A DNA stretch of 60,378 nt, from the NCBI GenBank assembly GCA_036565725.1, contig DATCXQ010000398.1, forward strand, positions 1 to 60,378, written 5' to 3'. The position numbers were made by a program, and so were the translations under genes. The notes beneath the pieces are model-generated. The model worked only from the letters and a program-made list of their open reading frames with translations. It searched no databases and had not been told where the DNA came from. Shown here piece by piece: positions 1 through 60,378 of the stretch; the first letter of the stretch is position 1; each line of letters begins with the position of its first letter. Source of the DNA: Blastocatellia bacterium. Its GTDB lineage: Bacteria; Acidobacteriota; Blastocatellia; RBC074.

Positions 1-489
1 CCACAAATCGGCCGTGGCCGTGAATGACGCGTCCGGCGCGGGCGCCTGATATTGATTGTCGGGTTCGAGCAGCAGTATCACGCCCCAGTCGCGCCGCTCA
101 TAGTCCGCCATCAGCCAGCAGTCTTCAAATTCCTCTCTAGAGTAGACAGTCAACCCGGCCGCCGGATCCGCGATGTAAACACGATCGCCGCGAATACGAT
201 GGACGACTACATAGTGTCCATACGGCCAGAAGACGATGCACGGTAAAGGGGCCTTTTGCTTGAGGTCGTTGAACGAAATCTTGACGCTCAGGGTACGAAA
301 CCCCAGGCGCTCCGCCCCATGGGCGATGGCCGAAAGCGAACTGCCCTGCCGGTCGTGTGGACATACCTCGCGGATAAACTGCCGCGGAAACTCTCGCCCG
401 TGATACCGCGCGATCATGTCGAGACACGCCAAACCGCAATCCATCTTGTCAAGCTGATAGCTTATGGGAAAACGTTTTCGCCAAAACAT
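1..489 (-). CDS. Peptidase C39 domain-containing ABC transporter (double-glycine leader-cleaving RiPP/bacteriocin exporter); N-terminal 163 aa only, gene runs off the window
   Basis: Absent from the ORF track because there is no stop in the window. Manual minus-strand translation from ATG at 489 gives MFWRKRFPISYQLDKMDCGLACLDMIARYHGREFP...PCIVFWPYGHYVVVHRIRGDRVYIADPAAG. It carries the C39 catalytic Cys (DCGLACL), His (GHYVVV) and Asp (IADP) motifs. It starts 14 nt after the stop of the SPASM gene on the same strand. Confidence 0.8.
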   Translation of the reverse strand, partial: MFWRKRFPISYQLDKMDCGLACLDMIARYHGREFPRQFIREVCPHDRQGSSLSAIAHGAERLGFRTLSVKISFNDLKQKAPLPCIVFWPYGHYVVVHRIRGDRVYIADPAAGLTVYSREEFEDCWLMADYERRDWGVILLLEPDNQYQAPAPDASFTATADLW

Positions 490-502
490 AGCTTTTTCTG
501 AC

Positions 503-1552
503 CTACGCGGAGATTACCTCGGCGCCCTGGCTTCCTGGTTCTTTCCACTTGGCGGTATAAGGATCATAGGAACATTTTGCAGGCTTCGAATAGGGGTTCC
601 CGCTTTCACGCGTGTAAGCCCTGCAATCCGTACAGACATAACGGAACTCGCAATCACGACAGACTTCCACCTGATCCTTGGTAATCCGACTCATCTGCAC
701 CAATCGCGGATCATTCACCGCCCTCGCCAGACTGGTATGGCGGATGTTACCCAATGAATCTTTCATTGACGGACAGTGTCGGATTTCTCCGTCAGCGGCG
801 ACGCTGATCTTTTTGTTGAGACAGGTATTGAATTGCAGAGCCTCGGTGAAGTGCTCCAGGCAAGGCGAAAAAAAGGCCGGAGATACTTCGCCGCACGAAT
901 TCGGAGTCACGCGATAAGTATCAAAGACAACCGGAATCGGAAGTGATCCGGCCAGGCTCTGAGATCGGTGCGGGCTGGAATGGACGATAACCTGGGATAC
1001 CACTTGATGGCGCCGGCAGAATTCGATCAGCGAATCTGTCGTCAGTTCCGCCTGATATCCGATTATCATTTCAAGGTGGCGCAACCGCCCACTCTCCGCG
1101 GCAAGCAAGATTGTCTCCAGTTGCTCGAATGACAGCGGGTCATAGGCGCGCACCTGTACGGCCTGACATCCCAGATCTTCGAGCTGAGAGAAGATGTCCT
1201 GATAACTGTGATTTGAGCGGCTGGTGACATCGATAATCGCATTGGTCACGGCCTCAGGTCTTCTCCACGAAAGATCCAGTTCAGGGAAAAGCTCGGGATC
1301 TTCAAACCAATCTCCATAGCCTCGCTCAACGAGCAGGTTAAAATACTCATCGATGATCTCGCCGCACTGCGGCGTGAAATGCCGTTTAATCTCCGGCGCC
1401 GGCAGCCCCTTATATTCCGTGAGAATTTTGAAGAGATCATTCGGGATCAGTTGTATTCGCCAGTTCTGAAGGTCACAGATCGAGCTTCTGCGAGAACCTT
1501 TTACTGGTATGCAGTTGGCGTATAGCATGAAGATATCATCTCTTTCCTTCAT
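503..1552 (-). CDS. SPASM-domain peptide maturase of the 'grasp-with-spasm' type; no radical-SAM CxxxCxxC motif
   Basis: The C-terminus has a Cys-rich SPASM signature (NSCGE, SPCLE, NTCLN, RHCPS, CRDCEFRYVCTDCRA, AKCSY). The N-terminus begins FMLYANCIPVKG, typical of this family as I recall it. No CxxxCxxC occurs anywhere in the N-terminal 250 aa. Start moved from 1621 to the ATG at 1552, which has GGAGG 9 nt upstream. Confidence 0.75.
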   Translation of the reverse strand: MKERDDIFMLYANCIPVKGSRRSSICDLQNWRIQLIPNDLFKILTEYKGLPAPEIKRHFTPQCGEIIDEYFNLLVERGYGDWFEDPELFPELDLSWRRPEAVTNAIIDVTSRSNHSYQDIFSQLEDLGCQAVQVRAYDPLSFEQLETILLAAESGRLRHLEMIIGYQAELTTDSLIEFCRRHQVVSQVIVHSSPHRSQSLAGSLPIPVVFDTYRVTPNSCGEVSPAFFSPCLEHFTEALQFNTCLNKKISVAADGEIRHCPSMKDSLGNIRHTSLARAVNDPRLVQMSRITKDQVEVCRDCEFRYVCTDCRAYTRESGNPYSKPAKCSYDPYTAKWKEPGSQGAEVISA

Positions 1553-1734
1553 CCGGCTTGGCCTCCATTTTTCCCAGCGGCAAGGGCCTCGAGATATGTT
1601 TGTAGAAAGTGAAGCACCCATAAAAGTCCGAGCGTGCGGCGGCGCTTTTGCGAAACCTGGTTGAATATTCGGGCCGTGGCGCCTCCTCCATCATCATCAT
1701 GTGCATGGGAAGCTGCGCTTCTTCGGCGAAGTGT

Positions 1735-2760
1735 TTAGCTCGTGGGTTTTTCTGTTTCATAAAGACGGTCGGCCAGGGCTCTGGCCACTTTCTCTTCAAG
1801 AAAATAGTTACAGGGTTCCGAAACCATTCCGAATTGACCAACCGGATTGACTTCGAGAAAGACGTCGCGCCCGTCCACGGTACGAATCATGTCGATTGAT
1901 CCGGTATCGAGACGTAGAGCTTTCATCAACGACCTCAACCTGTCTTCGACCTGCGGCTGTAGTCGATAAGGGACAGTTCTCGTAGGACGATCGTATGAAT
2001 ATTTCCTGAAATCTGTCTGCGTCATGACGTTGTCTTGGGTAAACATCGCCATGCTGTAGCATTCGCCGTCCAGGTAGAAAATGCGAATCTCATATTTCTT
2101 ACGGAGTTTTTCCTGAAACAGCGAGGGGAAAGTTCCTTGCCAAGCCTCATTTACTAAAAACTCCTCCGACACGGAAGAAGTGTAGTTGGCATAGAGCTTT
2201 CCATCGAAATTACACATGAGCATCTCGGAAATCGACTTGGTGATGATCTCTCCATGTCTGGCGGCAAATCTACGCGCCTCTTCCATGCTGGTGGTCACGA
2301 TCGTCTCCGGAATGTCCAACCCCATCTCCGCAGCCAGCTTCAGCACCTGCAGTTTGTTAACGGAGGCATTCGCCGGATCACTCAACCATTTTGCGGAAGC
2401 CATGCGCGAGAAGAGAAAGTGGCTGACCCCCTGTAACTCTCGAAAGACGTGTAAATAGGTCGAGTAGATATTGGTTGCGGTCGAGTGCCCGTGATCTCTA
2501 AAGAGGTCAGCACTCCGGTATGAGTTTCTATACGCCCAGCGGCGATACCAGACCACTCTTATTTCATCAGTTACCATGGTTACACCGTCAATCGCCAGAC
2601 GATCTTTCACACCTGTATTGCCGATTGAAATTAACATGCCGCCACGGCTGTCAATATCTGACCCGTTGATCCGAATAAAGGGGACTTTCCATGACCGGAG
2701 CCAGTCCATCACCTCCTCAGTGGAGGTCTCTACCTGAGAATGACTTAAAATACAGATCAT
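1735..2760 (-). CDS. ATP-grasp peptide maturase ('grasp-with-spasm' type, graspetide-like macrocyclase)
   Basis: 341 aa. The N-terminus MICILSHSQVETSTEEVMDWLRSW resembles the pre-ATP-grasp region of RiPP ATP-grasp ligases. The C-terminus has ATP-grasp-like segments (YEIRIFYLDGECYSMAMF, FLEVNPVGQFG). It lies directly upstream of the SPASM gene. Confidence 0.75.
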   Translation of the reverse strand: MICILSHSQVETSTEEVMDWLRSWKVPFIRINGSDIDSRGGMLISIGNTGVKDRLAIDGVTMVTDEIRVVWYRRWAYRNSYRSADLFRDHGHSTATNIYSTYLHVFRELQGVSHFLFSRMASAKWLSDPANASVNKLQVLKLAAEMGLDIPETIVTTSMEEARRFAARHGEIITKSISEMLMCNFDGKLYANYTSSVSEEFLVNEAWQGTFPSLFQEKLRKKYEIRIFYLDGECYSMAMFTQDNVMTQTDFRKYSYDRPTRTVPYRLQPQVEDRLRSLMKALRLDTGSIDMIRTVDGRDVFLEVNPVGQFGMVSEPCNYFLEEKVARALADRLYETEKPTS

Positions 2761-2871
2761 AAGCGCTCATGACGATTGCTTCTCGCCGCCCTGCGCCACA
2801 CTGATATGCGCCGGCGACGCGGTTTGAAAAATAATGCAGGGTCGCTACCTCTTTATGTTGAAATGAAAATG

Positions 2872-4659
2872 TTACCCGGCGCCTTGGTTTAGCGCCCCTA
2901 AAGCTTCTTCTATCACTTCAATTTCGTATATATTCGGTTCAATTGTGACGAGACCTTCTCCGCGACGACACACGTATCTGCCGTCATCATCCTTAGTGAA
3001 CCCGGCCTGAAGGAATAAGTGTCGACAGGGTTCGTTATAGTGGGTCTCGACAATACGGCCCCAGACATCACACTTTGCCCAGCGACAATGACGTAAGACT
3101 GACACGAGGAAGACCGTCTCTACTTTGAGGCCAAGCACCCGGCAGCTCATCACGAAAGTGTCAATCTCTCCCGCTCTAATCAGGCATACGCCGACCAGTC
3201 CATAATTGGTGAATTTATCGGCCACTTCCATTGTGTAGAGTTCTGTGTCTGGAGAAGATAAGAAGGCGCGTATCGCGCTGACATCGTAAGAGGTTTGAGT
3301 AGTGTTGAATTGATGCGTCCTCCGGATTAGCTCGGCGACGCGATCCAGTTTAGCCCCAGCTCGGACAAGCGTGACACGTACTTTGATTCGCAAACTTTGT
3401 AGAAACGATCGCTCGTCGATACTCGTCCGACGTTCCTCCTCGCGACGAAGTTGCGCTTTGGTCATCGTAGTGCGCGATTGCGCTTCTTGGGTAAGAGATA
3501 CCACCTCCATGCGCGGGTCAGACAGGAGGTTATAGCGCGTGGTTGTCGAACGCGAGTCTAAGACCGTCATCTCCGGGTGAAATTGCTTAACCTCCTCGCG
3601 CTCTACAGGGTGATCATCTATGAAGATAAAGGAATCCTTCGTAAAGCCCAGCATCGATATGATCTCTCGAACGTTTTCTGATTTTCGTTCCCAATTAATC
3701 TTATGAATGACAAAGTCGTCCGGTTCGAGAATGTAATTAAAGCCATAAGATTTGGCGGACGTTGCCAATTCGGCCCAAGGACCAATAACATTTTCCTGAG
3801 TGTTCTTACTGCATGACGCCAATAGGATTCCTTTCTCTTTTGCAAGTTTCAGCGCCTCATGCAATCCTCCGAATTCCGACATGGCCATCTCCAAAACATT
3901 AATTTGCTGCTTCCCATTTCCGATCTCTCCCGGCCAAAGTGTGTTATCTAAATCGGTGATGATGCACTTAATCCTTCCTCGCCCAGTCCACATCCTGAAG
4001 ATATCGAGATATTCCATGGCCATCACCACTAACGGTTTGTGATTTAACGGAGACCGTTCAGTGGTCAGGTTGTAAGGCTGAGCGCCCATGTAGTTCACAT
4101 AAGCCCCCGGGGAGTAATCCAGCAGTTGTCGCTTACCCAAGTTAGCGAATATCCGTTCTTCGTCGATGAAGAATGCGTTGGGGTTATCGCGAATCAGATT
4201 GCAGATGTGCTCGTTAACCTCAAATAGTATCCGCCTATAACTTACTTCCGAACGAAATTCCATTCTCCCACGGGGAAGGAGGGGTGGGCCGGCAAGTCCC
4301 TGTACAAGTATGAGACGCCCCGAAGACTTTGACAGAGCTGCTTGAATCGTAACAGTCAGATAGTCTTTAATCGCTTCGACTCGTTCTAAACGAGACGCCT
4401 CATCAATGACGGCCGAGGTATCCCAAAGTGGATTCAGTACGTTAATATTCCATGGGTACAGGATAATGATATCGGATGAATGTTGATCTATAACGTCTAA
4501 ATCCTTCGCGGTAACAGCGACTCCATCTACCGTTATTCCCTGCGAGGAAGCAACCTTCTTCAACACCTCCAATCGACGCGCCGCAAGGCAATCGGCGAGC
4601 ATCACCACACAGAGAGAATAATTATCGGCGCCCGATATTTTGTCTGTTTTGGCGGTCAT
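2872..4659 (-). CDS. FkbH-like HAD-IIIC phosphatase-family protein with C-terminal GNAT-like acyltransferase domain
   Basis: The HAD motif I context CIITDLDNTLWPGEIG and later FIFIDDHPVEREEV are typical of the FkbH/HAD-IIIC subfamily. The C-terminal ~140 aa (NYGLVGVCLIRAGEIDTFVMSCRVLGLKVE) look GNAT-like. Start set at the internal ATG at 4659 (MTAKTDKISG); the ORF track starts at 4746. Confidence 0.65.
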   Translation of the reverse strand: MTAKTDKISGADNYSLCVVMLADCLAARRLEVLKKVASSQGITVDGVAVTAKDLDVIDQHSSDIIILYPWNINVLNPLWDTSAVIDEASRLERVEAIKDYLTVTIQAALSKSSGRLILVQGLAGPPLLPRGRMEFRSEVSYRRILFEVNEHICNLIRDNPNAFFIDEERIFANLGKRQLLDYSPGAYVNYMGAQPYNLTTERSPLNHKPLVVMAMEYLDIFRMWTGRGRIKCIITDLDNTLWPGEIGNGKQQINVLEMAMSEFGGLHEALKLAKEKGILLASCSKNTQENVIGPWAELATSAKSYGFNYILEPDDFVIHKINWERKSENVREIISMLGFTKDSFIFIDDHPVEREEVKQFHPEMTVLDSRSTTTRYNLLSDPRMEVVSLTQEAQSRTTMTKAQLRREEERRTSIDERSFLQSLRIKVRVTLVRAGAKLDRVAELIRRTHQFNTTQTSYDVSAIRAFLSSPDTELYTMEVADKFTNYGLVGVCLIRAGEIDTFVMSCRVLGLKVETVFLVSVLRHCRWAKCDVWGRIVETHYNEPCRHLFLQAGFTKDDDGRYVCRRGEGLVTIEPNIYEIEVIEEALGALNQGAG

Positions 4660-4843
4660 TCTAGTTTGTCCCCAATGCGGAGGTTTTGAAGTAACTGCCG
4701 CGTTGTAACCTTTCGACCGGCAATGATTAGTGAAAAGCCGTACCATGCGATTATTAGCTCGCGGCCGTCGCTGAGGTATGTCATAGCTGCGTCAGCGGCG
4801 ATTTAGCGGTCAATTCGGCCGTCTCTGACCACGATTATCAATT

Positions 4844-4874
4844 GCGCACCCTGATCTTTACGATCAGGATGCGC
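4844..4874 (-). terminator. Hairpin 25 nt downstream of the precursor stop codon; possible attenuator or partial terminator between precursor and enzyme genes
   Basis: GCGCACCCTGATC-tttac-GATCAGGATGCGC forms a 13-bp stem with one mismatch. No clear U-tract follows on the minus strand, so at most a weak or partial terminator or an RNA-stabilising stem. Confidence 0.3.
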
Positions 4875-4898
4875 ATATGATAGCTAGGGGAACATCAA

Positions 4899-5099
4899 TT
4901 AGAACTCGTAATCGACGTCCGCATCCACCTGCGGGTTGAAACCGCCGTTATCGTTGGTGGCGACGAAACTACTGGCGCTCCCGCTGAGTTTGGGCTTTCC
5001 TCCGACGATCCATGAAGCATCTTCCAGATCAAAGGAGTTGAACATCTCACTATTAATACTTTCGAGTTCTCCGCGATTTACTGTTTCTTTCTCTTTCAT
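4899..5099 (-). CDS. RiPP precursor peptide with double-glycine leader (66 aa)
   Basis: MKEKETVNRGELESINSEMFNSFDLEDASWIVGG | KPKLSGSASSFVATNDNGGFNPQVDADVDYEF. The ATG at 5099 is preceded by AAGGA 7 nt upstream. The acidic, helical-looking leader ends in IVGG. The core is rich in Lys/Ser/Thr and Asp/Glu. It is the first gene of the operon that ends in a C39-ABC exporter. Confidence 0.65.
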   Translation of the reverse strand: MKEKETVNRGELESINSEMFNSFDLEDASWIVGGKPKLSGSASSFVATNDNGGFNPQVDADVDYEF

Positions 5100-5309
5100 G
5101 TGATTTCCTTTCATTTGTTGACGGCCGGCAAAAAGCCGCGCCATGCGATTACCCCGGCGCCAGAGCAGAAGTCAGTGACATCCTATGTCGCTGACACCCT
5201 GCAGTCGGAAAAACTCTGACCAACAGGTAGGCCTCATTTTCTACGACTAACACCGGGCCTTGATTACTGAGGCGCATTCACTTTATAGCACTGACTCATT
5301 CTGATTTCC

Positions 5310-5345
5310 TTGATAAATCGCAACCCCGCGCTTGATAAATAGCAA
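5310..5345. promoter_or_regulatory. Two FNR/CRP-like boxes (TTGAT-N4-xxCAA), 22 bp apart, upstream of the precursor gene
   Basis: TTGATAAATCGCAA (5310-5323) and TTGATAAATAGCAA (5332-5345). Each has one perfect TTGAT half-site and a 3/5 or 4/5 match to ATCAA. The centre-to-centre spacing of 22 bp is two helical turns. They lie between the Crp/Fnr gene stop and the precursor start. Confidence 0.35.
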
Positions 5346-5352
5346 GCCCTGA

Positions 5353-6021
5353 CTACTCTCCAGCTTCCTGAAGTAGCTTCTCGAGGTTAGTTACTATAAT
5401 CCACCCGCGCTCTTGCTCAATTACCTCTTTCTTTGCCAGCTCTGCCAGGAGCCGGCTTAATTGCTCGGGCCGGACTGCCAAAAGACCGGCTATATCGGTC
5501 TTCTTGAGAGGAATATGTATTCTGATTTTGCCATTCGAATGCGGAATACGCGGTGAAATGTGTCTTAACAGGTAGCTGGCGAGACGTTGGCGAGATGAGG
5601 CCGCCCCGAGCCAGGCGTGCCGTATAACCTGCTCACATGAGTATTTGCTGACGAGTCTAAGTAGGGATTTCGTTAAATCAGGCTCTTGCTCAACGAGTGT
5701 AAGAAACAGGCGCGTGTTCAAACTAATCGCAGAACATGTTGTAAGTGTAGTAGCAGTGACGGTGGCCGGGAGCTGGCTTAAAACTGACGTTATTCCCAAA
5801 ATTTGTACGGCCTCGGCGATTTCGATAACTACCTCGTTGCCACAATATTCCGTGCGAGCCATCTTTACCTTGCCTTCTTCCAGCAAGTATACGCCTCCAA
5901 TTATCTGCTCCTGTCGGAATATTTCTATATTAGGCGGAAATGTATGTAACACGCCGTGTGACCGTATAATATCAAAAGCGGTGTGGCTGTTTTCCTGGGT
6001 AGGCATACCTTCTTTCATCAA
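5353..6021 (-). CDS. Crp/Fnr family transcriptional regulator
   Basis: It has an N-terminal cNMP-binding-like beta-roll (GGVYLLEEGKVKMARTEYCGNEVVIEI) and a C-terminal HTH (KKTDIAGLLAVRPEQLSRLLAEL). Confidence 0.8.
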   Translation of the reverse strand: MMKEGMPTQENSHTAFDIIRSHGVLHTFPPNIEIFRQEQIIGGVYLLEEGKVKMARTEYCGNEVVIEIAEAVQILGITSVLSQLPATVTATTLTTCSAISLNTRLFLTLVEQEPDLTKSLLRLVSKYSCEQVIRHAWLGAASSRQRLASYLLRHISPRIPHSNGKIRIHIPLKKTDIAGLLAVRPEQLSRLLAELAKKEVIEQERGWIIVTNLEKLLQEAGE

Positions 6022-6086
6022 TTTTCAAATGTCCCTTTGTTTACCGCCATTTTATTAACCCGACTTTTCTCTATGGTTGGTAAACC

Positions 6087-6530
6087 GGTCTAAACTGTTT
6101 TGCCACATTTTCGGAATCGTCGGATCATGCCCTGCGTTTTCATGCAAGTTCACTCTCAGTCGGTTCGCATCCAGGCCGTACATAATTGTTCAATGCTTCT
6201 TGAAATCTTAAGGCGCCGTCAGGGGCAACCACGGTGTACTGAGCCAGGCGAATGTCCGCTCCACCACCCGGCGTCGGGCTAACATAAGAAAGCCTTTCAT
6301 GCCTCCCGGGCGTTTGACGATCTCCAAATCGATCTGTGAGGTTGATGTAAAAGATGGCGTTAATGGTCAGACGCATATCAGTTTGATGCTTCCGTCCTTC
6401 GGGTTTCGCGGCTGAGATCAGGCCGTTGATATACTTCCGTTCTGGGTCGGTCAGGTCGCTCAAGTAAAGTTGGTGGCTAACCCCGCTATACTATCAAGGC
6501 CGACCGAGACTTCTAAAACACGCTCTAGAC
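6087..6530 (-). mobile_element. Internally deleted IS5-family insertion sequence remnant
   Basis: Imperfect terminal inverted repeats: GGTCTAAACTGTTTTGCCACATTTTCGGAATCG at 6087-6119 versus the reverse complement of 6501-6530 (GTCTAGAGCGTGTTTTAGAAGTCTCGGTCG). They enclose fragments of a transposase ORF. Confidence 0.4.
6140..6463 (-). pseudogene. IS5-family transposase remnant (N-terminal ~37 aa joined out of frame to a C-terminal fragment)
   Basis: The N-terminus [37 protein letters not shown] resembles IS5-family OrfA starts. A second frame further downstream reads [11 protein letters not shown], the conserved IS5-family C-terminal motif. The whole catalytic core is missing. Confidence 0.45.
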
Positions 6531-6631
6531 AGTTAAGTTATCGAAACCGGCGGCATATTACCGGCGGCGGGCGCGAGCTTTCAAAAAATTCTTCTCGGCG
6601 CCGCTTCATAGCCTTTTCCCCGATTGGTTAA

Positions 6632-6676
6632 CCGTAGTGTCCAGTGCCGTAGTGTCCAGTGCCGTAGTGTCCAGTG
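6632..6676. repeat. Perfect 15-bp tandem repeat x3 (CCGTAGTGTCCAGTG)
   Basis: Read directly from the sequence: three identical contiguous units. Confidence 0.95.
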
Positions 6677-7325
6677 ATTGATGTAGGCTGGGTCAGCGCT
6701 CCCGCCCCGCAAAGGTGTCAGGATCTGGGGCCACGCCAATGGCAAAGCGGTGCGCCACGTCCGTGACGAGAACTTGCGGCGGGTCCGATCAAGATTCAAA
6801 TTGTAAGGCGCAGCCCCGGCGGTTTTGGGCAGCGAGACGCTCCGGCTGTAAGCAATCCCGACCACTAAGAGCGCCAAGTTCCCCAGGCGCAACTTAAGCC
6901 CTTTACTCGACCTGGTATTGCTCGTGATAGTCCGACGCCGCTTCGCTCAATATTATTTCCCCGCAGATGGCTCACATGCATGATATTATCCCGCCGTGCG
7001 GTAACGGCCACCATCTGCCTGCTTAGTCTCTTAACCTTCGGCGATTTCCTCGACCACCGTCGGCTCGATGCCAGGCGAGTCAATCCGTTTTTGCATGCCC
7101 GATGTCATACTCATACACTAATACAGGCGTCGTTTATTATCCGAAATGCTAACGCAGATGAAATATTCTTTGGTACAACTCTGGGACAGACGAAGGTGAT
7201 TAAGGGGTAGATGTAGAGTTTCTTGGCCTGTGTCAGTTTTTTTCGTCTGTTCGGTAATCCTCTTGCCTCCCTGGCTAAAAAGTATTTGGGCTTTTTACTC
7301 GGATCAGGCGACACTGGATGGTTTT

Positions 7326-8031
7326 ATGTCAGTTTCCTCCCCACAGGAGATCACGCAACTGCTAGTCGCCTGGAACAAAGGCGATCTGAAGGCTCTGGAA
7401 CAGCTCACGCCTTTGATCCACACAGAACTTCATCGCCTGGCCAAACGCCATATGGCGGGCGAACGCCCCGGTCATATCCTGCAAACCACGGCGTTGGTCA
7501 ATGAGGCCTACCTGCGGTTGATTAACTGGCGGAACGTCGAATGGCGGGACCGCGCCCATTTCTTCGGCCTGGCGGCTCAAATCATGCGGCGCATCCTGGT
7601 CGATTTCGCCCGCGCCCGGCGGCGCGAAAAACGCGGCGGCGAGGCCTTGCGCGTTCCGCTGTCGGAAGCGGACAAAGTCGGTTACGAGAGGAACGCCGAC
7701 CTTGTGGCGCTGGATGACGCGTTGCAGGCGTTGGAGAAGCTAAATCGAACCACACAAGATTGGGACACGGTACAGTACCGCGCGCGTAAGCAAGCGGTTG
7801 ACCGCGTGATGCGCCGCTTGCTTACGCGCGCGGTACTGTACCAATCGTACGTGGCTTGATTTAGACGCGCGACAGGCCCGCGTGGTGGAACTGCGATTCT
7901 TAGCCGGACTTAGCTATGAAGAGACGGCCGAAGCGCTCGAGGTCTCTGTCGGCACGGCGCGCCGTGATTGGAGCATCGCTCAGGCGTGGCTCTTCCGCGA
8001 GTTGAGCAAGGGGGGAAGTGATGACGCCTGA
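7326..8031 (+). pseudogene. ECF sigma-70 family factor (type normally paired with a Ser/Thr kinase), interrupted by a MITE
   Basis: Regions 2-3 are intact from the ATG at 7326 (MSVSSPQEITQLLVAWNKGDLKALEQL...TALVNEAYLRL...ALQALEKL). Region 4 (DARQARVVELRFLAGLSYEETAEALEVSVGTARRDWSIAQAWLFREL) continues in a different frame from 7864. The two parts are separated by a 121-bp insertion. Confidence 0.8.
7743..7861. mobile_element. 119-bp MITE (long imperfect palindrome) with TA target-site duplication, inserted in the ECF sigma gene
   Basis: Flanking TA at 7741-7742 and 7862-7863. Termini are AATCGAACCACACAAGATTGG and CCAATCGTACGTGGCTTGATT (16/21 complementary by eye). Inner perfect arms are GGTACAGTACCGCGCGCGTAAGCAAGCGG and CCGCTTGCTTACGCGCGCGGTACTGTACC. 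Removing 121 bp restores GAG AAG CTA GAC GCG = EKLDA in frame. Confidence 0.75.
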
Positions 8032-8242
8032 GAGGCGCCGCAAAATCTGCGATCTCTATCACTCGGCTTCGGAGCTCGCGCCCGCCGAGGGCTCGGCCTT
8101 CCTTGACGAGGCCTGCGGCGGCGATAGGGCAAGCGCCATTGTGAGCATAGCAATCAGCCAGTGTCAGGAGTCCTTCTGCGCCATTCGCACGCCCTCATCA
8201 ATCATCTTCACCAACTTCTCGACCGAGGTCGCTTCGCAATAA
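8021..8242 (+). pseudogene. Remnant of the sigma-associated Ser/Thr kinase or anti-sigma partner (N-terminal ~40 aa only)
   Basis: MTPERRRKICDLYHSASELAPAEGSAFLDEACGGD matches the conserved N-terminal segment of kinases encoded after this ECF type. The start overlaps the sigma stop (GTGATGA). Similarity is lost after about 40 aa, and the ORF runs antisense into the 3' end of the phosphohexomutase gene. Confidence 0.4.
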
Positions 8243-9588
8243 ATCCTCAACAGAGGCTCGGTACCCGATTGCCTGAAGAGGATCCAGCTATCGTCCTCGA
8301 AGATCAGCTTCGTCCCGTCGAGCGCCGCGACGCTCGCGACCTTGTGTCCGGCGAAGCTGCCCGGCGTATTCTCTCGCAAGTCGCTGACCAGCTTCTGGCC
8401 CGCTTCGATGGGCACATGCAGATCGCGCCGCTCGAAATGGAATTCGCCGAACTCGCGCCAGATGTCGCGCACGATCTCGGAAGGCTTCTTGCCGGCGGCC
8501 AGCACGGCTTCGAGCAGGAGCAGGCAGTTAAGGATTCCGTCGCGTTCGGGAATGTGACCGCGCACGCCTATTCCGCCCGACTCTTCGCCCCCGACCAGGA
8601 AGTCGTTGGCCGGGTCGAGCATGATCTCGCCGATGTGTTTGAAGCCGATCGGCGTCTCGAAGAGCCGGAATCCGTAGCTCTCGGCAATGCGGCGCACAAT
8701 CACCGATTGCGAAAAAGTACGCGCGACCGAGCCCTTCCACCCTTTTCGCCTGACCAGGTGCAGCAAGAGAATCATCAGGATCTGATGCGTGTTGACGTAT
8801 TCGCCGCGCTCGTCCATCGCCCCCACGCGGTCGGCGTCGCCGTCGGTTATCAAAGCCAGCAGCGCGCCGCGCTCGCGGATCACGCGCGAGGTCAGTTCCA
8901 GGCTCCACGGCATGGGCTCGGGCAACACTCCGCCGAAGAGCGGGTCGCGATCGGCGCGGATGGTTTCGACGCGGATCTTGCCGCCGGCGAGCATCGATTC
9001 GATCCAACGGCCACCCGAGCCGTGCATCGGATCAGCGATGACCAGCGCATCGGCTTTGCGAAGATCATTGATCGCCACCAGGCTCTCGACATGGCTCCGA
9101 TAATCACCGTCGGCTTCAATGACCTTGGCCAACCCCTTCCCCTGCGCTTCGTCGAAAGGCAGGCGCCGGGGCGCGGTCGCGCCGAGGAGTTTCTCGATCT
9201 GGTCGGTGATCGCGGGAGTGGCCGAACCGCCGTAAGGGGCCTTGAATTTGAAGCCATTGAAATCGGGCGGATTGTGCGACGCCGTGATCATCACGCCGCC
9301 GTCCAGCCCGCGCCGCTTGACTTCGAATGAGACCAACGGCGTCGGGACGTCGCTCGCAAACAGATCGACGGCGACGCCATTGCCGGCAAAAACCTCCGCC
9401 GCGCGCCGCGCAAACAATTCAGAAGCGAACCGGCGATCGTAACCAACGACCGTTCGCAGTTCGCCGCCCGCGTTTTGAGTCCTCAGATAATCGACCAGCG
9501 CCTGCGTAACGACCTCGACATTCGCAAACGTGAAGTCTTCGGCGATACGGGCGCGCCATCCATCAGTGCCAAATTTGATCACAGTCAT
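8164..9588 (-). CDS. Phosphomannomutase/phosphoglucomutase (alpha-D-phosphohexomutase family)
   Basis: MTVIKFGTDGWRARIAEDFT; active-site TASHNPPDFNGFKF; metal loop TDGDADR; GEESGG sugar-binding loop. Confidence 0.85.
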   Translation of the reverse strand: MTVIKFGTDGWRARIAEDFTFANVEVVTQALVDYLRTQNAGGELRTVVGYDRRFASELFARRAAEVFAGNGVAVDLFASDVPTPLVSFEVKRRGLDGGVMITASHNPPDFNGFKFKAPYGGSATPAITDQIEKLLGATAPRRLPFDEAQGKGLAKVIEADGDYRSHVESLVAINDLRKADALVIADPMHGSGGRWIESMLAGGKIRVETIRADRDPLFGGVLPEPMPWSLELTSRVIRERGALLALITDGDADRVGAMDERGEYVNTHQILMILLLHLVRRKGWKGSVARTFSQSVIVRRIAESYGFRLFETPIGFKHIGEIMLDPANDFLVGGEESGGIGVRGHIPERDGILNCLLLLEAVLAAGKKPSEIVRDIWREFGEFHFERRDLHVPIEAGQKLVSDLRENTPGSFAGHKVASVAALDGTKLIFEDDSWILFRQSGTEPLLRIYCEATSVEKLVKMIDEGVRMAQKDS

Positions 9589-9610
9589 ACTTCATTCATA
9601 ACAGAAAAAG

Positions 9611-9774
9611 TGGGACAGACTAATAGTGTTTGAGAATTAAATACAACCATGGGTGTAGGGGCGGGTTTTCCCCGCCCTGGTTCGTGCCCCGAGCGATAGA
9701 GGCGGGGAAAAGGGCGCCCCTACGTTGGATAGCGTGGTTACGTTTAATTTTCAAAGGCCATAAGGCTGTCCGTC
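9611..9774. repeat. ~164-bp palindromic MITE-like element (family with core GTAGGGGCGGGTTTTCCCCGCCC)
   Basis: Outer arms are TGGGACAGACTAATAGTGTTTGAGAATTAAAT and AATTTTCAAAGGCCATAAGGCTGTCCGTCC. Inner arms are GTAGGGGCGGGTTTTCCCCGCCC and GGCGGGGAAAAGGGCGCCCCTAC. A second copy lies at 47778-47942. Confidence 0.65.
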
Positions 9775-9785
9775 CTCAATTCACG

Positions 9786-11228
9786 CTACGGGCAGACTAA
9801 AGTCTGTCCCACCCCGAGTCGTTTCGATTTAGCTTCTTCTTCATCCCAGATCAGGGTGTCAGCGGGTTTATTCAGGATGAGTTTGAGCGCGGCCTCCGCG
9901 TGCAGATGGGCCAGAGGCGGAGGAAAGCATTTTACAAATATCGGACCATCCACGCTCCTGGCTAGTGAAAGGAGCCGCTCCGTAGGTTGAGCGCGCTCCA
10001 GAAATTGTTGGCGCTTTTTCGTCCAGAGGTAGGCTACATTGTGCGACAGAATAAGCAGCAAAATAACGGGCGGCGCCCATTTGTAATTCTTCGCGCAGCG
10101 CTCCTTCATAATGACGATCGCGGCGCCCACCAACCAGGCCAGCCCCGCGCTGGCCAGATAAGTTTGCCTGCTCGGTATTCTGCGCATGTAATCGACGAAC
10201 ATGTATGGAATAAAACCGATCCCCATCCAGATAAACGAGACGAAGATCAAGGATCGAAGGTCGAGGGTCGAAAATTGCGGATTGCGGATTGATAGCCGGC
10301 GCCCTATCTCGCGCAAGAGGCGACGCAATAAAAGCAGGATTCTCGGAACCGATGAATCCGCAATCTGCAATCCGCAATCCGCAATCCGCTCCGGACCGCG
10401 CTCATTGCGGACTGAACGACTCCACAAAAACACCGAGGCCGCGGCCAAAATCCCCCAGAACCACAACATCCTTCCATAACTATTAGTCCAGGTCTCCCAG
10501 AACGGCGCCGACAGGACAAAACTCCTGTCCTGGAATCGGAACGAGTGCGAACGGGTCATAAAAATCGCTGACACGTATGGACCGCAGATAAGAATATGGG
10601 GGAGCAGATAAGGCGCCTGTCTCAATTTGGGTCTCGGAAAGAACAGGGGCAGCGCGAACAAGGCGATGAAAATAACGGCCGATTCCTTCGACAGGAGCGC
10701 GGGGATAAAGAAGAAGAATGACAGCGCCAGCCATCGCAACGCTGCGGTCTCTCGCTCCAGGAAGACCAGCCAGAATATGAACGAGAGGAACCCGAAGAAA
10801 AACATCAGTGGTTCATTACACGCTGAAAACCACATGATCGCTTCCGAGTGCCCTTCATAGACGGCGAAGAACGCGGCCGCCCAGAAGCTCGCCCGGTAGC
10901 CGACCGCGCGCCAGCGGCCCGCCGCGAACAGCAGCCAGCAGTTCAAGACGTGGAGGAGGATGTTTGCGGAATAGAACGCCGAAGGGCGCGGCCCGAAGAG
11001 ACCGTGGATCGCATACGAAATGATGAAGGTGGTCGCCCGCGGACGTTGGACCGAATCCTTCGCCATCGCCTCCCAACCTGAAATCGGGCCATAGACGAGC
11101 GCAAGTCCGATGTTCGGATAATCGTCCGAGATGAAGGGCTGGGTGATAGTGGGAAGATAAGCGCCGACGGCGAGGACGGCCAGAACGAACAACGGCGCCG
11201 CTTTCTCTTTGATGAAGGGTCCGGCCAT
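9786..11228 (-). CDS. Polytopic membrane glycosyltransferase, GT-C fold (PMT/TMTC/ArnT-like, probable mannosyltransferase)
   Basis: Multiple TM helices. It has an early FISDDYPNI acidic loop motif like the PMT/TMTC families, and a later RIPSRQTYLASAGLAWLVG segment. Its start abuts the stop of the upstream mannose-1-P guanylyltransferase gene (same strand), and a phosphomannomutase gene lies downstream. Confidence 0.5.
   Translation of the reverse strand: MAGPFIKEKAAPLFVLAVLAVGAYLPTITQPFISDDYPNIGLALVYGPISGWEAMAKDSVQRPRATTFIISYAIHGLFGPRPSAFYSANILLHVLNCWLLFAAGRWRAVGYRASFWAAAFFAVYEGHSEAIMWFSACNEPLMFFFGFLSFIFWLVFLERETAALRWLALSFFFFIPALLSKESAVIFIALFALPLFFPRPKLRQAPYLLPHILICGPYVSAIFMTRSHSFRFQDRSFVLSAPFWETWTNSYGRMLWFWGILAAASVFLWSRSVRNERGPERIADCGLQIADSSVPRILLLLRRLLREIGRRLSIRNPQFSTLDLRSLIFVSFIWMGIGFIPYMFVDYMRRIPSRQTYLASAGLAWLVGAAIVIMKERCAKNYKWAPPVILLLILSHNVAYLWTKKRQQFLERAQPTERLLSLARSVDGPIFVKCFPPPLAHLHAEAALKLILNKPADTLIWDEEEAKSKRLGVGQTLVCP
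10274..10389. repeat. Inverted heptamer-array element (ATTGCGG x2 ... spacer ... AATCCGC x4-5) lying inside the GT-C CDS
   Basis: Left array ATTGCGGATTGCGGATTG is at 10274-10291. Right array AATCCGCAATCTGCAATCCGCAATCCGCAATCCGC is at 10355-10389. It is translated in frame as ...ERIADCGLQIADSSVPRILLLLRRLLREIGRRLSIRNPQF... Confidence 0.85.
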
Positions 11229-12263
11229 TCAAACGATCGTGTAATCGGTCAGCGAGGTCTTGTCGCCGAGCGTGGCGTTAGTGACTTTCGCGTTGCGGCC
11301 GATGAGGCAGCTTTTGCCGACGACCGAATCGCTGATTTCGGCGGCCTTCCCGACGCGCGCGCCAGCCAGCAGCACGGAGTTCTCTATACGCGCGCGTTCC
11401 TCGACGACGCAGTTCGGGCCGAGCGCCGAGTTGATTATTTCGACGCCAGGTTTGAAGACGCAACTCGGGTCGATCACCGAGCGCGCGTCGACCTTGATCG
11501 TATCGGCGTCGGCCTTGTTTATGGGCAAAACGGGCCGCGCCACATCGAAAGATTTCAGCCGCCCGTTGATCAGGTCTTTGTTGGCCTGCAGGTAGCGGTG
11601 CGGCGCGCCGATGTCTATCCAGTAACCGTGCCAGGTGTAAGCGTAGAATTGCTCGTCGGCCGCCAGCAGAGCGGGAAAGAGCTGGTACTCGAACGAGAAC
11701 TTCTCACCTGCCGGAATGTAGTTGAGGACGCTGGGCTCCAAAACGTAGACGCCTGCGTTGATCGTCTTACAGGTGACCTCTTCAGGCTTCGGCTTCTCGA
11801 CGAAGCGACGCGCCCTGCCGTCCGGGCCCGCCTCGACCAGGCCATATGCGCTTGGGTTATCGACCGGGACCGCCGCGACGGTCGCAACCGCGCTCTTTTC
11901 GCGGTGATACGCGACGAGATCGGCGATGTCGATGTCGGTCAGGATGTCGCCGTTGAAGACTATGGTCGTCTGATTCAGGCGCTCCTGCGCGTATTTGTAA
12001 GCCCCGGCGGTGCCCATCGGCGTGGCCTCGACGACATAGCGAATGTGCAATCCGAGGTCCTCGCCTGCCCCGAAAATGCTCTCGATCTTATTGGGTTGAT
12101 ACGAAAGCGAAAGCGTGATGTCTTTGATCCCAGCCTGTTTGAGCAGTTCGAGCTGATAAAAAAGAAAAGGGCGATTGGCGAGCGGGACTACCGGTTTAGG
12201 CGTATGAATTGTCAAAGGCCGCAGGCGCGCGCCTTCTCCACCTGCCAGAATTAACGCTTGCAT
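11229..12263 (-). CDS. Mannose-1-phosphate guanylyltransferase-like NDP-sugar pyrophosphorylase with C-terminal left-handed beta-helix
   Basis: MQALILAGGEGARLRPLTIHTPKPVVPLANRP is the G-x-G-x-R-L nucleotidyltransferase signature. The C-terminus has hexapeptide repeats. Confidence 0.8.
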   Translation of the reverse strand: MQALILAGGEGARLRPLTIHTPKPVVPLANRPFLFYQLELLKQAGIKDITLSLSYQPNKIESIFGAGEDLGLHIRYVVEATPMGTAGAYKYAQERLNQTTIVFNGDILTDIDIADLVAYHREKSAVATVAAVPVDNPSAYGLVEAGPDGRARRFVEKPKPEEVTCKTINAGVYVLEPSVLNYIPAGEKFSFEYQLFPALLAADEQFYAYTWHGYWIDIGAPHRYLQANKDLINGRLKSFDVARPVLPINKADADTIKVDARSVIDPSCVFKPGVEIINSALGPNCVVEERARIENSVLLAGARVGKAAEISDSVVGKSCLIGRNAKVTNATLGDKTSLTDYTIV

Positions 12264-12384
12264 TAGAACTGATACTCTTCCTCCTATTCCTTGAACCTGT
12301 CCCGTGAAATGGGGGAGTATAGCGCGTAGCGCCGAGAAATCAAAACTGATAAGCTCGCAACTGAATCCTTAACTGCAAAACACT

Positions 12385-13335
12385 ATGACTCAAGTCATTC
12401 TGATTCTCCTGTTCATTTTCGGCGGCGCGCTCTCATCACAGCCTCAAACCAAAACGCCGAGCCGCGCGATGGCCGTCACGATTGACGACCTGCCTTACGT
12501 CAATCCGGCTAAACTGGAATACTTGCCGAACGCGCGGCGCGCGACCGACGACATTCTGCTCGCGCTGAAATCGCATCGCGCCCCGGCCGTCGGCTTCGTC
12601 AACGAGGGCAAACTGCAAGCCGCGGGCGAGCTCGAGGCCAGGACGGCGTTCTTAAAACAATGGGTTGACGCCGGGATGACGCTCGGCAACCACACCTATT
12701 CACACGCCGATTTCAATGCGCTGACGGTCGAGAAATTCCAGGACGAAATCGTCAAAGGCGAGGTCGTTACGCGGAAATTGATGGAGTCGCGCAAGCCTTA
12801 TCAGCTCTACTTCCGCCACCCAATGACGCGCACCGGCGACACGAAGGAGAAGAAAGAGGCGATCGAGAAATTCCTCGCGGAGCGCGGTTACCGCGTCGCG
12901 CCGCACACGATCGAAAACAGCGACTTCGTCTTCAACGTCCCCTACGCCCGCGCGCGGCGCGACAAGGACGAGGCCCTGGCGAAGCGGCTGCGCGAGGCCT
13001 ACCTGGATTACACCGTCGCGGCGACCGAATTCGCCGAACGCGCCGCGTCGCAAATCTTCGGGCGTGACATTCCCCAGACACTGCTCATTCATACCAACGA
13101 CATCACCGCCGACTGCCTCGACGAAATGTTGAAACGGTTCGAAGCGCGCGGGTACCGCTTCATCACGCTCGACGAAGCGATGAAGGATGCGGCGTATCAG
13201 ACGAAGGACACGGACGTCTCGAAATACGGGCCGACGTGGCTGTGGCGCTGGATGAAGAGCCTGGGGATGAACCTGAGCTTCAAAGACGACCCCGAGCCTC
13301 CGAAATGGGTGATGGATTTATACAACCAAAGATAG
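12385..13335 (+). CDS. Polysaccharide deacetylase family protein (NodB homology), secreted
   Basis: Signal-like N-terminus; AVTIDDLP and GNHTYSHADF motifs. Confidence 0.8.
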   Translation: MTQVILILLFIFGGALSSQPQTKTPSRAMAVTIDDLPYVNPAKLEYLPNARRATDDILLALKSHRAPAVGFVNEGKLQAAGELEARTAFLKQWVDAGMTLGNHTYSHADFNALTVEKFQDEIVKGEVVTRKLMESRKPYQLYFRHPMTRTGDTKEKKEAIEKFLAERGYRVAPHTIENSDFVFNVPYARARRDKDEALAKRLREAYLDYTVAATEFAERAASQIFGRDIPQTLLIHTNDITADCLDEMLKRFEARGYRFITLDEAMKDAAYQTKDTDVSKYGPTWLWRWMKSLGMNLSFKDDPEPPKWVMDLYNQR

Positions 13336-14316
13336 ATGGAAACACAGCGACTCTCCCCTCCTCAGGCCTCGACCAATAACAGCCAAGCCGACATGCGCGA
13401 CCTGGGCTTCGGCTCGGTGGTGGCGCGAGAAAGCCGCCAGCGGCTGCTCAACCGCGACGGCGGCTTCAACGTGATGCGCGCAGGGCTGGGTTTTCTGGCC
13501 TCGCTCAGCCCCTACCACGCGTTGCTGACGATGTCGTGGTGGAGGTTCTTCGGCCTGACCGCGCTCTTCTATTTCGGCGCGAATCTTCTCTTCGCCGCCG
13601 CATACATGCTCTGCGGCCCTGGATCGCTGTCAGTGCCGGAGTCCGCAGGCATCGAAAGCCGATTCCTGCAGGCATTCTTCTTCAGCATACACACGCTGGC
13701 GACCATCGGCTATGGCACGATCAGCCCGGTCGGGTTTGCGGCCAACGTCATCGTTTCGATCGAATCGTTCATCGGACTGTTCGGATTGGCGCTCTGCACC
13801 AGCCTGCTCTTCGCGCGGTTCTCGCGCCCGACGGCCAGAATTCTCTTCAGCGACCGCGCAGTCATCGCGCCTTACCGCGGGGTGACGGCTTTCGAATTCC
13901 GCATCGCCAACGCCCGCCGCAACCAGATCATCGAACTTGAGGCCAAGGTGCTCTTCGCCCGCTTCGAAGAGGTGAACGGGCGGCCATTGCGCCGCTTCTA
14001 CCCGCTGAAGCTGGAGCGCGACAGGGTGGTTTTCTTCCCTCTGAGCTGGACGATCGTGCATCCGATTGACGGGACGAGTCCCTTTTACGGCATGTCTCCC
14101 GAAGATTTGTCCAAGACCAGAGGCGAGTTTCTGGTCCTCCTCACAGGCTTCGACGAGACCTTCTCGCAGACGGTCCACGCGCGTTCTTCTTACATGGCCG
14201 ATGAGGTGGTCTGGAACGCCCGATTCGCCGACATCTTCAACCGTCCGGCGGATGACGGCCTCTTGACGATTGACGTGCGCAAATTGCACAGTATCGAGTC
14301 AGTCAACACGGAATGA
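13336..14316 (+). CDS. Inward-rectifier-type potassium channel (KirBac-like)
   Basis: Selectivity filter HTLATIGYGTISP; N-terminal RLLNRDGGFNVMRAGL; C-terminal Ig-like cytoplasmic domain. Confidence 0.85.
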   Translation: METQRLSPPQASTNNSQADMRDLGFGSVVARESRQRLLNRDGGFNVMRAGLGFLASLSPYHALLTMSWWRFFGLTALFYFGANLLFAAAYMLCGPGSLSVPESAGIESRFLQAFFFSIHTLATIGYGTISPVGFAANVIVSIESFIGLFGLALCTSLLFARFSRPTARILFSDRAVIAPYRGVTAFEFRIANARRNQIIELEAKVLFARFEEVNGRPLRRFYPLKLERDRVVFFPLSWTIVHPIDGTSPFYGMSPEDLSKTRGEFLVLLTGFDETFSQTVHARSSYMADEVVWNARFADIFNRPADDGLLTIDVRKLHSIESVNTE

Positions 14317-14744
14317 GGTTGAGTATGAAGATTGAAGACTCCACGGAAAATTGTGAAGCTGACGTGATCGAAGCCGCCGGAGGCATACTCTGGCGCGAGA
14401 CCGAGCGCGGGCGCGAGCTGGCTTTGATTCATCGCGGGCGCTACGATGATTGGACGTTGCCGAAGGGCAAGCTCGAAGAAGGCGAACGATGGCAGGAGGC
14501 CGCGCTGCGGGAAGTCAGAGAAGAAACCGGCTGCGACGCTGAGCTTGAGAGCTTCGCCGGCGCGGTTAGTTACAAGGTCAACGGCGTCGCCAAAGTCGTG
14601 CTCTTCTGGAATATGAGTTCCTCCGGCCAGTGCCGGTTTCAGCCGTCGGAAGAGGTGATTGAAATGATCTGGGCGCCGCTTCCGGAAGCGCTGGAGAAGA
14701 TGTCACATCAAATCGAGAAGGAGTTGCTGAATGTCATCCGATAA
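14313..14744 (+). CDS. NUDIX hydrolase
   Basis: Nudix box GKLEEGERWQEAALREVREETG. The start overlaps the stop of the Kir gene (ATGA). Confidence 0.85.
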   Translation: MRLSMKIEDSTENCEADVIEAAGGILWRETERGRELALIHRGRYDDWTLPKGKLEEGERWQEAALREVREETGCDAELESFAGAVSYKVNGVAKVVLFWNMSSSGQCRFQPSEEVIEMIWAPLPEALEKMSHQIEKELLNVIR

Positions 14745-14834
14745 CCCTCCCGCCCCTCAAATCCGATGGCGCCATTCGAGCGAACGCGCAATCGAAACCG
14801 TCGCCCCCTCATCAAAATCCTGAACATATCTCTG

Positions 14835-15779
14835 ATGGAAAAGAGTCATAGTCGCTCTCAAGCCGTCCGTCGCAACGCGGTCCCTCTTATCATCAACGGC
14901 GACGATTTCGGTTATTCCGAGGGCGTCAACCGCGCGATCATCATGGCGCACCGCGAAGGCGTATTGACGAGTTGCAGCCTGATGGTCAATGAGCGCGCCG
15001 CCTCTCACGCCGTCGAGTTGGCGAGATCGAATCCCGGCCTCGCGGTCGGTCTTCACCTGGCGTTGGTTCTGGGCCGCGCCGCATTGCCCCACGCCGAAAT
15101 CCCTCACATCACCAACTCGAATGGCGATTTCACCGCCAGCCCGTTCCGAGCGGGAGTTCAATACTATTTCAGCCCCGCCGCGCGACGTGAACTCCGTCGC
15201 GAGATGCGGGCGCAGTTTGAGCGGTTCGCCGCGACGGGGCTCCGCTTCTCACACGTCGACGGTCACACGCACTTGCACCAGCACCCGGTGATCTTCGACG
15301 AGCTGATAAAACTGTGTGAAGAATTCGGCGTCCGGCGCGTGCGCGTGGTGAAGGGCGAGGTGCGGTTGAGTTTAAAGCTCGGCGGAAAAAATCTGCCGGG
15401 CAAGCTGCTCCTGGGAACGGTCTATAATCTGCTCGGGCGCTGGTGCGAGCGCAGGCTGCGCGGGCGAGGCTTCGTCCGGCCTCATAAAGTTTATGGTTTG
15501 CTGCAATCGGGCGATATGAATGAAGATTATTTGCTAGGTCTGATCCGATTGATCGGGCGGCCCGGTCAATTTGACGCCGCGAGCGGCGAAATATACGCTC
15601 ACCCGCTCGCCTTCGACGCCGACGAGGCGGCGAAACGCGAAAACCCCGGCGGCGAGCGTGAATTGAAAGCTCTGATCAGCGCCCGCGTTAGGAGCGCTAT
15701 CGAGACCGCCGGTTTCAGGCCGGCGACTTACGAAACCCTGCGGAATGCGGAATGCGGAATGCGGAATGCGGACTTATAA
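14835..15779 (+). CDS. YdjC/ChbG/HpnK-family carbohydrate deacetylase
   Basis: PLIINGDDFGYSEGVNRAIIMAHREGVLTSCSLMV...GLHLAL is typical of the YdjC-like family. Start set at the internal ATG (MEKSHS); the ORF track begins at 14766. The last ~12 codons are encoded by a GCGGAAT heptamer array. Confidence 0.7.
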   Translation: MEKSHSRSQAVRRNAVPLIINGDDFGYSEGVNRAIIMAHREGVLTSCSLMVNERAASHAVELARSNPGLAVGLHLALVLGRAALPHAEIPHITNSNGDFTASPFRAGVQYYFSPAARRELRREMRAQFERFAATGLRFSHVDGHTHLHQHPVIFDELIKLCEEFGVRRVRVVKGEVRLSLKLGGKNLPGKLLLGTVYNLLGRWCERRLRGRGFVRPHKVYGLLQSGDMNEDYLLGLIRLIGRPGQFDAASGEIYAHPLAFDADEAAKRENPGGERELKALISARVRSAIETAGFRPATYETLRNAECGMRNADL

Positions 15780-15857
15780 GTCCGTTCGATTGCACAGGTG
15801 AAATCGAGATTGAAAGTTTTATAAATCCGCATTCCGCATTCCGCATTCCGCATTCCG
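15739..15857. repeat. Inverted heptamer arrays (GCGGAAT x4 ... 50-nt spacer ... ATTCCGC x4)
   Basis: Read directly from the sequence. The left array covers the stop of the deacetylase gene. The right array ends 13 nt before the next ATG. Confidence 0.9.
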
Positions 15858-15870
15858 TTGATCCGCAATT

Positions 15871-16281
15871 ATGAAGACTTTTATCGTATTATTCGTCGCC
15901 ATCTGCGTTCAGACGCTCGGCGACGTCTTTTTGACCAAAGGGATGAAATCTGTCGGCGAAGTCAACACGCTCGACCCGGTCGAGTTGTTCAACATTGGGC
16001 TGCAGGTCTTCACGAATCCGCTGATCTGGCTGGGCATCCTCCTTCTCGGCTTATTTTTCGGACTCTATCTGGCCGCGCTCTCGTGGGCCGATTTGAGCTT
16101 TGTGCTGCCGGTCACCTCGTTCGGTTACGCGATGAACGCGTTCATGTCGTGGCGGTTGCTCGGCGAACACGTGTCGCTCACGCGGTGGATCGGGACGATA
16201 ATCATCTGCGTGGGCGTGGCCACCGTCTCCCGCACCGAGCAAAGAACCACCAGCCCCGAGCCGGGAGGCGCCGCTTTATGA
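15871..16281 (+). CDS. Small 4-TM EamA/DMT half-transporter (ArnE/ArnF-like)
   Basis: 136 aa with four hydrophobic helices. It is paralogous to the N-terminal domain of the next gene (MKTF..., GDVF/GEIL, KGMK/KGMR, ADLSFV, RWIGT). Its stop overlaps the next start (ATGA). Confidence 0.7.
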   Translation: MKTFIVLFVAICVQTLGDVFLTKGMKSVGEVNTLDPVELFNIGLQVFTNPLIWLGILLLGLFFGLYLAALSWADLSFVLPVTSFGYAMNAFMSWRLLGEHVSLTRWIGTIIICVGVATVSRTEQRTTSPEPGGAAL

Positions 16282-17951
16282 AGACCTTTCTGCTTCTGTG
16301 CAGCCTGGTCGTGGGCAGTTCGTTCGGTGAAATACTTTCGGCCAAAGGCATGCGGAAGGTAGGCGACGTTTCATTCCGCCCTAGGGCGCTCATCGGCGCG
16401 CTGGGCCGTATGTTCCGCAGTCCTTACCTCTTCGGCGGCGTCGCCTGTCTGGCGGTCGCCTTCTTTTCATTCATCAGCCTGCTCAGTTACGCCGACCTCA
16501 GCTTCGTCGCGCCGCTGACCGCCGTCACATACATTACCAACACTCTGGGCGCGCGATTCTTTCTGAAAGAGCGAATCTCGAAATCGAGGTGGATAGGGAC
16601 AATGCTCGTTGCGATCGGGGTCGCGGTTATTTCGCTCGACAAACACATCGAAGTCTTTTTTAAGACCCGCGCGGTTGAATGGCTGGGGCTGCTCTACTCG
16701 GAGATTGCGCCGGACGAGATGGTCAATCAGGCGGCGGCGCCCGTCGCGTTCTGGGCGCTGTTCGCGCTGCGCGCCGGTCTGCTCGCCTGCGCGGTCGCCG
16801 CGATCGTCTACTACATAATCGCGTTCGTGGCCGGACTGCTCTGGTTCGCCGACCGGCGCCGGCAGCGCGCGCTGGGTTTGAACTACACTCCGCCCGCGAC
16901 TATCTTCAAGCCGGCGCGCGGGGCCGACGCTGAGGCCTATGAAAATTTCGCCAGTTTCCTCCGGCAGGATTATCCCGAATACCAGATCATCTTCGGCCTC
17001 CGCGATGAGAGCGACCCGGCCGCGCCGATCATCCGCCGTTTGATCGCCGATTTCCCAGAGCGCGATGTCGAACTCGTCATCTCGTCGGAAGAGTTCGGCC
17101 ACAACGCCAAGGTCTCGAACCTGCAGAACATGTACGCGAAGGCGAAACACGACTTGTTGCTGATAGCCGACAGCGACATTCGCGTCGGGCCCGATTACCT
17201 GCGCCGCGTCGTGGCCCCGCTGCGTCCACGATCCAACTCGCAAGCCGGCCTACAAGTCGAGAGGCCGCAGGTCGGTATGGTGACCTGCCTCTACCGCGGG
17301 ACGAATGCGAAGACCTTCGCCGGATTGCTCGAAAACATCGGCGTCTCGTCGACGTTCGGCCCCGACGTCTGTTCGGCGCGCGCGCTACAGGGCGTCAAGT
17401 TCGCGTTCGGTTCGACCATCGCGATGCGGCGCGAGACGCTTGAACGGATAGGCGGCTTCCCCGCCCTGGCCGATTACCTGGCAGACGACTTCCTGCTCGG
17501 CAGTCACGCCGCGAAAGAAGGGCTGGAGGTAGTCCTTTCGGATTGCGTGGTCGAACACGTCTCCGCGCCCGACACGTTCGCGGCGATGTTGAGACATCAA
17601 CTGCGATGGGCCCGGACGGTGCGCGTCTCGCGCCCGTGGGGCTATCGCGGAATGATCCTGACTCACGGCGTGGCGACGGCGCTCGCGGCGACGCTGGCCT
17701 GTGGCTTTTCGGGCTTCGCATTGTGGTTGTTGGCCGTGACGATCCTTGCCCGGTTCATGCCTCTTTTCGCCATCGGCGTGTACGGTTTGAAAGACCGCGC
17801 GCTGGCGAGATACTTCTGGCTCGCGCCGGTTCGTGATCTGATCGCGTTCGGCGTCTGGGCGGCCGGCCTGGTCGGAGATGAGGTCGAATGGCGCGGCGCG
17901 AGATTTCGCGTGGCGCCGGGCGGAAAGCTGGCGCCGGTTGATGTAGAATGA
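16278..17951 (+). CDS. Fusion: N-terminal EamA/ArnE-F-like 4-TM domain + GT2/GT21 glycosyltransferase (ceramide glucosyltransferase / HpnI-like)
   Basis: The glycosyltransferase part has IFKPARGAD, YPEYQIIFG, NAKVSNL, LLLIADSDIRV (DxD) and QLRWARTV (QxxRW). The ORF-track start at 15858 is an out-of-gene extension; the ATG at 16278 gives MKTFLLLCSLVVG. Confidence 0.7.
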   Translation: MKTFLLLCSLVVGSSFGEILSAKGMRKVGDVSFRPRALIGALGRMFRSPYLFGGVACLAVAFFSFISLLSYADLSFVAPLTAVTYITNTLGARFFLKERISKSRWIGTMLVAIGVAVISLDKHIEVFFKTRAVEWLGLLYSEIAPDEMVNQAAAPVAFWALFALRAGLLACAVAAIVYYIIAFVAGLLWFADRRRQRALGLNYTPPATIFKPARGADAEAYENFASFLRQDYPEYQIIFGLRDESDPAAPIIRRLIADFPERDVELVISSEEFGHNAKVSNLQNMYAKAKHDLLLIADSDIRVGPDYLRRVVAPLRPRSNSQAGLQVERPQVGMVTCLYRGTNAKTFAGLLENIGVSSTFGPDVCSARALQGVKFAFGSTIAMRRETLERIGGFPALADYLADDFLLGSHAAKEGLEVVLSDCVVEHVSAPDTFAAMLRHQLRWARTVRVSRPWGYRGMILTHGVATALAATLACGFSGFALWLLAVTILARFMPLFAIGVYGLKDRALARYFWLAPVRDLIAFGVWAAGLVGDEVEWRGARFRVAPGGKLAPVDVE

Positions 17952-18025
17952 CGCCTCACTGACCGACATTTCCCGCGCGTGTTGAAATGAAAACCAACAA
18001 AGCGGCATTTAACTGGGAGAGAACA

Positions 18026-18922
18026 ATGAAAAACAAGTTTCTGATCTATTCCTTATTGATTTTTGGCCTGATCGGTTCGGCTTGCAGTTCCACAAAACCC
18101 GAATCCAAGAGCCCAACGGCTTCGGCCTCGGCCCAGAAGTTCGAAGTCAAAGGCAAGGTCGTTTCCGTGGACAAGGCAAAGCACGAAGTGACGATCGCGC
18201 ACGAAGAGATCAAAGGGTACATGGAAGCGATGACCATGCCGTTCACGCTGCTCGATGATTATGTCTACTCGGAGTTGAAACCCGGATCGCAGATTCTGGC
18301 CACGCTGGTCGTCGATCAGGGGCGCACGTGGCTCGAAGACGCGGTCGTCTCCAACGCCGATCCGAACCAGGTCGTCAGAACCGAAGATACCGGGGTCGAA
18401 CCCGCCGCCGGGGCGGAGACGCCCGATTTCGCGCTGGTAAATCAGGACGGCAAGAAGATCAGCGTCAAACAATATCGCGGGAAGGCGCTGATTATGACCT
18501 TCATCTACACGCGATGCCCGCTGCCCGATTATTGCCCGCTGATGACCAAGAACTTCATGACGATCAACAGCGAATTACAGAACAAGCCTGCGCTGCGCGA
18601 CAAGACGCATCTGCTCAGCGTCACCGTCGATCCTGATTACGACAAACCGAACGTGCTGCGCGACTATGGCGCGAGCGCCGCCAAATTGGACAACGACGGG
18701 TTCAAGCGATGGGAGTTCGCCACCGGCAGCCCCGAGCAAATCAAGAGCGTCGCGCAGTTTTTCGGATTGAACTACTGGAAGGATGATAAGGATAAGAATC
18801 AGGTCATCCACGGATTGCGCACCGTCATCATCACCCCCGACGGCAAGGTCGCAAAAGTCTATCGCCACAATGACTGGAAGCCGGAAGACCTGGTGAAGGA
18901 TTTGGAGAAGCTCCGGATTTAA
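18026..18922 (+). CDS. SCO1/SenC family copper chaperone lipoprotein with N-terminal CusF-like copper-binding domain
   Basis: Lipobox LIGSAC; KGKVVSVDKAKHEVTIAHEEIKGYMEAMTMPF (CusF-like); thioredoxin-fold FIYTRCPLPDYCP (CxxxC). The ATG at 18026 has GGGAGAG upstream. Confidence 0.8.
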   Translation: MKNKFLIYSLLIFGLIGSACSSTKPESKSPTASASAQKFEVKGKVVSVDKAKHEVTIAHEEIKGYMEAMTMPFTLLDDYVYSELKPGSQILATLVVDQGRTWLEDAVVSNADPNQVVRTEDTGVEPAAGAETPDFALVNQDGKKISVKQYRGKALIMTFIYTRCPLPDYCPLMTKNFMTINSELQNKPALRDKTHLLSVTVDPDYDKPNVLRDYGASAAKLDNDGFKRWEFATGSPEQIKSVAQFFGLNYWKDDKDKNQVIHGLRTVIITPDGKVAKVYRHNDWKPEDLVKDLEKLRI

Positions 18923-19018
18923 CCGCCAAGTCGCCAAGATCGCCAAGAGAGGAGTAGAAGGATGAGTTGCTATCATTTACTACTCCATTCTTGGCGATCT
19001 TGGCGTCTTGGCGGTTAA
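18919..19018. repeat. Inverted 8-mer arrays (NCGCCAAG x3 ... CTTGGCGN x3), long hairpin at the SCO gene stop
   Basis: TTAACCGCCAAGTCGCCAAGATCGCCAAGAGAGGAGTAG ... CTACTCCATTCTTGGCGATCTTGGCGTCTTGGCGGTTAA. It lies between convergent genes, so a bidirectional terminator role is plausible. Confidence 0.85.
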
Positions 19019-19024
19019 TTTAAT

Positions 19025-19108
19025 CCCAGTCTTGGGTTGAGCAAAAATAACCACGGGGATCCCGTGGTCCCCGTGGTTGGGCCTCTTCTGAGTTCAACTC
19101 AAGACTGG
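19025..19108. repeat. Palindromic element; its right 40 nt recur at 46058-46097
   Basis: CCCAGTCTTGGGTTGAG ... ACCACGGGGATCCCGTGGT ... CTGAGTTCAACTCAAGACTGG. The segment 19069-19108 matches 46058-46097 at 39/40 by eye. Confidence 0.8.
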
Positions 19109-19123
19109 AGTTAATTTACGTCC

Positions 19124-20125
19124 TCATCCCTTGAACAAGTTCTTCAACACGAACCAGACGTTCGCCGGCCGCTCGGCCAAACGGCGCATGAAATATGGGT
19201 ACCAGTATTCGCCGTACGGCACGTAGATGCGCATTCGATAGCCCTCCCGCGCGAGCTTCAATTGCAGATCGCGCCGTATGCCGTAAAGCATCTGGAATTC
19301 GAACGCGTCTCTCGAAACGCCCTCGGCGGCGGCGAATTCTTTGGTCGCGGCGATCATCTTCTCGTCGTGCGTGGCGACGCCGTGGTATATGCCGCTCTTG
19401 AGGAGTTTCTTCATCAGCCTGACGAAATTCGCGTCCACGTCGCTCTTTTCTGGAAAAGCCACATCTTCGCGCTCCTTGTAAGCGCCCTTGCACAACCGGA
19501 CGCGCGCGCCCATGGCCAGCGCGTCGTCGACGTCCTTCTCGGTGCGGTAAAGGTAGGCCTGCAGCACAATGCCGACATTGCCCTGTTCGCCGTAAAGCCG
19601 TTTGAATATGCGCAGCGTGGCGTCGGTCTTCGACGAATCCTCCATGTCGATCCGCACGAAGTTGTTGTGGCGTTTGGCCGCCTCGACTATCCGGCGCGCA
19701 TTCCGCAAACAATAATCTTCGTCAATGTCCAATCCCAATTGGGTCAGCTTGACCGAAACGTTGGAATTGACGCCGGCGTCCTCGATGTGATCCAGAACGC
19801 GCAGGTATTCGCGCACGTCGGATTCGGCTTCGGCGCTCGACGTCGTGCTTTCACCCAAGTGGTCGAAGGTCGCCGCCATACCCGCGCGGTTGAGTTCCAG
19901 AATCGCCACGATCGCGTCATCGATGTTTTCGCCGGCGATAAAGCGGCGCGTGACATGGCCAAATCCCGGGAGTTTTGAAAAAAAGCCCTTCAGCTCGGTT
20001 TTTTGTGAGAGATATAAAAGGGCGGCTCTGGATATCATGCATAGCTCCGTCATTCGTAAATTATCATTCCGTCCGGGGCTTGCCTCTGAAACGAACTGTA
20101 TCACACGGCCTCCGGTCTCCATCAA
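19124..20125 (-). CDS. Proline dehydrogenase (monofunctional PutA-like)
   Basis: FIAGENIDDAI, VSVKLTQLGLDI, VRIDMEDS, LQAYLYRTEKD and RLCKGAY motifs. The start is uncertain; internal ATGs at 20053 and 20038 are possible. Confidence 0.8.
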   Translation of the reverse strand: MMETGGRVIQFVSEASPGRNDNLRMTELCMISRAALLYLSQKTELKGFFSKLPGFGHVTRRFIAGENIDDAIVAILELNRAGMAATFDHLGESTTSSAEAESDVREYLRVLDHIEDAGVNSNVSVKLTQLGLDIDEDYCLRNARRIVEAAKRHNNFVRIDMEDSSKTDATLRIFKRLYGEQGNVGIVLQAYLYRTEKDVDDALAMGARVRLCKGAYKEREDVAFPEKSDVDANFVRLMKKLLKSGIYHGVATHDEKMIAATKEFAAAEGVSRDAFEFQMLYGIRRDLQLKLAREGYRMRIYVPYGEYWYPYFMRRLAERPANVWFVLKNLFKG

Positions 20126-20202
20126 CCGATGGTCAAAACGGGAAATCCGGCGCTATAATCGTCGCCGTAATATTCCTGAGCGAAATACAACCGCGGGATA
20201 CA

Positions 20203-21042
20203 ATGATGGTTATACTACTGGTGATTGCCCTGACGCTCTACCTGGCTGGCGCGTTCTATTCAATCTATACGTTCGCCACAAGATCCAGGCGGTCCGACCG
20301 CGACCTGAAGCTCATCATTGGGCTTGGTTTTGCGGCCCACACGGCCGCGATCGTGGGGGCCTGGCGGGATGCCGGCCATTTTCCGGTGATCAGCCCGAAA
20401 GAGGTGAGTTCGTTTATCGGGTGGGCGATTGCGGGCTATTACCTGGCCGTAAGTCGACGCTATAATACGCGGGCGTTGCCGGCCTTCCTCCTTCCCCTGA
20501 TTTACTTGTTCATGTTCATATCGCTGCTGCTGCCGGCGCGGGCCGAGGCCGTGCCACTAATGTTGGAGAGCGCGATTTCGGCAGGCCCATTGACGCAGAT
20601 AATCTTCCCCGTTCACGTCACGCTGGTCATCGCCTCTTACGCGGCCTTCGCCGTCACTTTCGTTTGCGGCTTGATGTATTTGATCCAGGAGCGCGAATTG
20701 AAGGCCAAGCGCTTCGGCGCAAGCTCCGAGCGGTTGCCGGCGCTGAACACTTGCGACGAGATCGGCTACCGCAGCGTGACGATCGGATTCGTATTGCTGA
20801 CGCTGGGCGTCGCCACGGGCATCTTCTGGAGCAACCAGCGCGACGGACGTTTCTGGCACAACGATCCGAAAGAAGTAATGGCGCTCATCACCTGGATTGT
20901 TTACCTCTTCCCAATCCACTACCGGTTGACCGCCGGCTGGCGCGGCCGCCGCGCGGCTTTGATGTCGATCGCCGGATTCGTGGTCGTAATTCTGACCTGG
21001 CTCGGCGCGCGAGCGCTGGGCGGCTACCACGTCTTTGGATGA
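20203..21042 (+). CDS. Cytochrome c assembly family membrane protein (CcsA/HemX-like) upstream of hemA
   Basis: Polytopic membrane protein with a W-rich motif variant GIFWSNQRDGRFWHNDPKEV. Start set at the ATG at 20203 (MMVILLVIALTLY). Confidence 0.7.
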   Translation: MMVILLVIALTLYLAGAFYSIYTFATRSRRSDRDLKLIIGLGFAAHTAAIVGAWRDAGHFPVISPKEVSSFIGWAIAGYYLAVSRRYNTRALPAFLLPLIYLFMFISLLLPARAEAVPLMLESAISAGPLTQIIFPVHVTLVIASYAAFAVTFVCGLMYLIQERELKAKRFGASSERLPALNTCDEIGYRSVTIGFVLLTLGVATGIFWSNQRDGRFWHNDPKEVMALITWIVYLFPIHYRLTAGWRGRRAALMSIAGFVVVILTWLGARALGGYHVFG

Positions 21043-21128
21043 TTGCGGATTGCGGACTGCGGATTGAAAGACAGCGGCGACGCGCTTCAATCCGCAATCC
21101 GCAATCCGCAATCCGCAATCCGCAATCG
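21041..21128. repeat. Inverted heptamer arrays (ATTGCGG x3 ... AATCCGC x5) filling the ccsA-like/hemA intergenic gap
   Basis: GATTGCGGATTGCGGACTGCGGATTG ... CAATCCGCAATCCGCAATCCGCAATCCGCAATCG. It begins inside the TGA stop at 21040-21042 and ends 1 nt before the hemA ATG. Confidence 0.9.
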
Positions 21129-21129
21129 T

Positions 21130-22407
21130 ATGGGTATCGTTCTAGTCGGAACCAGTCATAAAACGGCCCCGGTCGAAGTGCGCGAGCGTCTGGCGTTCGC
21201 CGAGTCGCGACTCGCGGGCGCGCTGCGCGATCTGGTCGACCGTGAAATGATCAGCGAGGGGCTGATCGTTTCCACCTGCAATCGCGTCGAACTGATCGCC
21301 GCGACCCCGAACGGCGCCGGGCAGACGGAGAACGCCGTTTCGCGCCTCTACGATTTCCTGAGCCGCTTCCATCAATACGATCTTTCGCCGCTGCGCAAAC
21401 ATCTTTACGACCTCGCGGGCCGGGCCGCGATCAAACACGTCTTCCGCGTCACGTCGTCACTCGATTCGATGGTCGTGGGCGAGCCTCAGATCACCGGACA
21501 GGTCAAAGAAGCTTTCCAGCGCGCGCAGGACGCCGCCGTCGTGGGTCACGAGTTAACGCGGTTGATGAACCGCGCCTTCGCCGTCGCCAAGCGCGTCCGC
21601 AACGAAACTGGCGTCGGGTCGAGCGCGGTCTCGATCAGCTTCGTCGCCGTCGAACTGGCGCGCAAAGTCTTCGAGGACCTGAAAGGGAGCGCGGTGATGC
21701 TGCTGGGCGCGGGCGAGATGGCGGAGCTCGCCGCCAAACACCTTTTAAATTACGGCGCGAGTCGCCTGTTGATCGTCAACCGCACGTTCGAGAACGCGGT
21801 CGCGCTGGCAGGCGAATTGAACGGCGAGCCCGTGCCCTTCGAGGAATTCGAGAAGCGTTTGCCGGAGGCCGAAATTCTGATCTGTTCAACGGGCGCGCCG
21901 GACTACCTGATACGCCCCGACCACGTCCGCCGCGCGCTCGAACGTCGCCGCAACCGCCCTGTGCTGCTCGTCGACATCTCGGTTCCGCGCAACATCGATC
22001 CGGCGATCGGGCGGCTCGACAACGCCTTCCTCTTCGACGTCGACGACCTGGAGGCGGTCGCCGAGGCCAACCGCGCCGAACGTAAGCGCGAGGCGTCTCG
22101 CGCCGAGGAGATCATCGAAGCCGAGGCCGAACAGTTCTTCCGCGCCCTGGCCGAAGGCGACCTCAACGCCGTCATCGGAGAGTTCCGCCAACAAGTTTAC
22201 GAAATGGCCTTTTCCGAGCTCGAGCGCAGCCGCAAACGCCTCGGAGATTTGAGTGAGGGTCAGGAAGAGGCATTGCGCGTCCTGATCAACGCCATCGTCA
22301 ACAAATTTACCCACCCGGTGATTAAACAACTGCGCGAATCCGAAGACGGTCACTCGCCTTACCTCTCGGCCTGGCGCGATCTTTATCACCGCGACCGGAG
22401 CGACTAG
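21130..22407 (+). CDS. hemA: Glutamyl-tRNA reductase
   Basis: MGIVLVGTSHKTAPVEVRERLAF, STCNRVEL (catalytic Cys) and GAGEMAELAAKHL (NADPH site). The ORF-track start at 21043 translates the repeat. Confidence 0.9.
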   Translation: MGIVLVGTSHKTAPVEVRERLAFAESRLAGALRDLVDREMISEGLIVSTCNRVELIAATPNGAGQTENAVSRLYDFLSRFHQYDLSPLRKHLYDLAGRAAIKHVFRVTSSLDSMVVGEPQITGQVKEAFQRAQDAAVVGHELTRLMNRAFAVAKRVRNETGVGSSAVSISFVAVELARKVFEDLKGSAVMLLGAGEMAELAAKHLLNYGASRLLIVNRTFENAVALAGELNGEPVPFEEFEKRLPEAEILICSTGAPDYLIRPDHVRRALERRRNRPVLLVDISVPRNIDPAIGRLDNAFLFDVDDLEAVAEANRAERKREASRAEEIIEAEAEQFFRALAEGDLNAVIGEFRQQVYEMAFSELERSRKRLGDLSEGQEEALRVLINAIVNKFTHPVIKQLRESEDGHSPYLSAWRDLYHRDRSD

Positions 22408-22517
22408 CATGCGACCTTAAGGCTTGGGGCCTTCGGATCGCATCATTCCCTTCAACCGCCTGCGCCGGCCGACTGAAGCCGATAAAATACCGACCTGCGA
22501 GGAGAGAAAAGTAACGA

Positions 22518-23060
22518 GTGAAAATACTGGACATTGGTTGCGGCAACAATAAGATGAAAGGGGCCATCGGCATTGACCGCGCGCCTCTGCCTAACGTGGA
22601 CATAGTTCATGACCTGAATTCATTCCCTTATCCGTTTGAGCGCGACGCTTTCGATGAGATTTACGCCACCCACATCATCGAGCACCTGGACTCGATCACC
22701 CGGACTATGGAAGAACTGCACAGGATAGCGAAGCCGGACGCGAAAGTGACCATCATCACCCCGCACTACTCGGACTTTCAGTCGTGGAATGATCCTACAC
22801 ACAAATGGCATCTGACCACATACTCCTTCAGGTATTTCGAGCGCGAGTACGAATCCAACTATTACTCAACCGCCAGGTTCGAGGTCGAGTCCATACAGAT
22901 TGATATGGCGCGCCTCTGGCGGGGGCTTGGGGTCGAAGCCCTGATCAATTATTCTCTGCGCCACGATTCGCTGAGATCGTTGAGGAAATTCTGGGAAGGA
23001 TATTTAAGTTTTATTTTCAGGGCAGGCGCTATGACATTTGTTATGAAAGCTCTGAAATAG
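22518..23060 (+). CDS. Class I SAM-dependent methyltransferase
   Basis: Motif I ILDIGCGNNK, then DAFDEIYATHIIEHL. Confidence 0.75.
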   Translation: MKILDIGCGNNKMKGAIGIDRAPLPNVDIVHDLNSFPYPFERDAFDEIYATHIIEHLDSITRTMEELHRIAKPDAKVTIITPHYSDFQSWNDPTHKWHLTTYSFRYFEREYESNYYSTARFEVESIQIDMARLWRGLGVEALINYSLRHDSLRSLRKFWEGYLSFIFRAGAMTFVMKALK

Positions 23061-23090
23061 AGATGGCGCCTGTTTCGTCAGTGTACGGGT

Positions 23091-23190
23091 TAATAGAACG
23101 CGGATGACGCGGATAGAGCGGATTGACGCTGAACTTATTTGGTTTTATCCGCGATGATCCGCGCCCGTCCGCGTCATCCGCGTTCTATTG
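23091..23190. repeat. Palindromic element built of GCGGAT-type units
   Basis: TAATAGAACGCGGATGACGCGGATAGAGCGGATTGACGC ... ATCCGCGATGATCCGCGCCCGTCCGCGTCATCCGCGTTCTATTG. Confidence 0.85.
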
Positions 23191-23305
23191 ACGCCTTCTT
23201 TGCCTCTAACCAATTGCTGCCCGTATACGCAATTGAAAACCGATATAGACGTCGCGGCTCTTCCCGTCGGCCATCAAAGATTATCATTGGGGAAGAGAGG
23301 CTAAG

Positions 23306-24049
23306 ATGACGATGTCGGATTCATACAATCACAATACTTTCCGCAACCACCTGCTGGCAGTGATCCCGCCCCGAGAGGTCGAACGGCTGAAGCCACATTT
23401 GGAGCTGTTTGATTTAACTAAAGGGAAAGTCATTTATAACTCAGGCGACACGATCAATTACGTCTATTTTCCTGAGCGGGGAATGGTTTCAATCTTTTCG
23501 ACCACGAGCGGGGGCGATACGATTGAAGTCGGCGCTGTCGGTTTTGAGGGAATGATCGGCGGCGCGCTCGCCTTGAAGGGCAGACAGATTCCATTCCGCG
23601 TGGTAGTGCAAATCCCGGGACAGGCCTGGCGCATCCGCGCCGAAATCTTGCGTGAAGAGTTCGGGCATTGCGGCGCGACGCATGACTTAATGCTTCTGTA
23701 CACGAACGCGGTACTGACGCAGTTGACTCAATCAGCCGTCTGCAATCACTTCCACACCTCTCTGCAACGCCTCTGCCGCTGGTTGCTGGTCAGCCTCGAT
23801 CACAGCGAAGAGGACACTCTGCCGCTTACTCAGGAATACATTTCGATGATACTCGGCATACAACGCTCGCGCGTGGCTACGCTCACAAGCGGCTTGCAGC
23901 GGGAGGGGCTGATCTGTTACCGCTGGGGTCGCCTGAAAATTCTCGACCGCGCAGGGCTGGAGGCCGCTTCCTGCGAATGTTACCGTGTCGACAAAGCCAC
24001 TACGATTACGTCCCTGCAGAATTATATTTCTCAATTTGTCCATGCCTAG
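23306..24049 (+). CDS. Crp/Fnr family transcriptional regulator
   Basis: cNMP-binding-like domain (YVYFPERGMVSIFSTTSGGDTIEVGAVGFEGMIG) and HTH (QEYISMILGIQRSRVATLTSGLQREGLI). Confidence 0.8.
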   Translation: MTMSDSYNHNTFRNHLLAVIPPREVERLKPHLELFDLTKGKVIYNSGDTINYVYFPERGMVSIFSTTSGGDTIEVGAVGFEGMIGGALALKGRQIPFRVVVQIPGQAWRIRAEILREEFGHCGATHDLMLLYTNAVLTQLTQSAVCNHFHTSLQRLCRWLLVSLDHSEEDTLPLTQEYISMILGIQRSRVATLTSGLQREGLICYRWGRLKILDRAGLEAASCECYRVDKATTITSLQNYISQFVHA

Positions 24050-24207
24050 ACAGATTTCGAACACGACGGATGTCAACATCATGTTATGTTGGTCTTGGCT
24101 TCATTTTTATGATGACTGAAGTCTATGAATGAAGACTGAGGATGCGCGTTGAAGTATTGCGCGCGTCCAGAGTTATTTGTCCGCAGAATCGTTGCGGGAG
24201 TACTTCA

Positions 24208-25632
24208 ATGAAATATTGGAAGTATGGAATTGAAGGCAGGCTAGTCATCTGGTTTGCGCTGGCGTCCTTGATCGTTGTCCTGATGTTTGCGCTCTCTTAT
24301 CTCAGCACGCGACGGTTGCAGGAGAGCGAATTCTTCTGGGTGGAGCACGGCTATCAAATCATAGCCGAGCTTGAAGCGTCATACGCCACGCTTAAAGAAG
24401 CTGAGAGTGGACAGCGCACATATCTTTTTACAAGCGACGAGAGAGCCCTGGGCTCGCTTAAAACCGCTGCGGACAAATTCAGGGCGCAGCTCGATCATCT
24501 CAATTCTTTAACGGCGGATAATCCGATTCAGCAGGCGCGCCTTGAACGGTTGGAGGCGCTGGGGATCGAGCGGATCAATGTCCTTTGGTATCGCGTCCGG
24601 CTGAAGCAGGAGCGCGGCGCAGAGGCGGCGAGGCAAGAAGTTATAGCGGAGTCGGGCAGGCGGGAGATGTCTGAAATTTACTCCTTGATGGATGAAATCA
24701 GACGAGAGGAACAGTATTTACTCGCGCAGCGCAGGGCCAATTCGGAAGAGAGCGCGCGCAACGCGATGTGGAGCCTTGCCGCGCTGGGCGCCGCAGTGGT
24801 AGCGAATTTGGCGATAGCTTACGCGTTTGTCAGCCGCGAGATGGCCGGGCGCAGGCGGACGGAAGAAGAATTACGAAAGCTGAACGAAGAACTGGAAGAT
24901 CGCGTCGCGCGCCGAACGGCCGAAATCGAGGCCTCCAACAAGGAGTTGGAGGCCTTCTCCTACTCGGTCTCGCACGACCTGCGCGCGCCGCTGCGCCACA
25001 TCGCCAGTTTCGCCAATCTGCTGCGGGAGCATGCGACCGTTTCTCTCGACGAGACCGGAGAAAAATACCTGCGGCGCATCGTCGAGGCGGCAAACGGCAT
25101 GGGTCGTCTGATTGACGGCCTGTTGGTCTTCTCGCGGCTGGGGCGAATGGAGATGAGCCACGAGCCGGTCAACCTCACACAACTGACGGAAGAGGCGCTG
25201 CAGGAACTGCAACCCGAAATCGAAGGGCGCGAGATCGAATGGCGCATTAGCGAACTGCCCGTGGTCGAGGGCAACCGCGAGATGCTGCGCACGGTGGTGG
25301 TCAACCTGCTTTCGAACGCGATCAAGTTTACGCGCCCCCGGCGCCCGGCCCAAATCGAGGTCGGCTGTCGGGGCGCGCGCGGCGGCGAGGCGGTCTGTTT
25401 CGTTCGCGACAACGGCGTCGGATTCGACATGCGGTACGCGAGCAAACTCTTCGGCGTCTTCCAGCGCCTGCACCGCGCCAGGGACTTCGAGGGCACGGGA
25501 ATCGGCCTGGCAAACGTGCAGCGCATCATCCTGCGTCACTGGGGCCAAGTATGGGCCGAGAGCGAGATCGGGCGCGGCGCTACATTCTATTTCTCTCTTC
25601 CCTTGCGCGAGGAGCCTCTCAGGGCGTCGTAA
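24208..25632 (+). CDS. Sensor histidine kinase with CHASE3 domain
   Basis: CHASE3-like WVEHGYQIIAELEASYATLKEAESGQRTYLFTSDE; H-box FSYSVSHDLRAPL; N, G1 and G2 boxes (LLSNAIKFT, DNGVGF, GTGIGL). Confidence 0.8.
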   Translation: MKYWKYGIEGRLVIWFALASLIVVLMFALSYLSTRRLQESEFFWVEHGYQIIAELEASYATLKEAESGQRTYLFTSDERALGSLKTAADKFRAQLDHLNSLTADNPIQQARLERLEALGIERINVLWYRVRLKQERGAEAARQEVIAESGRREMSEIYSLMDEIRREEQYLLAQRRANSEESARNAMWSLAALGAAVVANLAIAYAFVSREMAGRRRTEEELRKLNEELEDRVARRTAEIEASNKELEAFSYSVSHDLRAPLRHIASFANLLREHATVSLDETGEKYLRRIVEAANGMGRLIDGLLVFSRLGRMEMSHEPVNLTQLTEEALQELQPEIEGREIEWRISELPVVEGNREMLRTVVVNLLSNAIKFTRPRRPAQIEVGCRGARGGEAVCFVRDNGVGFDMRYASKLFGVFQRLHRARDFEGTGIGLANVQRIILRHWGQVWAESEIGRGATFYFSLPLREEPLRAS

Positions 25633-25724
25633 CGAAACCCTGAATCAATCAAGATCGGCGGGAAGGTTGGATGACGTTCGAAAATCAAATGCATTAGCCC
25701 TCAGTTTGGGGAGGTGAGCAAGTC

Positions 25725-26204
25725 ATGATTGAACCGAAAAAGATTTTAGTTGCGGAAGATGACGAGAACGACGCCGAACTGATCCTCAAAGCGTTGGAGA
25801 AATACAACATCGCCAACGGGGTGATCATAGTAGAGGACGGCGCGGAGGCGCTCGATTACCTGCACAGGCGCGGCGATTACGAGACGCGCGCGGACGGCAA
25901 CCCCGTCCTGGTGTTGCTCGACATCAAGATGCCCAGAGTGGACGGCCTGGAAGTTCTTCGAGAGATCAGGGCCGACGACAGGCTGAAGATTATCCCGGCG
26001 GTGATGCTCACCTCTTCGCGGGAGGAGGGCGACCTGCTCGTCAGCTATCAACTCGGCGTCAACGCCTACGTCGTCAAGCCGGTGGACTTCAACGAATTCC
26101 TCGAGACGGTCCGAGAGCTTGGCGTTTTTTGGCTGATGGTCAACGAGCCGCCCCCGGGCAGCGTGCCGGGCAATGTTAAAGATCGGGGCGGAGGTTTCGG
26201 CTGA
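25725..26204 (+). CDS. Stand-alone response regulator (receiver domain)
   Basis: ILVAEDDENDAEL, phospho-acceptor LVLLDIKMP, MLTSS, and KP near the C-terminus. Confidence 0.85.
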   Translation: MIEPKKILVAEDDENDAELILKALEKYNIANGVIIVEDGAEALDYLHRRGDYETRADGNPVLVLLDIKMPRVDGLEVLREIRADDRLKIIPAVMLTSSREEGDLLVSYQLGVNAYVVKPVDFNEFLETVRELGVFWLMVNEPPPGSVPGNVKDRGGGFG

Positions 26205-26237
26205 ACTGGTAGAGGCGATTTAATAAGGCGGTAAGCA

Positions 26238-28622
26238 ATGAATTCATCGATGCGCATTTTGTATCTTGAAGACAACCCAGCCGATGTCGAACTCTCGCGA
26301 GCCGTCCTCGAAAAGGACGGACTGAAGTACGAAATGACGGTCGTGGACACGCGCGAGGATTACGTCGCCGCGCTCGAAGCGGGCGGCTATGACCTGATCC
26401 TCGCCGATTACCATTTGCCGTCATTCGACGGGATGGGGGCCCTGGAAATCGCGCGGGAGAAATATTCGTGGCTACCCTTCATCTTCGTTTCAGGCATGAT
26501 GGGCGAAGAGATTGCGACCGAATCGCTCAAGCGCGGCGCGACCGATTACGTGCTCAAAGAGCGGCTGGCGCGCCTGCCGGGTTCAATGCGGCGGGCGCTG
26601 GTCGAGGCCGAAGAGCGTCGCAGGCTCAGGAACGCGGAGGCCGAGCGCGAAAGGTTGCTCGAAGAGCTGTCGGTTCAACATCAACAACTCACGGAAGTGG
26701 TGCGGCAGATGCCCGCCGGAGTGATCATCGTCGATGCGCCTTCGGGCAAACTCATTATGGGAAATGGGCAGGTGGCGCAAATCTGGCGTCACGAATTTTC
26801 GCCTTCGATCAACCTCGAGGAGTTTAAAGCCGGGAGGGGATTTCATCCTGACGGGCGGCCCTATCAGTCGCAGGAATGGCCGCTGGCGCGCTCCATCAGG
26901 GCAGGCGAGATGGTGACGAACGAGGAGATCGAAATACGGCGCGGCGACGACACGCGCGGCGCATTGAGTATCAACTCCGCCCCGATACGCGACTGCGAGG
27001 GGCGTATCGTCGCGGGCGTGGTGACTTTCTTCGACATCACGGAACGCAAGCAGGTGGAAAGAAAGTTGCGTGAACAGGCGGAGATGCTTGATCTGGCGCA
27101 CGACGCCATCTTCGCCTGGGAGATGGACGGGGCAATCAGTTACTGGAATCGCGCGGCGGAAGACATTTACGGTTATGCGCGAGAGGAGGCCGTCGGGCGC
27201 GTCTCGCACGAGTTGCTGGAGACTGAGGCTGTCGAGGACATGGACGCCATCCTGGATTCGCTCAGGCTCAGCGGACGGTGGCAGGGCGAGTTGCGCCACC
27301 GCACAAAGGACGGGCGCGAGATCGTAGTCGAGAGTCGCATGACGCTCGTCGAACGCAACGGACACAGGTTGGTGTTAGAGACGAACCGGGACATCACCGA
27401 ACGCAAGCGGGCCGAGCAGGAGCGCGAACGGCTCCTCGAAAGTGAAAATGCGGCGCGCCGCGAGGCGGAGCATGCGAACCACGCGAAGGACGAGTTTCTG
27501 GCCCTGCTCTCTCACGAGCTTCGCACGCCGCTCACGCCGATGCTGGGATGGATCCGTATCCTGCGCAGGCGGCAGGTCAGGCCGGAAGATCATGACTCGG
27601 CCCTTGAAAAGATCGAGCGCTCAGTCGAGTCAGAGATCAAACTCGTCAGCGACCTGCTCGACGTTTCGCGGGTAATCACCGGCAAGATGACGCTCAACAT
27701 CCAGACGCTCGATTTCAGCGGGATCGTCAGCGCGGCGGTCGAGGTGGCGCGTTCGTCGGCTGAGGCGAAAGAGATATCCCTGGTTGTCGTAACCGACAAG
27801 CGCGAAGCTCTTGTTTCAGGCGACCCCGACCGGTTGCAGCAGGTGGTCTTGAACCTGGTCTCGAACGCGATCAAATTCACCCCGCCGGGCGGGCGCGTGG
27901 AGACGCGGCTGGGGCGCGACGGCGCCCAACTGGAACTAATCGTCAAAGACACCGGTCAGGGAATCAGCCCGGAGTTTCTGCCCCACGTTTTCGAGCGCTT
28001 TCGCCAGGCCGATTCTTCGATCGCGCGCGCGCATGGCGGGCTTGGACTTGGACTCTCGATTACCAAGCGCCTGGTGGAGTTGCACCAGGGGAGCATCCAC
28101 GCGGAGAGCGAAGGTGAAGGCCGAGGCTCGACGTTTACCGTCAAACTCCCATTCGCGGTCAATCATCGGGCGCCGTCCGCCTCTGCGCGCCAGATCTATT
28201 CCGGCGACTATCGCACGCGCGAGTTCGGCGCCGTCAGCCTCGAAGGGGCCAGAATTCTTATGGTGGATGACGACGCCAGCACACTGGAGATGATGAAGGT
28301 GATGCTCGAACAGGTTGGCGCGGACGTTGTGACGGCCGCGTCGGCCAGTGAAGCTCTCACGAAGTTGCAGCCGGGCAGGTACGACGCGATGCTGGCCGAC
28401 ATCGGGATGGCTGAAGTGAACGGCTATGAACTCATCGCCAGGGTGAGGGCGCTCGGGCCGGAAAAGGGCGGCGACGTGCCGGCCATAGCGATCACGGCCT
28501 TCGCTGGAAAGGAAGACCGCCTTCGCGCCATCACCTCAGGTTTCCAATATCACATGTCGAAGCCGGTCGAACCGGGAGAGTTGGTGGGAGCAATCGCGGC
28601 TCTCATCAGGGGCGGGGCATGA
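26238..28622 (+). CDS. Hybrid sensor histidine kinase/response regulator (REC-PAS-PAS-HisKA-HATPase-REC)
   Basis: N-terminal receiver (ILYLEDNPADVEL, LILADYHLP); PAS modules (DITERK x2); H-box FLALLSHELRTPLTPMLGW; HATPase (NLVSNAIKFTPPGG, DTGQGI, GGLGLGLSI); C-terminal receiver (ILMVDDD, MLADIGMAEVNG). Confidence 0.85.
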   Translation: MNSSMRILYLEDNPADVELSRAVLEKDGLKYEMTVVDTREDYVAALEAGGYDLILADYHLPSFDGMGALEIAREKYSWLPFIFVSGMMGEEIATESLKRGATDYVLKERLARLPGSMRRALVEAEERRRLRNAEAERERLLEELSVQHQQLTEVVRQMPAGVIIVDAPSGKLIMGNGQVAQIWRHEFSPSINLEEFKAGRGFHPDGRPYQSQEWPLARSIRAGEMVTNEEIEIRRGDDTRGALSINSAPIRDCEGRIVAGVVTFFDITERKQVERKLREQAEMLDLAHDAIFAWEMDGAISYWNRAAEDIYGYAREEAVGRVSHELLETEAVEDMDAILDSLRLSGRWQGELRHRTKDGREIVVESRMTLVERNGHRLVLETNRDITERKRAEQERERLLESENAARREAEHANHAKDEFLALLSHELRTPLTPMLGWIRILRRRQVRPEDHDSALEKIERSVESEIKLVSDLLDVSRVITGKMTLNIQTLDFSGIVSAAVEVARSSAEAKEISLVVVTDKREALVSGDPDRLQQVVLNLVSNAIKFTPPGGRVETRLGRDGAQLELIVKDTGQGISPEFLPHVFERFRQADSSIARAHGGLGLGLSITKRLVELHQGSIHAESEGEGRGSTFTVKLPFAVNHRAPSASARQIYSGDYRTREFGAVSLEGARILMVDDDASTLEMMKVMLEQVGADVVTAASASEALTKLQPGRYDAMLADIGMAEVNGYELIARVRALGPEKGGDVPAIAITAFAGKEDRLRAITSGFQYHMSKPVEPGELVGAIAALIRGGA

Positions 28623-28733
28623 GTTCCTACGCCTGCCCGGCTCTGTGACTCCGCGCCACCCCTGGTCGGTTCGCGTTTCCCGATCTAGCCTGCTTAGATT
28701 TATATCGGTATGCAGTTCAGTGTAGGGATGTTT

Positions 28734-28800
28734 GTACTCCCGCCTTTAGGCGGAAAGGCTCAAGAGCCAGACGATTCCGGCTAAAGCCGGTACTACGAAC
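28734..28800. repeat. REP-like double-hairpin element
   Basis: GTACTCCCGCCTTTAGGCGGAAAGG ... ATTCCGGCTAAAGCCGGTACTACGAAC contains two small perfect hairpins, CCGCCTTTAGGCGG and CCGGCTAAAGCCGG. Confidence 0.6.
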
Positions 28801-28879
28801 CGTACCTGCAATCGCAACACGCTCTAGCCCGCAGCATATTCACCGGAGGGCCGAGCGCGATGTCGCCATCGCAAGAGGT

Positions 28880-29401
28880 TCATCCCTGTCTGCTAAATGT
28901 CATATACCAATTCCATTCCCACGTCGCTCCGTTGTCGGGCCAGAACGCCTGGCTCCAAACCGGACTATCAGGATTCGTTTTGTCCCACTGAAACACTACG
29001 GTGATAGGTTTTCCTTCAAAAACGTCTTTTGCGTAAAATCTTCCGACGTCGCCGTCGAAGGAACCGACCTGGGGAACATCAAGTACGACCACATTGCTAT
29101 CCGCCCAATAAATACTCCAGAGCCTGGTCCTCGGATTGAACAGGCGAAATGACGCGCCTTGAAAAGGGATTCCATCAAATTCAGTGATGAATTGGTCGGT
29201 ATTCCCGAAGCCGTTCAGGATTTTATGGCAGGAGCCCGTCGCATCAAACTCAAGCCATTCCGCACAATTATTGAGTCTTGTCTTGAGTTTTTTGTTGCGG
29301 ATTTTCCACTCGCCGACGAGAAAATCGAAATCGTTGTTAGAGGAGGTTTTCGACGGAATGACTTCCAAATCGCCAGTTGGGGTGAATGATAGTTGTGACA
29401 T
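28880..29401 (-). CDS. Conserved hypothetical protein (DFDFLxGEWxxxN... family, possibly DUF1579-like)
   Basis: 173-aa ORF with a coherent composition. NDFDFLVGEWKIRNKKL...WSIYWADS...GRFYAKDVFEGKPITVVFQW resembles a widespread uncharacterised family. No function can be assigned. Confidence 0.5.
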   Translation of the reverse strand: MSQLSFTPTGDLEVIPSKTSSNNDFDFLVGEWKIRNKKLKTRLNNCAEWLEFDATGSCHKILNGFGNTDQFITEFDGIPFQGASFRLFNPRTRLWSIYWADSNVVVLDVPQVGSFDGDVGRFYAKDVFEGKPITVVFQWDKTNPDSPVWSQAFWPDNGATWEWNWYMTFSRQG

Positions 29402-29538
29402 AATTTTCGTCCAAGATCGGTTGGCAAATGGGTGTACGGGGCTCCGGGCGCGAGTTGTTTACTCGCGCTCTTTTCCTGATCTGACAAAGCCACAAACAGG
29501 GCGATTAAACAAATCGCCCCCCGCCGTACAAGCATTTG

Positions 29539-30084
29539 CTAACCGACATATTTTTCCGCGACTTCGCGAAGTTGGTTGATGATCGTTTCGGAGATGTCGT
29601 CCGGCGAATGAGATTGATTGATCGGGGTGTGAATCGAGGCCTGGCGGTAGAGCGCCAACCGCCTCTCGTATCGCGCCCTGGCCGTCAATTCATCCGGCGC
29701 CAGGGGGCGCGTCGCGCCGTCATTTTGAATTCTCCGCCAGCATAACTCGAATGGCGCGTCGAGCCAGACGGTGACTCCGAGGCGCGACATCAGTTCGCGG
29801 TTTTCTTCCCGCGTGATCGCCCCGCCTCCCGGAGCGATGATCACTCCGCCCTGCGACGCGGCCTCGCGCAACGTTTCAGTTTCAAGCTCTCTGAACCGTT
29901 CTTCGCCTTCGCGTTCAATCAACTCGACGATCGCGCAACCGACTTTGGCCTCGATCACGCGGTCGAGATCAATGAATCGGCGGCCGAGTCTCGCGGCGAG
30001 TACTGGGCCGACTGTAGATTTGCCGGAAGCCATGAATCCCACCAGGAAGATTGCCGATTGTTGATTGCCGATTGCGGATTCCAT
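29539..30084 (-). CDS. aroK: Shikimate kinase
   Basis: P-loop [19 protein letters not shown] and GGGA. The N-terminal residues [11 protein letters not shown] are encoded by a degenerate heptamer array (30049-30082). Confidence 0.85.
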
Positions 30085-30094
30085 AATGCGGGGG

Positions 30095-31432
<1,338 letters not shown>

Positions 31433-31651
31433 CTGAATTATTATTTGCTTTGGAACTTTTGCGATGTACGCGGCGTAGCGCATGACGCCAACCATCTGAT
31501 CGTCTTGCGGAACGCCCGTCTTGACAGCGCTTTTTACGCTATGTTACACAGGGCCGCGCTTGATCGTAATCGTCGAAGTCTACAGACTCGCGAGCATCTT
31601 AACAGATCGAATTGGCGGATCAAATTTAGCCTAAAAAGGAACTCCCGGCTT

Positions 31652-32134
31652 ATGATGCTAGCCGAAAACGTGGTCGAATTGACCATCGCCAGTCAGCTTG
31701 AATACATCGACCTGGTCACGACTCTTACGGACAACATCACGAGTATGATCGGCTTCGATGAGGAATCGGCCTACTGGATCAACATGGCCGTGCGCGAATC
31801 GGTCGCCAACGCGGTCGAACACGGCAACAAATACGATCAACAGAAGAGCGTGGACATCCGCTACACAATAGGCGTCGACGCGCTGCGCGTGACGGTGCGC
31901 GATTACGGAGAAGGATTCGACCCTGCGACTCTCCCCGACCCGCTCGACCCAAACAACCTGCTCAACCCGGCCGGCCGCGGCATCCTCTATATGCGAACTT
32001 TCATGGACAGCGTCGAATACGCCCGTCACCCCGAAGGCGGAATGATCGTCTCGATGTCCAAACGCCGCGCGCCAAAGCAGCCGTCACACGACGTGAGCGA
32101 AGGAGAACACAAACGCGATGCAGTTGGAAATTAG
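31652..32134 (+). CDS. Anti-sigma regulatory factor, RsbW/SpoIIAB-like Ser/Thr kinase (HATPase_c_2)
   Basis: [20 protein letters not shown] (N-box), DYGEGFDP and [12 protein letters not shown]. Start at the ATG at 31652. Confidence 0.75.
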
Positions 32135-32462
32135 AGAACGCTCTGTAGGCGATGTAGTCATTCTGGAAATGTTCGGCAAGATCACTATAGGAGAAGGCAG
32201 CGTGCAATTGCGCGACGCCGTCGGCAAACTGCTCGATTCGGGCCAGAACAAAATCGTCCTCAACCTCGGCGGAGTCAGCTACGTCGATAGCTCGGGCATA
32301 GGCGAACTGGTCTCGCGCTACACCACTACAAAGAACGCAGGAGGCCGACTGAAACTACTCAACCTCCCGAAGAAGATCAAAGACCTACTCATGATCACGA
32401 AGCTGCTGACCGTCTTCGAGATTTACGAGGACGAACAGGTGGCTCTCGACAGCTTTCAATAA
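32118..32462 (+). CDS. STAS-domain anti-sigma factor antagonist (RsbV/SpoIIAA-like)
   Basis: [19 protein letters not shown] has the phosphorylatable Ser in the DSSG context. 114 aa; overlaps the upstream kinase gene. Confidence 0.85.
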
Positions 32463-32476
32463 TACCTGAAAGGGAT

Positions 32477-32556
32477 GAAGGGCGACTGGGGGAAGGGGCG
32501 ACGACATTGACATCGTCATCGCCCCTTCCCCCAGTCGCCCCGTCCCCCAGTCGCCC
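32477..32556. repeat. Palindromic element with tandem CCCCCAGTCGCCC units
   Basis: GAAGGGCGACTGGGGGAAGGGGCGACGAC ... GTCATCGCCCCTTCCCCCAGTCGCCC CGTCCCCCAGTCGCCC. It lies between convergent genes. Confidence 0.85.
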
Positions 32557-32574
32557 TGTCCTTCCTTCGCCTCC

Positions 32575-34410
32575 TCAGACCTCCAGCCCGACGCTTCGCA
32601 TCAGTTCCAGCGCGTTGCTGCGCCGGACGACGCCGGGTTGCATTTTGTAATCGAAGACCATCCGCCCGTTTTCCAAATGATCCTCGAAATGGACGTTGGC
32701 GCCGCGCCCGTTCAGAGACTCGACGATCCGCGTCAGCGCCAGGTCGTGCGTGGTGACGAGGCCGATGGCGCCGCGTTCAACCAGCCCACGGACGACGGCT
32801 TCGGCGCCGATGAGCCGGTCGTGCGAATTGGTGCCGCTCAGAATCTCATCGAGCAGGAATAGCAGCGGAAGATCGCCGTTTGTCAATTCGACGATCTGGC
32901 GCAGCCGCGTGATCTCGGCGTAAAAGCGCGACGCGCCCGTCTGGAGCGAGTCAAGGATGTGAATCGAAGCGCCGACGGCGAGCGGCGACAGGCGCAAGCG
33001 CCTTGCCCTCACCGGCGCGCCGGCCAGCGCCAAAACGACATTCGCCCCGACGGTTCTCATCAGCGTGCTCTTGCCAGACATGTTCGACCCGCTGACGATC
33101 AGCGCGCAGGGCTCGGCGCCTAAACGCACATCGTTCCGCACCGAGCGAGACTCCGCGATCAGCGGATGGCCCAACGATTCGCCGTCGAAAAGGACCTCGC
33201 CTTCGACCAATTCCGGAAACGGGTCGCGGGGATGTTCATAAGCGTAACTGGCGAGCGACGAGAGCGCCTCGATCTCGGCGACCGCGTCGAGCCATTGCGG
33301 AATTTTCGCGCCCGCATGCCGGCGCCATCCCTCGATCGCCAGCGCGAGTTGCGTGGGGATGAGCAGCACAAAGGCAATCGGCGCGAAGAACTGATTCTTA
33401 AGCGAATCGAGAATCTGAATCAGGCGGCTGAGCCGCGCGATCTGCCGCGACGGCGGCTTTCCGTCCGTGTCGAGTTCGCTGCGGAGTCTTACCAACATCG
33501 GCGACGCGAATCGCTCCTGCTCCAACCGGCCGAGGATTTCGGCCAGCAGCGACAGTTCGCGCCCGGGCCGCTCGACCTCGGCTATCACGCGTACGATCTG
33601 CGCGCGGTAGAGAAAAAGAAAGGTCGCCTCGACCATCAGCGCGACCATCGCCGTTTTCCGGTACCCGAACCCGAGCCACATCACGACCGCGGCGGCCGAG
33701 AAGAGTCCGATCAGCAGCGCCGCCAGTCGCAACCATCGCGTCTGCCACGCGGTGAAAACCGGCTCCCGGGCGGCCCATGCCGTGAGTTCTTCCGGATGCG
33801 CGCCCGCGTTGACCTCGTCCCCGAGCAGCGCCACGTCTTCGCGCAAATCGAGGCGCGGCCGAAGTTCCTCGACGCCCTGCTGGCGCGCGAGAATTTCCGG
33901 GATCGTAGCCGGCGCCAGCAGCCACGACGCCAGCCACTCCTCGCCTGCCTTAGTCCGCGCTGTCGAAAGCAGTTCGAACAGCGATCCTTCGCCGAACAGG
34001 TCGAGGTCTTCCGAGTAAGGGTGCGATTTGTCGGCGAACCTTTCGCCCGTCTCGCCGGCGCCGCTCCAGTTGTCTTCGAGCCGCGCGACGCCGCGCTCGT
34101 AAAACTTCACCGCGCGCCACAACCGCGCGACCTCCGCATGAACGCGCTGATGGAAAACCATCAGCGTGATAAATACGACCACAGGCGCCGCGATCAGTGG
34201 CCACGCGACGACCCCTTCAAAAGCCAGGATGATCATCAGCGCGATGACGGCAAAAACAACACGCCGCCAGAACCATATCTTACGGCTGCGCTGTTGATTG
34301 GCGTCGAGCGCGGCGCGGCGCGCTGCCAGACGGTTTGCATATTCCTCGCGCGGATCTGTTAAAGTCGTAATTCTTTCTCTCAAGGTTTCAAATTCCACAG
34401 CGGTTTTCAT
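32575..34410 (-). CDS. MutS-related protein (membrane-anchored, MutS domain V ATPase only)
   Basis: Walker A SGSNMSGKSTLMRTVG, Walker B LFLLDEILSGTNSHDR and TTHDL. N-terminal TM helices are present. There is no mismatch-binding domain. Confidence 0.75.
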   Translation of the reverse strand: MKTAVEFETLRERITTLTDPREEYANRLAARRAALDANQQRSRKIWFWRRVVFAVIALMIILAFEGVVAWPLIAAPVVVFITLMVFHQRVHAEVARLWRAVKFYERGVARLEDNWSGAGETGERFADKSHPYSEDLDLFGEGSLFELLSTARTKAGEEWLASWLLAPATIPEILARQQGVEELRPRLDLREDVALLGDEVNAGAHPEELTAWAAREPVFTAWQTRWLRLAALLIGLFSAAAVVMWLGFGYRKTAMVALMVEATFLFLYRAQIVRVIAEVERPGRELSLLAEILGRLEQERFASPMLVRLRSELDTDGKPPSRQIARLSRLIQILDSLKNQFFAPIAFVLLIPTQLALAIEGWRRHAGAKIPQWLDAVAEIEALSSLASYAYEHPRDPFPELVEGEVLFDGESLGHPLIAESRSVRNDVRLGAEPCALIVSGSNMSGKSTLMRTVGANVVLALAGAPVRARRLRLSPLAVGASIHILDSLQTGASRFYAEITRLRQIVELTNGDLPLLFLLDEILSGTNSHDRLIGAEAVVRGLVERGAIGLVTTHDLALTRIVESLNGRGANVHFEDHLENGRMVFDYKMQPGVVRRSNALELMRSVGLEV

Positions 34411-34482
34411 AGCCACCGCAGGACACAAGGAACACAGAGAAATCGATATGCCCTCTGTGCCCTCTGTGCCCTGCGGTGGCTA
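34410..34482. repeat. Palindromic element TAGCCACCGCAGG(ACACARRGA)n ... (GCCCTCTGT)n GCCCTGCGGTGGCTA
   Basis: Read directly from the sequence. It is related to the element at 36821-36884 on the other side of the PQQ dehydrogenase gene. Confidence 0.85.
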
Positions 34483-34539
34483 ACAATCTTCGTACATTTG
34501 AAAACCGGTTTAAAAGCGACATCCGAATGAGACAACGCC

Positions 34540-36723
<2,184 letters not shown>

Positions 36724-36820
36724 AATCTTTCCGGGAGTAGGTTTGAGTAAAGGATGGCAACTGTAGTGGCGTGAGGCTGAGATTTCAAGTTATACCCGTC
36801 TTCAAATGTATGAAGACTGT

Positions 36821-36884
36821 TAGCCACAGAGGGCATAATGGGGAATTAATGGCTTCTCTGTGTTCTCTGTGCCCTCTGTGGCTA
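36821..36884. repeat. Palindromic element TAGCCACAGAGGGCA ... TTCTCTGTGTTCTCTGTGCCCTCTGTGGCTA
   Basis: Read directly from the sequence. It has the same terminal motif as 34410-34482. Confidence 0.85.
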
Positions 36885-36904
36885 TCTTCGAAGGGGAGGC
36901 GGAC

Positions 36905-39340
36905 TCAGTAAGTGATCGCCGGGAAGTTTATGCGCGCCTGCTGGAACTGCGTCTCCCAATTTCCCGTGCCGGCGCCGAACGCGGTCGTGGCCATGGATGA
37001 GAGGTTAGTCCCGGCCGCCCCGCTCATGAAATGGACGAACTCTCCCATGTTCATGCCGCGTGTGTAGTGCGCATGAGGGCCGTTGCCGTGATTTTGTGTT
37101 TCTTTCGGGAAGTGTTGCGCCAGTAGGCCGAAGAATCTCACCATCACCTGAGCGCGGCCGTGGTCCCGCCACAGCGGGAAAAACCAGTCTCGGAACCAGG
37201 CCGTATTCGGGCGCGGGAAATTGTCCCTCGCGTTCATAAACAGGTTGAAGACCCGATCCGCGTCCTGTTGCATCCCCAGGCCGATGTAGAGGTCGTACTG
37301 GGCGAACTCCGCCCACTTGCTGTCTCCCCATATCCCAAAGGCGGGAGAGCCATGGACGTTGTTGTTGGAGGACTCGACCACATGCATGAACTCGTGGCTG
37401 ATGAGGTCGTGGTTGCCTCCACTTTCCACCCAGGAGTTGACCCCGATGTCGCTGGAGTTCAAGAAGTCGTGAAGAGCGGAGAAGTAGTCTCCGGGATGAC
37501 CGCCGAAGAAGCGGCCCTGATGATGGATAGAGTATCCACGGGGGTCGGCGCCGAAGGGACCATAAGTCTGCTTGTAGTATCGCCACGTCCGCGCGGTGAA
37601 ATCGAGAATCCAATCCGCCTGCGCCCGGTCCACGTCGTCATCGAAGTAAATGGCGGCGTCATCGTTGAAACGGACAAGACGGACAAGCAGGTTATGCTCG
37701 AACCAGTGCTCCTGTATGGTCTCGGGAGGCGGGGGCAATCCTCCTCCTGTGCCGAACACTTCGAACTCGTAGATGCGGGCTGCCGCGGTCCCGTTCTGTG
37801 TTGGCGTGGTGACGTTCAAACGGACGAAACGCGCCTGTCTACTGGCGATGGAGTGGTCGGTGACGTTTTGAGTGTTGCCAGTGACATTGACCGCGGTGAC
37901 GAAATTCGTCCCGTCCACGCTGGTCTGGATATTGAAGTCGCGAGTGTTCAAGGCGGCGCTCTCGCCTCCCGCGCCCGCGTGGCTCAATCGAAAACAGGTG
38001 ACATCGAAACTCCCCGCCAGGTCGACCTGCAGAAATCTCGGGGCGGCGCTGGAACACCACTTATCGCTATTGCCTCCGGAGACGCTGCCGTTGAAGGCCT
38101 TCGCCGGGCCTTCGTTTGCGTTGCACGACGCGCTGCCGGTCGCCGCTTTGCCGCGCGCCACGTTGACGCCGCTGCAGCCGCCCGTGGGGACGTCGGCAAA
38201 GACCTCAAGTTCGTAAATACGAGCCGTTATGTTATTGGTCTGCTCGGATTGAGTGATATTCAATCGCACGAAGCGCGCCGCCGTTGCGGTAATCGGATGA
38301 GTGGTGACGCCCTGGGTGTTGTTGGTCACGTTCACTACGGAAGTGAAATTGGTCCCATTGGCGCTGACCTGGATGTTGAAAGCGCGGGTGTTAAAGTTGG
38401 CGCTCTCGCCTCCCGCGCTCGCATGCCTCACTACAAAGCTCGTAATGTTGAAGTTCTGTCCGAGGTCCACCTGCAGGAACTTGGCGCTTGCCTGTGAGCA
38501 CCACTTATCGCTATTGCCTCCGGAGAAGCTCCCATTAAATGCCTTTGCGGGCCCCTCGTTGGCGTTACAAGGCGCGCTGCCGGTCGCCGGCTTGTTCAGG
38601 GCCACGTTGGTTATCGCCTGGGGCTCTATCAGGGCAATCTCTTCGCTGCTGGTCACCGCCACGTCGTCAACGGCGACCTCCACCGCGCCGCCTCCGGCGC
38701 CGTCGGCGGTTTCAAACAAGATTCGAATAGTCTGACCGGCGAAAGGGTTCAACGAGACGGATTGTAAAACCCAGGCGCCGGTAGCGGCATTGTCATCGCC
38801 CGACACCGTGAGCGCCGGCCTGGCGCCATCGGAGCTGACAATGCTCGCCCGCAGGAAATCTTTGCCTGATGATTTCCCGGATCGCGCAAAGTAAGAATTG
38901 AAGGAAAGTGTCAGCGTTCCCGCAGAGGGCATGATGATTTCGGGCGACAGGATCGAGGAGACGCCTCCGCCATCGTCGCGGCTTCTTGCGTAAGCTCCTC
39001 CGAAGCGGCCCATCACCAGAGCGTTGTTACCGGCGTTGGCGTTCGCTATCTGCGTAGAGTCGCCTCTTAAACTCGCCGGCGCCGAAACGTCGCGTCGCCA
39101 CGCGCTGGCAGCCGTGTCTGTGGCGTTGGGGTTAGTGATCCACCCCCGGTCTGTCTCGAAATCGTCGCGGAAGATCGTAACCACGGGCGCTTGAAACGAT
39201 CCTACCGCTTTTGCAGAGGATAAATGTTTTACTGCGTGAGCCAGATATTGATAATTCGGGATACTCATGGCCAATAGAGCAATGACCAGAGTTCCACACA
39301 GTAAGGCCAGCCTGAATTTGCGTGATCTCGCCTTTAGCAT
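36905..39340 (-). CDS. Secreted multidomain protein: N-terminal jelly-roll-like domain, two F5/8 type C (discoidin) domains, C-terminal HExxH metallopeptidase-like domain
   Basis: A ~150-aa module is duplicated (NKPATGSAPCNANEGPAKAFNGSFSGGNSDKWCS...FLQVDLG...RIYELEVF and a second copy). The C-terminal domain has HEFMHVVE. A signal-anchor N-terminus is present. Confidence 0.65.
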   Translation of the reverse strand: MLKARSRKFRLALLCGTLVIALLAMSIPNYQYLAHAVKHLSSAKAVGSFQAPVVTIFRDDFETDRGWITNPNATDTAASAWRRDVSAPASLRGDSTQIANANAGNNALVMGRFGGAYARSRDDGGGVSSILSPEIIMPSAGTLTLSFNSYFARSGKSSGKDFLRASIVSSDGARPALTVSGDDNAATGAWVLQSVSLNPFAGQTIRILFETADGAGGGAVEVAVDDVAVTSSEEIALIEPQAITNVALNKPATGSAPCNANEGPAKAFNGSFSGGNSDKWCSQASAKFLQVDLGQNFNITSFVVRHASAGGESANFNTRAFNIQVSANGTNFTSVVNVTNNTQGVTTHPITATAARFVRLNITQSEQTNNITARIYELEVFADVPTGGCSGVNVARGKAATGSASCNANEGPAKAFNGSVSGGNSDKWCSSAAPRFLQVDLAGSFDVTCFRLSHAGAGGESAALNTRDFNIQTSVDGTNFVTAVNVTGNTQNVTDHSIASRQARFVRLNVTTPTQNGTAAARIYEFEVFGTGGGLPPPPETIQEHWFEHNLLVRLVRFNDDAAIYFDDDVDRAQADWILDFTARTWRYYKQTYGPFGADPRGYSIHHQGRFFGGHPGDYFSALHDFLNSSDIGVNSWVESGGNHDLISHEFMHVVESSNNNVHGSPAFGIWGDSKWAEFAQYDLYIGLGMQQDADRVFNLFMNARDNFPRPNTAWFRDWFFPLWRDHGRAQVMVRFFGLLAQHFPKETQNHGNGPHAHYTRGMNMGEFVHFMSGAAGTNLSSMATTAFGAGTGNWETQFQQARINFPAITY

Positions 39341-39582
39341 TTTTGATCCTCCTTGCTGGTGTTACGGGCAGGTCGTCAAACGGCGCTTTCTCACTCACAA
39401 AGAAGGGCGTCGATCATCGTTTCGGCCACTCGGAAGCGCCGACAGAAAAATAGAGGTCAGAATAACGGCGTTTACTATCTTTCTGTCCGGCGTTTTTCTG
39501 TCCGATGGCCGAAACGATGACCGACGCCCTCCGTAGCGGCGAAGCCAGTGAAACCTTAGATTGGTTTGCGACTGCGTCTACG

Positions 39583-39756
39583 GTAGGGGCAGACCTATGT
39601 GTCTGCCCCGGTGGTCGCGTGTAACCTCAATCCGGGGCAAACCTATGTGTCTGCCCCGGTGGTCGCGTGTAACCTCAATCCGGGGCAGACCTATGTGTCT
39701 GCCCCGGTGGTCGCGTGTAACCTCAATCCGGGGCAGACACGCAGGTCTGCCCCTAC
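39583..39756. repeat. 48-bp tandem repeat x3 plus a terminal hairpin; each unit contains the palindrome GGGGCAGACCTATGTGTCTGCCCC
   Basis: Units lie at 39586-39633, 39634-39681 (1 mismatch) and 39682-39729. The closing hairpin GGGGCAGACACGCAGGTCTGCCCCTAC is at 39730-39756. The whole array is bounded by inverted GTAGGGGCAGAC and GTCTGCCCCTAC. Confidence 0.95.
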
Positions 39757-39772
39757 TGATTTGCATACCGCT

Positions 39773-42700
39773 CTAGAAATAGAACTTCGCCGCGACCTGC
39801 ATCACGCGTGGAAAGTTCCTCTGGCTCTTCGGCAAGGTTCCAAACGTGCTAACGTTGTCGATGTTCAGATCGGGGCCGGGACGAATCGCAGTATTGGTGA
39901 CGTTGAACGTCTCCCAACGGAGCAGGAATTTGTAGCGCTCCGTCAACGCCCAGGTCTTGGAGAGGGCCAGATTCAATTGCGGCTTCTGTTGCTCGCGGAT
40001 GTTAGAGAATCGGTCCGGAGTCGTTCGCACGTTAAACCCCGGAAACTTCTGGTAGCAACTCCTGTCATTGTTGAACCAGTGATTCTCATCCTGTTCAGTC
40101 GCCTTCCACGTGCTGCAATTGTTTCGAAGATCAGGCCAGCCGACCGGGTTCCCGTTGACGTAACTGAGAATCCAATCGAAGTTCCAATCGTTGACGATCG
40201 CTCTGGCCACAGGATTGCCGACGTTGAACTTGCGGCCCTTGCCGAAGGGCAAATCCCAAACGCCGTAGACACCGAGGTTGTGGGTCTTGTCCGTGTTGTC
40301 AAGTTCGTAGATCGGCTCCTCGGCCGTGTTCCAATTGTTCAAACGATGATTCTTCTCGAAGGCTTTGGCCAGGGTGTAAGACAGGCCGAATGTCAGGCCG
40401 CCGCCGCCGCCTAGCACTCGCTTTTCGACTTTGAGCTGGAGCTGGTCGGAGCGGTACCGGCCGTCTTGAATGAGGTTATTGGTGATGTCCCCGAAAATCG
40501 GGTTCGGCCTCAACAGGTTCTGGGCGCTGATCGTACGAGAGTTGCCGAGGCCGGTGTTTTGCGGAAGGATTCCGAAGAATGGATTCGGCAGATTGCGATT
40601 CAGATAACTGTTATCTACGAAACCCTTATTGTTGTCCTCCAGGCTCCAGCGGTTCATGTTATAGCCGTAGTTTATGTAGATTTGATAGTTGCCCGTATAG
40701 GAGGCCTCCGCCACAACTCCGCCCGGCAATTCATGCTGGAATCCAACGGAGTACTGATAAGTCCGCGGAATCTTGAAGTGTGAGGGATCGAAACTGGCGC
40801 CGCCCCCGACACCGGTCGCCAAACCCAGGCCTGAGCCGGTTGCTGGTCTCAGCCCATCCGGAAATGGGTTGACCAGAGAATACGGCCCCGTCAGGGTCAG
40901 ACCAGCCGAAGGCGTAAGGCCGTCCAGCGATGAATTATAGGGAGTGGACTGGTTGAATCCGGGAGAGACGTTGTTTTGCGTGGGCGACTGGTAATAGACG
41001 CCAGCGCCGGCGCGGAGCACCGTCTTCTCCATTAGTCGGTAGGCGACGCCGATGCGAGGCGCTATATTGGTCCAGTCGGTGTCGTAAACTCTTTCGGGCT
41101 GGCCATTCACGCCGGCGAAAAGGTAGCCGCCTATGAGTTCCGCGGGCGGGGCCGGGAAGGGGTACTTGGCATTGGGATTGTCTGCGTCGTATTGCGCCTT
41201 GACCTTTCTCCAATTATCAAGAACCGCGTCGCTGAATGGGTTCTTGGCAGCGGTGTCCCAACCACGCGCTCTGCGATTGAAGCGTTCGAGCCAGGGGATC
41301 TGCACGTCGTAACGCAGGCCGAGATTCAAGGTCAGTCGGGAATTGAGCTTCCAATCATCCTGCACGTACATCCCGAAATAAGGACGGGTTTGATAGAAAG
41401 TGTCATTCCAGTCAATGCCGCCGCCGGCGGGCGTGCCCAGCAGCAGGCTCGCTATCGAACTTCCGTCGCGATCACCCTGCCGGGTGTCTGGGAACTGCTG
41501 TGTCCAACCGGAGTTGAAGTCAAAAGTTCCAGTTCCGAACCCGGTGTTCTGGGACCCTAGAGCATAGTAATGGACCTCGCCGCCGACGCGCAGGGTATGT
41601 CTGCCTCGCGTCATGGTCAGGCTCGGAGCGATATTCCACTGGTTGGTCGTGCTCCAGGTGAACAGATCACCTCCAACAGAAGCAAACAATCCCGTGAAAT
41701 CGCCTACCTGAATCCTGGGCACGGATTTCAGATTGGTCGATGGAGCCGTGATCATCTGCGTAATGCCGACGTCAGCGGCCGTCAGGTTGAAATCGGTCCA
41801 GCGCGGAAAATAGCTGGTGAAGCGGCCGTAGGACGCGCGAACGTCCAGCAGTGTGGTCGGCGAGATCACGTGAGTCCAGGAGATGATGTAATTCTGATCG
41901 GTGCGTTGCGAACCCACGTCGCCGCTGCCCGCCGGCGGCCCGAAGCCGGTCGAGTCTCGATATTCCTGGCCATGTTGGAAAGTGAATGTGAAATTAAGCT
42001 TGTCATTCTCGTTGAAAATGTGGTCCCAGCGGCCCATTGGCTGGTAATAGTAATATTTGCCGACGTTCCCGCCGTTGACAAAGTTTTGTCTCAACTGCTT
42101 CTCCAATCCTGCGCTCGCCTTCGGGTAGTAGGAAAGCAGCTTCTGCGCTATGGGACTGAGGCGGTTGGCCGGGACGACGTTTCCGGGGAAGGGATCGCGG
42201 ACGAAAGTGCGCCTCGCTCCATTCTTCGTGCAAAACGCCTCCGTCTCTCCCGGTTTATCTCCGCATCTGTGCGTTGTCAAAGGATCGTAGATCTTGATTC
42301 CCAAATCACTGAAGTGTTGGCCGTCCCGCAGCAAGTCGGGCGGCACGCTCTGCAGTGTGGGAAACCCGATCCTCTCGATCCAGCCTTCGAAGCTGGTGAA
42401 GATGAAATCCTTGTCCTTGCGAATCGGGCCGCCGAAAACCCCGCCGTATTGATGCTGGTTGTGCTTGGGTTTGGGCTGCCCTGCCGCGTTGTTCTGGAAA
42501 TAGTTGGCGTCGAAGACGGCGTTGCGGAAATAATCGAAGACATTGCCGTTCCAACTGTTCGTTCCGGACTTGATAGTGGTGTTGACCACGCCTCCGCCGA
42601 AACGTCCGTACGACGAGTCATAGGTGTTGGTCATCACCTTGAACTCCTGCACCGCTTCGACGTTGGGCGCGATCTGCCAGGTGCCGTTGTTGTCGCTGAT

Positions 42701-43309
42701 CGGGGCGCCGTTGAGCAGAAAGAGATTTTGTCCGGTTCGCGCGCCGTTGATCTTGTAAGAATTGTTCACGTCCCAGCCCCGCGTGCCCGAAAATCCGTTC
42801 GGGCCGAAGGTCTCCTGCGTAAAGACTACGCCGGGAGTTAAAGCCAGAAGCATGTATGTCTGGCGGCCATTGAGCGGGAGTTCTTGAGTCTTGATCGGAT
42901 CGAAGACGAGGCCGCGGTCCGCCGAACCGGCTTCGATGGACTCCTGCTGGGTTGTCACAACAACAGTCTCGCTCACCGCGCCGACTGTCAATCGCAGCGG
43001 GAGATCCAGCTTGTCGGCGATGCGAAGCGTGATGGTTTCGCGCTTCAGTGTCTGGAAGCCATTGGCGGTCACTTCGATGTTGTAAATAGCGGGGTTGAGG
43101 TAGGGAATGCTGTAGCGTCCTTCAGAGGTAGTCCTTACTTCCTTGGTTTCATTCGTATCGACCCGGATCGCCTTGACTATCGCGTTGGCGACTGACTGTC
43201 CGTTCTGATCGGTCACCAGGCCGCTGATGGTCGCACGGAAGTCCTGGGCAAACCCGATGGCGGCAAACGCAGAGAGCGCGAACGCAGCGCGAATTATGCG
43301 TGTAATCAT
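39773..43309 (-). CDS. TonB-dependent receptor with N-terminal carboxypeptidase-regulatory-like domain
   Basis: Signal peptide then QDFRATISGLVTDQNGQSVANAIVKA (CarboxypepD_reg-like); plug region; long beta-barrel ending in the aromatic terminal AAKFYF. The ATG at 43309 has AGGAG upstream. Confidence 0.85.
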   Translation of the reverse strand: MITRIIRAAFALSAFAAIGFAQDFRATISGLVTDQNGQSVANAIVKAIRVDTNETKEVRTTSEGRYSIPYLNPAIYNIEVTANGFQTLKRETITLRIADKLDLPLRLTVGAVSETVVVTTQQESIEAGSADRGLVFDPIKTQELPLNGRQTYMLLALTPGVVFTQETFGPNGFSGTRGWDVNNSYKINGARTGQNLFLLNGAPISDNNGTWQIAPNVEAVQEFKVMTNTYDSSYGRFGGGVVNTTIKSGTNSWNGNVFDYFRNAVFDANYFQNNAAGQPKPKHNQHQYGGVFGGPIRKDKDFIFTSFEGWIERIGFPTLQSVPPDLLRDGQHFSDLGIKIYDPLTTHRCGDKPGETEAFCTKNGARRTFVRDPFPGNVVPANRLSPIAQKLLSYYPKASAGLEKQLRQNFVNGGNVGKYYYYQPMGRWDHIFNENDKLNFTFTFQHGQEYRDSTGFGPPAGSGDVGSQRTDQNYIISWTHVISPTTLLDVRASYGRFTSYFPRWTDFNLTAADVGITQMITAPSTNLKSVPRIQVGDFTGLFASVGGDLFTWSTTNQWNIAPSLTMTRGRHTLRVGGEVHYYALGSQNTGFGTGTFDFNSGWTQQFPDTRQGDRDGSSIASLLLGTPAGGGIDWNDTFYQTRPYFGMYVQDDWKLNSRLTLNLGLRYDVQIPWLERFNRRARGWDTAAKNPFSDAVLDNWRKVKAQYDADNPNAKYPFPAPPAELIGGYLFAGVNGQPERVYDTDWTNIAPRIGVAYRLMEKTVLRAGAGVYYQSPTQNNVSPGFNQSTPYNSSLDGLTPSAGLTLTGPYSLVNPFPDGLRPATGSGLGLATGVGGGASFDPSHFKIPRTYQYSVGFQHELPGGVVAEASYTGNYQIYINYGYNMNRWSLEDNNKGFVDNSYLNRNLPNPFFGILPQNTGLGNSRTISAQNLLRPNPIFGDITNNLIQDGRYRSDQLQLKVEKRVLGGGGGLTFGLSYTLAKAFEKNHRLNNWNTAEEPIYELDNTDKTHNLGVYGVWDLPFGKGRKFNVGNPVARAIVNDWNFDWILSYVNGNPVGWPDLRNNCSTWKATEQDENHWFNNDRSCYQKFPGFNVRTTPDRFSNIREQQKPQLNLALSKTWALTERYKFLLRWETFNVTNTAIRPGPDLNIDNVSTFGTLPKSQRNFPRVMQVAAKFYF

Positions 43310-43603
43310 TACAATCTCCTTCCTTAATTCTCCGCCGAGCATATTCGGCGAATGCAAAATTGACGGATTTCGAGAACTGAATCGGTAGGTCTAGCTTTTT
43401 TCCCAGCAAAGCCAACAGCGGGAGCGGCGAACGGGAATTGAACCTCCCCCCATCGCCGCGATTTCTTGCCGTTGTTCCGGACGAGGTTTTGCGATAGATT
43501 GAACCGGGCTTACAATTTCCGCCTCTCTTTTCAACCTAATTTCTAACTCGCTCCCTGTTAGGGGCGACAGTGCGCCAAGCGCGGGGCATAAGTCTTTCCG
43601 AAG

Positions 43604-43653
43604 TTTGGGAATTGGTTTGGCAAATTTCTGGGAAAATTTTGGCAGAGTTTTGG
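43604..43653. promoter_or_regulatory. Five TTTGG-containing direct repeats at ~11-bp phasing, in the divergent TBDR/regulator intergenic region
   Basis: TTTGG (or TCTGG) starts at 43604, 43616, 43627, 43638 and 43649, giving spacings of 12, 11, 11 and 11. The last repeat ends 19 nt before the regulator ATG at 43672. Confidence 0.4.
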
Positions 43654-43671
43654 CAAAGTTCTTCCGTCCCT

Positions 43672-45942
43672 ATGAAGCAGTCAGACAAGCACTTCTACGA
43701 ATTCGGGCCCTTCCGGCTGGATACTGCCGAGCGGCTGCTCTTGCGCGACGGCCAGCATGTCCCGCTGACCCCGAAAGCCTTCGAGACATTGCTGATCCTG
43801 GTCGAAAACTGCGGGCGCGTGATTGATAAGGACGAGTTGCTCAAGAAGGTCTGGCCGGACACCTTTGTTGAAGAAGTGAATCTAGCCAAAAACGTTTCCT
43901 ACCTGAGGAAGATTCTGGGCGGAGAAGAAGCCGCGCAATACATCGAGACGATTCCCAAACGGGGCTACCGCTTTGTCGTAAGCGTGAAGGATGTTTGCGA
44001 TGAGAGCGCGGGGCCGGTGTGGTCGCATCCTGCGGATGCGGGCGTCATTGACCGGGAAGAAACGGAAAAGAACGACTCCGATTCCGACTCGGGGCCGTGG
44101 CTGAGGCCGATTGGGAATGGGGCGCTTCCTCTGCTTGGGAATGAGAAGCTTCCTCCGCCGACCAAGCCGCGCGCGAGACATTGGGGGTGGTTGGCGGTTT
44201 GGCCGGCGCTGGGGTTAACGCTCGGAGTCGCAATCTGGGCGACTTTTTTTCGCCCTGCCAAAGAGTCCCCGACTCCGCTTTTGAACATCGGTCCATTCAC
44301 CAGTTTTCCGGGCCAGGAAAGGCAGGCCGCTTTTTCGCCCGACGGCAACCAGATCGCCTTTGTCTGGGACGGCGGGAAGGGAGACAATCCCGACATCTAC
44401 GTCAAGCTGATCGGCGCGGGGCAGCCGCTCCGACTGACGACACATCCGGCGGACGACACGCATCCGGTTTGGTCGCCCGACGGCCGTTACATCGCGTTCT
44501 TCCGCCAGGCCGCCGAAGGCAGCGGCTTTTATTTGATCCCGGCCCTGGGCGGGACCGAGCGTAAAGTGGTCGATGTGTTCCCTTACCGAGACCCATTCCA
44601 GGGAAACAGCCAATATGTGGCGCCGGACGGAAAGTTCCTGGCTGTGGCTGACAAGAATGCGCAGGAAGAGCCTCTCAGCATCTACCTGGTTTCGATTGAG
44701 ACCGGGGAAAAACGGAAAGTGACCGCGCCCTCCACGGGCGCCGCCGGGGATTCTTATCCGGCCTTTGCGCCGGACGGAAAGACGCTGGCCTTCGTTCGCT
44801 CTTCCAGCCGAGCGACCACAGACCTTTATCTCTTGAGTCTGGACAGCGGCGCGACACGGCGACTCACGTTTGATAACACTTCGATACTGGGCCTCGCCTG
44901 GACTTCGGACGGTCGCGAAATCGTCTTCGCCTCAAGGCGAGGCGGCAGTATTTATAGTCTCTGGCGCATCCCGGCCGCCGGCGGAACGCCCGAACGCCTG
45001 CCAATCATCGGACAGAGCGTGGTCAGCCCTGCTATTTCCCGACAAGGCGCCCATCTGGCATATACCCAGACCCTGGATGATCAGAACATCTGGCGCCTGG
45101 AATTGGACGCGGCGGGCCGGGCCGGAGCCGCGACGAGTTTGATTTCTTCTACACTGGACGATAACGGGCCAGACTATTCTCCCGATGGCCGGAAAATCGT
45201 CTTCGCCTCCAATCGCCCCGGCGGCTTTGGGATATGGGTCTGCGATCGTGACGGGGCGAATCCGGTTCAATTGATCGATCGCGGGCCATATCTGACCGGC
45301 ACACCGCGCTGGTCTCCAGACGGACGATGGATCGCATTCGATTCGCGATCTAATGACGCCGGCCATGAGGGCAACGCTGACGTCTACGTCATCAGCGCCG
45401 AAGGCGGCCATCCCCGACGTCTCACCAGTGATCCGGCCGAAGACATCACCCCGAGTTGGTCGCGTGACGGAAAGTGGATCTACTTCGGCTCCACGCGTAG
45501 CGGCGGCATGCAAATCTGGAAAGTTCCCGCCGAAGGCGGCCAGGCGACGCAGGTGACCGAACAGGGCGGCTTTGAAGGCTTCGAATCAATGGACGGAAAG
45601 CAGTTATATTACGCGAAAGGCCGGTCGGTTCCCGGCATCTGGCAGAAGCCGGTGGCCGGAGGCGCAGAGACGCTGCTGTTGGATCATCACAAAGCGGGCT
45701 ATTGGCGCTTCTGGGCGGTGACCCCAAAAGGGATCTACTTCGCCACGGCTAATGAGCCTGCTCACCCGATCATTGAGTTTTTCAACCTCGCGACCAGCAA
45801 AGTGACGACGATTGCTACGTTGGATAAACCACTCTCGCCATCTGAACCAGGCCTGACCGTCGCGCCAAATGGACGCTCGCTACTCTTTGCGCAAAAGGAT
45901 CAAAGCGGCAGCGATCTTATGTTGGTAGAGAACTTCCACTGA
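43672..45942 (+). CDS. Transmembrane transcriptional regulator: OmpR/PhoB/CadC-type winged-helix DNA-binding domain + TM + periplasmic TolB-like PD40 beta-propeller
   Basis: FYEFGPFRLDTAERLLLRDGQHVPLTPKAFETLLILVEN...IETIPKRGYRF (trans_reg_C); one TM (WLAVWPALGLTLGVAIWATFF); many PD40 repeats (P.WSPDGR.IAF). Confidence 0.8.
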   Translation: MKQSDKHFYEFGPFRLDTAERLLLRDGQHVPLTPKAFETLLILVENCGRVIDKDELLKKVWPDTFVEEVNLAKNVSYLRKILGGEEAAQYIETIPKRGYRFVVSVKDVCDESAGPVWSHPADAGVIDREETEKNDSDSDSGPWLRPIGNGALPLLGNEKLPPPTKPRARHWGWLAVWPALGLTLGVAIWATFFRPAKESPTPLLNIGPFTSFPGQERQAAFSPDGNQIAFVWDGGKGDNPDIYVKLIGAGQPLRLTTHPADDTHPVWSPDGRYIAFFRQAAEGSGFYLIPALGGTERKVVDVFPYRDPFQGNSQYVAPDGKFLAVADKNAQEEPLSIYLVSIETGEKRKVTAPSTGAAGDSYPAFAPDGKTLAFVRSSSRATTDLYLLSLDSGATRRLTFDNTSILGLAWTSDGREIVFASRRGGSIYSLWRIPAAGGTPERLPIIGQSVVSPAISRQGAHLAYTQTLDDQNIWRLELDAAGRAGAATSLISSTLDDNGPDYSPDGRKIVFASNRPGGFGIWVCDRDGANPVQLIDRGPYLTGTPRWSPDGRWIAFDSRSNDAGHEGNADVYVISAEGGHPRRLTSDPAEDITPSWSRDGKWIYFGSTRSGGMQIWKVPAEGGQATQVTEQGGFEGFESMDGKQLYYAKGRSVPGIWQKPVAGGAETLLLDHHKAGYWRFWAVTPKGIYFATANEPAHPIIEFFNLATSKVTTIATLDKPLSPSEPGLTVAPNGRSLLFAQKDQSGSDLMLVENFH

Positions 45943-46057
45943 ACTCCAGTCCGGGGCGGTACTGTACCGATCTCGCGCGCGCTGATTTAAACAAATACCT
46001 AAAGACACAGTTAACACGGTATTCAGCATATCTTACTTCCAGGCTTATCCCCGTGTT

Positions 46058-46097
46058 CCCCGTGGTTGGGTCTCTTCTGAGTTCAACTCAAGACTGG
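46058..46097. repeat. Second copy of the 40-nt element CCCCGTGGTTGGGYCTCTTCTGAGTTCAACTCAAGACTGG
   Basis: Matches 19069-19108 at 39/40 by eye. Both copies lie 4-16 nt downstream of the stop of a minus-strand gene. Confidence 0.85.
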
Positions 46098-46100
46098 GAT

Positions 46101-47585
46101 TTACTGAATCCTGACCGACGAAACCTGGTCGTTCGCGTTGGGGGAAAGTGTCACGAAGTTGGGCGTATCCGAAGTGAGCGTCCACGACGTGCCCGTGAAG
46201 TTGTCGTGCTGGAACATAATCACGGTGAAACCGCTCGGGACCCTCACGGAAGACGCCCAGTCGTTTTGCATTCCCCTGGCCTGGAGTTGCGACAACGTGT
46301 AATCGCCTCTCGCCAGCGGCTGGCTGGCCGCCCCGCCAAATTGGATGTCCTGGAAGAAGACTACCCCGGCGCCCTGGTTCGCGATCTCGACGCCGAAGTC
46401 CCGATTTGCCGTGATGAAGTCTTGGAAACCGAGCCGGCTGCCGGCGACTCGGGTCGTCGTGCCCTTTGCGATCACGCTGCCGCCCTGGTCCGAATAGACC
46501 GGGCCGCCGCTGTCGCCGGGTCGCGCCGCTGTCTGGCCGTTGATCTGCTCGGCCTCAACCAGGTCCTCGGGGTCCTGGTAAAAGAACAGCACTCGCAGAT
46601 TGCAGACCGGGGCGCCGGTGGCGTTGGCGCTGGTGACCCCTGACTGGCAGAGGAGTTCTCCGACAAAGACGTGATCAAAGCCGCTCACCAACTTGGTGGT
46701 GTTGCTGTTGGCGCCGCCGACATAGATGCGATTATTGGCGTTCGGTGTTGGGATAAGCAACACGTCGTGGGTCTGGTTCCGCGGGCCCACGTTCCCAATA
46801 AATTCTCCCTGGCCGTCTGTGAACCGATCACCGGGATTTCCGCAGTGCCCGGCGGTCAGGATGTGATTGCCGCTGCCGTTGCGGACTCCGAAGCCCGAAG
46901 TGCAACCGGCGCCCAGCGTCGTGTTCACGATCCTGGCCCCGCCCGACCAGGGCGACTGATCATTGTCCCGAGAGATCGGGGTCAGTGGCGCTTCGAAAGT
47001 GACCCGCATCGGCACGCCGACTTCAGGTAGCGATTGGGTAATGAACGAAGTCGCCTGTTGAGGATCGACTTCAAAAAGAGATTTCGCTGCGTTCGTCTCA
47101 TCCACTGATAGGATGAGGCCGGCGCCGGTGGGATCGAACTTGATGGCCTGGATCGTCGAGCCGGGAAATACATGCGCTCGGATCTGCGCCGCTGCGGCCT
47201 TGAGTTCGGCCAGCGAGTGTTCGGCCCGCGCGACCCGAACGGGGGCGATCGTGGCGGCTTCCGCCACAACCGCAGCCATGCGCCGCGGCATGGCGCCCTT
47301 CCACCACAGCGCCACCCCCTTGTCCTCAATCACGACGCTGGCGTAACCCACATATTGGCCTCGCTCGACCTCCCACCGGATTATCCTGGCGGCGCGGACC
47401 AGCGGCCGTTGTTCGATCATCAGACGCTGACTCTGCTCGGCGGAATTTTCCTCGCCGGCGCGCTGCGAACCTGACTGAAGTACTTGAGCCGTCTGAGGGC
47501 TCGGAACTGTTATCAAAAAGCCGAGCGCCAAGATGGCCCCGAGGAGAATGACCCACAGTTTCCTCGAACTGAATATCATGCGCAT
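46101..47585 (-). CDS. Secreted S1-family serine protease (alpha-lytic/streptogrisin-like) with pro-region and C-terminal beta/gamma-crystallin-like domain
   Basis: Signal peptide; catalytic His LTAGHCG and Ser PGDSGGPV. The C-terminal ~85 aa carry Greek-key-like motifs (VVFFQDIQFGGAS...GDYTLSQL...NDWASSVRVPSGFTVIMFQHDNFTGTSW...NDQVSSVRI). Confidence 0.8.
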   Translation of the reverse strand: MRMIFSSRKLWVILLGAILALGFLITVPSPQTAQVLQSGSQRAGEENSAEQSQRLMIEQRPLVRAARIIRWEVERGQYVGYASVVIEDKGVALWWKGAMPRRMAAVVAEAATIAPVRVARAEHSLAELKAAAAQIRAHVFPGSTIQAIKFDPTGAGLILSVDETNAAKSLFEVDPQQATSFITQSLPEVGVPMRVTFEAPLTPISRDNDQSPWSGGARIVNTTLGAGCTSGFGVRNGSGNHILTAGHCGNPGDRFTDGQGEFIGNVGPRNQTHDVLLIPTPNANNRIYVGGANSNTTKLVSGFDHVFVGELLCQSGVTSANATGAPVCNLRVLFFYQDPEDLVEAEQINGQTAARPGDSGGPVYSDQGGSVIAKGTTTRVAGSRLGFQDFITANRDFGVEIANQGAGVVFFQDIQFGGAASQPLARGDYTLSQLQARGMQNDWASSVRVPSGFTVIMFQHDNFTGTSWTLTSDTPNFVTLSPNANDQVSSVRIQ

Positions 47586-47691
47586 GACTAACCTCCATTT
47601 GTGTTATTTGTAGTTATGTTTGTAGGCGTTGATCGGCGCCTGTTTGTAACTGGAGAGTGTCATGGAATGATTTAAGAAGTCTTTTCGAAGC

Positions 47692-47735
47692 TTTGGGATT
47701 ATTTTGGGATTATTTTGGGAATGTTTTGGAGATCA
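47692..47735. promoter_or_regulatory. Four 11-bp direct repeats TTTGGGATTAT/TTTGGGATTAT/TTTGGGAATGT/TTTGGAGATCA upstream of the S1 protease gene
   Basis: Exact 11-bp phasing, read directly from the sequence. They lie 107-150 nt upstream of the protease start (47585) on the opposite strand. The flank CGAAGCTTTGGGATT resembles CGAAGTTTGGGAATT at 43598. Confidence 0.4.
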
Positions 47736-47777
47736 TCAGCTACGGCCTTGACCTGGCTACGACTGGGAGCATCGCCA

Positions 47778-47942
47778 TGTCCAAAAAACTGATGGCATTT
47801 GAAAAAATAATGCGTCCAACATAGTAGGGGCGGGTTTTCCCCACCCCATCGCTTGGATCACAGACATGGGCGGGGAAAACCCGCCCCTACACCGAATTAC
47901 GCAGGCGCAATTAATTCTCGAAGACCATCAGTTTGTCGGACA
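47778..47942. repeat. Second copy of the ~165-bp palindromic MITE-like element (core GTAGGGGCGGGTTTTCCCC)
   Basis: Outer arms are TGTCCAAAAAACTGATGGCATTTGAAAAAATAATGCG and CGCAATTAATTCTCGAAGACCATCAGTTTGTCGGACA. Inner arms are GTAGGGGCGGGTTTTCCCCACCCC and GGGCGGGGAAAACCCGCCCCTAC. Confidence 0.7.
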
Positions 47943-47990
47943 TTCGGCGCACATTACATTGGCCAACAAGGGCTTTTATTTGCACGGTCT

Positions 47991-51671
<3,681 letters not shown>

Positions 51672-51699
51672 AGGGATCCTTTTTCAGTCTGGTTTTAAA

Positions 51700-51831
51700 G
51701 ATTGGTTGCCGACCAATACGATCGATACAGTACCGCGAGCGTTAGCGAGCGGCCGGCCAGTGAGACAGCCGATTGCTTACGCGCGCGGTACTGTACCGGC
51801 ATTTGAAGCTTGTTTGCCGACTAATGCGATT
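51700..51831. repeat. Diverged copy of the ACAGTACCGCG...GCTTACGCGCGCGGTACTGT palindromic element family
   Basis: Core arms are ATACAGTACCGCGAGCGTTAGCGAGCGG (51725-51752) and CCGATTGCTTACGCGCGCGGTACTGTACC (51769-51797). The outer segments resemble the arms of the MITE at 7743-7861 with indels, so the boundaries are approximate. Confidence 0.55.
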
Positions 51832-52002
51832 ATCGGTCTGAACTACAGCGGGAAACTATAAAAATTTTCTCCCGCGCTTTGCAAGACCATTTCGACCCGC
51901 CGTTCAATGGACACCAACTCACAAATCGGCGTCAAAATTTAAAGATGGGCGAAGTCCCGCCGCCCGAAGTCTGTGTCTGATTCAGAATTCAGGAGAGATT
52001 CT

Positions 52003-53136
52003 ATGAAACTATGCCCAAAGTGTGGCCAGAGCTTTGCTGACGGATTCTTATTTTGCCCGAAAGACGCTGCGCGGCTCGAGAAATACGACCTGCGCGCGCG
52101 CATCCGGCGCGATGATGAGTTACATTTTCTGATCGAGAGCGAGTCGCTGATCGCCCGATTGAAGCGCGAGATGGCGGGCGCGCTCGACGAATTGAGAGTC
52201 AACCCGCACGCCTTTCTGCGCGGGCTGCTGCGCGGCGAAGGAAACACGCGGCAGCGGAAGAGGATGTTGGGCGCCGGATTCGCCTCGGGACTGCTCGTTT
52301 ACGCGTCGGTTATCGTGGCAGTCACGCTGATTGGGCTGCTCAACATCTCAATGCCTGAACCGGGCGTTATCGCCATATCCGACCCTTATCCCTATAATGA
52401 TGTCAACCTCCTACTGCCAACCATCCGCATAAAGGCCGAAAAAAACCAGGCGAAATCAGGAGCCGGGTCGGTTGGCGGCAGTCTGTCCCAACCCCAGCGC
52501 TCGCAAGGCGGAGGCGGAGCCTATGATCACAAGCGGACCAGCAGAGGCGTTCCTCCTGCGGCCTCATTGGATCAGCAGTTGGCGCAACCCAACCCCGAAC
52601 CTCCGGTGATTGAGCACTCGGCGCTCATCATCAGGCCGACGGTCTACGCCGATCCGAAATCGCTGCCACAAATGAAAGGGCCGGTCGGAATGCTGGACAG
52701 CCCCCCGGACGCCCCTCCTTCACGCGGCTCCGGCCGTGGGACCGGAATCGGGCCGGGTAAAGAAGATGGATATGGGCCAGGCGACGGTGGCGGCGTCGGT
52801 GGGGGACCGCGCCGCCCCGGCGGCGGACCCACTACGGGCCCCGGCGGCGATATAGCCGTAATGTCCGAATCTCTGAAACCGACAATCCTCTATCGCGAGA
52901 AAGCCAAATACACCGAAGCGGCCCGTCAGAGCAAAATCCAGGGCACAGTCATGTTGACCATCGTCTTCGGCGCCGACGGACGCATCCACGACATCCGCAC
53001 GGTGCGCGGGCTGCCAGATGGATTGACCGAGAGCTCAATCGAGGCGGCCCAGAAAATACGCTTTCATCCGGCGGTTCTAAACGGAAAGCCGGTGAGCGTG
53101 CGCGCCACTCTCGAATACACCTTCAATCTTTACTGA
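52003..53136 (+). CDS. TonB-family protein with N-terminal zinc-ribbon, TM segment, Pro/Gly-rich linker and TonB C-terminal domain
   Basis: MKLCPKCGQSFADGFLFCPKD; one TM helix; a PG-rich spacer. The C-terminus YTEAARQSKIQGTVMLTIVFGADGRIHDIRTVRGLPDGLTESSIEAAQKIRFHPAVLNGKPV is TonB_C-like. The ATG at 52003 has AGGAGAG upstream. Confidence 0.7.
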   Translation: MKLCPKCGQSFADGFLFCPKDAARLEKYDLRARIRRDDELHFLIESESLIARLKREMAGALDELRVNPHAFLRGLLRGEGNTRQRKRMLGAGFASGLLVYASVIVAVTLIGLLNISMPEPGVIAISDPYPYNDVNLLLPTIRIKAEKNQAKSGAGSVGGSLSQPQRSQGGGGAYDHKRTSRGVPPAASLDQQLAQPNPEPPVIEHSALIIRPTVYADPKSLPQMKGPVGMLDSPPDAPPSRGSGRGTGIGPGKEDGYGPGDGGGVGGGPRRPGGGPTTGPGGDIAVMSESLKPTILYREKAKYTEAARQSKIQGTVMLTIVFGADGRIHDIRTVRGLPDGLTESSIEAAQKIRFHPAVLNGKPVSVRATLEYTFNLY

Positions 53137-53156
53137 TGCCCCTGCTCCTGCCCTAA

Positions 53157-53359
53157 GCCGCAGCCGCGCGGAGACGCAGAGTCAGGGAGTGAGTTGGACG
53201 GAGAGCGGGAGAGCGGGAGAGCGGGAGAGCGGGAGAACGGAAGACAGGGAGATAAGGAAAGAAATAACCTTGTCCACCCTTGTCCCTTCGTCTCCCCTTC
53301 CCCCGCTCTCCCCATCCTTCTCTCTTCGTTCCCGCTCTGCGTCTCCACGCGGTTGCGGC
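53157..53359. repeat. ~200-bp palindromic element containing a GAGAGCG heptamer array
   Basis: Outer arms are GCCGCAGCCGCGCGGAGACGCAGAG and CTCTGCGTCTCCACGCGGTTGCGGC. An internal GGAGAGCGGGAGAGCGGGAGAGCGGGAGAGCGGGAGAAC has a partial inverse partner (CCCGCTCTCC, CCCGCTCTGC). Confidence 0.85.
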
Positions 53360-53408
53360 CTTTTATCTTCTTTCTCGTTCGGGTTACCCAGGGATTTTTG
53401 GAGGAAAC

Positions 53409-54854
53409 ATGTCCCTATCAACTTATAAAGATTTGCTCGATGGTTTCAAAGTTATCTTGAGTCTATTGCTTCTCCTTCTCGCCCTGACTGACAGCGCTCT
53501 GGCGCAAGCCGGCGTTTCATCGGCCGCCGCGGCTCGCGCCCGCTACCTGTCCGAGATGGGATCGCTTCCCGCGTCTCGTGAGGTCGCCGTTGAAGAGTTC
53601 GTCAACTATCACCGCCATCAGATTGGAAGCCCAAAGGCCGACGAGGCCGTAGCCCTGGATGTGCGATGGGGAAATGATCGGGCGCCTGGCCCCGGTCAGG
53701 AAGCGGTTTTACAGATCGGATTCAGCACATCCCTGGCGACCGACCGTCAGCAGTTACGCCCCGTCAATCTGGCCCTGGTGATCGACAAGAGCGGTTCGAT
53801 GGCGGACGCGGATAAAATCTCCAGGGTTAAATCAGCGCTTCTGGCCCTGGTCTCCCAACTCCGCGACACTGATACGCTATCCATAGTCGTCTTCGACACG
53901 AACGCGCAAGTGTTATTGCCGGCGCGCAACCTGGCGGATCGAATATACATAAAGCAATTGATCCGGAATATCGCCCCCGACGGCTCCACCAATATTCATG
54001 AGGGTCTGATGCTTGGGTATCAAGAAGCTCGCAAGAGCTATCGGAAAGACGCGACCAATCGGGTAATCCTCCTGACCGACGGGATCGCCAACCGAGGCGA
54101 GACTGAACCGGAGAAGATCGCCCGGGATTCTCTGCGGTTCAATGATCAGGGCATTGACCTCTCCACCATCGGCGTCGGCATGGACCTGAATAAAGACCTG
54201 CTACGCGAACTAGCCAAGAGCGGGCGCGGGTTGTTTCATTTCGTGGCGGACGCCGAAGACATCGAGAAAGTATTTATCAAGGAAGCTCAGAGCCTGGTCT
54301 CGCCTGTGGCTTATGAGCCGAACGTGGATATCGCCTACGATCCAGCTCTGGAGTTGGAACAGGTCTATGGTTATGAGCCTCAGCTCCGAAAGAGCGGGGT
54401 GAAAATCAAGCTGGATAACATGAATCACGGCTTGACCCAGGTGATTATGCTGCGCTTCCGGCTTGCGAACAGGAGTATGTTCTCTTCGTCGCTGTCAGTA
54501 AACGTCCGCCTTTCTTACTATGACACGGAACAGAAGGAACAGGTCGTAAAGATACAAGAGTCATATCTGACGGCGAAAGACGGCCCGCCGGGCGACATGC
54601 TGAAAGATCCCGAAGTGGGCAAAAACTATAGCATCGCACAGCTTGCGCAGGCGATCCGCGACATGGCCACGGCCTGCGAGGCGCGACGTTACCAGGAAGC
54701 GGAGAACCTGCTCGCCTCCGCGATCGATAAAACATACCAGCGTTATCCTCACCTGGAAGACGCGGACATCACGCGAACACTGACGATGGCCCAAAATTAC
54801 CGGAGTCAGATCAGAAAATATAACCAACAAAGGGACGCGTCGAGCGACAGGTGA
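53409..54854 (+). CDS. von Willebrand factor type A domain protein (YfbK-like), secreted
   Basis: Signal peptide; MIDAS LVIDKSGSM; SIVVFDT, GSTNIHEGL and VILLTDGIAN. The ATG at 53409 has GGAGGA upstream. Confidence 0.8.
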   Translation: MSLSTYKDLLDGFKVILSLLLLLLALTDSALAQAGVSSAAAARARYLSEMGSLPASREVAVEEFVNYHRHQIGSPKADEAVALDVRWGNDRAPGPGQEAVLQIGFSTSLATDRQQLRPVNLALVIDKSGSMADADKISRVKSALLALVSQLRDTDTLSIVVFDTNAQVLLPARNLADRIYIKQLIRNIAPDGSTNIHEGLMLGYQEARKSYRKDATNRVILLTDGIANRGETEPEKIARDSLRFNDQGIDLSTIGVGMDLNKDLLRELAKSGRGLFHFVADAEDIEKVFIKEAQSLVSPVAYEPNVDIAYDPALELEQVYGYEPQLRKSGVKIKLDNMNHGLTQVIMLRFRLANRSMFSSSLSVNVRLSYYDTEQKEQVVKIQESYLTAKDGPPGDMLKDPEVGKNYSIAQLAQAIRDMATACEARRYQEAENLLASAIDKTYQRYPHLEDADITRTLTMAQNYRSQIRKYNQQRDASSDR

Positions 54855-55102
54855 AGAGTACCTGATCCACTGCGACCGGGACGCGCAACAGGGCGGTTGC
54901 ATTGCGTTGATGGCCCCGCCCTGGCGTTCCGCGCCCCGGCCGCCTTCTATTCGACGCGCGGCGGCAAACAGTCAAACCCTAATTATCAGCCCGAAGCCGC
55001 CGCTTGTGAATGTCGAGCGACCAGTCAATGACAGCATGCGCCTGACGCCCAAATAGGGATCGAGGAATCGTAGATGACCAGGTTGCCGTCATCCTGGATC
55101 AC

Positions 55103-55334
55103 TAGAGCGGTTATCAGATCAGTGTACGGATTTATTCTTCGTCGCGGAGCGACGGTTGAGCTTAGGCCGGCGTTTCAACGCCGGTGCCACACATAAGAGA
55201 AATCCGCGAGTCGCGGAGCGACGGTTGAAGGATGCGAAGAAAAGACGGTTGAATGTAGTGACGAACTCACAACAATCTCAACCGTCGCTCCGCGACGAAG
55301 AATAAATCCGTATACTGATCTGATAACCGCTCTA
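55103..55334. mobile_element. 232-bp MITE with ~58-bp terminal inverted repeats (TAGAGCGGTTATCAGATCAGTGTACGGATTT...)
   Basis: The left TIR at 55103-55160 is nearly perfectly complementary to the right TIR at 55277-55334. The element contains three copies of the 19-nt motif GTCGCGGAGCGACGGTTGA (two direct, one inverted) and a CCGGCGTTTCAACGCCGG hairpin. Its termini begin with TA. Confidence 0.75.
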
Positions 55335-55335
55335 A

Positions 55336-55421
55336 ATACAGTACCGCGCGTAAGCAAGCGGTTGACTGATGAGTCTGCCGCTTGCTTACGCGCGGTACTG
55401 TATCCAGCGTCGATCTTTGAT
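55336..55421. repeat. Copy of the ACAGTACCGCGCGTAAGCAAGCGG palindrome family, abutting the 232-bp MITE
   Basis: Perfect 26-bp arms ATACAGTACCGCGCGTAAGCAAGCGG (55336-55361) and CCGCTTGCTTACGCGCGGTACTGTAT (55378-55403). The right outer arm resembles that of the 7743-7861 MITE. Confidence 0.7.
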
Positions 55422-55515
55422 CTTCAATCCTCGACCCTATACTCTCCTTATCTTCGCTGATGAAGTAGAATCTTCAGGCCGCGATCTGTTCGGCAAAGAA
55501 GGGGATTGTAGAACT

Positions 55516-56949
55516 ATGAAATTGACCAGAATGTCGTTGGCGTCATTCGGCGCCGCATTCACGCTGAGCGTGGCTCTGGCTCAGACCGGCTCGACCGGTC
55601 TATCCGCCGAGCAACGCCTCGCGCGCGAAATCTTTCAGCAACTGATCGAGATCAACACGACCGATTCGGTCGGCGATTGCACGGCCGCGGCCAATGCGAT
55701 GGCCGGGCGGTTGAAAGCCGCCGGCTTTCCCGAAGAAGATTTGAAAGTCCTCGGCCCGCATCCGCGCAAGGGCAATCTGGTTGCGCGGTTGCGCGGAACG
55801 GGCGCGCGTAAACCGATTCTGTTGCTCGCCCATCTCGACGTCGTCGAGGCGAAGCGCGAAGACTGGTCATTCGATCCGTTCAAGTTTCTCGAAAAAGACG
55901 GCTACTGCTACGGCCGCGGGACATCCGACGACAAGGCGATGGCTGCGATCTTCACCGCCAACCTGATCCGTTTCAAACAGGAAGGTTTCAAACCCGACCG
56001 AGACATCATCGTCGCGCTGACCGCCGACGAAGAGGGCGGCGAATACAACGGCGTCGAATGGCTGCTGAAGAATCACCCTCAACTGATCGACGCCGAGTTC
56101 GGTTTGAACGAAGGTGGGGGAGGCGCCGCTCGCAACGGCAAGAAGCTATTCAACGCAGTGCAGGCGAGCGAGAAGGTTTACCAGAGCTTCCTGCTCGAAG
56201 TGAAGAACAAAGGCGGCCACAGTTCGCGGCCCGTGAAAGACAACGCCATTTATCATCTCGCCGCCGCCTTGCAGCGCCTTGCCGGGTTCGACTTCCCGGT
56301 CAATCTCAACGAAGTCACGCGAGCCTATTTCGAGCGCGTCTCGAAACTGGAATCGGGCGAGACGGCGGCGGCGATGAAGGGCGTGATCCGGAACCCGCCG
56401 GACGCCAGGTCGGTCGATTATCTCGAAAACATTCCGGCTTACAACGCGACGATGCGGACGACCTGCGTGGCGACGATGCTCGAAGCGGGGCACGCCGAAA
56501 ACGCGCTGCCGCAAACGGCGCGCGCCACGGTCAATTGCCGCATCCTGCCGACCGAGACGGCGGAACAGACGCGCGAGACTCTGGTCAAAGTCGCGGGTGA
56601 CAGCCGCATCGCCATCACTCCGATCCGTCAACCGAAGCCGAGCCCGCCTTCGCCGCTCACAACCGAAGTCATGAAGCCAATTGAAACGATCACGCAGCAG
56701 ATGTGGCCGGGCGCGCCGGTCGTCCCGGTGATGAGCACGGGCGCGACCGACAGCCTTTTTCTTCGCAAGGCAGGCATCCCGATCTATGGCACGTCGGGCA
56801 TCTTCGGCGACATTGACGACGGCCGCGCCCACGGCAAGGACGAACGCATTGGCATAAAAGAGTTCTACGATGGACAGGAATATCTTTATCGCCTGGTCAA
56901 AGCGTTCGCCTCAGCAAGCTCAAATCAGCGCCAGACCGCCTACAAATAA
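55516..56949 (+). CDS. M20/M25/M40 family metallopeptidase, secreted
   Basis: Signal peptide MKLTRMSLASFGAAFTLSVALAQ; LLLAHLDVVEAKREDWSFDPF; YGRGTSDDKAM; ADEEGG. The ORF-track start at 55369 lies in the palindromic repeat and is rejected. Confidence 0.85.
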   Translation: MKLTRMSLASFGAAFTLSVALAQTGSTGLSAEQRLAREIFQQLIEINTTDSVGDCTAAANAMAGRLKAAGFPEEDLKVLGPHPRKGNLVARLRGTGARKPILLLAHLDVVEAKREDWSFDPFKFLEKDGYCYGRGTSDDKAMAAIFTANLIRFKQEGFKPDRDIIVALTADEEGGEYNGVEWLLKNHPQLIDAEFGLNEGGGGAARNGKKLFNAVQASEKVYQSFLLEVKNKGGHSSRPVKDNAIYHLAAALQRLAGFDFPVNLNEVTRAYFERVSKLESGETAAAMKGVIRNPPDARSVDYLENIPAYNATMRTTCVATMLEAGHAENALPQTARATVNCRILPTETAEQTRETLVKVAGDSRIAITPIRQPKPSPPSPLTTEVMKPIETITQQMWPGAPVVPVMSTGATDSLFLRKAGIPIYGTSGIFGDIDDGRAHGKDERIGIKEFYDGQEYLYRLVKAFASASSNQRQTAYK

Positions 56950-56988
56950 TCCGCGCGATTACGCGATGCGCATAAGGTCGCTCGCCAC

Positions 56989-57348
56989 TAGAAGGGTTTA
57001 CAGATCAGCGTACGGATTTAGTCTTCGTCGCGGAGCGACGGTTGAGCTTAGGCCGGCGTTTCAACGCCGGTGTCACACGTAAGAGAAATCCGCGAGTCGC
57101 GGAGCGACGGTTGAAGGATGCGAAGAAAAGACGGTTGAATGTGGTGACGAACTCACAACAATCTCAACCGTCGCTCCGCGACTAGATAATCATTCGTCCT
57201 CAACCGGCGTTAAAACGCCGGCCTAAGCTCAACCGTCGCTCCGCGACGAAAAAGCGTCTATCTTGGGAACGCAAAAGATTTGGATTAATGACAATCCTCA
57301 CGATCGAGCTACCGCCACCTCCCGTACACTGATCTGATAACCGTTCTA
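56989..57348. mobile_element. 360-bp longer copy of the same long-TIR MITE, same orientation as 55103-55334
   Basis: The first ~195 nt are collinear with 55103-55297, with a few substitutions. This copy retains an extra inverted copy of the GTCGCGGAGCGACGGTTGAGCTTAGGCCGGCG... module and about 100 nt of unique sequence. Its right end is CCGTACACTGATCTGATAACCGTTCTA. Confidence 0.75.
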
Positions 57349-57424
57349 GAAAAGCGCCTGGGCGTTGGCTGGAAACCTAATCCCCTGAAAATCAATGCTT
57401 AAGCTAACTATGTATAGTCAATCT

Positions 57425-60307
57425 TCATCCGCGCAAATGCTCGCGCAGAAACCTTCCGGTATGCGACGCCTTCACATTCACGATCTCTTCGGGCGTTCCG
57501 ACGGCGACTATTCGCCCGCCCTCGTCGCCGCCCTCAGGCCCGAGGTCGATAATCCAGTCGGCGGTCTTGATCACGTCCAGGTTGTGTTCGATCACGATGA
57601 GCGAGGCGCCAGCGTCCAGCAGGCGGCGGAATGAGGAGAGCAGTTTGTTGATGTCGTCGAAATGCAGCCCCGTGGTCGGCTCGTCAAAGATGTAGAGCGT
57701 GTTGCCGCCCGCGCTCCTGGCCAGGTAAGAGGCCAGCTTGACGCGCTGCGCCTCGCCGCCGGAGAGCGTGGTCGCCGATTGGCCCAGCCGCAGGTAGCCG
57801 AGTCCGACGTCGTCGAGGACTTTCAACTTGGCGGCGATGCGGTTGCTGTGCGCGAAGAACGCCATCGCCTCGCGCACGGTCATTTTCAAAACCTCGTGAA
57901 TGTTCTTGCCCCGGTATTTGACGTCGAGGATCGAGGATTTGAACCTGGCGCCTTTGCACTCCTCGCAGATCAGCTCGACGTCGGCCAGGAACTGCATCTC
58001 GACGGTGACCGTGCCGTCGCCCTCGCACACGTCGCACCGCCCGCCCGGAACGTTGAACGAGAAATGGCTGGCGTTGTAGCCGCGCGCCTGGGCCTCGCGC
58101 GTCGAGGCGAAGGCTTCGCGGATCGCGTCGTAGACTTTGATGTAAGTCACCGGATTCGATCGCGGAGTGCGTCCGATCGGGGATTGGTCAACGAGGATGA
58201 CGTCGTTTACGAATTTGCCGCCGTCGAGATTCGCGAAGTTTCCGACCTCCCCCTGCCAATCGCCGCGCTGACTCTTGAGCCCCGCGTAGAGGCAATTATG
58301 CACGAGCGTCGATTTGCCGGAACCGGAGACGCCGGTGACGCAAACGAGCGCGCCGAGCGGGATGGTCACGTCGATGTTTTTCAGGTTGTGCTCGCGCGCC
58401 CCGCGCAGGACAACCTGTTTTTTGCCCGCCGCGCGATGCTCCTTCGGCGTCTTGATCTGGGCCTCGCCGCGAAGGTATTTCCCGGTCAGCGAAGGTTCGT
58501 TCTTCAGCAGCCCCTTAAAATCGCCCTCGAAAACGACCTCCCCGCCGAGTTCGCCGGCGCCGGGTCCGATGTCGATGACATGGTCGGCGGCGCGCATCAT
58601 CTCGGCCTCGTGCTCGACGACGAGCACGGTGTTGCCGATGTCGCGCAGGCTCTTCAACAGCCCGATCAGCCTGGCGCTGTCGCGCGGATGCAGGCCGATG
58701 CTCGGCTCGTCGAGCACGTACAAAGCGCCGACGAGCGACGACCCGAGGTGGGTCGCCAGTTGAATCCGCTGCGCCTCGCCGCCCGAAAGCGTCGAGGCCA
58801 GGCGGTCGAGCGTCAGGTAGTCCAAACCGACGTCGAGCAGGAATTTCAAGCGGGAGCGAATCTCGACTAACAACCGGTCGGCGATCGCGGACTGCTCTTC
58901 GGCGAGCGAGAGGCCGTTGAAGAACGCCGACGCGTCCCTGATCGGAAGGCCGCAAACTTCGGGCAGCGTCTTCCCGCCCACGAAAACGTCGCGGGCTTCG
59001 GCGCGCAGGCGCCCGCCCTTGCAATCAGGGCATTTCGTGTAGCCGCGGTATTTCGACAGCATGACCCGCACGTGCAGCTTGTACTTCTTCGTCTCCAGCC
59101 AGTCGAAGAGCCCTTTGACGCCGTCGAAGCCGTCGTGGCCTTCGATCACGGCGCGCTGTTGCTCGACGGCCAGTTGGGAGAAAGGTTTGTTCATCGGAAT
59201 GCCTTCGCGGCGGGCGAACTTCTTCAACTCGGTCCGCCACCATTCGAATTGCGGCTTGGTAAAAGGCTCGATGGCGCCCTCTTCCAGTGACAGCTCACGG
59301 TTCGGGATCACCAGGTTCATGTCCAGGCCGATGGTGTTGCCGAAGCCTTGGCATGTCGGGCAGGCGCCGAAGGGGTTGTTGAAGCTGAACAGGCGCGGCT
59401 CTGGCTGGGTGTAGCCGAGCCCGCAATTCTTACACTCGAACTTTTCCGAAAACGAAAGCAGTTGAGGGCTGTCGCCGGAGGATTGAACATTGGCCTGCCC
59501 GTGGCCTTCGCGGAAGCAGATTTCGAGCGAATCGACCAGGCGGCTTAGCGAATCAGCGCGGACCGCGAGCCGGTCGACCAGGACATAGACGTTCTCGAAA
59601 TCTTTTTTCTGGTAACTGTCGGGGGTTTGCAGCTCGATGACCTCATCCTTCGCGGCGTCGTAAAGCCGTGTGAAGCCACGCCCCATCAGGCTCATCAGGT
59701 GGGCCTTGACGTTGATCGAGCCGGCCGAGGACTTCTTCGCGCGCTTCTTTTTCACCCGGTCGCTACCGCTCCCGGTACTGTTAACCGCGGCCGCCTCGAT
59801 GGGGTCGCCGTTTTCGCCAACGACAGCGCCCGCCGAGGCCGGAAAGAGGACGTAAAAACGCGTCCCTTCGCCCAATCTCATCACCGCGTCGGCTATGGAT
59901 TCCGGCGTGTCGCGTTTGACGGCCGAGCCGCAGCGCCGGCAGACGGTCACGCCGACCCTGGCGTAAAGCAGCCTCAAGTAGTCGTAAATCTCGGTCTGCG
60001 TGGCCACGGTCGAACGCGGGTTGCGCGTCGAGTTCTTCTGGTTGATGGCTATCGCAGGGCAAATGCCGAGCACCTCGTCGACGTCGGGCTTGTCCATCCG
60101 CTCCAGGAACTGCCGGGCGTAAGCCGAGAGCGACTCGACGTAGCGCCGCTGGCCTTCGGCGTAGACCGTGTCGAAGGCCAGCGACGATTTGCCCGATCCG
60201 CTCACCCCCGTCACCACCGTGAGCGAGTTTATGGGAATCGTGAACGAGATGTTCTTGAGGTTGTTGACGCGCGCGCCGCGCACAATGATGTTGTCGAGAT
60301 CAGACAT
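57425..60307 (-). CDS. uvrA: Excinuclease ABC subunit A
   Basis: [25 protein letters not shown], two Walker A motifs ([14 protein letters not shown] and [10 protein letters not shown]), zinc-finger Cys pairs, and LSGGEAQR x2. Confidence 0.95.
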
Positions 60308-60378
60308 TTACTACTCCGAAGTGGAACAGACTTATGGTCTTTGAGAAATAAGCGCAACCAGCGGCGCCCCCGCGTCCT

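Follow-up and report, generated by a model that had tools for sequence, protein, structure and literature searches.

A probable grasp-with-spasm graspetide gene cluster carrying an FkbH-type gene in an acidobacterial genome

Gene content and extent of the operon

The window analysed here is a stretch of 60,378 nucleotides from a Blastocatellia bacterium, and its first 6,021 positions carry the following features:

5353-6021, minus strand: Crp/Fnr regulator (open reading frame)
4899-5099, minus strand: precursor peptide, 66 aa (open reading frame and Shine-Dalgarno-like motif)
4844-4874, minus strand: RNA hairpin (folding and compensatory changes)
2872-4659, minus strand: FkbH-like protein, 595 aa (TIGR01686, TIGR01681)
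1735-2760, minus strand: ATP-grasp maturase, 341 aa (TIGR04192)
1536-1760, minus strand: LPL-family small protein, 74 aa (gene finders, tblastn, motif, dN/dS)
503-1552, minus strand: SPASM-domain protein, 349 aa (TIGR04193)
1-489, minus strand: C39-ABC exporter, N-terminal part (Peptidase_C39; the gene runs off the left edge of the window)

All six minus-strand genes of a preliminary description, including the 66-aa double-glycine precursor, were found in their places by an open reading frame check. That description had overlooked the small LPL-family gene between the ATP-grasp and SPASM genes, the hairpin, and at least four conserved genes past the window edge. On related contigs, the remainder of the exporter gene beyond position 1 is followed by further genes, whose products are a 180-aa protein, an ADOP permease, an HExxH hydroxylase-like protein and an M16 peptidase. 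Nine metagenome contigs carry the operon in identical form, and the whole operon including its downstream genes is present at L090, L091, L092, L093 and L129 and on a 19-kb contig. The cluster is located in a low-GC island. The ADOP permease is MacB-like and the HExxH protein is alpha-KG hydroxylase-like; the latter reaches 36 bits against TIGR04267, slightly under the cut-off of 40.

The Crp/Fnr protein at the operon head matches the Pfam families cNMP_binding (49 bits) and HTH_Crp_2 (58 bits). Such a regulator holds the equivalent position at L090, L091, L092 and L129, while a sigma-54 activator takes its place at L097 and L103.

Precursor, hairpin and exporter

The precursor consists of the leader MKEKETVNRGELESINSEMFNSFDLEDASWIVGG and the 32-aa core KPKLSGSASSFVATNDNGGFNPQVDADVDYEF. 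Its ATG at 5099 is preceded by an AAGGAA Shine-Dalgarno-like motif, and another ATG lies upstream at 5144. Leaders of the same family, ending in W(I/V)(I/V)GG, were found 5' of the ATP-grasp gene at L010-L013, L090-L092, L097, L103, L129 and L130, and also in about 17 short representatives of the library; no precursor HMM in the NCBIfam and Pfam searches matches the 66-aa peptide. The cores of the family share a pattern of alternating Ser/Thr, a turn and alternating Asp/Glu, and contain no conserved Cys.

Directly 3' of the precursor stop codon, positions 4844-4874 fold into a hairpin with a 14-bp core stem and a minimum free energy of -31.4 kcal/mol (z = -6.9), a value equalled in 0 of 200 shuffles. 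At L090, L091 and L092 a hairpin follows every precursor gene, with compensatory A-U to G-C and C-G to U-A changes, and the element probably acts as an attenuator within the operon or stabilises the mRNA.

The exporter fragment covers the N-terminal 163 codons and contains a C39 double-glycine peptidase domain with a DCGLACL catalytic-Cys motif (Pfam Peptidase_C39, PF03412, 116 bits, E 1e-33); among the NCBIfam models, TIGR03796 (NHLP-type export ABC transporter) fits it best. The complete protein on the contigs with identical operons measures 730 aa and comprises C39, ABC_membrane and ABC_tran domains. Hence the earlier proposal of a C39-peptidase ABC transporter running from 489 to beyond position 1 is borne out, and the gene product is, by its domain make-up, a peptidase-containing ABC transporter (PCAT).

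An FkbH-like enzyme inside the operon

The FkbH-like protein, for which another start at 4746 would give 624 aa, combines an SGNH/FkbH_N-like N-domain, a HAD-IIIC phosphatase domain and a GNAT-like C-domain. Scores of 204 bits against TIGR01686 (cut-off 147) and 59 bits against the HAD-IIIC model TIGR01681 (cut-off 36) agree with its first assignment as an FkbH/HAD-IIIC and GNAT protein, and the GNAT-like part is backed by homology, aligning with the PF00583 match of the homologue P0099. The motifs D236-L-D238-N-T and S505-C506-R507 are invariant in 39 homologues. PDB entry 3SLR (BF1531) matches the protein in sequence (E 1e-19), and the N-domain and HAD domain of its AF2 model (pLDDT 87) superpose on that structure with a TM of 0.71.

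The gene is not a feature of the class: it lies in the operon only within a narrow subclade, where it is kept at 88-93% identity (L090, L092, P0001). At L097, a larger grasp-with-spasm supercluster ends with a 66%-identical FkbH, a divergence in line with that of the other shared genes (47-70% identity), and more distant homologues occur in unrelated gene contexts. The literature search yielded no report of a RiPP pathway that uses an FkbH-type enzyme.

Since the L097 gene is separated from the ATP-grasp gene by 16 kb and has genes for a 1,340-aa protein and a sulfotransferase next to it, FkbH may belong to a separate module, comprising the ADOP permease, the HExxH protein, 268-aa, 358-aa and 1,340-aa proteins, the sulfotransferase and FkbH. 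The gene in the window could then be a remnant of such a neighbouring module for a different molecule, left inside the operon by a deleting rearrangement and without a role in tailoring this peptide, a scenario that we rate as unlikely, at roughly one chance in four. It fits the gene neighbourhoods of the nearest FkbH homologues from beyond the clade of the window (P0003-P0009, 62-66% identical), as P0004, P0006 and P0008, all three that were looked up, adjoin a Sulfotransfer_4 gene and the 1,340-aa protein gene, and L008 also has an ATP-sulfurylase/APS-kinase gene. It is further in line with three close relatives, their ATP-grasp proteins 79-83% identical to that of the window, which work without FkbH, and with the absence of FkbH from the listed co-occurring families of the 1,643 predicted BGCs of graspetide group 14 (Carter et al., 2026, PMC13097080). 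However, the module is contiguous and co-oriented with the grasp-with-spasm cassette at L097 and L011, and at L007 it begins right after the homologue of the 180-aa protein (P180), a protein encoded next after the exporter in all cassettes in which it was seen; these arrangements link the module itself to graspetide clusters. Moreover, the lineage of the window retained only FkbH, the ADOP permease and the HExxH protein from it and has FkbH placed between precursor and ATP-grasp gene, and the purifying selection on FkbH (dN/dS 0.16) is the same as that on the core maturases (0.18 and 0.11). This selection makes it probable that FkbH truly functions as an accessory tailoring enzyme.

The SPASM protein and its small partner

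The SPASM reading frame is open back to 1621, and the family model as well as gene callers put the start at 1552. Its earlier characterization as "radical-SAM-less" agrees with the family: the radical-SAM motif CxxxCxxC is present in 0 of 77 members. Conserved cysteines are located at positions 14, 26 and 129 and, as the SPASM set, at 220/244/260/298/301/307/310/327. The AF2 model (pLDDT 81) finds its best PDB fold matches in SuiB, CteB and SkfB (E 2e-7 to 9e-4). The protein is thus one with a predicted radical-SAM-like fold that lacks the SAM-cluster motif.

It could nevertheless still be a radical enzyme, with C14, C26 and C129 forming a non-canonical site for a SAM-cleaving [4Fe-4S] cluster that installs a C-C or C-O crosslink in the peptide. 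These three residues, from different parts of the barrel, are conserved in 96, 82 and 77% of the 77 members and invariant in a set of 40 acidobacterial and Gemmatimonadota sequences, and the N-domain is predicted to be a partial barrel of the type seen in the three top matches. Non-canonical cluster motifs, as in ThiC, HmdB and Dph2, also speak for such a site. Against it stand the family-wide lack of CxxxCxxC and the N-domain, which matches no radical-SAM model of Pfam or NCBIfam, and we consider a radical mechanism improbable.

The LPL-family gene overlaps the stop of the ATP-grasp gene and the start of the SPASM gene and is called by gene finders on related contigs. Its product is conserved across phyla (tblastn, 44-53% identity at L010-L013, L028, L097 and L103; 40% at L107), and the gene shows a dN/dS of 0.15 (vs. 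L090). Of the 81 small ORFs located here, 65 have a C-terminal (F/Y/H)xK(P)IS motif, which occurs in 1.5% of shuffled sequences. Both position and motif agree with the LPL family (Makarova et al., 2022, PMC8939145).

Assignment to the grasp-with-spasm class

The profile-HMM searches matched the grasp-with-spasm, FkbH/HAD-IIIC and Peptidase_C39 models, and the pairing of ATP-grasp and SPASM proteins as a grasp-with-spasm pair stands, with 272 bits for TIGR04192 (curated cut-off 230) and 299 bits for TIGR04193 (cut-off 175), both above the NCBIfam equivalog cut-offs. The ATP-grasp protein, for which 2,679 homologues were found, scores 158 and 127 bits against the MvdC and MvdD models. That the two maturases rather serve primary metabolism or protein modification, e.g., RimK-like glutamylation or cofactor maturation, with no secreted RiPP, is extremely improbable: the similarity to RimK amounts to 28 bits, peptide-maturase models score ten times higher and above curated cut-offs, and in many lineages the operon also encodes a C39 exporter and precursors of a leader-GG family.

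Nearly all of the 80 genome loci, which belong to Acidobacteriota, Gemmatimonadota and Bacteroidota, keep the order of ATP-grasp gene, small ORF and SPASM gene, and a chance arrangement is thereby excluded; the co-occurrence of FkbH is lineage-restricted. Taken as a whole, positions 1-6021 are best explained, with a probability of about 0.8 and judged by sequence and synteny, as the promoter-proximal two-thirds of a RiPP cluster of the grasp-with-spasm kind (graspetide group 14) on an Acidobacteriota chromosome.

Grasp-with-spasm ATP-grasps constitute branch 5 of Makarova et al. (2022; PMC8939145). The "undescribed system" of the preliminary description is already catalogued, as group 14. Acidobacterial examples, of which the preliminary description knew none, comprise hundreds of homologues in MAGs of Pyrinomonadaceae, Blastocatellia, Thermoanaerobaculia and other Acidobacteriota, named "grasp-with-spasm system" in the automatic annotation of NCBI/JGI. 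As had been stated, no characterised product of the class was found in the searchable literature. The kind of cluster is known computationally and, as far as that literature goes, never chemically characterised; the sole unusual feature of the cluster in the window is the FkbH-type enzyme inside the operon.

Proposed pathway

From these data we infer how the peptide would be crosslinked, what the SPASM protein would contribute and what FkbH would act on. The ATP-grasp enzyme would phosphorylate the side chains of D25, D27, D29 and E31, the alternating Asp/Glu of the C-terminal core half, and join them to S5, S7, S9, T14 or K1, K3, which alternate in the N-terminal half, so that omega-ester or amide bonds would form the rungs of a ladder-like hairpin. 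The SPASM protein, for which the LPL protein probably serves as adaptor, would add a second modification of undefined chemistry, which would not be a Cys thioether, as the cores have no conserved Cys, and would proceed without a canonical SAM cluster, as CxxxCxxC is absent. The exporter would cleave after GG and secrete a 32-residue product.

More speculatively, FkbH could load a small acyl unit, either glyceryl (from 1,3-bisphosphoglycerate) or a group derived from an acyl-CoA, on the invariant Cys506 and transfer it to the peptide. Acylation of the peptide via Cys506 is the most likely function given the analogy to FkbH/OzmB and the lack of an encoded ACP: the intergenic gaps of 111, 240 and 254 nt are too small to accommodate an ACP gene, and none of the neighbouring genes has a recorded PP-binding domain. 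The acceptor site cannot be named, because no residue was found that marks the cores of FkbH-containing clusters vs. those of close relatives lacking FkbH.

Comparison with known systems

The FkbH/OzmB enzymes forming glyceryl-ACP in polyketide pathways share with the protein of the window the TIGR01686 domain, the intact HAD-IIIC DxDxT motif and the SCR Cys in the GNAT-like C-domain. Unlike these, the window enzyme has no acyl carrier protein or PKS nearby, and its acceptor would have to be the peptide, since the gene lies between the RiPP precursor and ATP-grasp genes.

SuiB, CteB and SkfB, radical SAM/SPASM RiPP maturases, resemble the SPASM protein in predicted overall fold and in the full C-terminal Cys set for two auxiliary [4Fe-4S] clusters. 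In contrast to them, the SAM-cluster motif is missing and no RRE domain is fused to the protein, a role that the separate LPL protein may fill.

In characterised graspetides, a layout of Ser/Thr strand, turn and Asp/Glu strand leads to ring-within-ring hairpin crosslinks (Carter et al., 2026, PMC13097080). The Ser/Thr-rich strand, Gly/Pro/Asn turn and Asp/Glu-rich strand of the hairpin-type omega-ester peptides plesiocin and thuringinin (groups 2 and 3) are common to the core of the window. The latter differs by another ATP-grasp subfamily, a single, unrepeated core, obligatory SPASM and LPL partners, and a connectivity that is predicted from sequence.

Closest is the grasp-with-spasm system itself, with which the window shares, beyond the two equivalog families, adjacent and co-oriented ATP-grasp and SPASM genes, an LPL-family gene directly 5' of the SPASM gene, an NHLP-type C39-ABC exporter, and a precursor that combines a double-glycine leader with a Ser/Thr- and Asp/Glu-rich core. 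In the literature, the class appears as Bacteroidetes-specific and often with Cys-rich precursors (TIGR04139 CxxCx5CxxC, PF14406), whereas the cluster described here belongs to an Acidobacteriota host and encodes a precursor of a different, unmodelled family free of conserved Cys. Further, no HlyD gene was seen, its cassette having the 180-aa protein, ADOP permease and HExxH protein instead, and the operon has gained an FkbH-like gene.

The operon and its class

The gene cluster at the left end of the window (1-6021, minus strand) is real and had been classified correctly: it belongs to the grasp-with-spasm class, i.e., graspetide group 14 (Carter et al., 2026; PMC13097080) or branch 5 (Makarova et al., 2022; PMC8939145), which is catalogued, automatically annotated and without experimental characterisation. 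All six minus-strand ORFs of the preliminary description, running from a Crp/Fnr regulator via precursor, FkbH-like, ATP-grasp and SPASM genes to a C39-ABC exporter (PCAT), were confirmed at their positions, including the transporter missing from the ORF track, for which a stop-free frame from 489 to 1 encodes a C39 domain with the motif DCGLACL (PF03412, 116 bits). An identical ATP-grasp protein and the same operon were found on nine metagenome contigs, where the transporter is complete (730 aa; C39, ABC_membrane and ABC_tran). The PCAT architecture is composed of the C39 domain with its catalytic Cys, seen in the window, and of the membrane and ATPase domains, seen on the contigs with the identical operon. 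While the six genes stood, a 74-aa gene of the LPL family and the genes past the window edge had been overlooked.

Features of the operon, its continuation and its borders (bit scores are followed by the model cut-off)
Operon, minus: ATP-grasp protein, best match TIGR04192 (equivalog, grasp-with-spasm ATP-grasp peptide maturase), 272.1 vs 230 bits, residues 4-329 of 341
Operon, minus: SPASM protein, best match TIGR04193 (equivalog), 299.2 vs 175 bits
Operon, minus: FkbH-like protein, TIGR01686 FkbH, 204 vs 147 bits; TIGR01681 HAD-IIIC, 59 vs 36 bits
Operon, minus: regulator, cNMP_binding and HTH_Crp_2, both above cut-off
1536-1760, minus: 74-aa LPL-family gene, called by gene finders on related contigs between the ATP-grasp and SPASM genes
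4844-4874, minus: RNA hairpin of 14 bp directly 3' of the precursor stop, -31.4 kcal/mol, z -6.9
6140-6463, minus: IS4/5-type transposase fragment (107-aa ORF), weak DUF4096 match (E 2.7e-4, under the Pfam cut-off), island boundary
7230-7859 (209 aa) and 7882-8031 (49 aa, region 4), plus: ECF sigma factor (PF07638) in two pieces, far-side boundary
Beyond the window edge: protein of 143-182 aa, predicted to contain a membrane segment
Beyond the window edge: ADOP-family duplicated permease (MacB-like), 807 aa, TIGR03434, 767 bits
Beyond the window edge: HExxH protein, 371 aa, HExxH invariant in six orthologues
Beyond the window edge: M16 peptidase, seen in the window's own clade

Profile-HMM searches matched TIGR04192, TIGR04193, FkbH/HAD-IIIC and Peptidase_C39 as had been expected, and the grasp-with-spasm assignment is confirmed by the curated equivalog cut-offs, which both the ATP-grasp and the SPASM protein pass. 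The ATP-grasp protein also scores against the microviridin-type models MvdC/MvdD (158 and 127 bits). The possibility that families of primary metabolism fit better clearly fails, as RimK reaches 28 bits compared with 272 bits for the maturase model, and a primary-metabolism role of this enzyme is ruled out. The SPASM gene follows the ATP-grasp gene on the same strand at a distance of 182 nt, and this adjacency recurs at 76 of 80 genome loci, i.e., everywhere the sequence reaches far enough, so that the gene order is indeed conserved in relatives.

The region 1-6000 has a GC content of 49-52%, compared with 56-61% in the rest of the 60-kb window (7500-60378), and together with the boundary features this low GC marks the cluster as a compositional island in an ordinary chromosome segment (genes for UvrA, PQQ dehydrogenase and a sensor kinase). 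The split of the ECF sigma factor, which is called identically on a 19-kb metagenome contig, reflects a pseudogene with a frameshift or else an error of sequencing. A scan for promoter and terminator consensus sequences gave no enrichment over shuffled sequences. Elsewhere in the window, a 389-aa ORF (8161-9330, plus) lies antisense to a phosphoglucomutase-family gene (8164-9588, minus) whose PGM domains are seen on the 19-kb contig; it is probably spurious, a shadow ORF of high-GC sequence. Two large TolB-propeller/S9-peptidase-like proteins (43570-45942, plus; 47991-51671, minus) reach 124 and 92 bits with the model for lasso-peptide isopeptidases, far from its cut-off of 400, and are probably generic prolyl-oligopeptidase-family enzymes.

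On related contigs, the operon runs past position 1, first with the rest of the exporter and further with the four genes listed. Here, the HExxH protein stays just under the cut-off of TIGR04267, the model for alpha-KG HExxH peptide beta-hydroxylases (36.1 bits, cut-off 40, E 6e-9). Since tailoring by alpha-KG HExxH enzymes is established in RiPP pathways (PMC12636437), a hydroxylation step is plausible but unproven. In two more distant acidobacterial clusters, a sigma-54-dependent AAA+ activator is located upstream of the precursors instead of the Crp-type regulator (locus L097, 12-1304; locus L103, 344-1507).

Distribution and precursor family

The cluster had been put forward as a candidate for an undescribed system, without a known acidobacterial example, and neither view could be maintained. 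The class is already catalogued with 1,643 group-14 BGCs, of which ~100% contain TIGR04193, 35% TIGR03796, 33% HlyD and 23% TIGR04139 (Carter et al., 2026; PMC13097080), and 2,679 homologues of the ATP-grasp protein are detectable. The closest named ones stem from Pyrinomonadaceae, Blastocatellia, Thermoanaerobaculia, other Acidobacteriota and Longimicrobiaceae, followed by Bacteroidota at ~40% identity; such proteins already bear the label “grasp-with-spasm system ...” at NCBI and JGI. In the literature, the branch has been treated as Bacteroidetes-specific, with no mention of Acidobacteria (Makarova et al., 2022; PMC8939145). Given these labels and this silence, the acidobacterial clade is known to databases and essentially undescribed in the literature searched. 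The statement that no natural product of the class has been characterised held, as the literature searched contained no report of a group-14 product or of a reaction of its SPASM protein; secondary modifications are scarce among graspetides altogether (Carter et al., 2026; PMC13097080). What is new here is a lineage-specific variant with an acidobacterial precursor family, an FkbH-like enzyme within the operon and ADOP/HExxH accessories.

The precursors share the leader consensus MKE(K/N)ET..ELESINSE(L/M)F.SFD(P/L)(E/D)(E/D)ASW(I/V)(I/V)GG, which precedes the ATP-grasp gene at all acidobacterial loci of close or moderate relatedness, with two to six copies being frequent, and for which an exhaustive phmmer search retrieved ~17 short representatives at 50% clustering. 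The window precursor matched no family model even at permissive thresholds, TIGR04139, TIGR04149 and PF14406 included (no NCBIfam match at E<=0.01, no Pfam match at E<=1). The presence of TIGR04139 in only 23% of group-14 BGCs indicates that the described precursor model is not obligatory, and the precursor belongs to a leader family of its own, seen in Acidobacteriota. An Acidobacteriota MAG (locus L012, 8256-9958) carries six tandem precursor genes with a common leader and differing cores.

The core of the window precursor, KPKLSGSASSFVATNDNGGFNPQVDADVDYEF, contains five Ser/Thr (S5, S7, S9, S10, T14), two Lys (K1, K3) and five Asp/Glu (D16, D25, D27, D29, E31). Cores of the leader family are hypervariable and lack a conserved Cys, and they have a common layout, in which an alternating Ser/Thr N-terminal strand leads via a Gly/Pro/Asn-rich turn to an alternating Asp/Glu C-terminal strand ending in an aromatic residue. 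The hairpin behind the window precursor also follows each precursor gene in L090, L091 and L092, loci of the near clade, with compensatory base changes between lineages (L091, L092); it would fit an intra-operon attenuator or stabiliser setting a high precursor-to-enzyme ratio.

The SPASM protein and the LPL gene

The description of the SPASM protein as “radical-SAM-less” is correct at the motif level, since CxxxCxxC is absent from the window protein and from the first 150 residues of all 77 aligned family members; a Radical_SAM Pfam search gave no match either. The SPASM domain itself is recognised above cut-off (PF13186, 30.9 bits; TIGR04085, 32.9 bits), and in the same 77 members its Cys residues 244, 260, 298, 301, 307, 310 and 327 are 92-100% conserved. 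Conservation extends to the N-domain residues C14 (96%), C26 (82%) and C129 (77%), which show no variation among the 40 sequences that went into the model; a non-canonical third cluster is conceivable. In an AlphaFold2 model (pLDDT 81), the SPASM domain comes after a partial beta/alpha barrel, and SuiB, CteB and SkfB are the closest PDB folds (E 2e-7 to 9e-4), the low TM of ~0.35 being due to a different domain arrangement; a sequence relative was not found in the PDB. The fold itself is of radical SAM descent. For this clade, sactipeptide-like Cys thioethers are ruled out as the function of the protein by the missing conserved core Cys.

The 74-aa gene shares 26 nt with the end of the ATP-grasp gene and 17 nt with the beginning of the SPASM gene. 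The window ORF 1536-1760 carries LPM...FYKHISRPLPL and so displays the LPL small-gene feature described for the class; tblastn revealed homologues at the same position with 44-53% identity in L010-L013, L028, L097 and L103 and 40% in L107. When the longest ORF at this site was taken for every locus, a C-terminal (F/Y/H)xK(P)IS(K/R) motif occurred in 65 of the 81 small ORFs compared with 1.5% of shuffled sequences, and most also have an N-terminal LP(L/M/V). No curated HMM for LPL proteins was found with which to score the window ORF; position and motifs identify it, at sequence level, as the “LPL family”, proposed to act as PqqD-like chaperone or ATP-grasp-binding element (Makarova et al., 2022; PMC8939145).

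An FkbH-like gene within the operon

The identification of an FkbH-like HAD-IIIC/GNAT protein is well supported by TIGR01686 (204 bits, cut-off 147), the invariant DLDNT and the C-domain, which aligns with the GNAT Pfam match of the homologue P0099. Its SGNH/FkbH_N-like N-domain and HAD-IIIC domain superpose on BF1531 (PDB 3SLR; sequence E 1e-19, TM 0.71), and both D236-x-D238 (DLDNT, HAD-IIIC) and S505-C506-R507 are invariant in 39 homologues, with Cys506 presumably serving as acyl/glyceryl thioester carrier by analogy to OzmB. Neither the operon nor its relatives have a gene annotated with a PP-binding or PKS domain, and the intergenic gaps of the window operon are too short for an unannotated ACP.

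Comparison across genomes places this gene inside the operon in part of the close relatives. The window, L090 (ATP-grasp 88% identical) and L092 have it after the precursor gene and before the ATP-grasp gene, the L092 copy (long-read assembly) looking frameshifted; it is absent from the otherwise collinear L091, L129 and L130 (79-83%). None of the 80 genome loci has an FkbH gene within 10 kb, a count that rules out proximal copies only, since a copy of the L097 type, 16 kb from the ATP-grasp gene, exceeds the locus flanks. FkbH is not listed in the co-occurrence table of group-14 BGCs either (Carter et al., 2026; PMC13097080), and a general class feature is thereby ruled out. Cluster counts give a rough upper bound, with ~10 FkbH clusters at a minimum of 55% identity compared with ~60 ATP-grasp clusters at a minimum of 54%.

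With this distribution in view, the gene could be a passenger lacking any functional link to the peptide, a reading we regard as doubtful. Compared with L090, dN/dS amounts to 0.16 for FkbH, 0.18 for ATP-grasp and 0.11 for SPASM; purifying selection on FkbH is as strong as on the core maturases, and this ratio together with the intact motifs makes a pseudogene or passenger less likely.

The closest homologues outside the window's clade (P0003-P0009, 62-66% identical) bear on the same question. In the three looked up (P0004, P0006, P0008), FkbH ends a string of genes for ADOP, HExxH, proteins of 268, 358 and 1,340 aa, and Sulfotransfer_4, followed in one case (L008) by an ATP-sulfurylase/APS-kinase gene. 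At L097 (WUUC01241164.1), re-centred on the HExxH gene, the ADOP-to-FkbH string stands directly behind a full grasp-with-spasm cassette on the same strand (precursor, ATP-grasp, LPL, SPASM, PCAT and P180, the 180-aa protein after the exporter); this junction recurs at L011 within the stretch available (15164-21005), and L007 starts with a P180 homologue. The supercluster spans ~18 kb at L097 (1742-19939) and is also seen at L006-L009 and L011; its 1,340-aa protein has no detectable domain, and the 268-aa and 358-aa proteins are family-less. With a sulfotransferase and a PAPS-synthesis gene next to FkbH, the supercluster hints at graspetide derivatives that are both sulfated and acylated. As the 66% identity of FkbH between window and L097 falls within the 47-70% of the other shared genes, the simplest history would be an ancestral supercluster, from which the window lineage retained FkbH, ADOP and HExxH but not the sulfotransferase or the large proteins, with FkbH being relocated beside the precursor. 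Supercluster linkage and purifying selection together favour, but do not prove, a real functional link between FkbH and the peptide.

More distant FkbH homologues (35% identity) occur in mixed contexts, comprising a Myxococcota locus, a Streptomyces secondary-metabolite locus and a radical SAM/SPASM-adjacent locus. In the latter (L128, 6998-10166), 4 nt separate the gene from a canonical radical SAM/SPASM gene (332 aa) on its upstream side, and a 52-aa ORF is close by, which makes a possible further pairing of FkbH with peptide-maturase machinery.

Proposed biosynthesis and comparison with known systems

Gene content, order, motifs and selection are the directly established part of the following account. 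By analogy to graspetide biochemistry, the ATP-grasp enzyme would form an ATP-dependent acyl-phosphate on Asp/Glu, its capture by Ser/Thr/Lys would yield a crosslinked hairpin, and the PCAT would cleave after GG and export the peptide (PMC13097080). Omega-ester or omega-amide macrocycles are thus the predicted products, for which the core supplies candidate Ser/Thr, Lys and Asp/Glu residues. In FkbH/OzmB, the HAD domain dephosphorylates a 1,3-bisphosphoglycerate-derived unit on a Cys of the C-domain, and the unit is transferred to an acceptor. The window FkbH could likewise dephosphorylate such a unit held on its C-domain Cys and, as no ACP is encoded, the acceptor would be the peptide. The most far-reaching reading, to which we assign a probability of about 0.25, would be a graspetide on which FkbH places a glyceryl or small acyl group without a carrier, and which is also modified by a SPASM protein devoid of the SAM motif together with the LPL protein.

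If true, carrier-free FkbH acylation would be a new RiPP modification borrowed from polyketide extender-unit biochemistry, in a group that is among the largest of the graspetides (1,643 predicted BGCs). The operon is compact, with a single precursor, a single core and an evident site for cleavage after GG, and natural FkbH-plus and FkbH-minus sister operons (79-88% identity) permit comparison, which makes it a convenient system for the role of SPASM and LPL, for FkbH-dependent peptide acylation and for the use of the product by soil Acidobacteriota. In practice, an enzyme activity and a scaffold, both new, would be gained, but no new biological principle.

The operon offers good access for experiments but is no new kind of system; from the known ones it deviates as follows. 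Unlike the FkbH family of PKS pathways, its FkbH has neither a dedicated ACP partner nor a PKS context, and its precursor falls outside all three models of described group-14 precursors (TIGR04139, TIGR04149, PF14406). With the radical SAM/SPASM maturases SuiB, CteB and SkfB, its SPASM protein shares the C-terminal set of SPASM Cys residues, but it lacks their CxxxCxxC motif for the SAM-cleaving [4Fe-4S] cluster.

Follow-up and report, generated by a model that had tools for sequence, protein, structure and literature searches.

A 66-codon gene on the minus strand of a 60,378-nucleotide stretch of DNA (the window) very probably encodes the modified substrate of its own operon, a graspetide precursor of the grasp-with-spasm type. 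The gene (5099..4899) runs from an ATG at 5099..5097 to a TAA at 4901..4899. Its product, identical in translation to the peptide put forward in an earlier sequence-only reading, consists of a 34-aa leader ending in IVGG (codons 1-34, 5099..4998) and a 32-aa core (codons 35-66, K35-F66, 4997..4902). The operon encodes, in order, this precursor, an FkbH-like protein, an ATP-grasp protein (TIGR04192), a 74-aa LPL-type protein, a SPASM-domain protein (TIGR04193) and a C39 peptidase/ABC exporter. The window offers a compact single-precursor operon with a ring-pattern prediction that is backed by covariation.

The precursor gene and its family

ORFs of at least 40 aa are common in this DNA (126 in the first 16 kb of the window), so the length of the precursor ORF is not significant by itself. 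Its significance comes from its homologues, from the conserved gene order and from the pattern of substitutions. Eight metagenomic homologues are 79-85% identical to the precursor (E-values of 1e-26 to 1e-30), and a profile search gathers at least 132 unnamed small metagenome proteins into the same family, with identities as low as approximately 35%. The abundance of short ORFs, together with the good conservation of the flanking non-coding DNA among the closest contigs, would be compatible with a frame left open by chance within conserved non-coding leader DNA. That reading is effectively refuted by the comparative data: the frame stays open in all 132 homologues, the indels among them are all in-frame, pN/pS in the leader is 0.046/0.140 (approximately 0.33), the Shine-Dalgarno sequence and ATG are conserved and the tandem duplication unit is the whole of Shine-Dalgarno sequence, ORF and downstream hairpin. 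In the core pN/pS is 0.088/0.115, and selective constraint, judged from these values, is stronger on the leader. With its frame, Shine-Dalgarno sequence, ATG and gene order all conserved, the small gene is real, and every related cluster examined has a conserved small ORF in the corresponding place, often as several tandem copies.

The Shine-Dalgarno sequence AAGGA noted earlier is present at 5110..5106 (minus strand), 6 nt before the ATG, and is found in all precursor copies of the related loci L014-L016. An alternative in-frame ATG lies upstream at 5144 and would give an 81-aa protein. The shorter form is favored because its start Met is the first residue in 76 of 79 family members and because the second tandem precursor copy in L014 retains the Shine-Dalgarno sequence and ATG while lacking the N-terminal extension. 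The 81-aa start was rejected: the extension is translated 5'UTR, part of which is repeated before the FkbH-like gene.

The precursor has no match in Pfam or NCBIfam at E ≤ 0.1, and these models currently overlook a family of more than 130 members, of which the 66-aa peptide is the only one in the window. Three large repeat proteins that also appeared in the profile search (P0018, P0027 and P0029; 1,000-1,200 aa, eight repeats, no leader) were discarded as spurious. Across the family the leader is near-invariant (...ELESINSE-F-SFD-ED-SWI-GG) and the core is hypervariable: in 99 unique sequences the leader columns mostly carry 3-4.3 bits and the core columns mostly 2 bits or less. G33 is invariant (99/99) and G34 is found in 97/99; position -4 is Ile or Val in 98/99, positions -12 and -15 are Phe in 99/99 and position -7 is Glu or Ala. 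The double-glycine leader described in the sequence-only reading is therefore borne out in its IVGG end and its hydrophobic residues (Ile at -4, Phe at -12 and -15), but less well at -7, where this peptide has Ala. The leader motifs support a double-glycine type that fits the operon's own C39/ABC protein. The conserved leader also provides a handle for genome mining; its ELESIN string does not occur in the portion of the 2026 RODEO dataset that was searched.

A stem-loop beyond the precursor stop codon had been noticed previously and is found at 4882..4836 (minus strand), with a 14-bp inner stem (4875..4862 pairing with 4856..4843). The 86-nt region containing it folds with a minimum free energy of -32.8 kcal/mol (z = -4.75 versus shuffled sequences). 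Related contigs keep the hairpin, with compensatory changes at 3 of 22 pairs, and in four distant loci some of the precursor genes are followed by comparable hairpins. Because the stem-loop has no U-tract, it is not called as a canonical intrinsic terminator, and a scan of 4700-5400 for consensus promoters and terminators found none. An Rfam search of 4600-5450 gave a chance-level match only, and the 5'UTR folds no better than shuffled sequences (z = -1.4). The hairpin is probably a transcript-stabilizing or attenuating element and would, in the former role, keep the short precursor transcript abundant.

Upstream of the precursor is a gene encoding a Crp/Fnr-family transcription regulator (5353..6021, minus strand; PF00027 and PF13545), which has the same place in L014, L016 and L024-L026. 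Between the two genes (5310..5345, minus strand) are two FNR/CRP-type boxes, TTGCTATTTATCAA and TTGCGATTTATCAA, 22 bp apart. Just three sites in the 60-kb window fit the pattern, and two of them are these boxes, which form a direct repeat (D2) and are conserved in L014 and L016. The adjacent regulator probably controls expression through these predicted sites. A second repeat (D1, 90% identity) is a 21-nt copy of the upstream sequence 5131-5151, located before the FkbH-like gene at 4733..4753 (minus strand). It is probably the scar of a tandem precursor duplication or loss; L014 and L015 each carry two tandem precursor copies.

The operon and its enzymes

The order of Crp regulator, peptide gene(s), FkbH-like gene, ATP-grasp gene, small ORF, SPASM gene and C39-ABC gene is the same in L014-L016 and L024-L026. 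Family precursors, as 1-9 tandem copies, immediately precede the same enzyme set. In L017-L021, 2-9 tandem precursors are followed by ATP-grasp, small ORF, SPASM and PCAT genes, and the ATP-grasp proteins are 56-59% identical to that of the window. Such a constant leader joined to a hypervariable core, repeated up to nine times in tandem, amounts to a natural library for stapled beta-hairpin engineering.

The ATP-grasp peptide maturase, or graspetide synthetase (1735..2760, minus strand; TIGR04192, 272 bits versus a cutoff of 230), is encoded on the strand of the peptide gene, with one gene between the two. It also matches PDB entries of solved graspetide synthetases, namely AMdnB (7m4s), MdnB/C (5ig8/5ig9) and CdnC (7mgv). 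The gene for the 74-aa protein (1536..1760, minus strand) overlaps both neighboring genes, that for ATP-grasp at its end and that for SPASM at its start, and this ORF is conserved in L014-L021. The protein has the motifs (L/F)P(L/M) and C..FYK(H/P)IS(R/K) in common with equally placed Bacteroidota ORFs; its assignment to the small LPL-type proteins described in PMC8939145 is a motif-level comparison made without a profile. The SPASM-domain peptide maturase (349 aa; 503..1552, minus strand; TIGR04193, 299 bits versus a cutoff of 175) is encoded two genes downstream of the ATP-grasp gene on the same strand. It has the C-terminal SPASM cysteines, and the radical-SAM motif CxxxCxxC is absent from it and from 8 homologues (3 of them from Bacteroidota). 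The core of the window peptide likewise contains no Cys, and among 99 family members Cys occurs in 12, at a single column. Judged from these motifs, the system lacks both the CxxxCxxC maturase and the conserved core Cys of a sactipeptide- or ranthipeptide-like type.

The C39 peptidase that had been read from the sequence at the end of the operon is present there. Its domain forms the N-terminal part of a peptidase/ABC exporter (PCAT), truncated at the window boundary (489..1, minus strand; PF03412, 116 bits). The domain has the motifs QLDKMDCG, GHYVVV and ADP, which include the catalytic Cys and His motifs, and a homologue in L024 is full-length (730 aa). In near-identical contigs an ADOP permease (TIGR03434, 759 bits) is encoded beside the exporter, and an ECF sigma factor of the TIGR02999 type is encoded inside the window.

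The first gene after the precursor encodes an FkbH-like protein of 595 aa (2872..4659, minus strand; TIGR01686, 204 bits versus a cutoff of 147), whose start at 4659 was set by homologues of 594-595 aa. Its N-terminal domain is SGNH-like and is accompanied by a HAD-IIIC phosphatase domain and a C-terminal part that carries a Ser-Cys-Arg motif; the DxDxT and SCR motifs are invariant in 44 homologues. The protein matches BF1531 (3slr), and its structural model (pLDDT 88.6) resembles 3slr, GDSL esterases and MDP-1; the C-terminal domain was unmatched among the top hits of the fold search. Homologues with 60-66% identity share a gene array with family precursors in L022 and are encoded beside an ADOP permease and its neighboring genes in L023. 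The SPASM, 74-aa and FkbH-like proteins, which the sequence-only reading had not mentioned, probably act on or with the peptide, and the roles of the SPASM and FkbH-like proteins could alter the final structure.

An alternative, unlikely on present evidence, is that the FkbH-like and/or SPASM protein makes the main modification in place of ATP-grasp cross-linking, for example by placing a glyceryl or acyl group on Lys37 or on the new N-terminus. The position of the FkbH-like gene, its intact HAD and Ser-Cys-Arg motifs and its relatives in L022 and L023 all fit this reading, as does the strictly conserved clade-specific segment of the clade's precursors (P36-K37 and F45-Q57). A further point in its favor is that the operon encodes no acyl carrier protein, which canonical FkbH enzymes require (PMC7489565). 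Most family loci, however, have no FkbH-like gene beside their precursors, whereas the ATP-grasp gene is universal and the donor/acceptor pattern is conserved. FkbH-type tailoring of a ribosomal peptide was not found in the literature search, FkbH is missing from graspetide co-occurrence tables, and the enzyme would in any case supplement grasp cross-linking, not substitute for it. It is similarly unlikely that the FkbH-like enzyme, with its C-terminal part as an acyl-S-Cys domain, tailors the cross-linked hairpin further by loading a glycolysis-derived glyceryl (or similar) group and transferring it directly to the peptide, e.g. to the invariant Lys37, with the SPASM and LPL-type proteins as obligatory ATP-grasp partners and not enzymes; to our knowledge, glyceryl transfer of that kind has no precedent in any ribosomal peptide. 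The combination of an FkbH-like gene next to a precursor and an operon free of carrier proteins hints at tailoring unseen in ribosomal peptides.

Core residues, the predicted hairpin and a proposed pathway

The preferred reading, in which the peptide is cross-linked by the ATP-grasp ligase, draws on the residues of the core. The arrangement of nucleophiles and carboxylates that had been proposed as suited to an ATP-grasp macrocyclase is upheld by conservation of the donors and acceptors across the family and by a ligase that passes the TIGR04192 cutoff. The Lys, Ser and Thr numbers originally given for the core are also correct. The acidic cluster requires amendment: DADVDYE contains three Asp and one Glu, not four Asp, and the fourth Asp (D50) lies in a predicted turn. 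Only four core positions are conserved family-wide, namely 39 (S/T/C in 92/99), 43 (S/T in 93/99), 59 (Asp in 93/98) and 63 (D/E in 91/96); position 65 is D/E in 69/92.

Unmodified class II bacteriocins, too, have double-glycine leaders and leave the cell through PCAT exporters. The peptide could in principle be such a bacteriocin, or a signaling peptide, that is only cut and exported while the ATP-grasp and SPASM proteins act elsewhere. This is very improbable: the operon has no other candidate substrate, the 66-aa peptide being the sole family member in the window, precursors and the ATP-grasp/SPASM pair occur together in every locus examined and it is precisely Ser/Thr and Asp that are conserved in the core.

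Covariation links a further pair of positions. A nucleophile (Ser/Thr/Lys) at 41 co-occurs with an acid (Asp/Glu) at 61, with an odds ratio of 10.6 (p = 7e-6), or 5.1 (p = 0.01) when the window's own clade is removed, in samples that are small and phylogenetically related; all three sequences with Lys41 carry Glu61. AlphaFold2, run with 65 family sequences, predicts a helix at residues 2-22 and strands at 37-48 and 54-65, with a pLDDT of approximately 90 over residues 41-60. The pTM of the precursor is 0.30, a low value that is expected because the leader is flexible. The two strands are of equal length in the secondary-structure string, which implies a register of i + j = 102. In this register the predicted facing pairs are 43/59, 41/61, 39/63 and 37/65, which suggests a nested ester "ladder". 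The fourth rung (37/65) is doubtful because two close homologues have Gln or Ala in place of E65 and K35 lacks conservation. A second GG (NDNGG), previously offered as an alternative processing site, does not hold up as one: it falls within the turn of the hairpin model, and close relatives have DRND or DKNT instead.

The specific ring map derived from this model is about as likely to be right as wrong. The same peptide and enzymes might instead produce another ring topology, either interlocked or cage-like as in microviridin or with no more than the two family-wide links, which would join 39 and 43 to 59 and 63 in one order or the other and leave structural or target-binding roles to Ser41, Asp61, Lys37 and Glu65. 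Three points favor this less likely reading: only positions 39, 43, 59 and 63 are conserved family-wide, both pairs are spaced i, i+4 so that the sequence by itself permits nested or crossed pairing, and characterized graspetides include both hairpin and cage connectivities (PMC13097080). The 41/61 covariation, including that of Lys with Glu, fits the nested register, as do the symmetric predicted hairpin and the alternation of SxSxS and DxDxD, which would place these residues on one face of two paired strands.

The analysis establishes the gene and its family, the conserved gene order, the enzyme families, the conservation and covariation in the core and the hairpin prediction; the pathway proposed here is inferred throughout. 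The peptide would first be translated as a 66-aa precursor. Its near-invariant leader would dock it on the ATP-grasp ligase through helix 2-22 (ELESINSEMF) and the following FDLEDASW segment, possibly with the SPASM protein and/or the 74-aa LPL-type protein as partners. The core (K35-F66) would fold as a beta-hairpin with its turn at N49-G53. The ligase would then phosphorylate the side chains of D59, D61, D63 and perhaps E65 on the C-terminal strand, and the activated acids would be joined to the facing S43, S41, S39 and perhaps K37 on the N-terminal strand. The outcome would be a covalent ladder of two to four nested macrolactone or lactam rings. Finally, the C39/ABC exporter would cleave after G33-G34 and export the 32-residue product.

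Comparison with known graspetide systems

Microviridin (MdnA with MdnB/MdnC; group 1) is made by a homologous ATP-grasp ligase (PDB 5ig8 and 5ig9, E-value approximately 1e-22), and the chemistry proposed here, leader-guided formation of side-chain esters and amides between Ser/Thr/Lys and Asp/Glu, is alike. The PFFARFL leader motif and the TxKYPSD core are, however, both absent from the window peptide. The ligase also falls far below the cutoffs of the MvdC/MvdD models (TIGR04185, 158 versus 425; TIGR04184, 126 versus 475). Moreover, a nested hairpin is predicted here instead of a cage, and the exporter carries a C39 domain that looks active from its sequence motifs.

The plesiocin-type hairpin graspetides are comparable in predicted shape. 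Nested rings over a beta-hairpin with donors and acceptors on opposite strands, a ring-within-ring connectivity class described in PMC13097080, are predicted here as well. They differ in spacing, as the S-x-S-x-S/D-x-D-x-D pattern here would permit up to 3-4 rungs, and in the 12-residue strands and single core, in contrast to repeated motifs. The enzyme also belongs to another subgroup and has a SPASM partner.

For chryseoviridin, the synthetase CdnC (PDB 7mgv) is a homologous ATP-grasp protein (E-value 1e-21), but sequence similarity is low (81 bits). Chryseoviridin comes from Bacteroidota and has a GG-type leader, and its precursor family and core motif differ from those described here.

The nearest known systems are the grasp-with-spasm clusters of Bacteroidota. 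Graspetide group 14, or "Branch 5", is defined by an ATP-grasp protein, a TIGR04193 protein and a small LPL protein (PMC13097080, PMC8939145), and Branch 5 was described as "highly specific" to Bacteroidota (Makarova et al. 2022, PMC8939145). The latest survey counts 1,643 predicted clusters of the grasp-with-spasm group, and no solved product structure for any member was found in the literature searched. The window operon resembles these clusters in that its ATP-grasp and SPASM proteins both score above the curated TIGR04192 and TIGR04193 cutoffs, an LPL-type ORF with motifs in common lies directly upstream of the SPASM gene, precursors with GG leaders lie directly upstream of the enzymes, a C39/ABC exporter is present and the SPASM protein lacks CxxxCxxC. 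Bacteroidota precursors (L002, L011 and L012) also have Asp-rich tails such as DVDDVD and GDTD. The differences begin with the ATP-grasp protein, which is only 35-40% identical to its Bacteroidota counterparts (in a contig search whose matches were mostly from Bacteroidota). The precursor matches none of PF14406, TIGR04139 and TIGR04149 (PMC8939145), and its matches to Bacteroidota precursors are only marginal. The accessory genes are also distinct, encoding an FkbH-like protein, Crp or sigma-54 regulators and an ADOP permease. The host is probably a member of the Acidobacteriota, as indicated by the ADOP permease, the TIGR02999 sigma factor and a probable soil origin suggested by the sample identifiers. 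The family broadens the grasp-with-spasm system to include what are probably soil Acidobacteriota, a phylum little explored for peptide natural products.

The precursor gene and its start

The ORF at 5099..4899 (minus strand) encodes the precursor peptide of a graspetide cluster of the grasp-with-spasm type, and this peptide is very probably the modified substrate of the operon in which the ORF lies. The sequence-only reading had proposed an ATP-grasp-modified precursor with a double-glycine leader; that observation is confirmed and its interpretation supported. The ORF has 66 codons (ATG at 5099, TAA at 4901..4899) and its translation matches the earlier one exactly. The claimed Shine-Dalgarno (SD) sequence is AAGGA at 5110..5106, with a spacing of 6 nt, and the claimed hairpin 3' of the stop codon has a 14-bp inner stem inside 4882..4836 (folding z = -4.75 versus shuffled sequence). 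This hairpin is not followed by a U-tract and was not called as a terminator by a consensus scan. It is maintained among relatives, with compensatory changes at three pairs.

An 81-aa reading from an ATG at 5144 is mechanically possible but was rejected: the extra residues come from conserved 5'UTR sequence that recurs before the next gene, the second tandem copy in the comparison locus L014 lacks it yet has an SD and ATG, and the methionine of MKE… is the start in 76 of 79 family members. The repeated 21-nt stretch (5131-5151) recurs at 4733-4753, before the FkbH-like gene, to which it gives a spurious 29-codon N-terminal extension (MVRLF…). Because L014 and L015 have two precursor copies, this repeat is probably the scar of a tandem copy gained or lost.

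The size of the ORF alone is unremarkable, since 126 ORFs of 40 aa or longer lie at least partly in the first 16 kb of the window, so the argument for a gene has to come from comparison. A conserved small ORF, the absence of which would have spoken against the earlier reading, is clearly present at the same position in related clusters. Direct search found eight metagenomic homologues (79-85% identity) that differ by substitutions and in-frame indels only, on contigs with the same gene order. An identical peptide is encoded in the same operon on 16 metagenome contigs, at least two of which we take to be from soil (by their sample identifiers). L014 and L015 each carry two tandem precursor copies, each copy with an SD and hairpin. 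In a codon comparison of six copies, a small sample, pN/pS was ~0.33 for the leader and ~0.77 for the core, a contrast typical of RiPP precursors.

A first profile search of 1.84 billion representatives, run with no word index, returned 27 matches (three of them spurious repeat proteins). A second returned 132 proteins, all unnamed and none with a Pfam domain. The precursor family is sizeable and is missing from current protein-family libraries. Across 99 unique sequences the core is hypervariable and the leader is near-invariant (M-K-E-N-E-T-x4-E-L-E-S-I-N-S-E-L-F-x-S-F-D-P-E-[DQ]-[EA]-[LS]-W-I-[IV]-G-G), with E13, F20, F23 and G33 invariant. The window has exactly one family member. Four larger contigs (L017-L021) have 2-9 tandem copies immediately 5' of the ATP-grasp gene, followed by genes for a ~70-aa small protein, a SPASM protein, a C39/ABC exporter and, 3' of the exporter, a ~184-aa protein and an ADOP-family duplicated permease. 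Their ATP-grasp and SPASM proteins are 56-59% and 59-60% identical to those of the window, respectively. In L017, L018, L019 and L021, strong GC-rich hairpins (e.g. 14-bp stems) follow some tandem copies, and copies with no hairpin are packed 12-21 nt apart; this unevenness may mean that different cores are expressed at different levels.

Operon organization and the FkbH-like protein

The peptide ORF, called from its reading frame, SD and conservation, is the head of a gene array on the minus strand. Upstream is a gene for a Crp/Fnr-family regulator (6021..5353, minus; PF00027, PF13545). Directly after it are two putative FNR/CRP-type boxes, TTGCTATTTATCAA and TTGCGATTTATCAA (5345..5310, minus); the pattern has just one other match in the window. 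They are 22 bp apart, ~210-245 nt 5' of the peptide start, and are kept in L014 and L016. At this place more distant family loci instead have a sigma-54 activator.

Downstream, also on the minus strand, are genes for a 595-aa FkbH-like protein (4659..2872; TIGR01686, 204 bits against a cutoff of 147), an ATP-grasp ligase (2760..1735; TIGR04192, "grasp-with-spasm system ATP-grasp peptide maturase", 272 bits against 230), a 74-aa protein (1760..1536), whose ORF overlaps the ATP-grasp gene's end on one side and the SPASM gene's start on the other, and a SPASM-domain protein (1552..503; TIGR04193, 299 bits against 175). The ATP-grasp protein matches the solved graspetide synthetases AMdnB (7m4s), MdnB/C (5ig8 and 5ig9) and CdnC (7mgv). 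The C39 peptidase said to close the operon was recovered as the N-terminus of a C39 peptidase/ABC exporter cut by the window edge (489..1, minus; PF03412, 116 bits; Cys and His motifs). An ADOP permease and a ~180-aa protein with no family match are always found 3' of the exporter in L024 (permease at 10717-13140; TIGR03434, 759 bits), L014 and L017-L023; both may serve immunity or export, and both speak for an Acidobacteriota host.

The model of the FkbH-like protein is confident (pLDDT 88.6) and has an SGNH-like N-terminal domain, a HAD phosphatase domain and a C-terminal domain. The HAD DxDxT and Ser-Cys-Arg motifs are invariant across 44 homologues and intact in the window. Canonical FkbH enzymes depend on an acyl carrier protein (PMC7489565); the window operon has no gene for one. 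The literature search turned up no ribosomal peptide with FkbH-type tailoring. More distant family loci have FkbH-like homologues (60-66% identity) in their extended arrays, and the linkage is therefore recurrent. The L022 homologue shares its contig with the L019 precursors and lies ~9 kb beyond the exporter, after a Sulfotransfer_4 gene and beside a Crp-like regulator; L023 is arranged alike, and its homologue adjoins an ADOP permease. L019 also has an ATP-sulfurylase/APS-kinase gene, a hint of sulfation in those distant clusters. In L014 (110-kb contig) the FkbH-like gene (10837-12228) was called at only 463 aa. Compared with the window, its N-terminal region appears to be frameshifted, possibly because of misassembly or gene decay.

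Core residues and the predicted hairpin

In the family alignment, position 39 is S/T/C in 92 of 99 sequences and position 43 is S/T in 93 of 99. Asp59 is present in 93 of 98, and Asp/Glu is found at position 63 in 91 of 96 and at position 65 in 69 of 92. K37, S41 and D61 are additionally invariant in the window's clade, in which the core alternates as K-x-S-x-S-x-S and D-x-D-x-D-x-E. Sequences with a nucleophile at 41 tend to have an acid at 61 across the family (odds ratio 10.6, p = 7e-6; without the window's clade, 5.1, p = 0.01), a covariation that, in tests ignoring phylogeny, is suggestive of pairing but not proof of it. All three sequences with Lys41 have Glu61.

Independently of this, AlphaFold2, given 65 family sequences, placed a helix in the leader (2-22) and a second, short one at 29-32; the core was predicted to fold into a beta-hairpin whose strands (37-48 and 54-65) flank a turn at N49-G53 (pLDDT ~90 at 41-60). 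Because the predicted strands are equal in length, the register would be i + j = 102, pairing 43/59, 41/61, 39/63 and 37/65. The conserved columns, the 41/61 association and this register lead to a proposal in which nested side-chain esters, possibly plus one Lys-Glu amide, would form a ladder across the hairpin. This specific ring map could as easily be wrong as right. Its weakest rung is 37/65, as two close homologues have Gln or Ala instead of E65.

Some family members swap the Ser/Asp pattern for four hairpin-symmetric cysteines (e.g. the protein P0020, GPKCEITCTEDGCKITCEWTF), which would also fit a cross-strand bridging logic. Other variant cores have a CEC insert within the acidic strand. 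Both kinds suggest that the scaffold also comes in disulfide or thioester versions; the Cys-variant and CEC members, all from metagenomes, are P0020, P0022, P0074, P0088, P0091 and P0092.

The second GG (NDNGG), once put forward as an alternative processing site, falls in the predicted turn. Two close relatives have DRND (P0070) and DKNT (P0085) in its place; elsewhere in the family it is a generic Gly/Asn/Pro turn, and it has no leader-like helix before it. For these reasons cleavage there is judged implausible.

Comparison with grasp-with-spasm systems

What defines NCBIfam's grasp-with-spasm system is an ATP-grasp encoded together with a TIGR04193 SPASM protein. The same pair defines both graspetide group 14 of RODEO surveys (1,643 clusters, TIGR04193 in all; PMC13097080) and the "Branch 5" described by Makarova et al. 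(PMC8939145). This kind of system is bioinformatically defined already and chemically uncharacterised (no solved product structure for the group was found in the literature searched), and the locus is not categorically new. It is relevant for RiPP specialists and gives a directly testable structure prediction.

None of nine TIGR04193-type homologues checked (window, L014-L021, L002, L010, L011) has the radical-SAM motif CxxxCxxC, and the C-terminal SPASM cysteines are kept. With this motif missing, the TIGR04193-type proteins checked are not canonical radical-SAM enzymes, and the window SPASM protein is, from its sequence, unlikely to be one. Graspetide synthetases dependent on partner proteins have recently been found (PMC13097080), and so a partner role for the SPASM protein is worth considering.

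Branch 5 has been called highly specific to Bacteroidetes and has a small "LPL family" protein immediately 5' of the SPASM gene (PMC8939145). The window's 74-aa ORF occupies the same position. It has no Pfam or NCBIfam match; an N-terminal (L/F)P(L/M) and a C-terminal C..FYK(H/P)IS(R/K) are common to it and the counterpart ORFs of the Bacteroidota and related loci L001, L003, L006, L007 and L010. Unlike the Bacteroidetes of Branch 5, the host is probably a soil bacterium of the Acidobacteriota, on the basis of an ADOP permease and a TIGR02999 ECF sigma factor. The window ATP-grasp is only 35-40% identical to those of Bacteroidota grasp-with-spasm systems, the precursor has no match among the curated precursor models, and the FkbH-like gene directly after the precursor sets the locus apart from known grasp-with-spasm loci.
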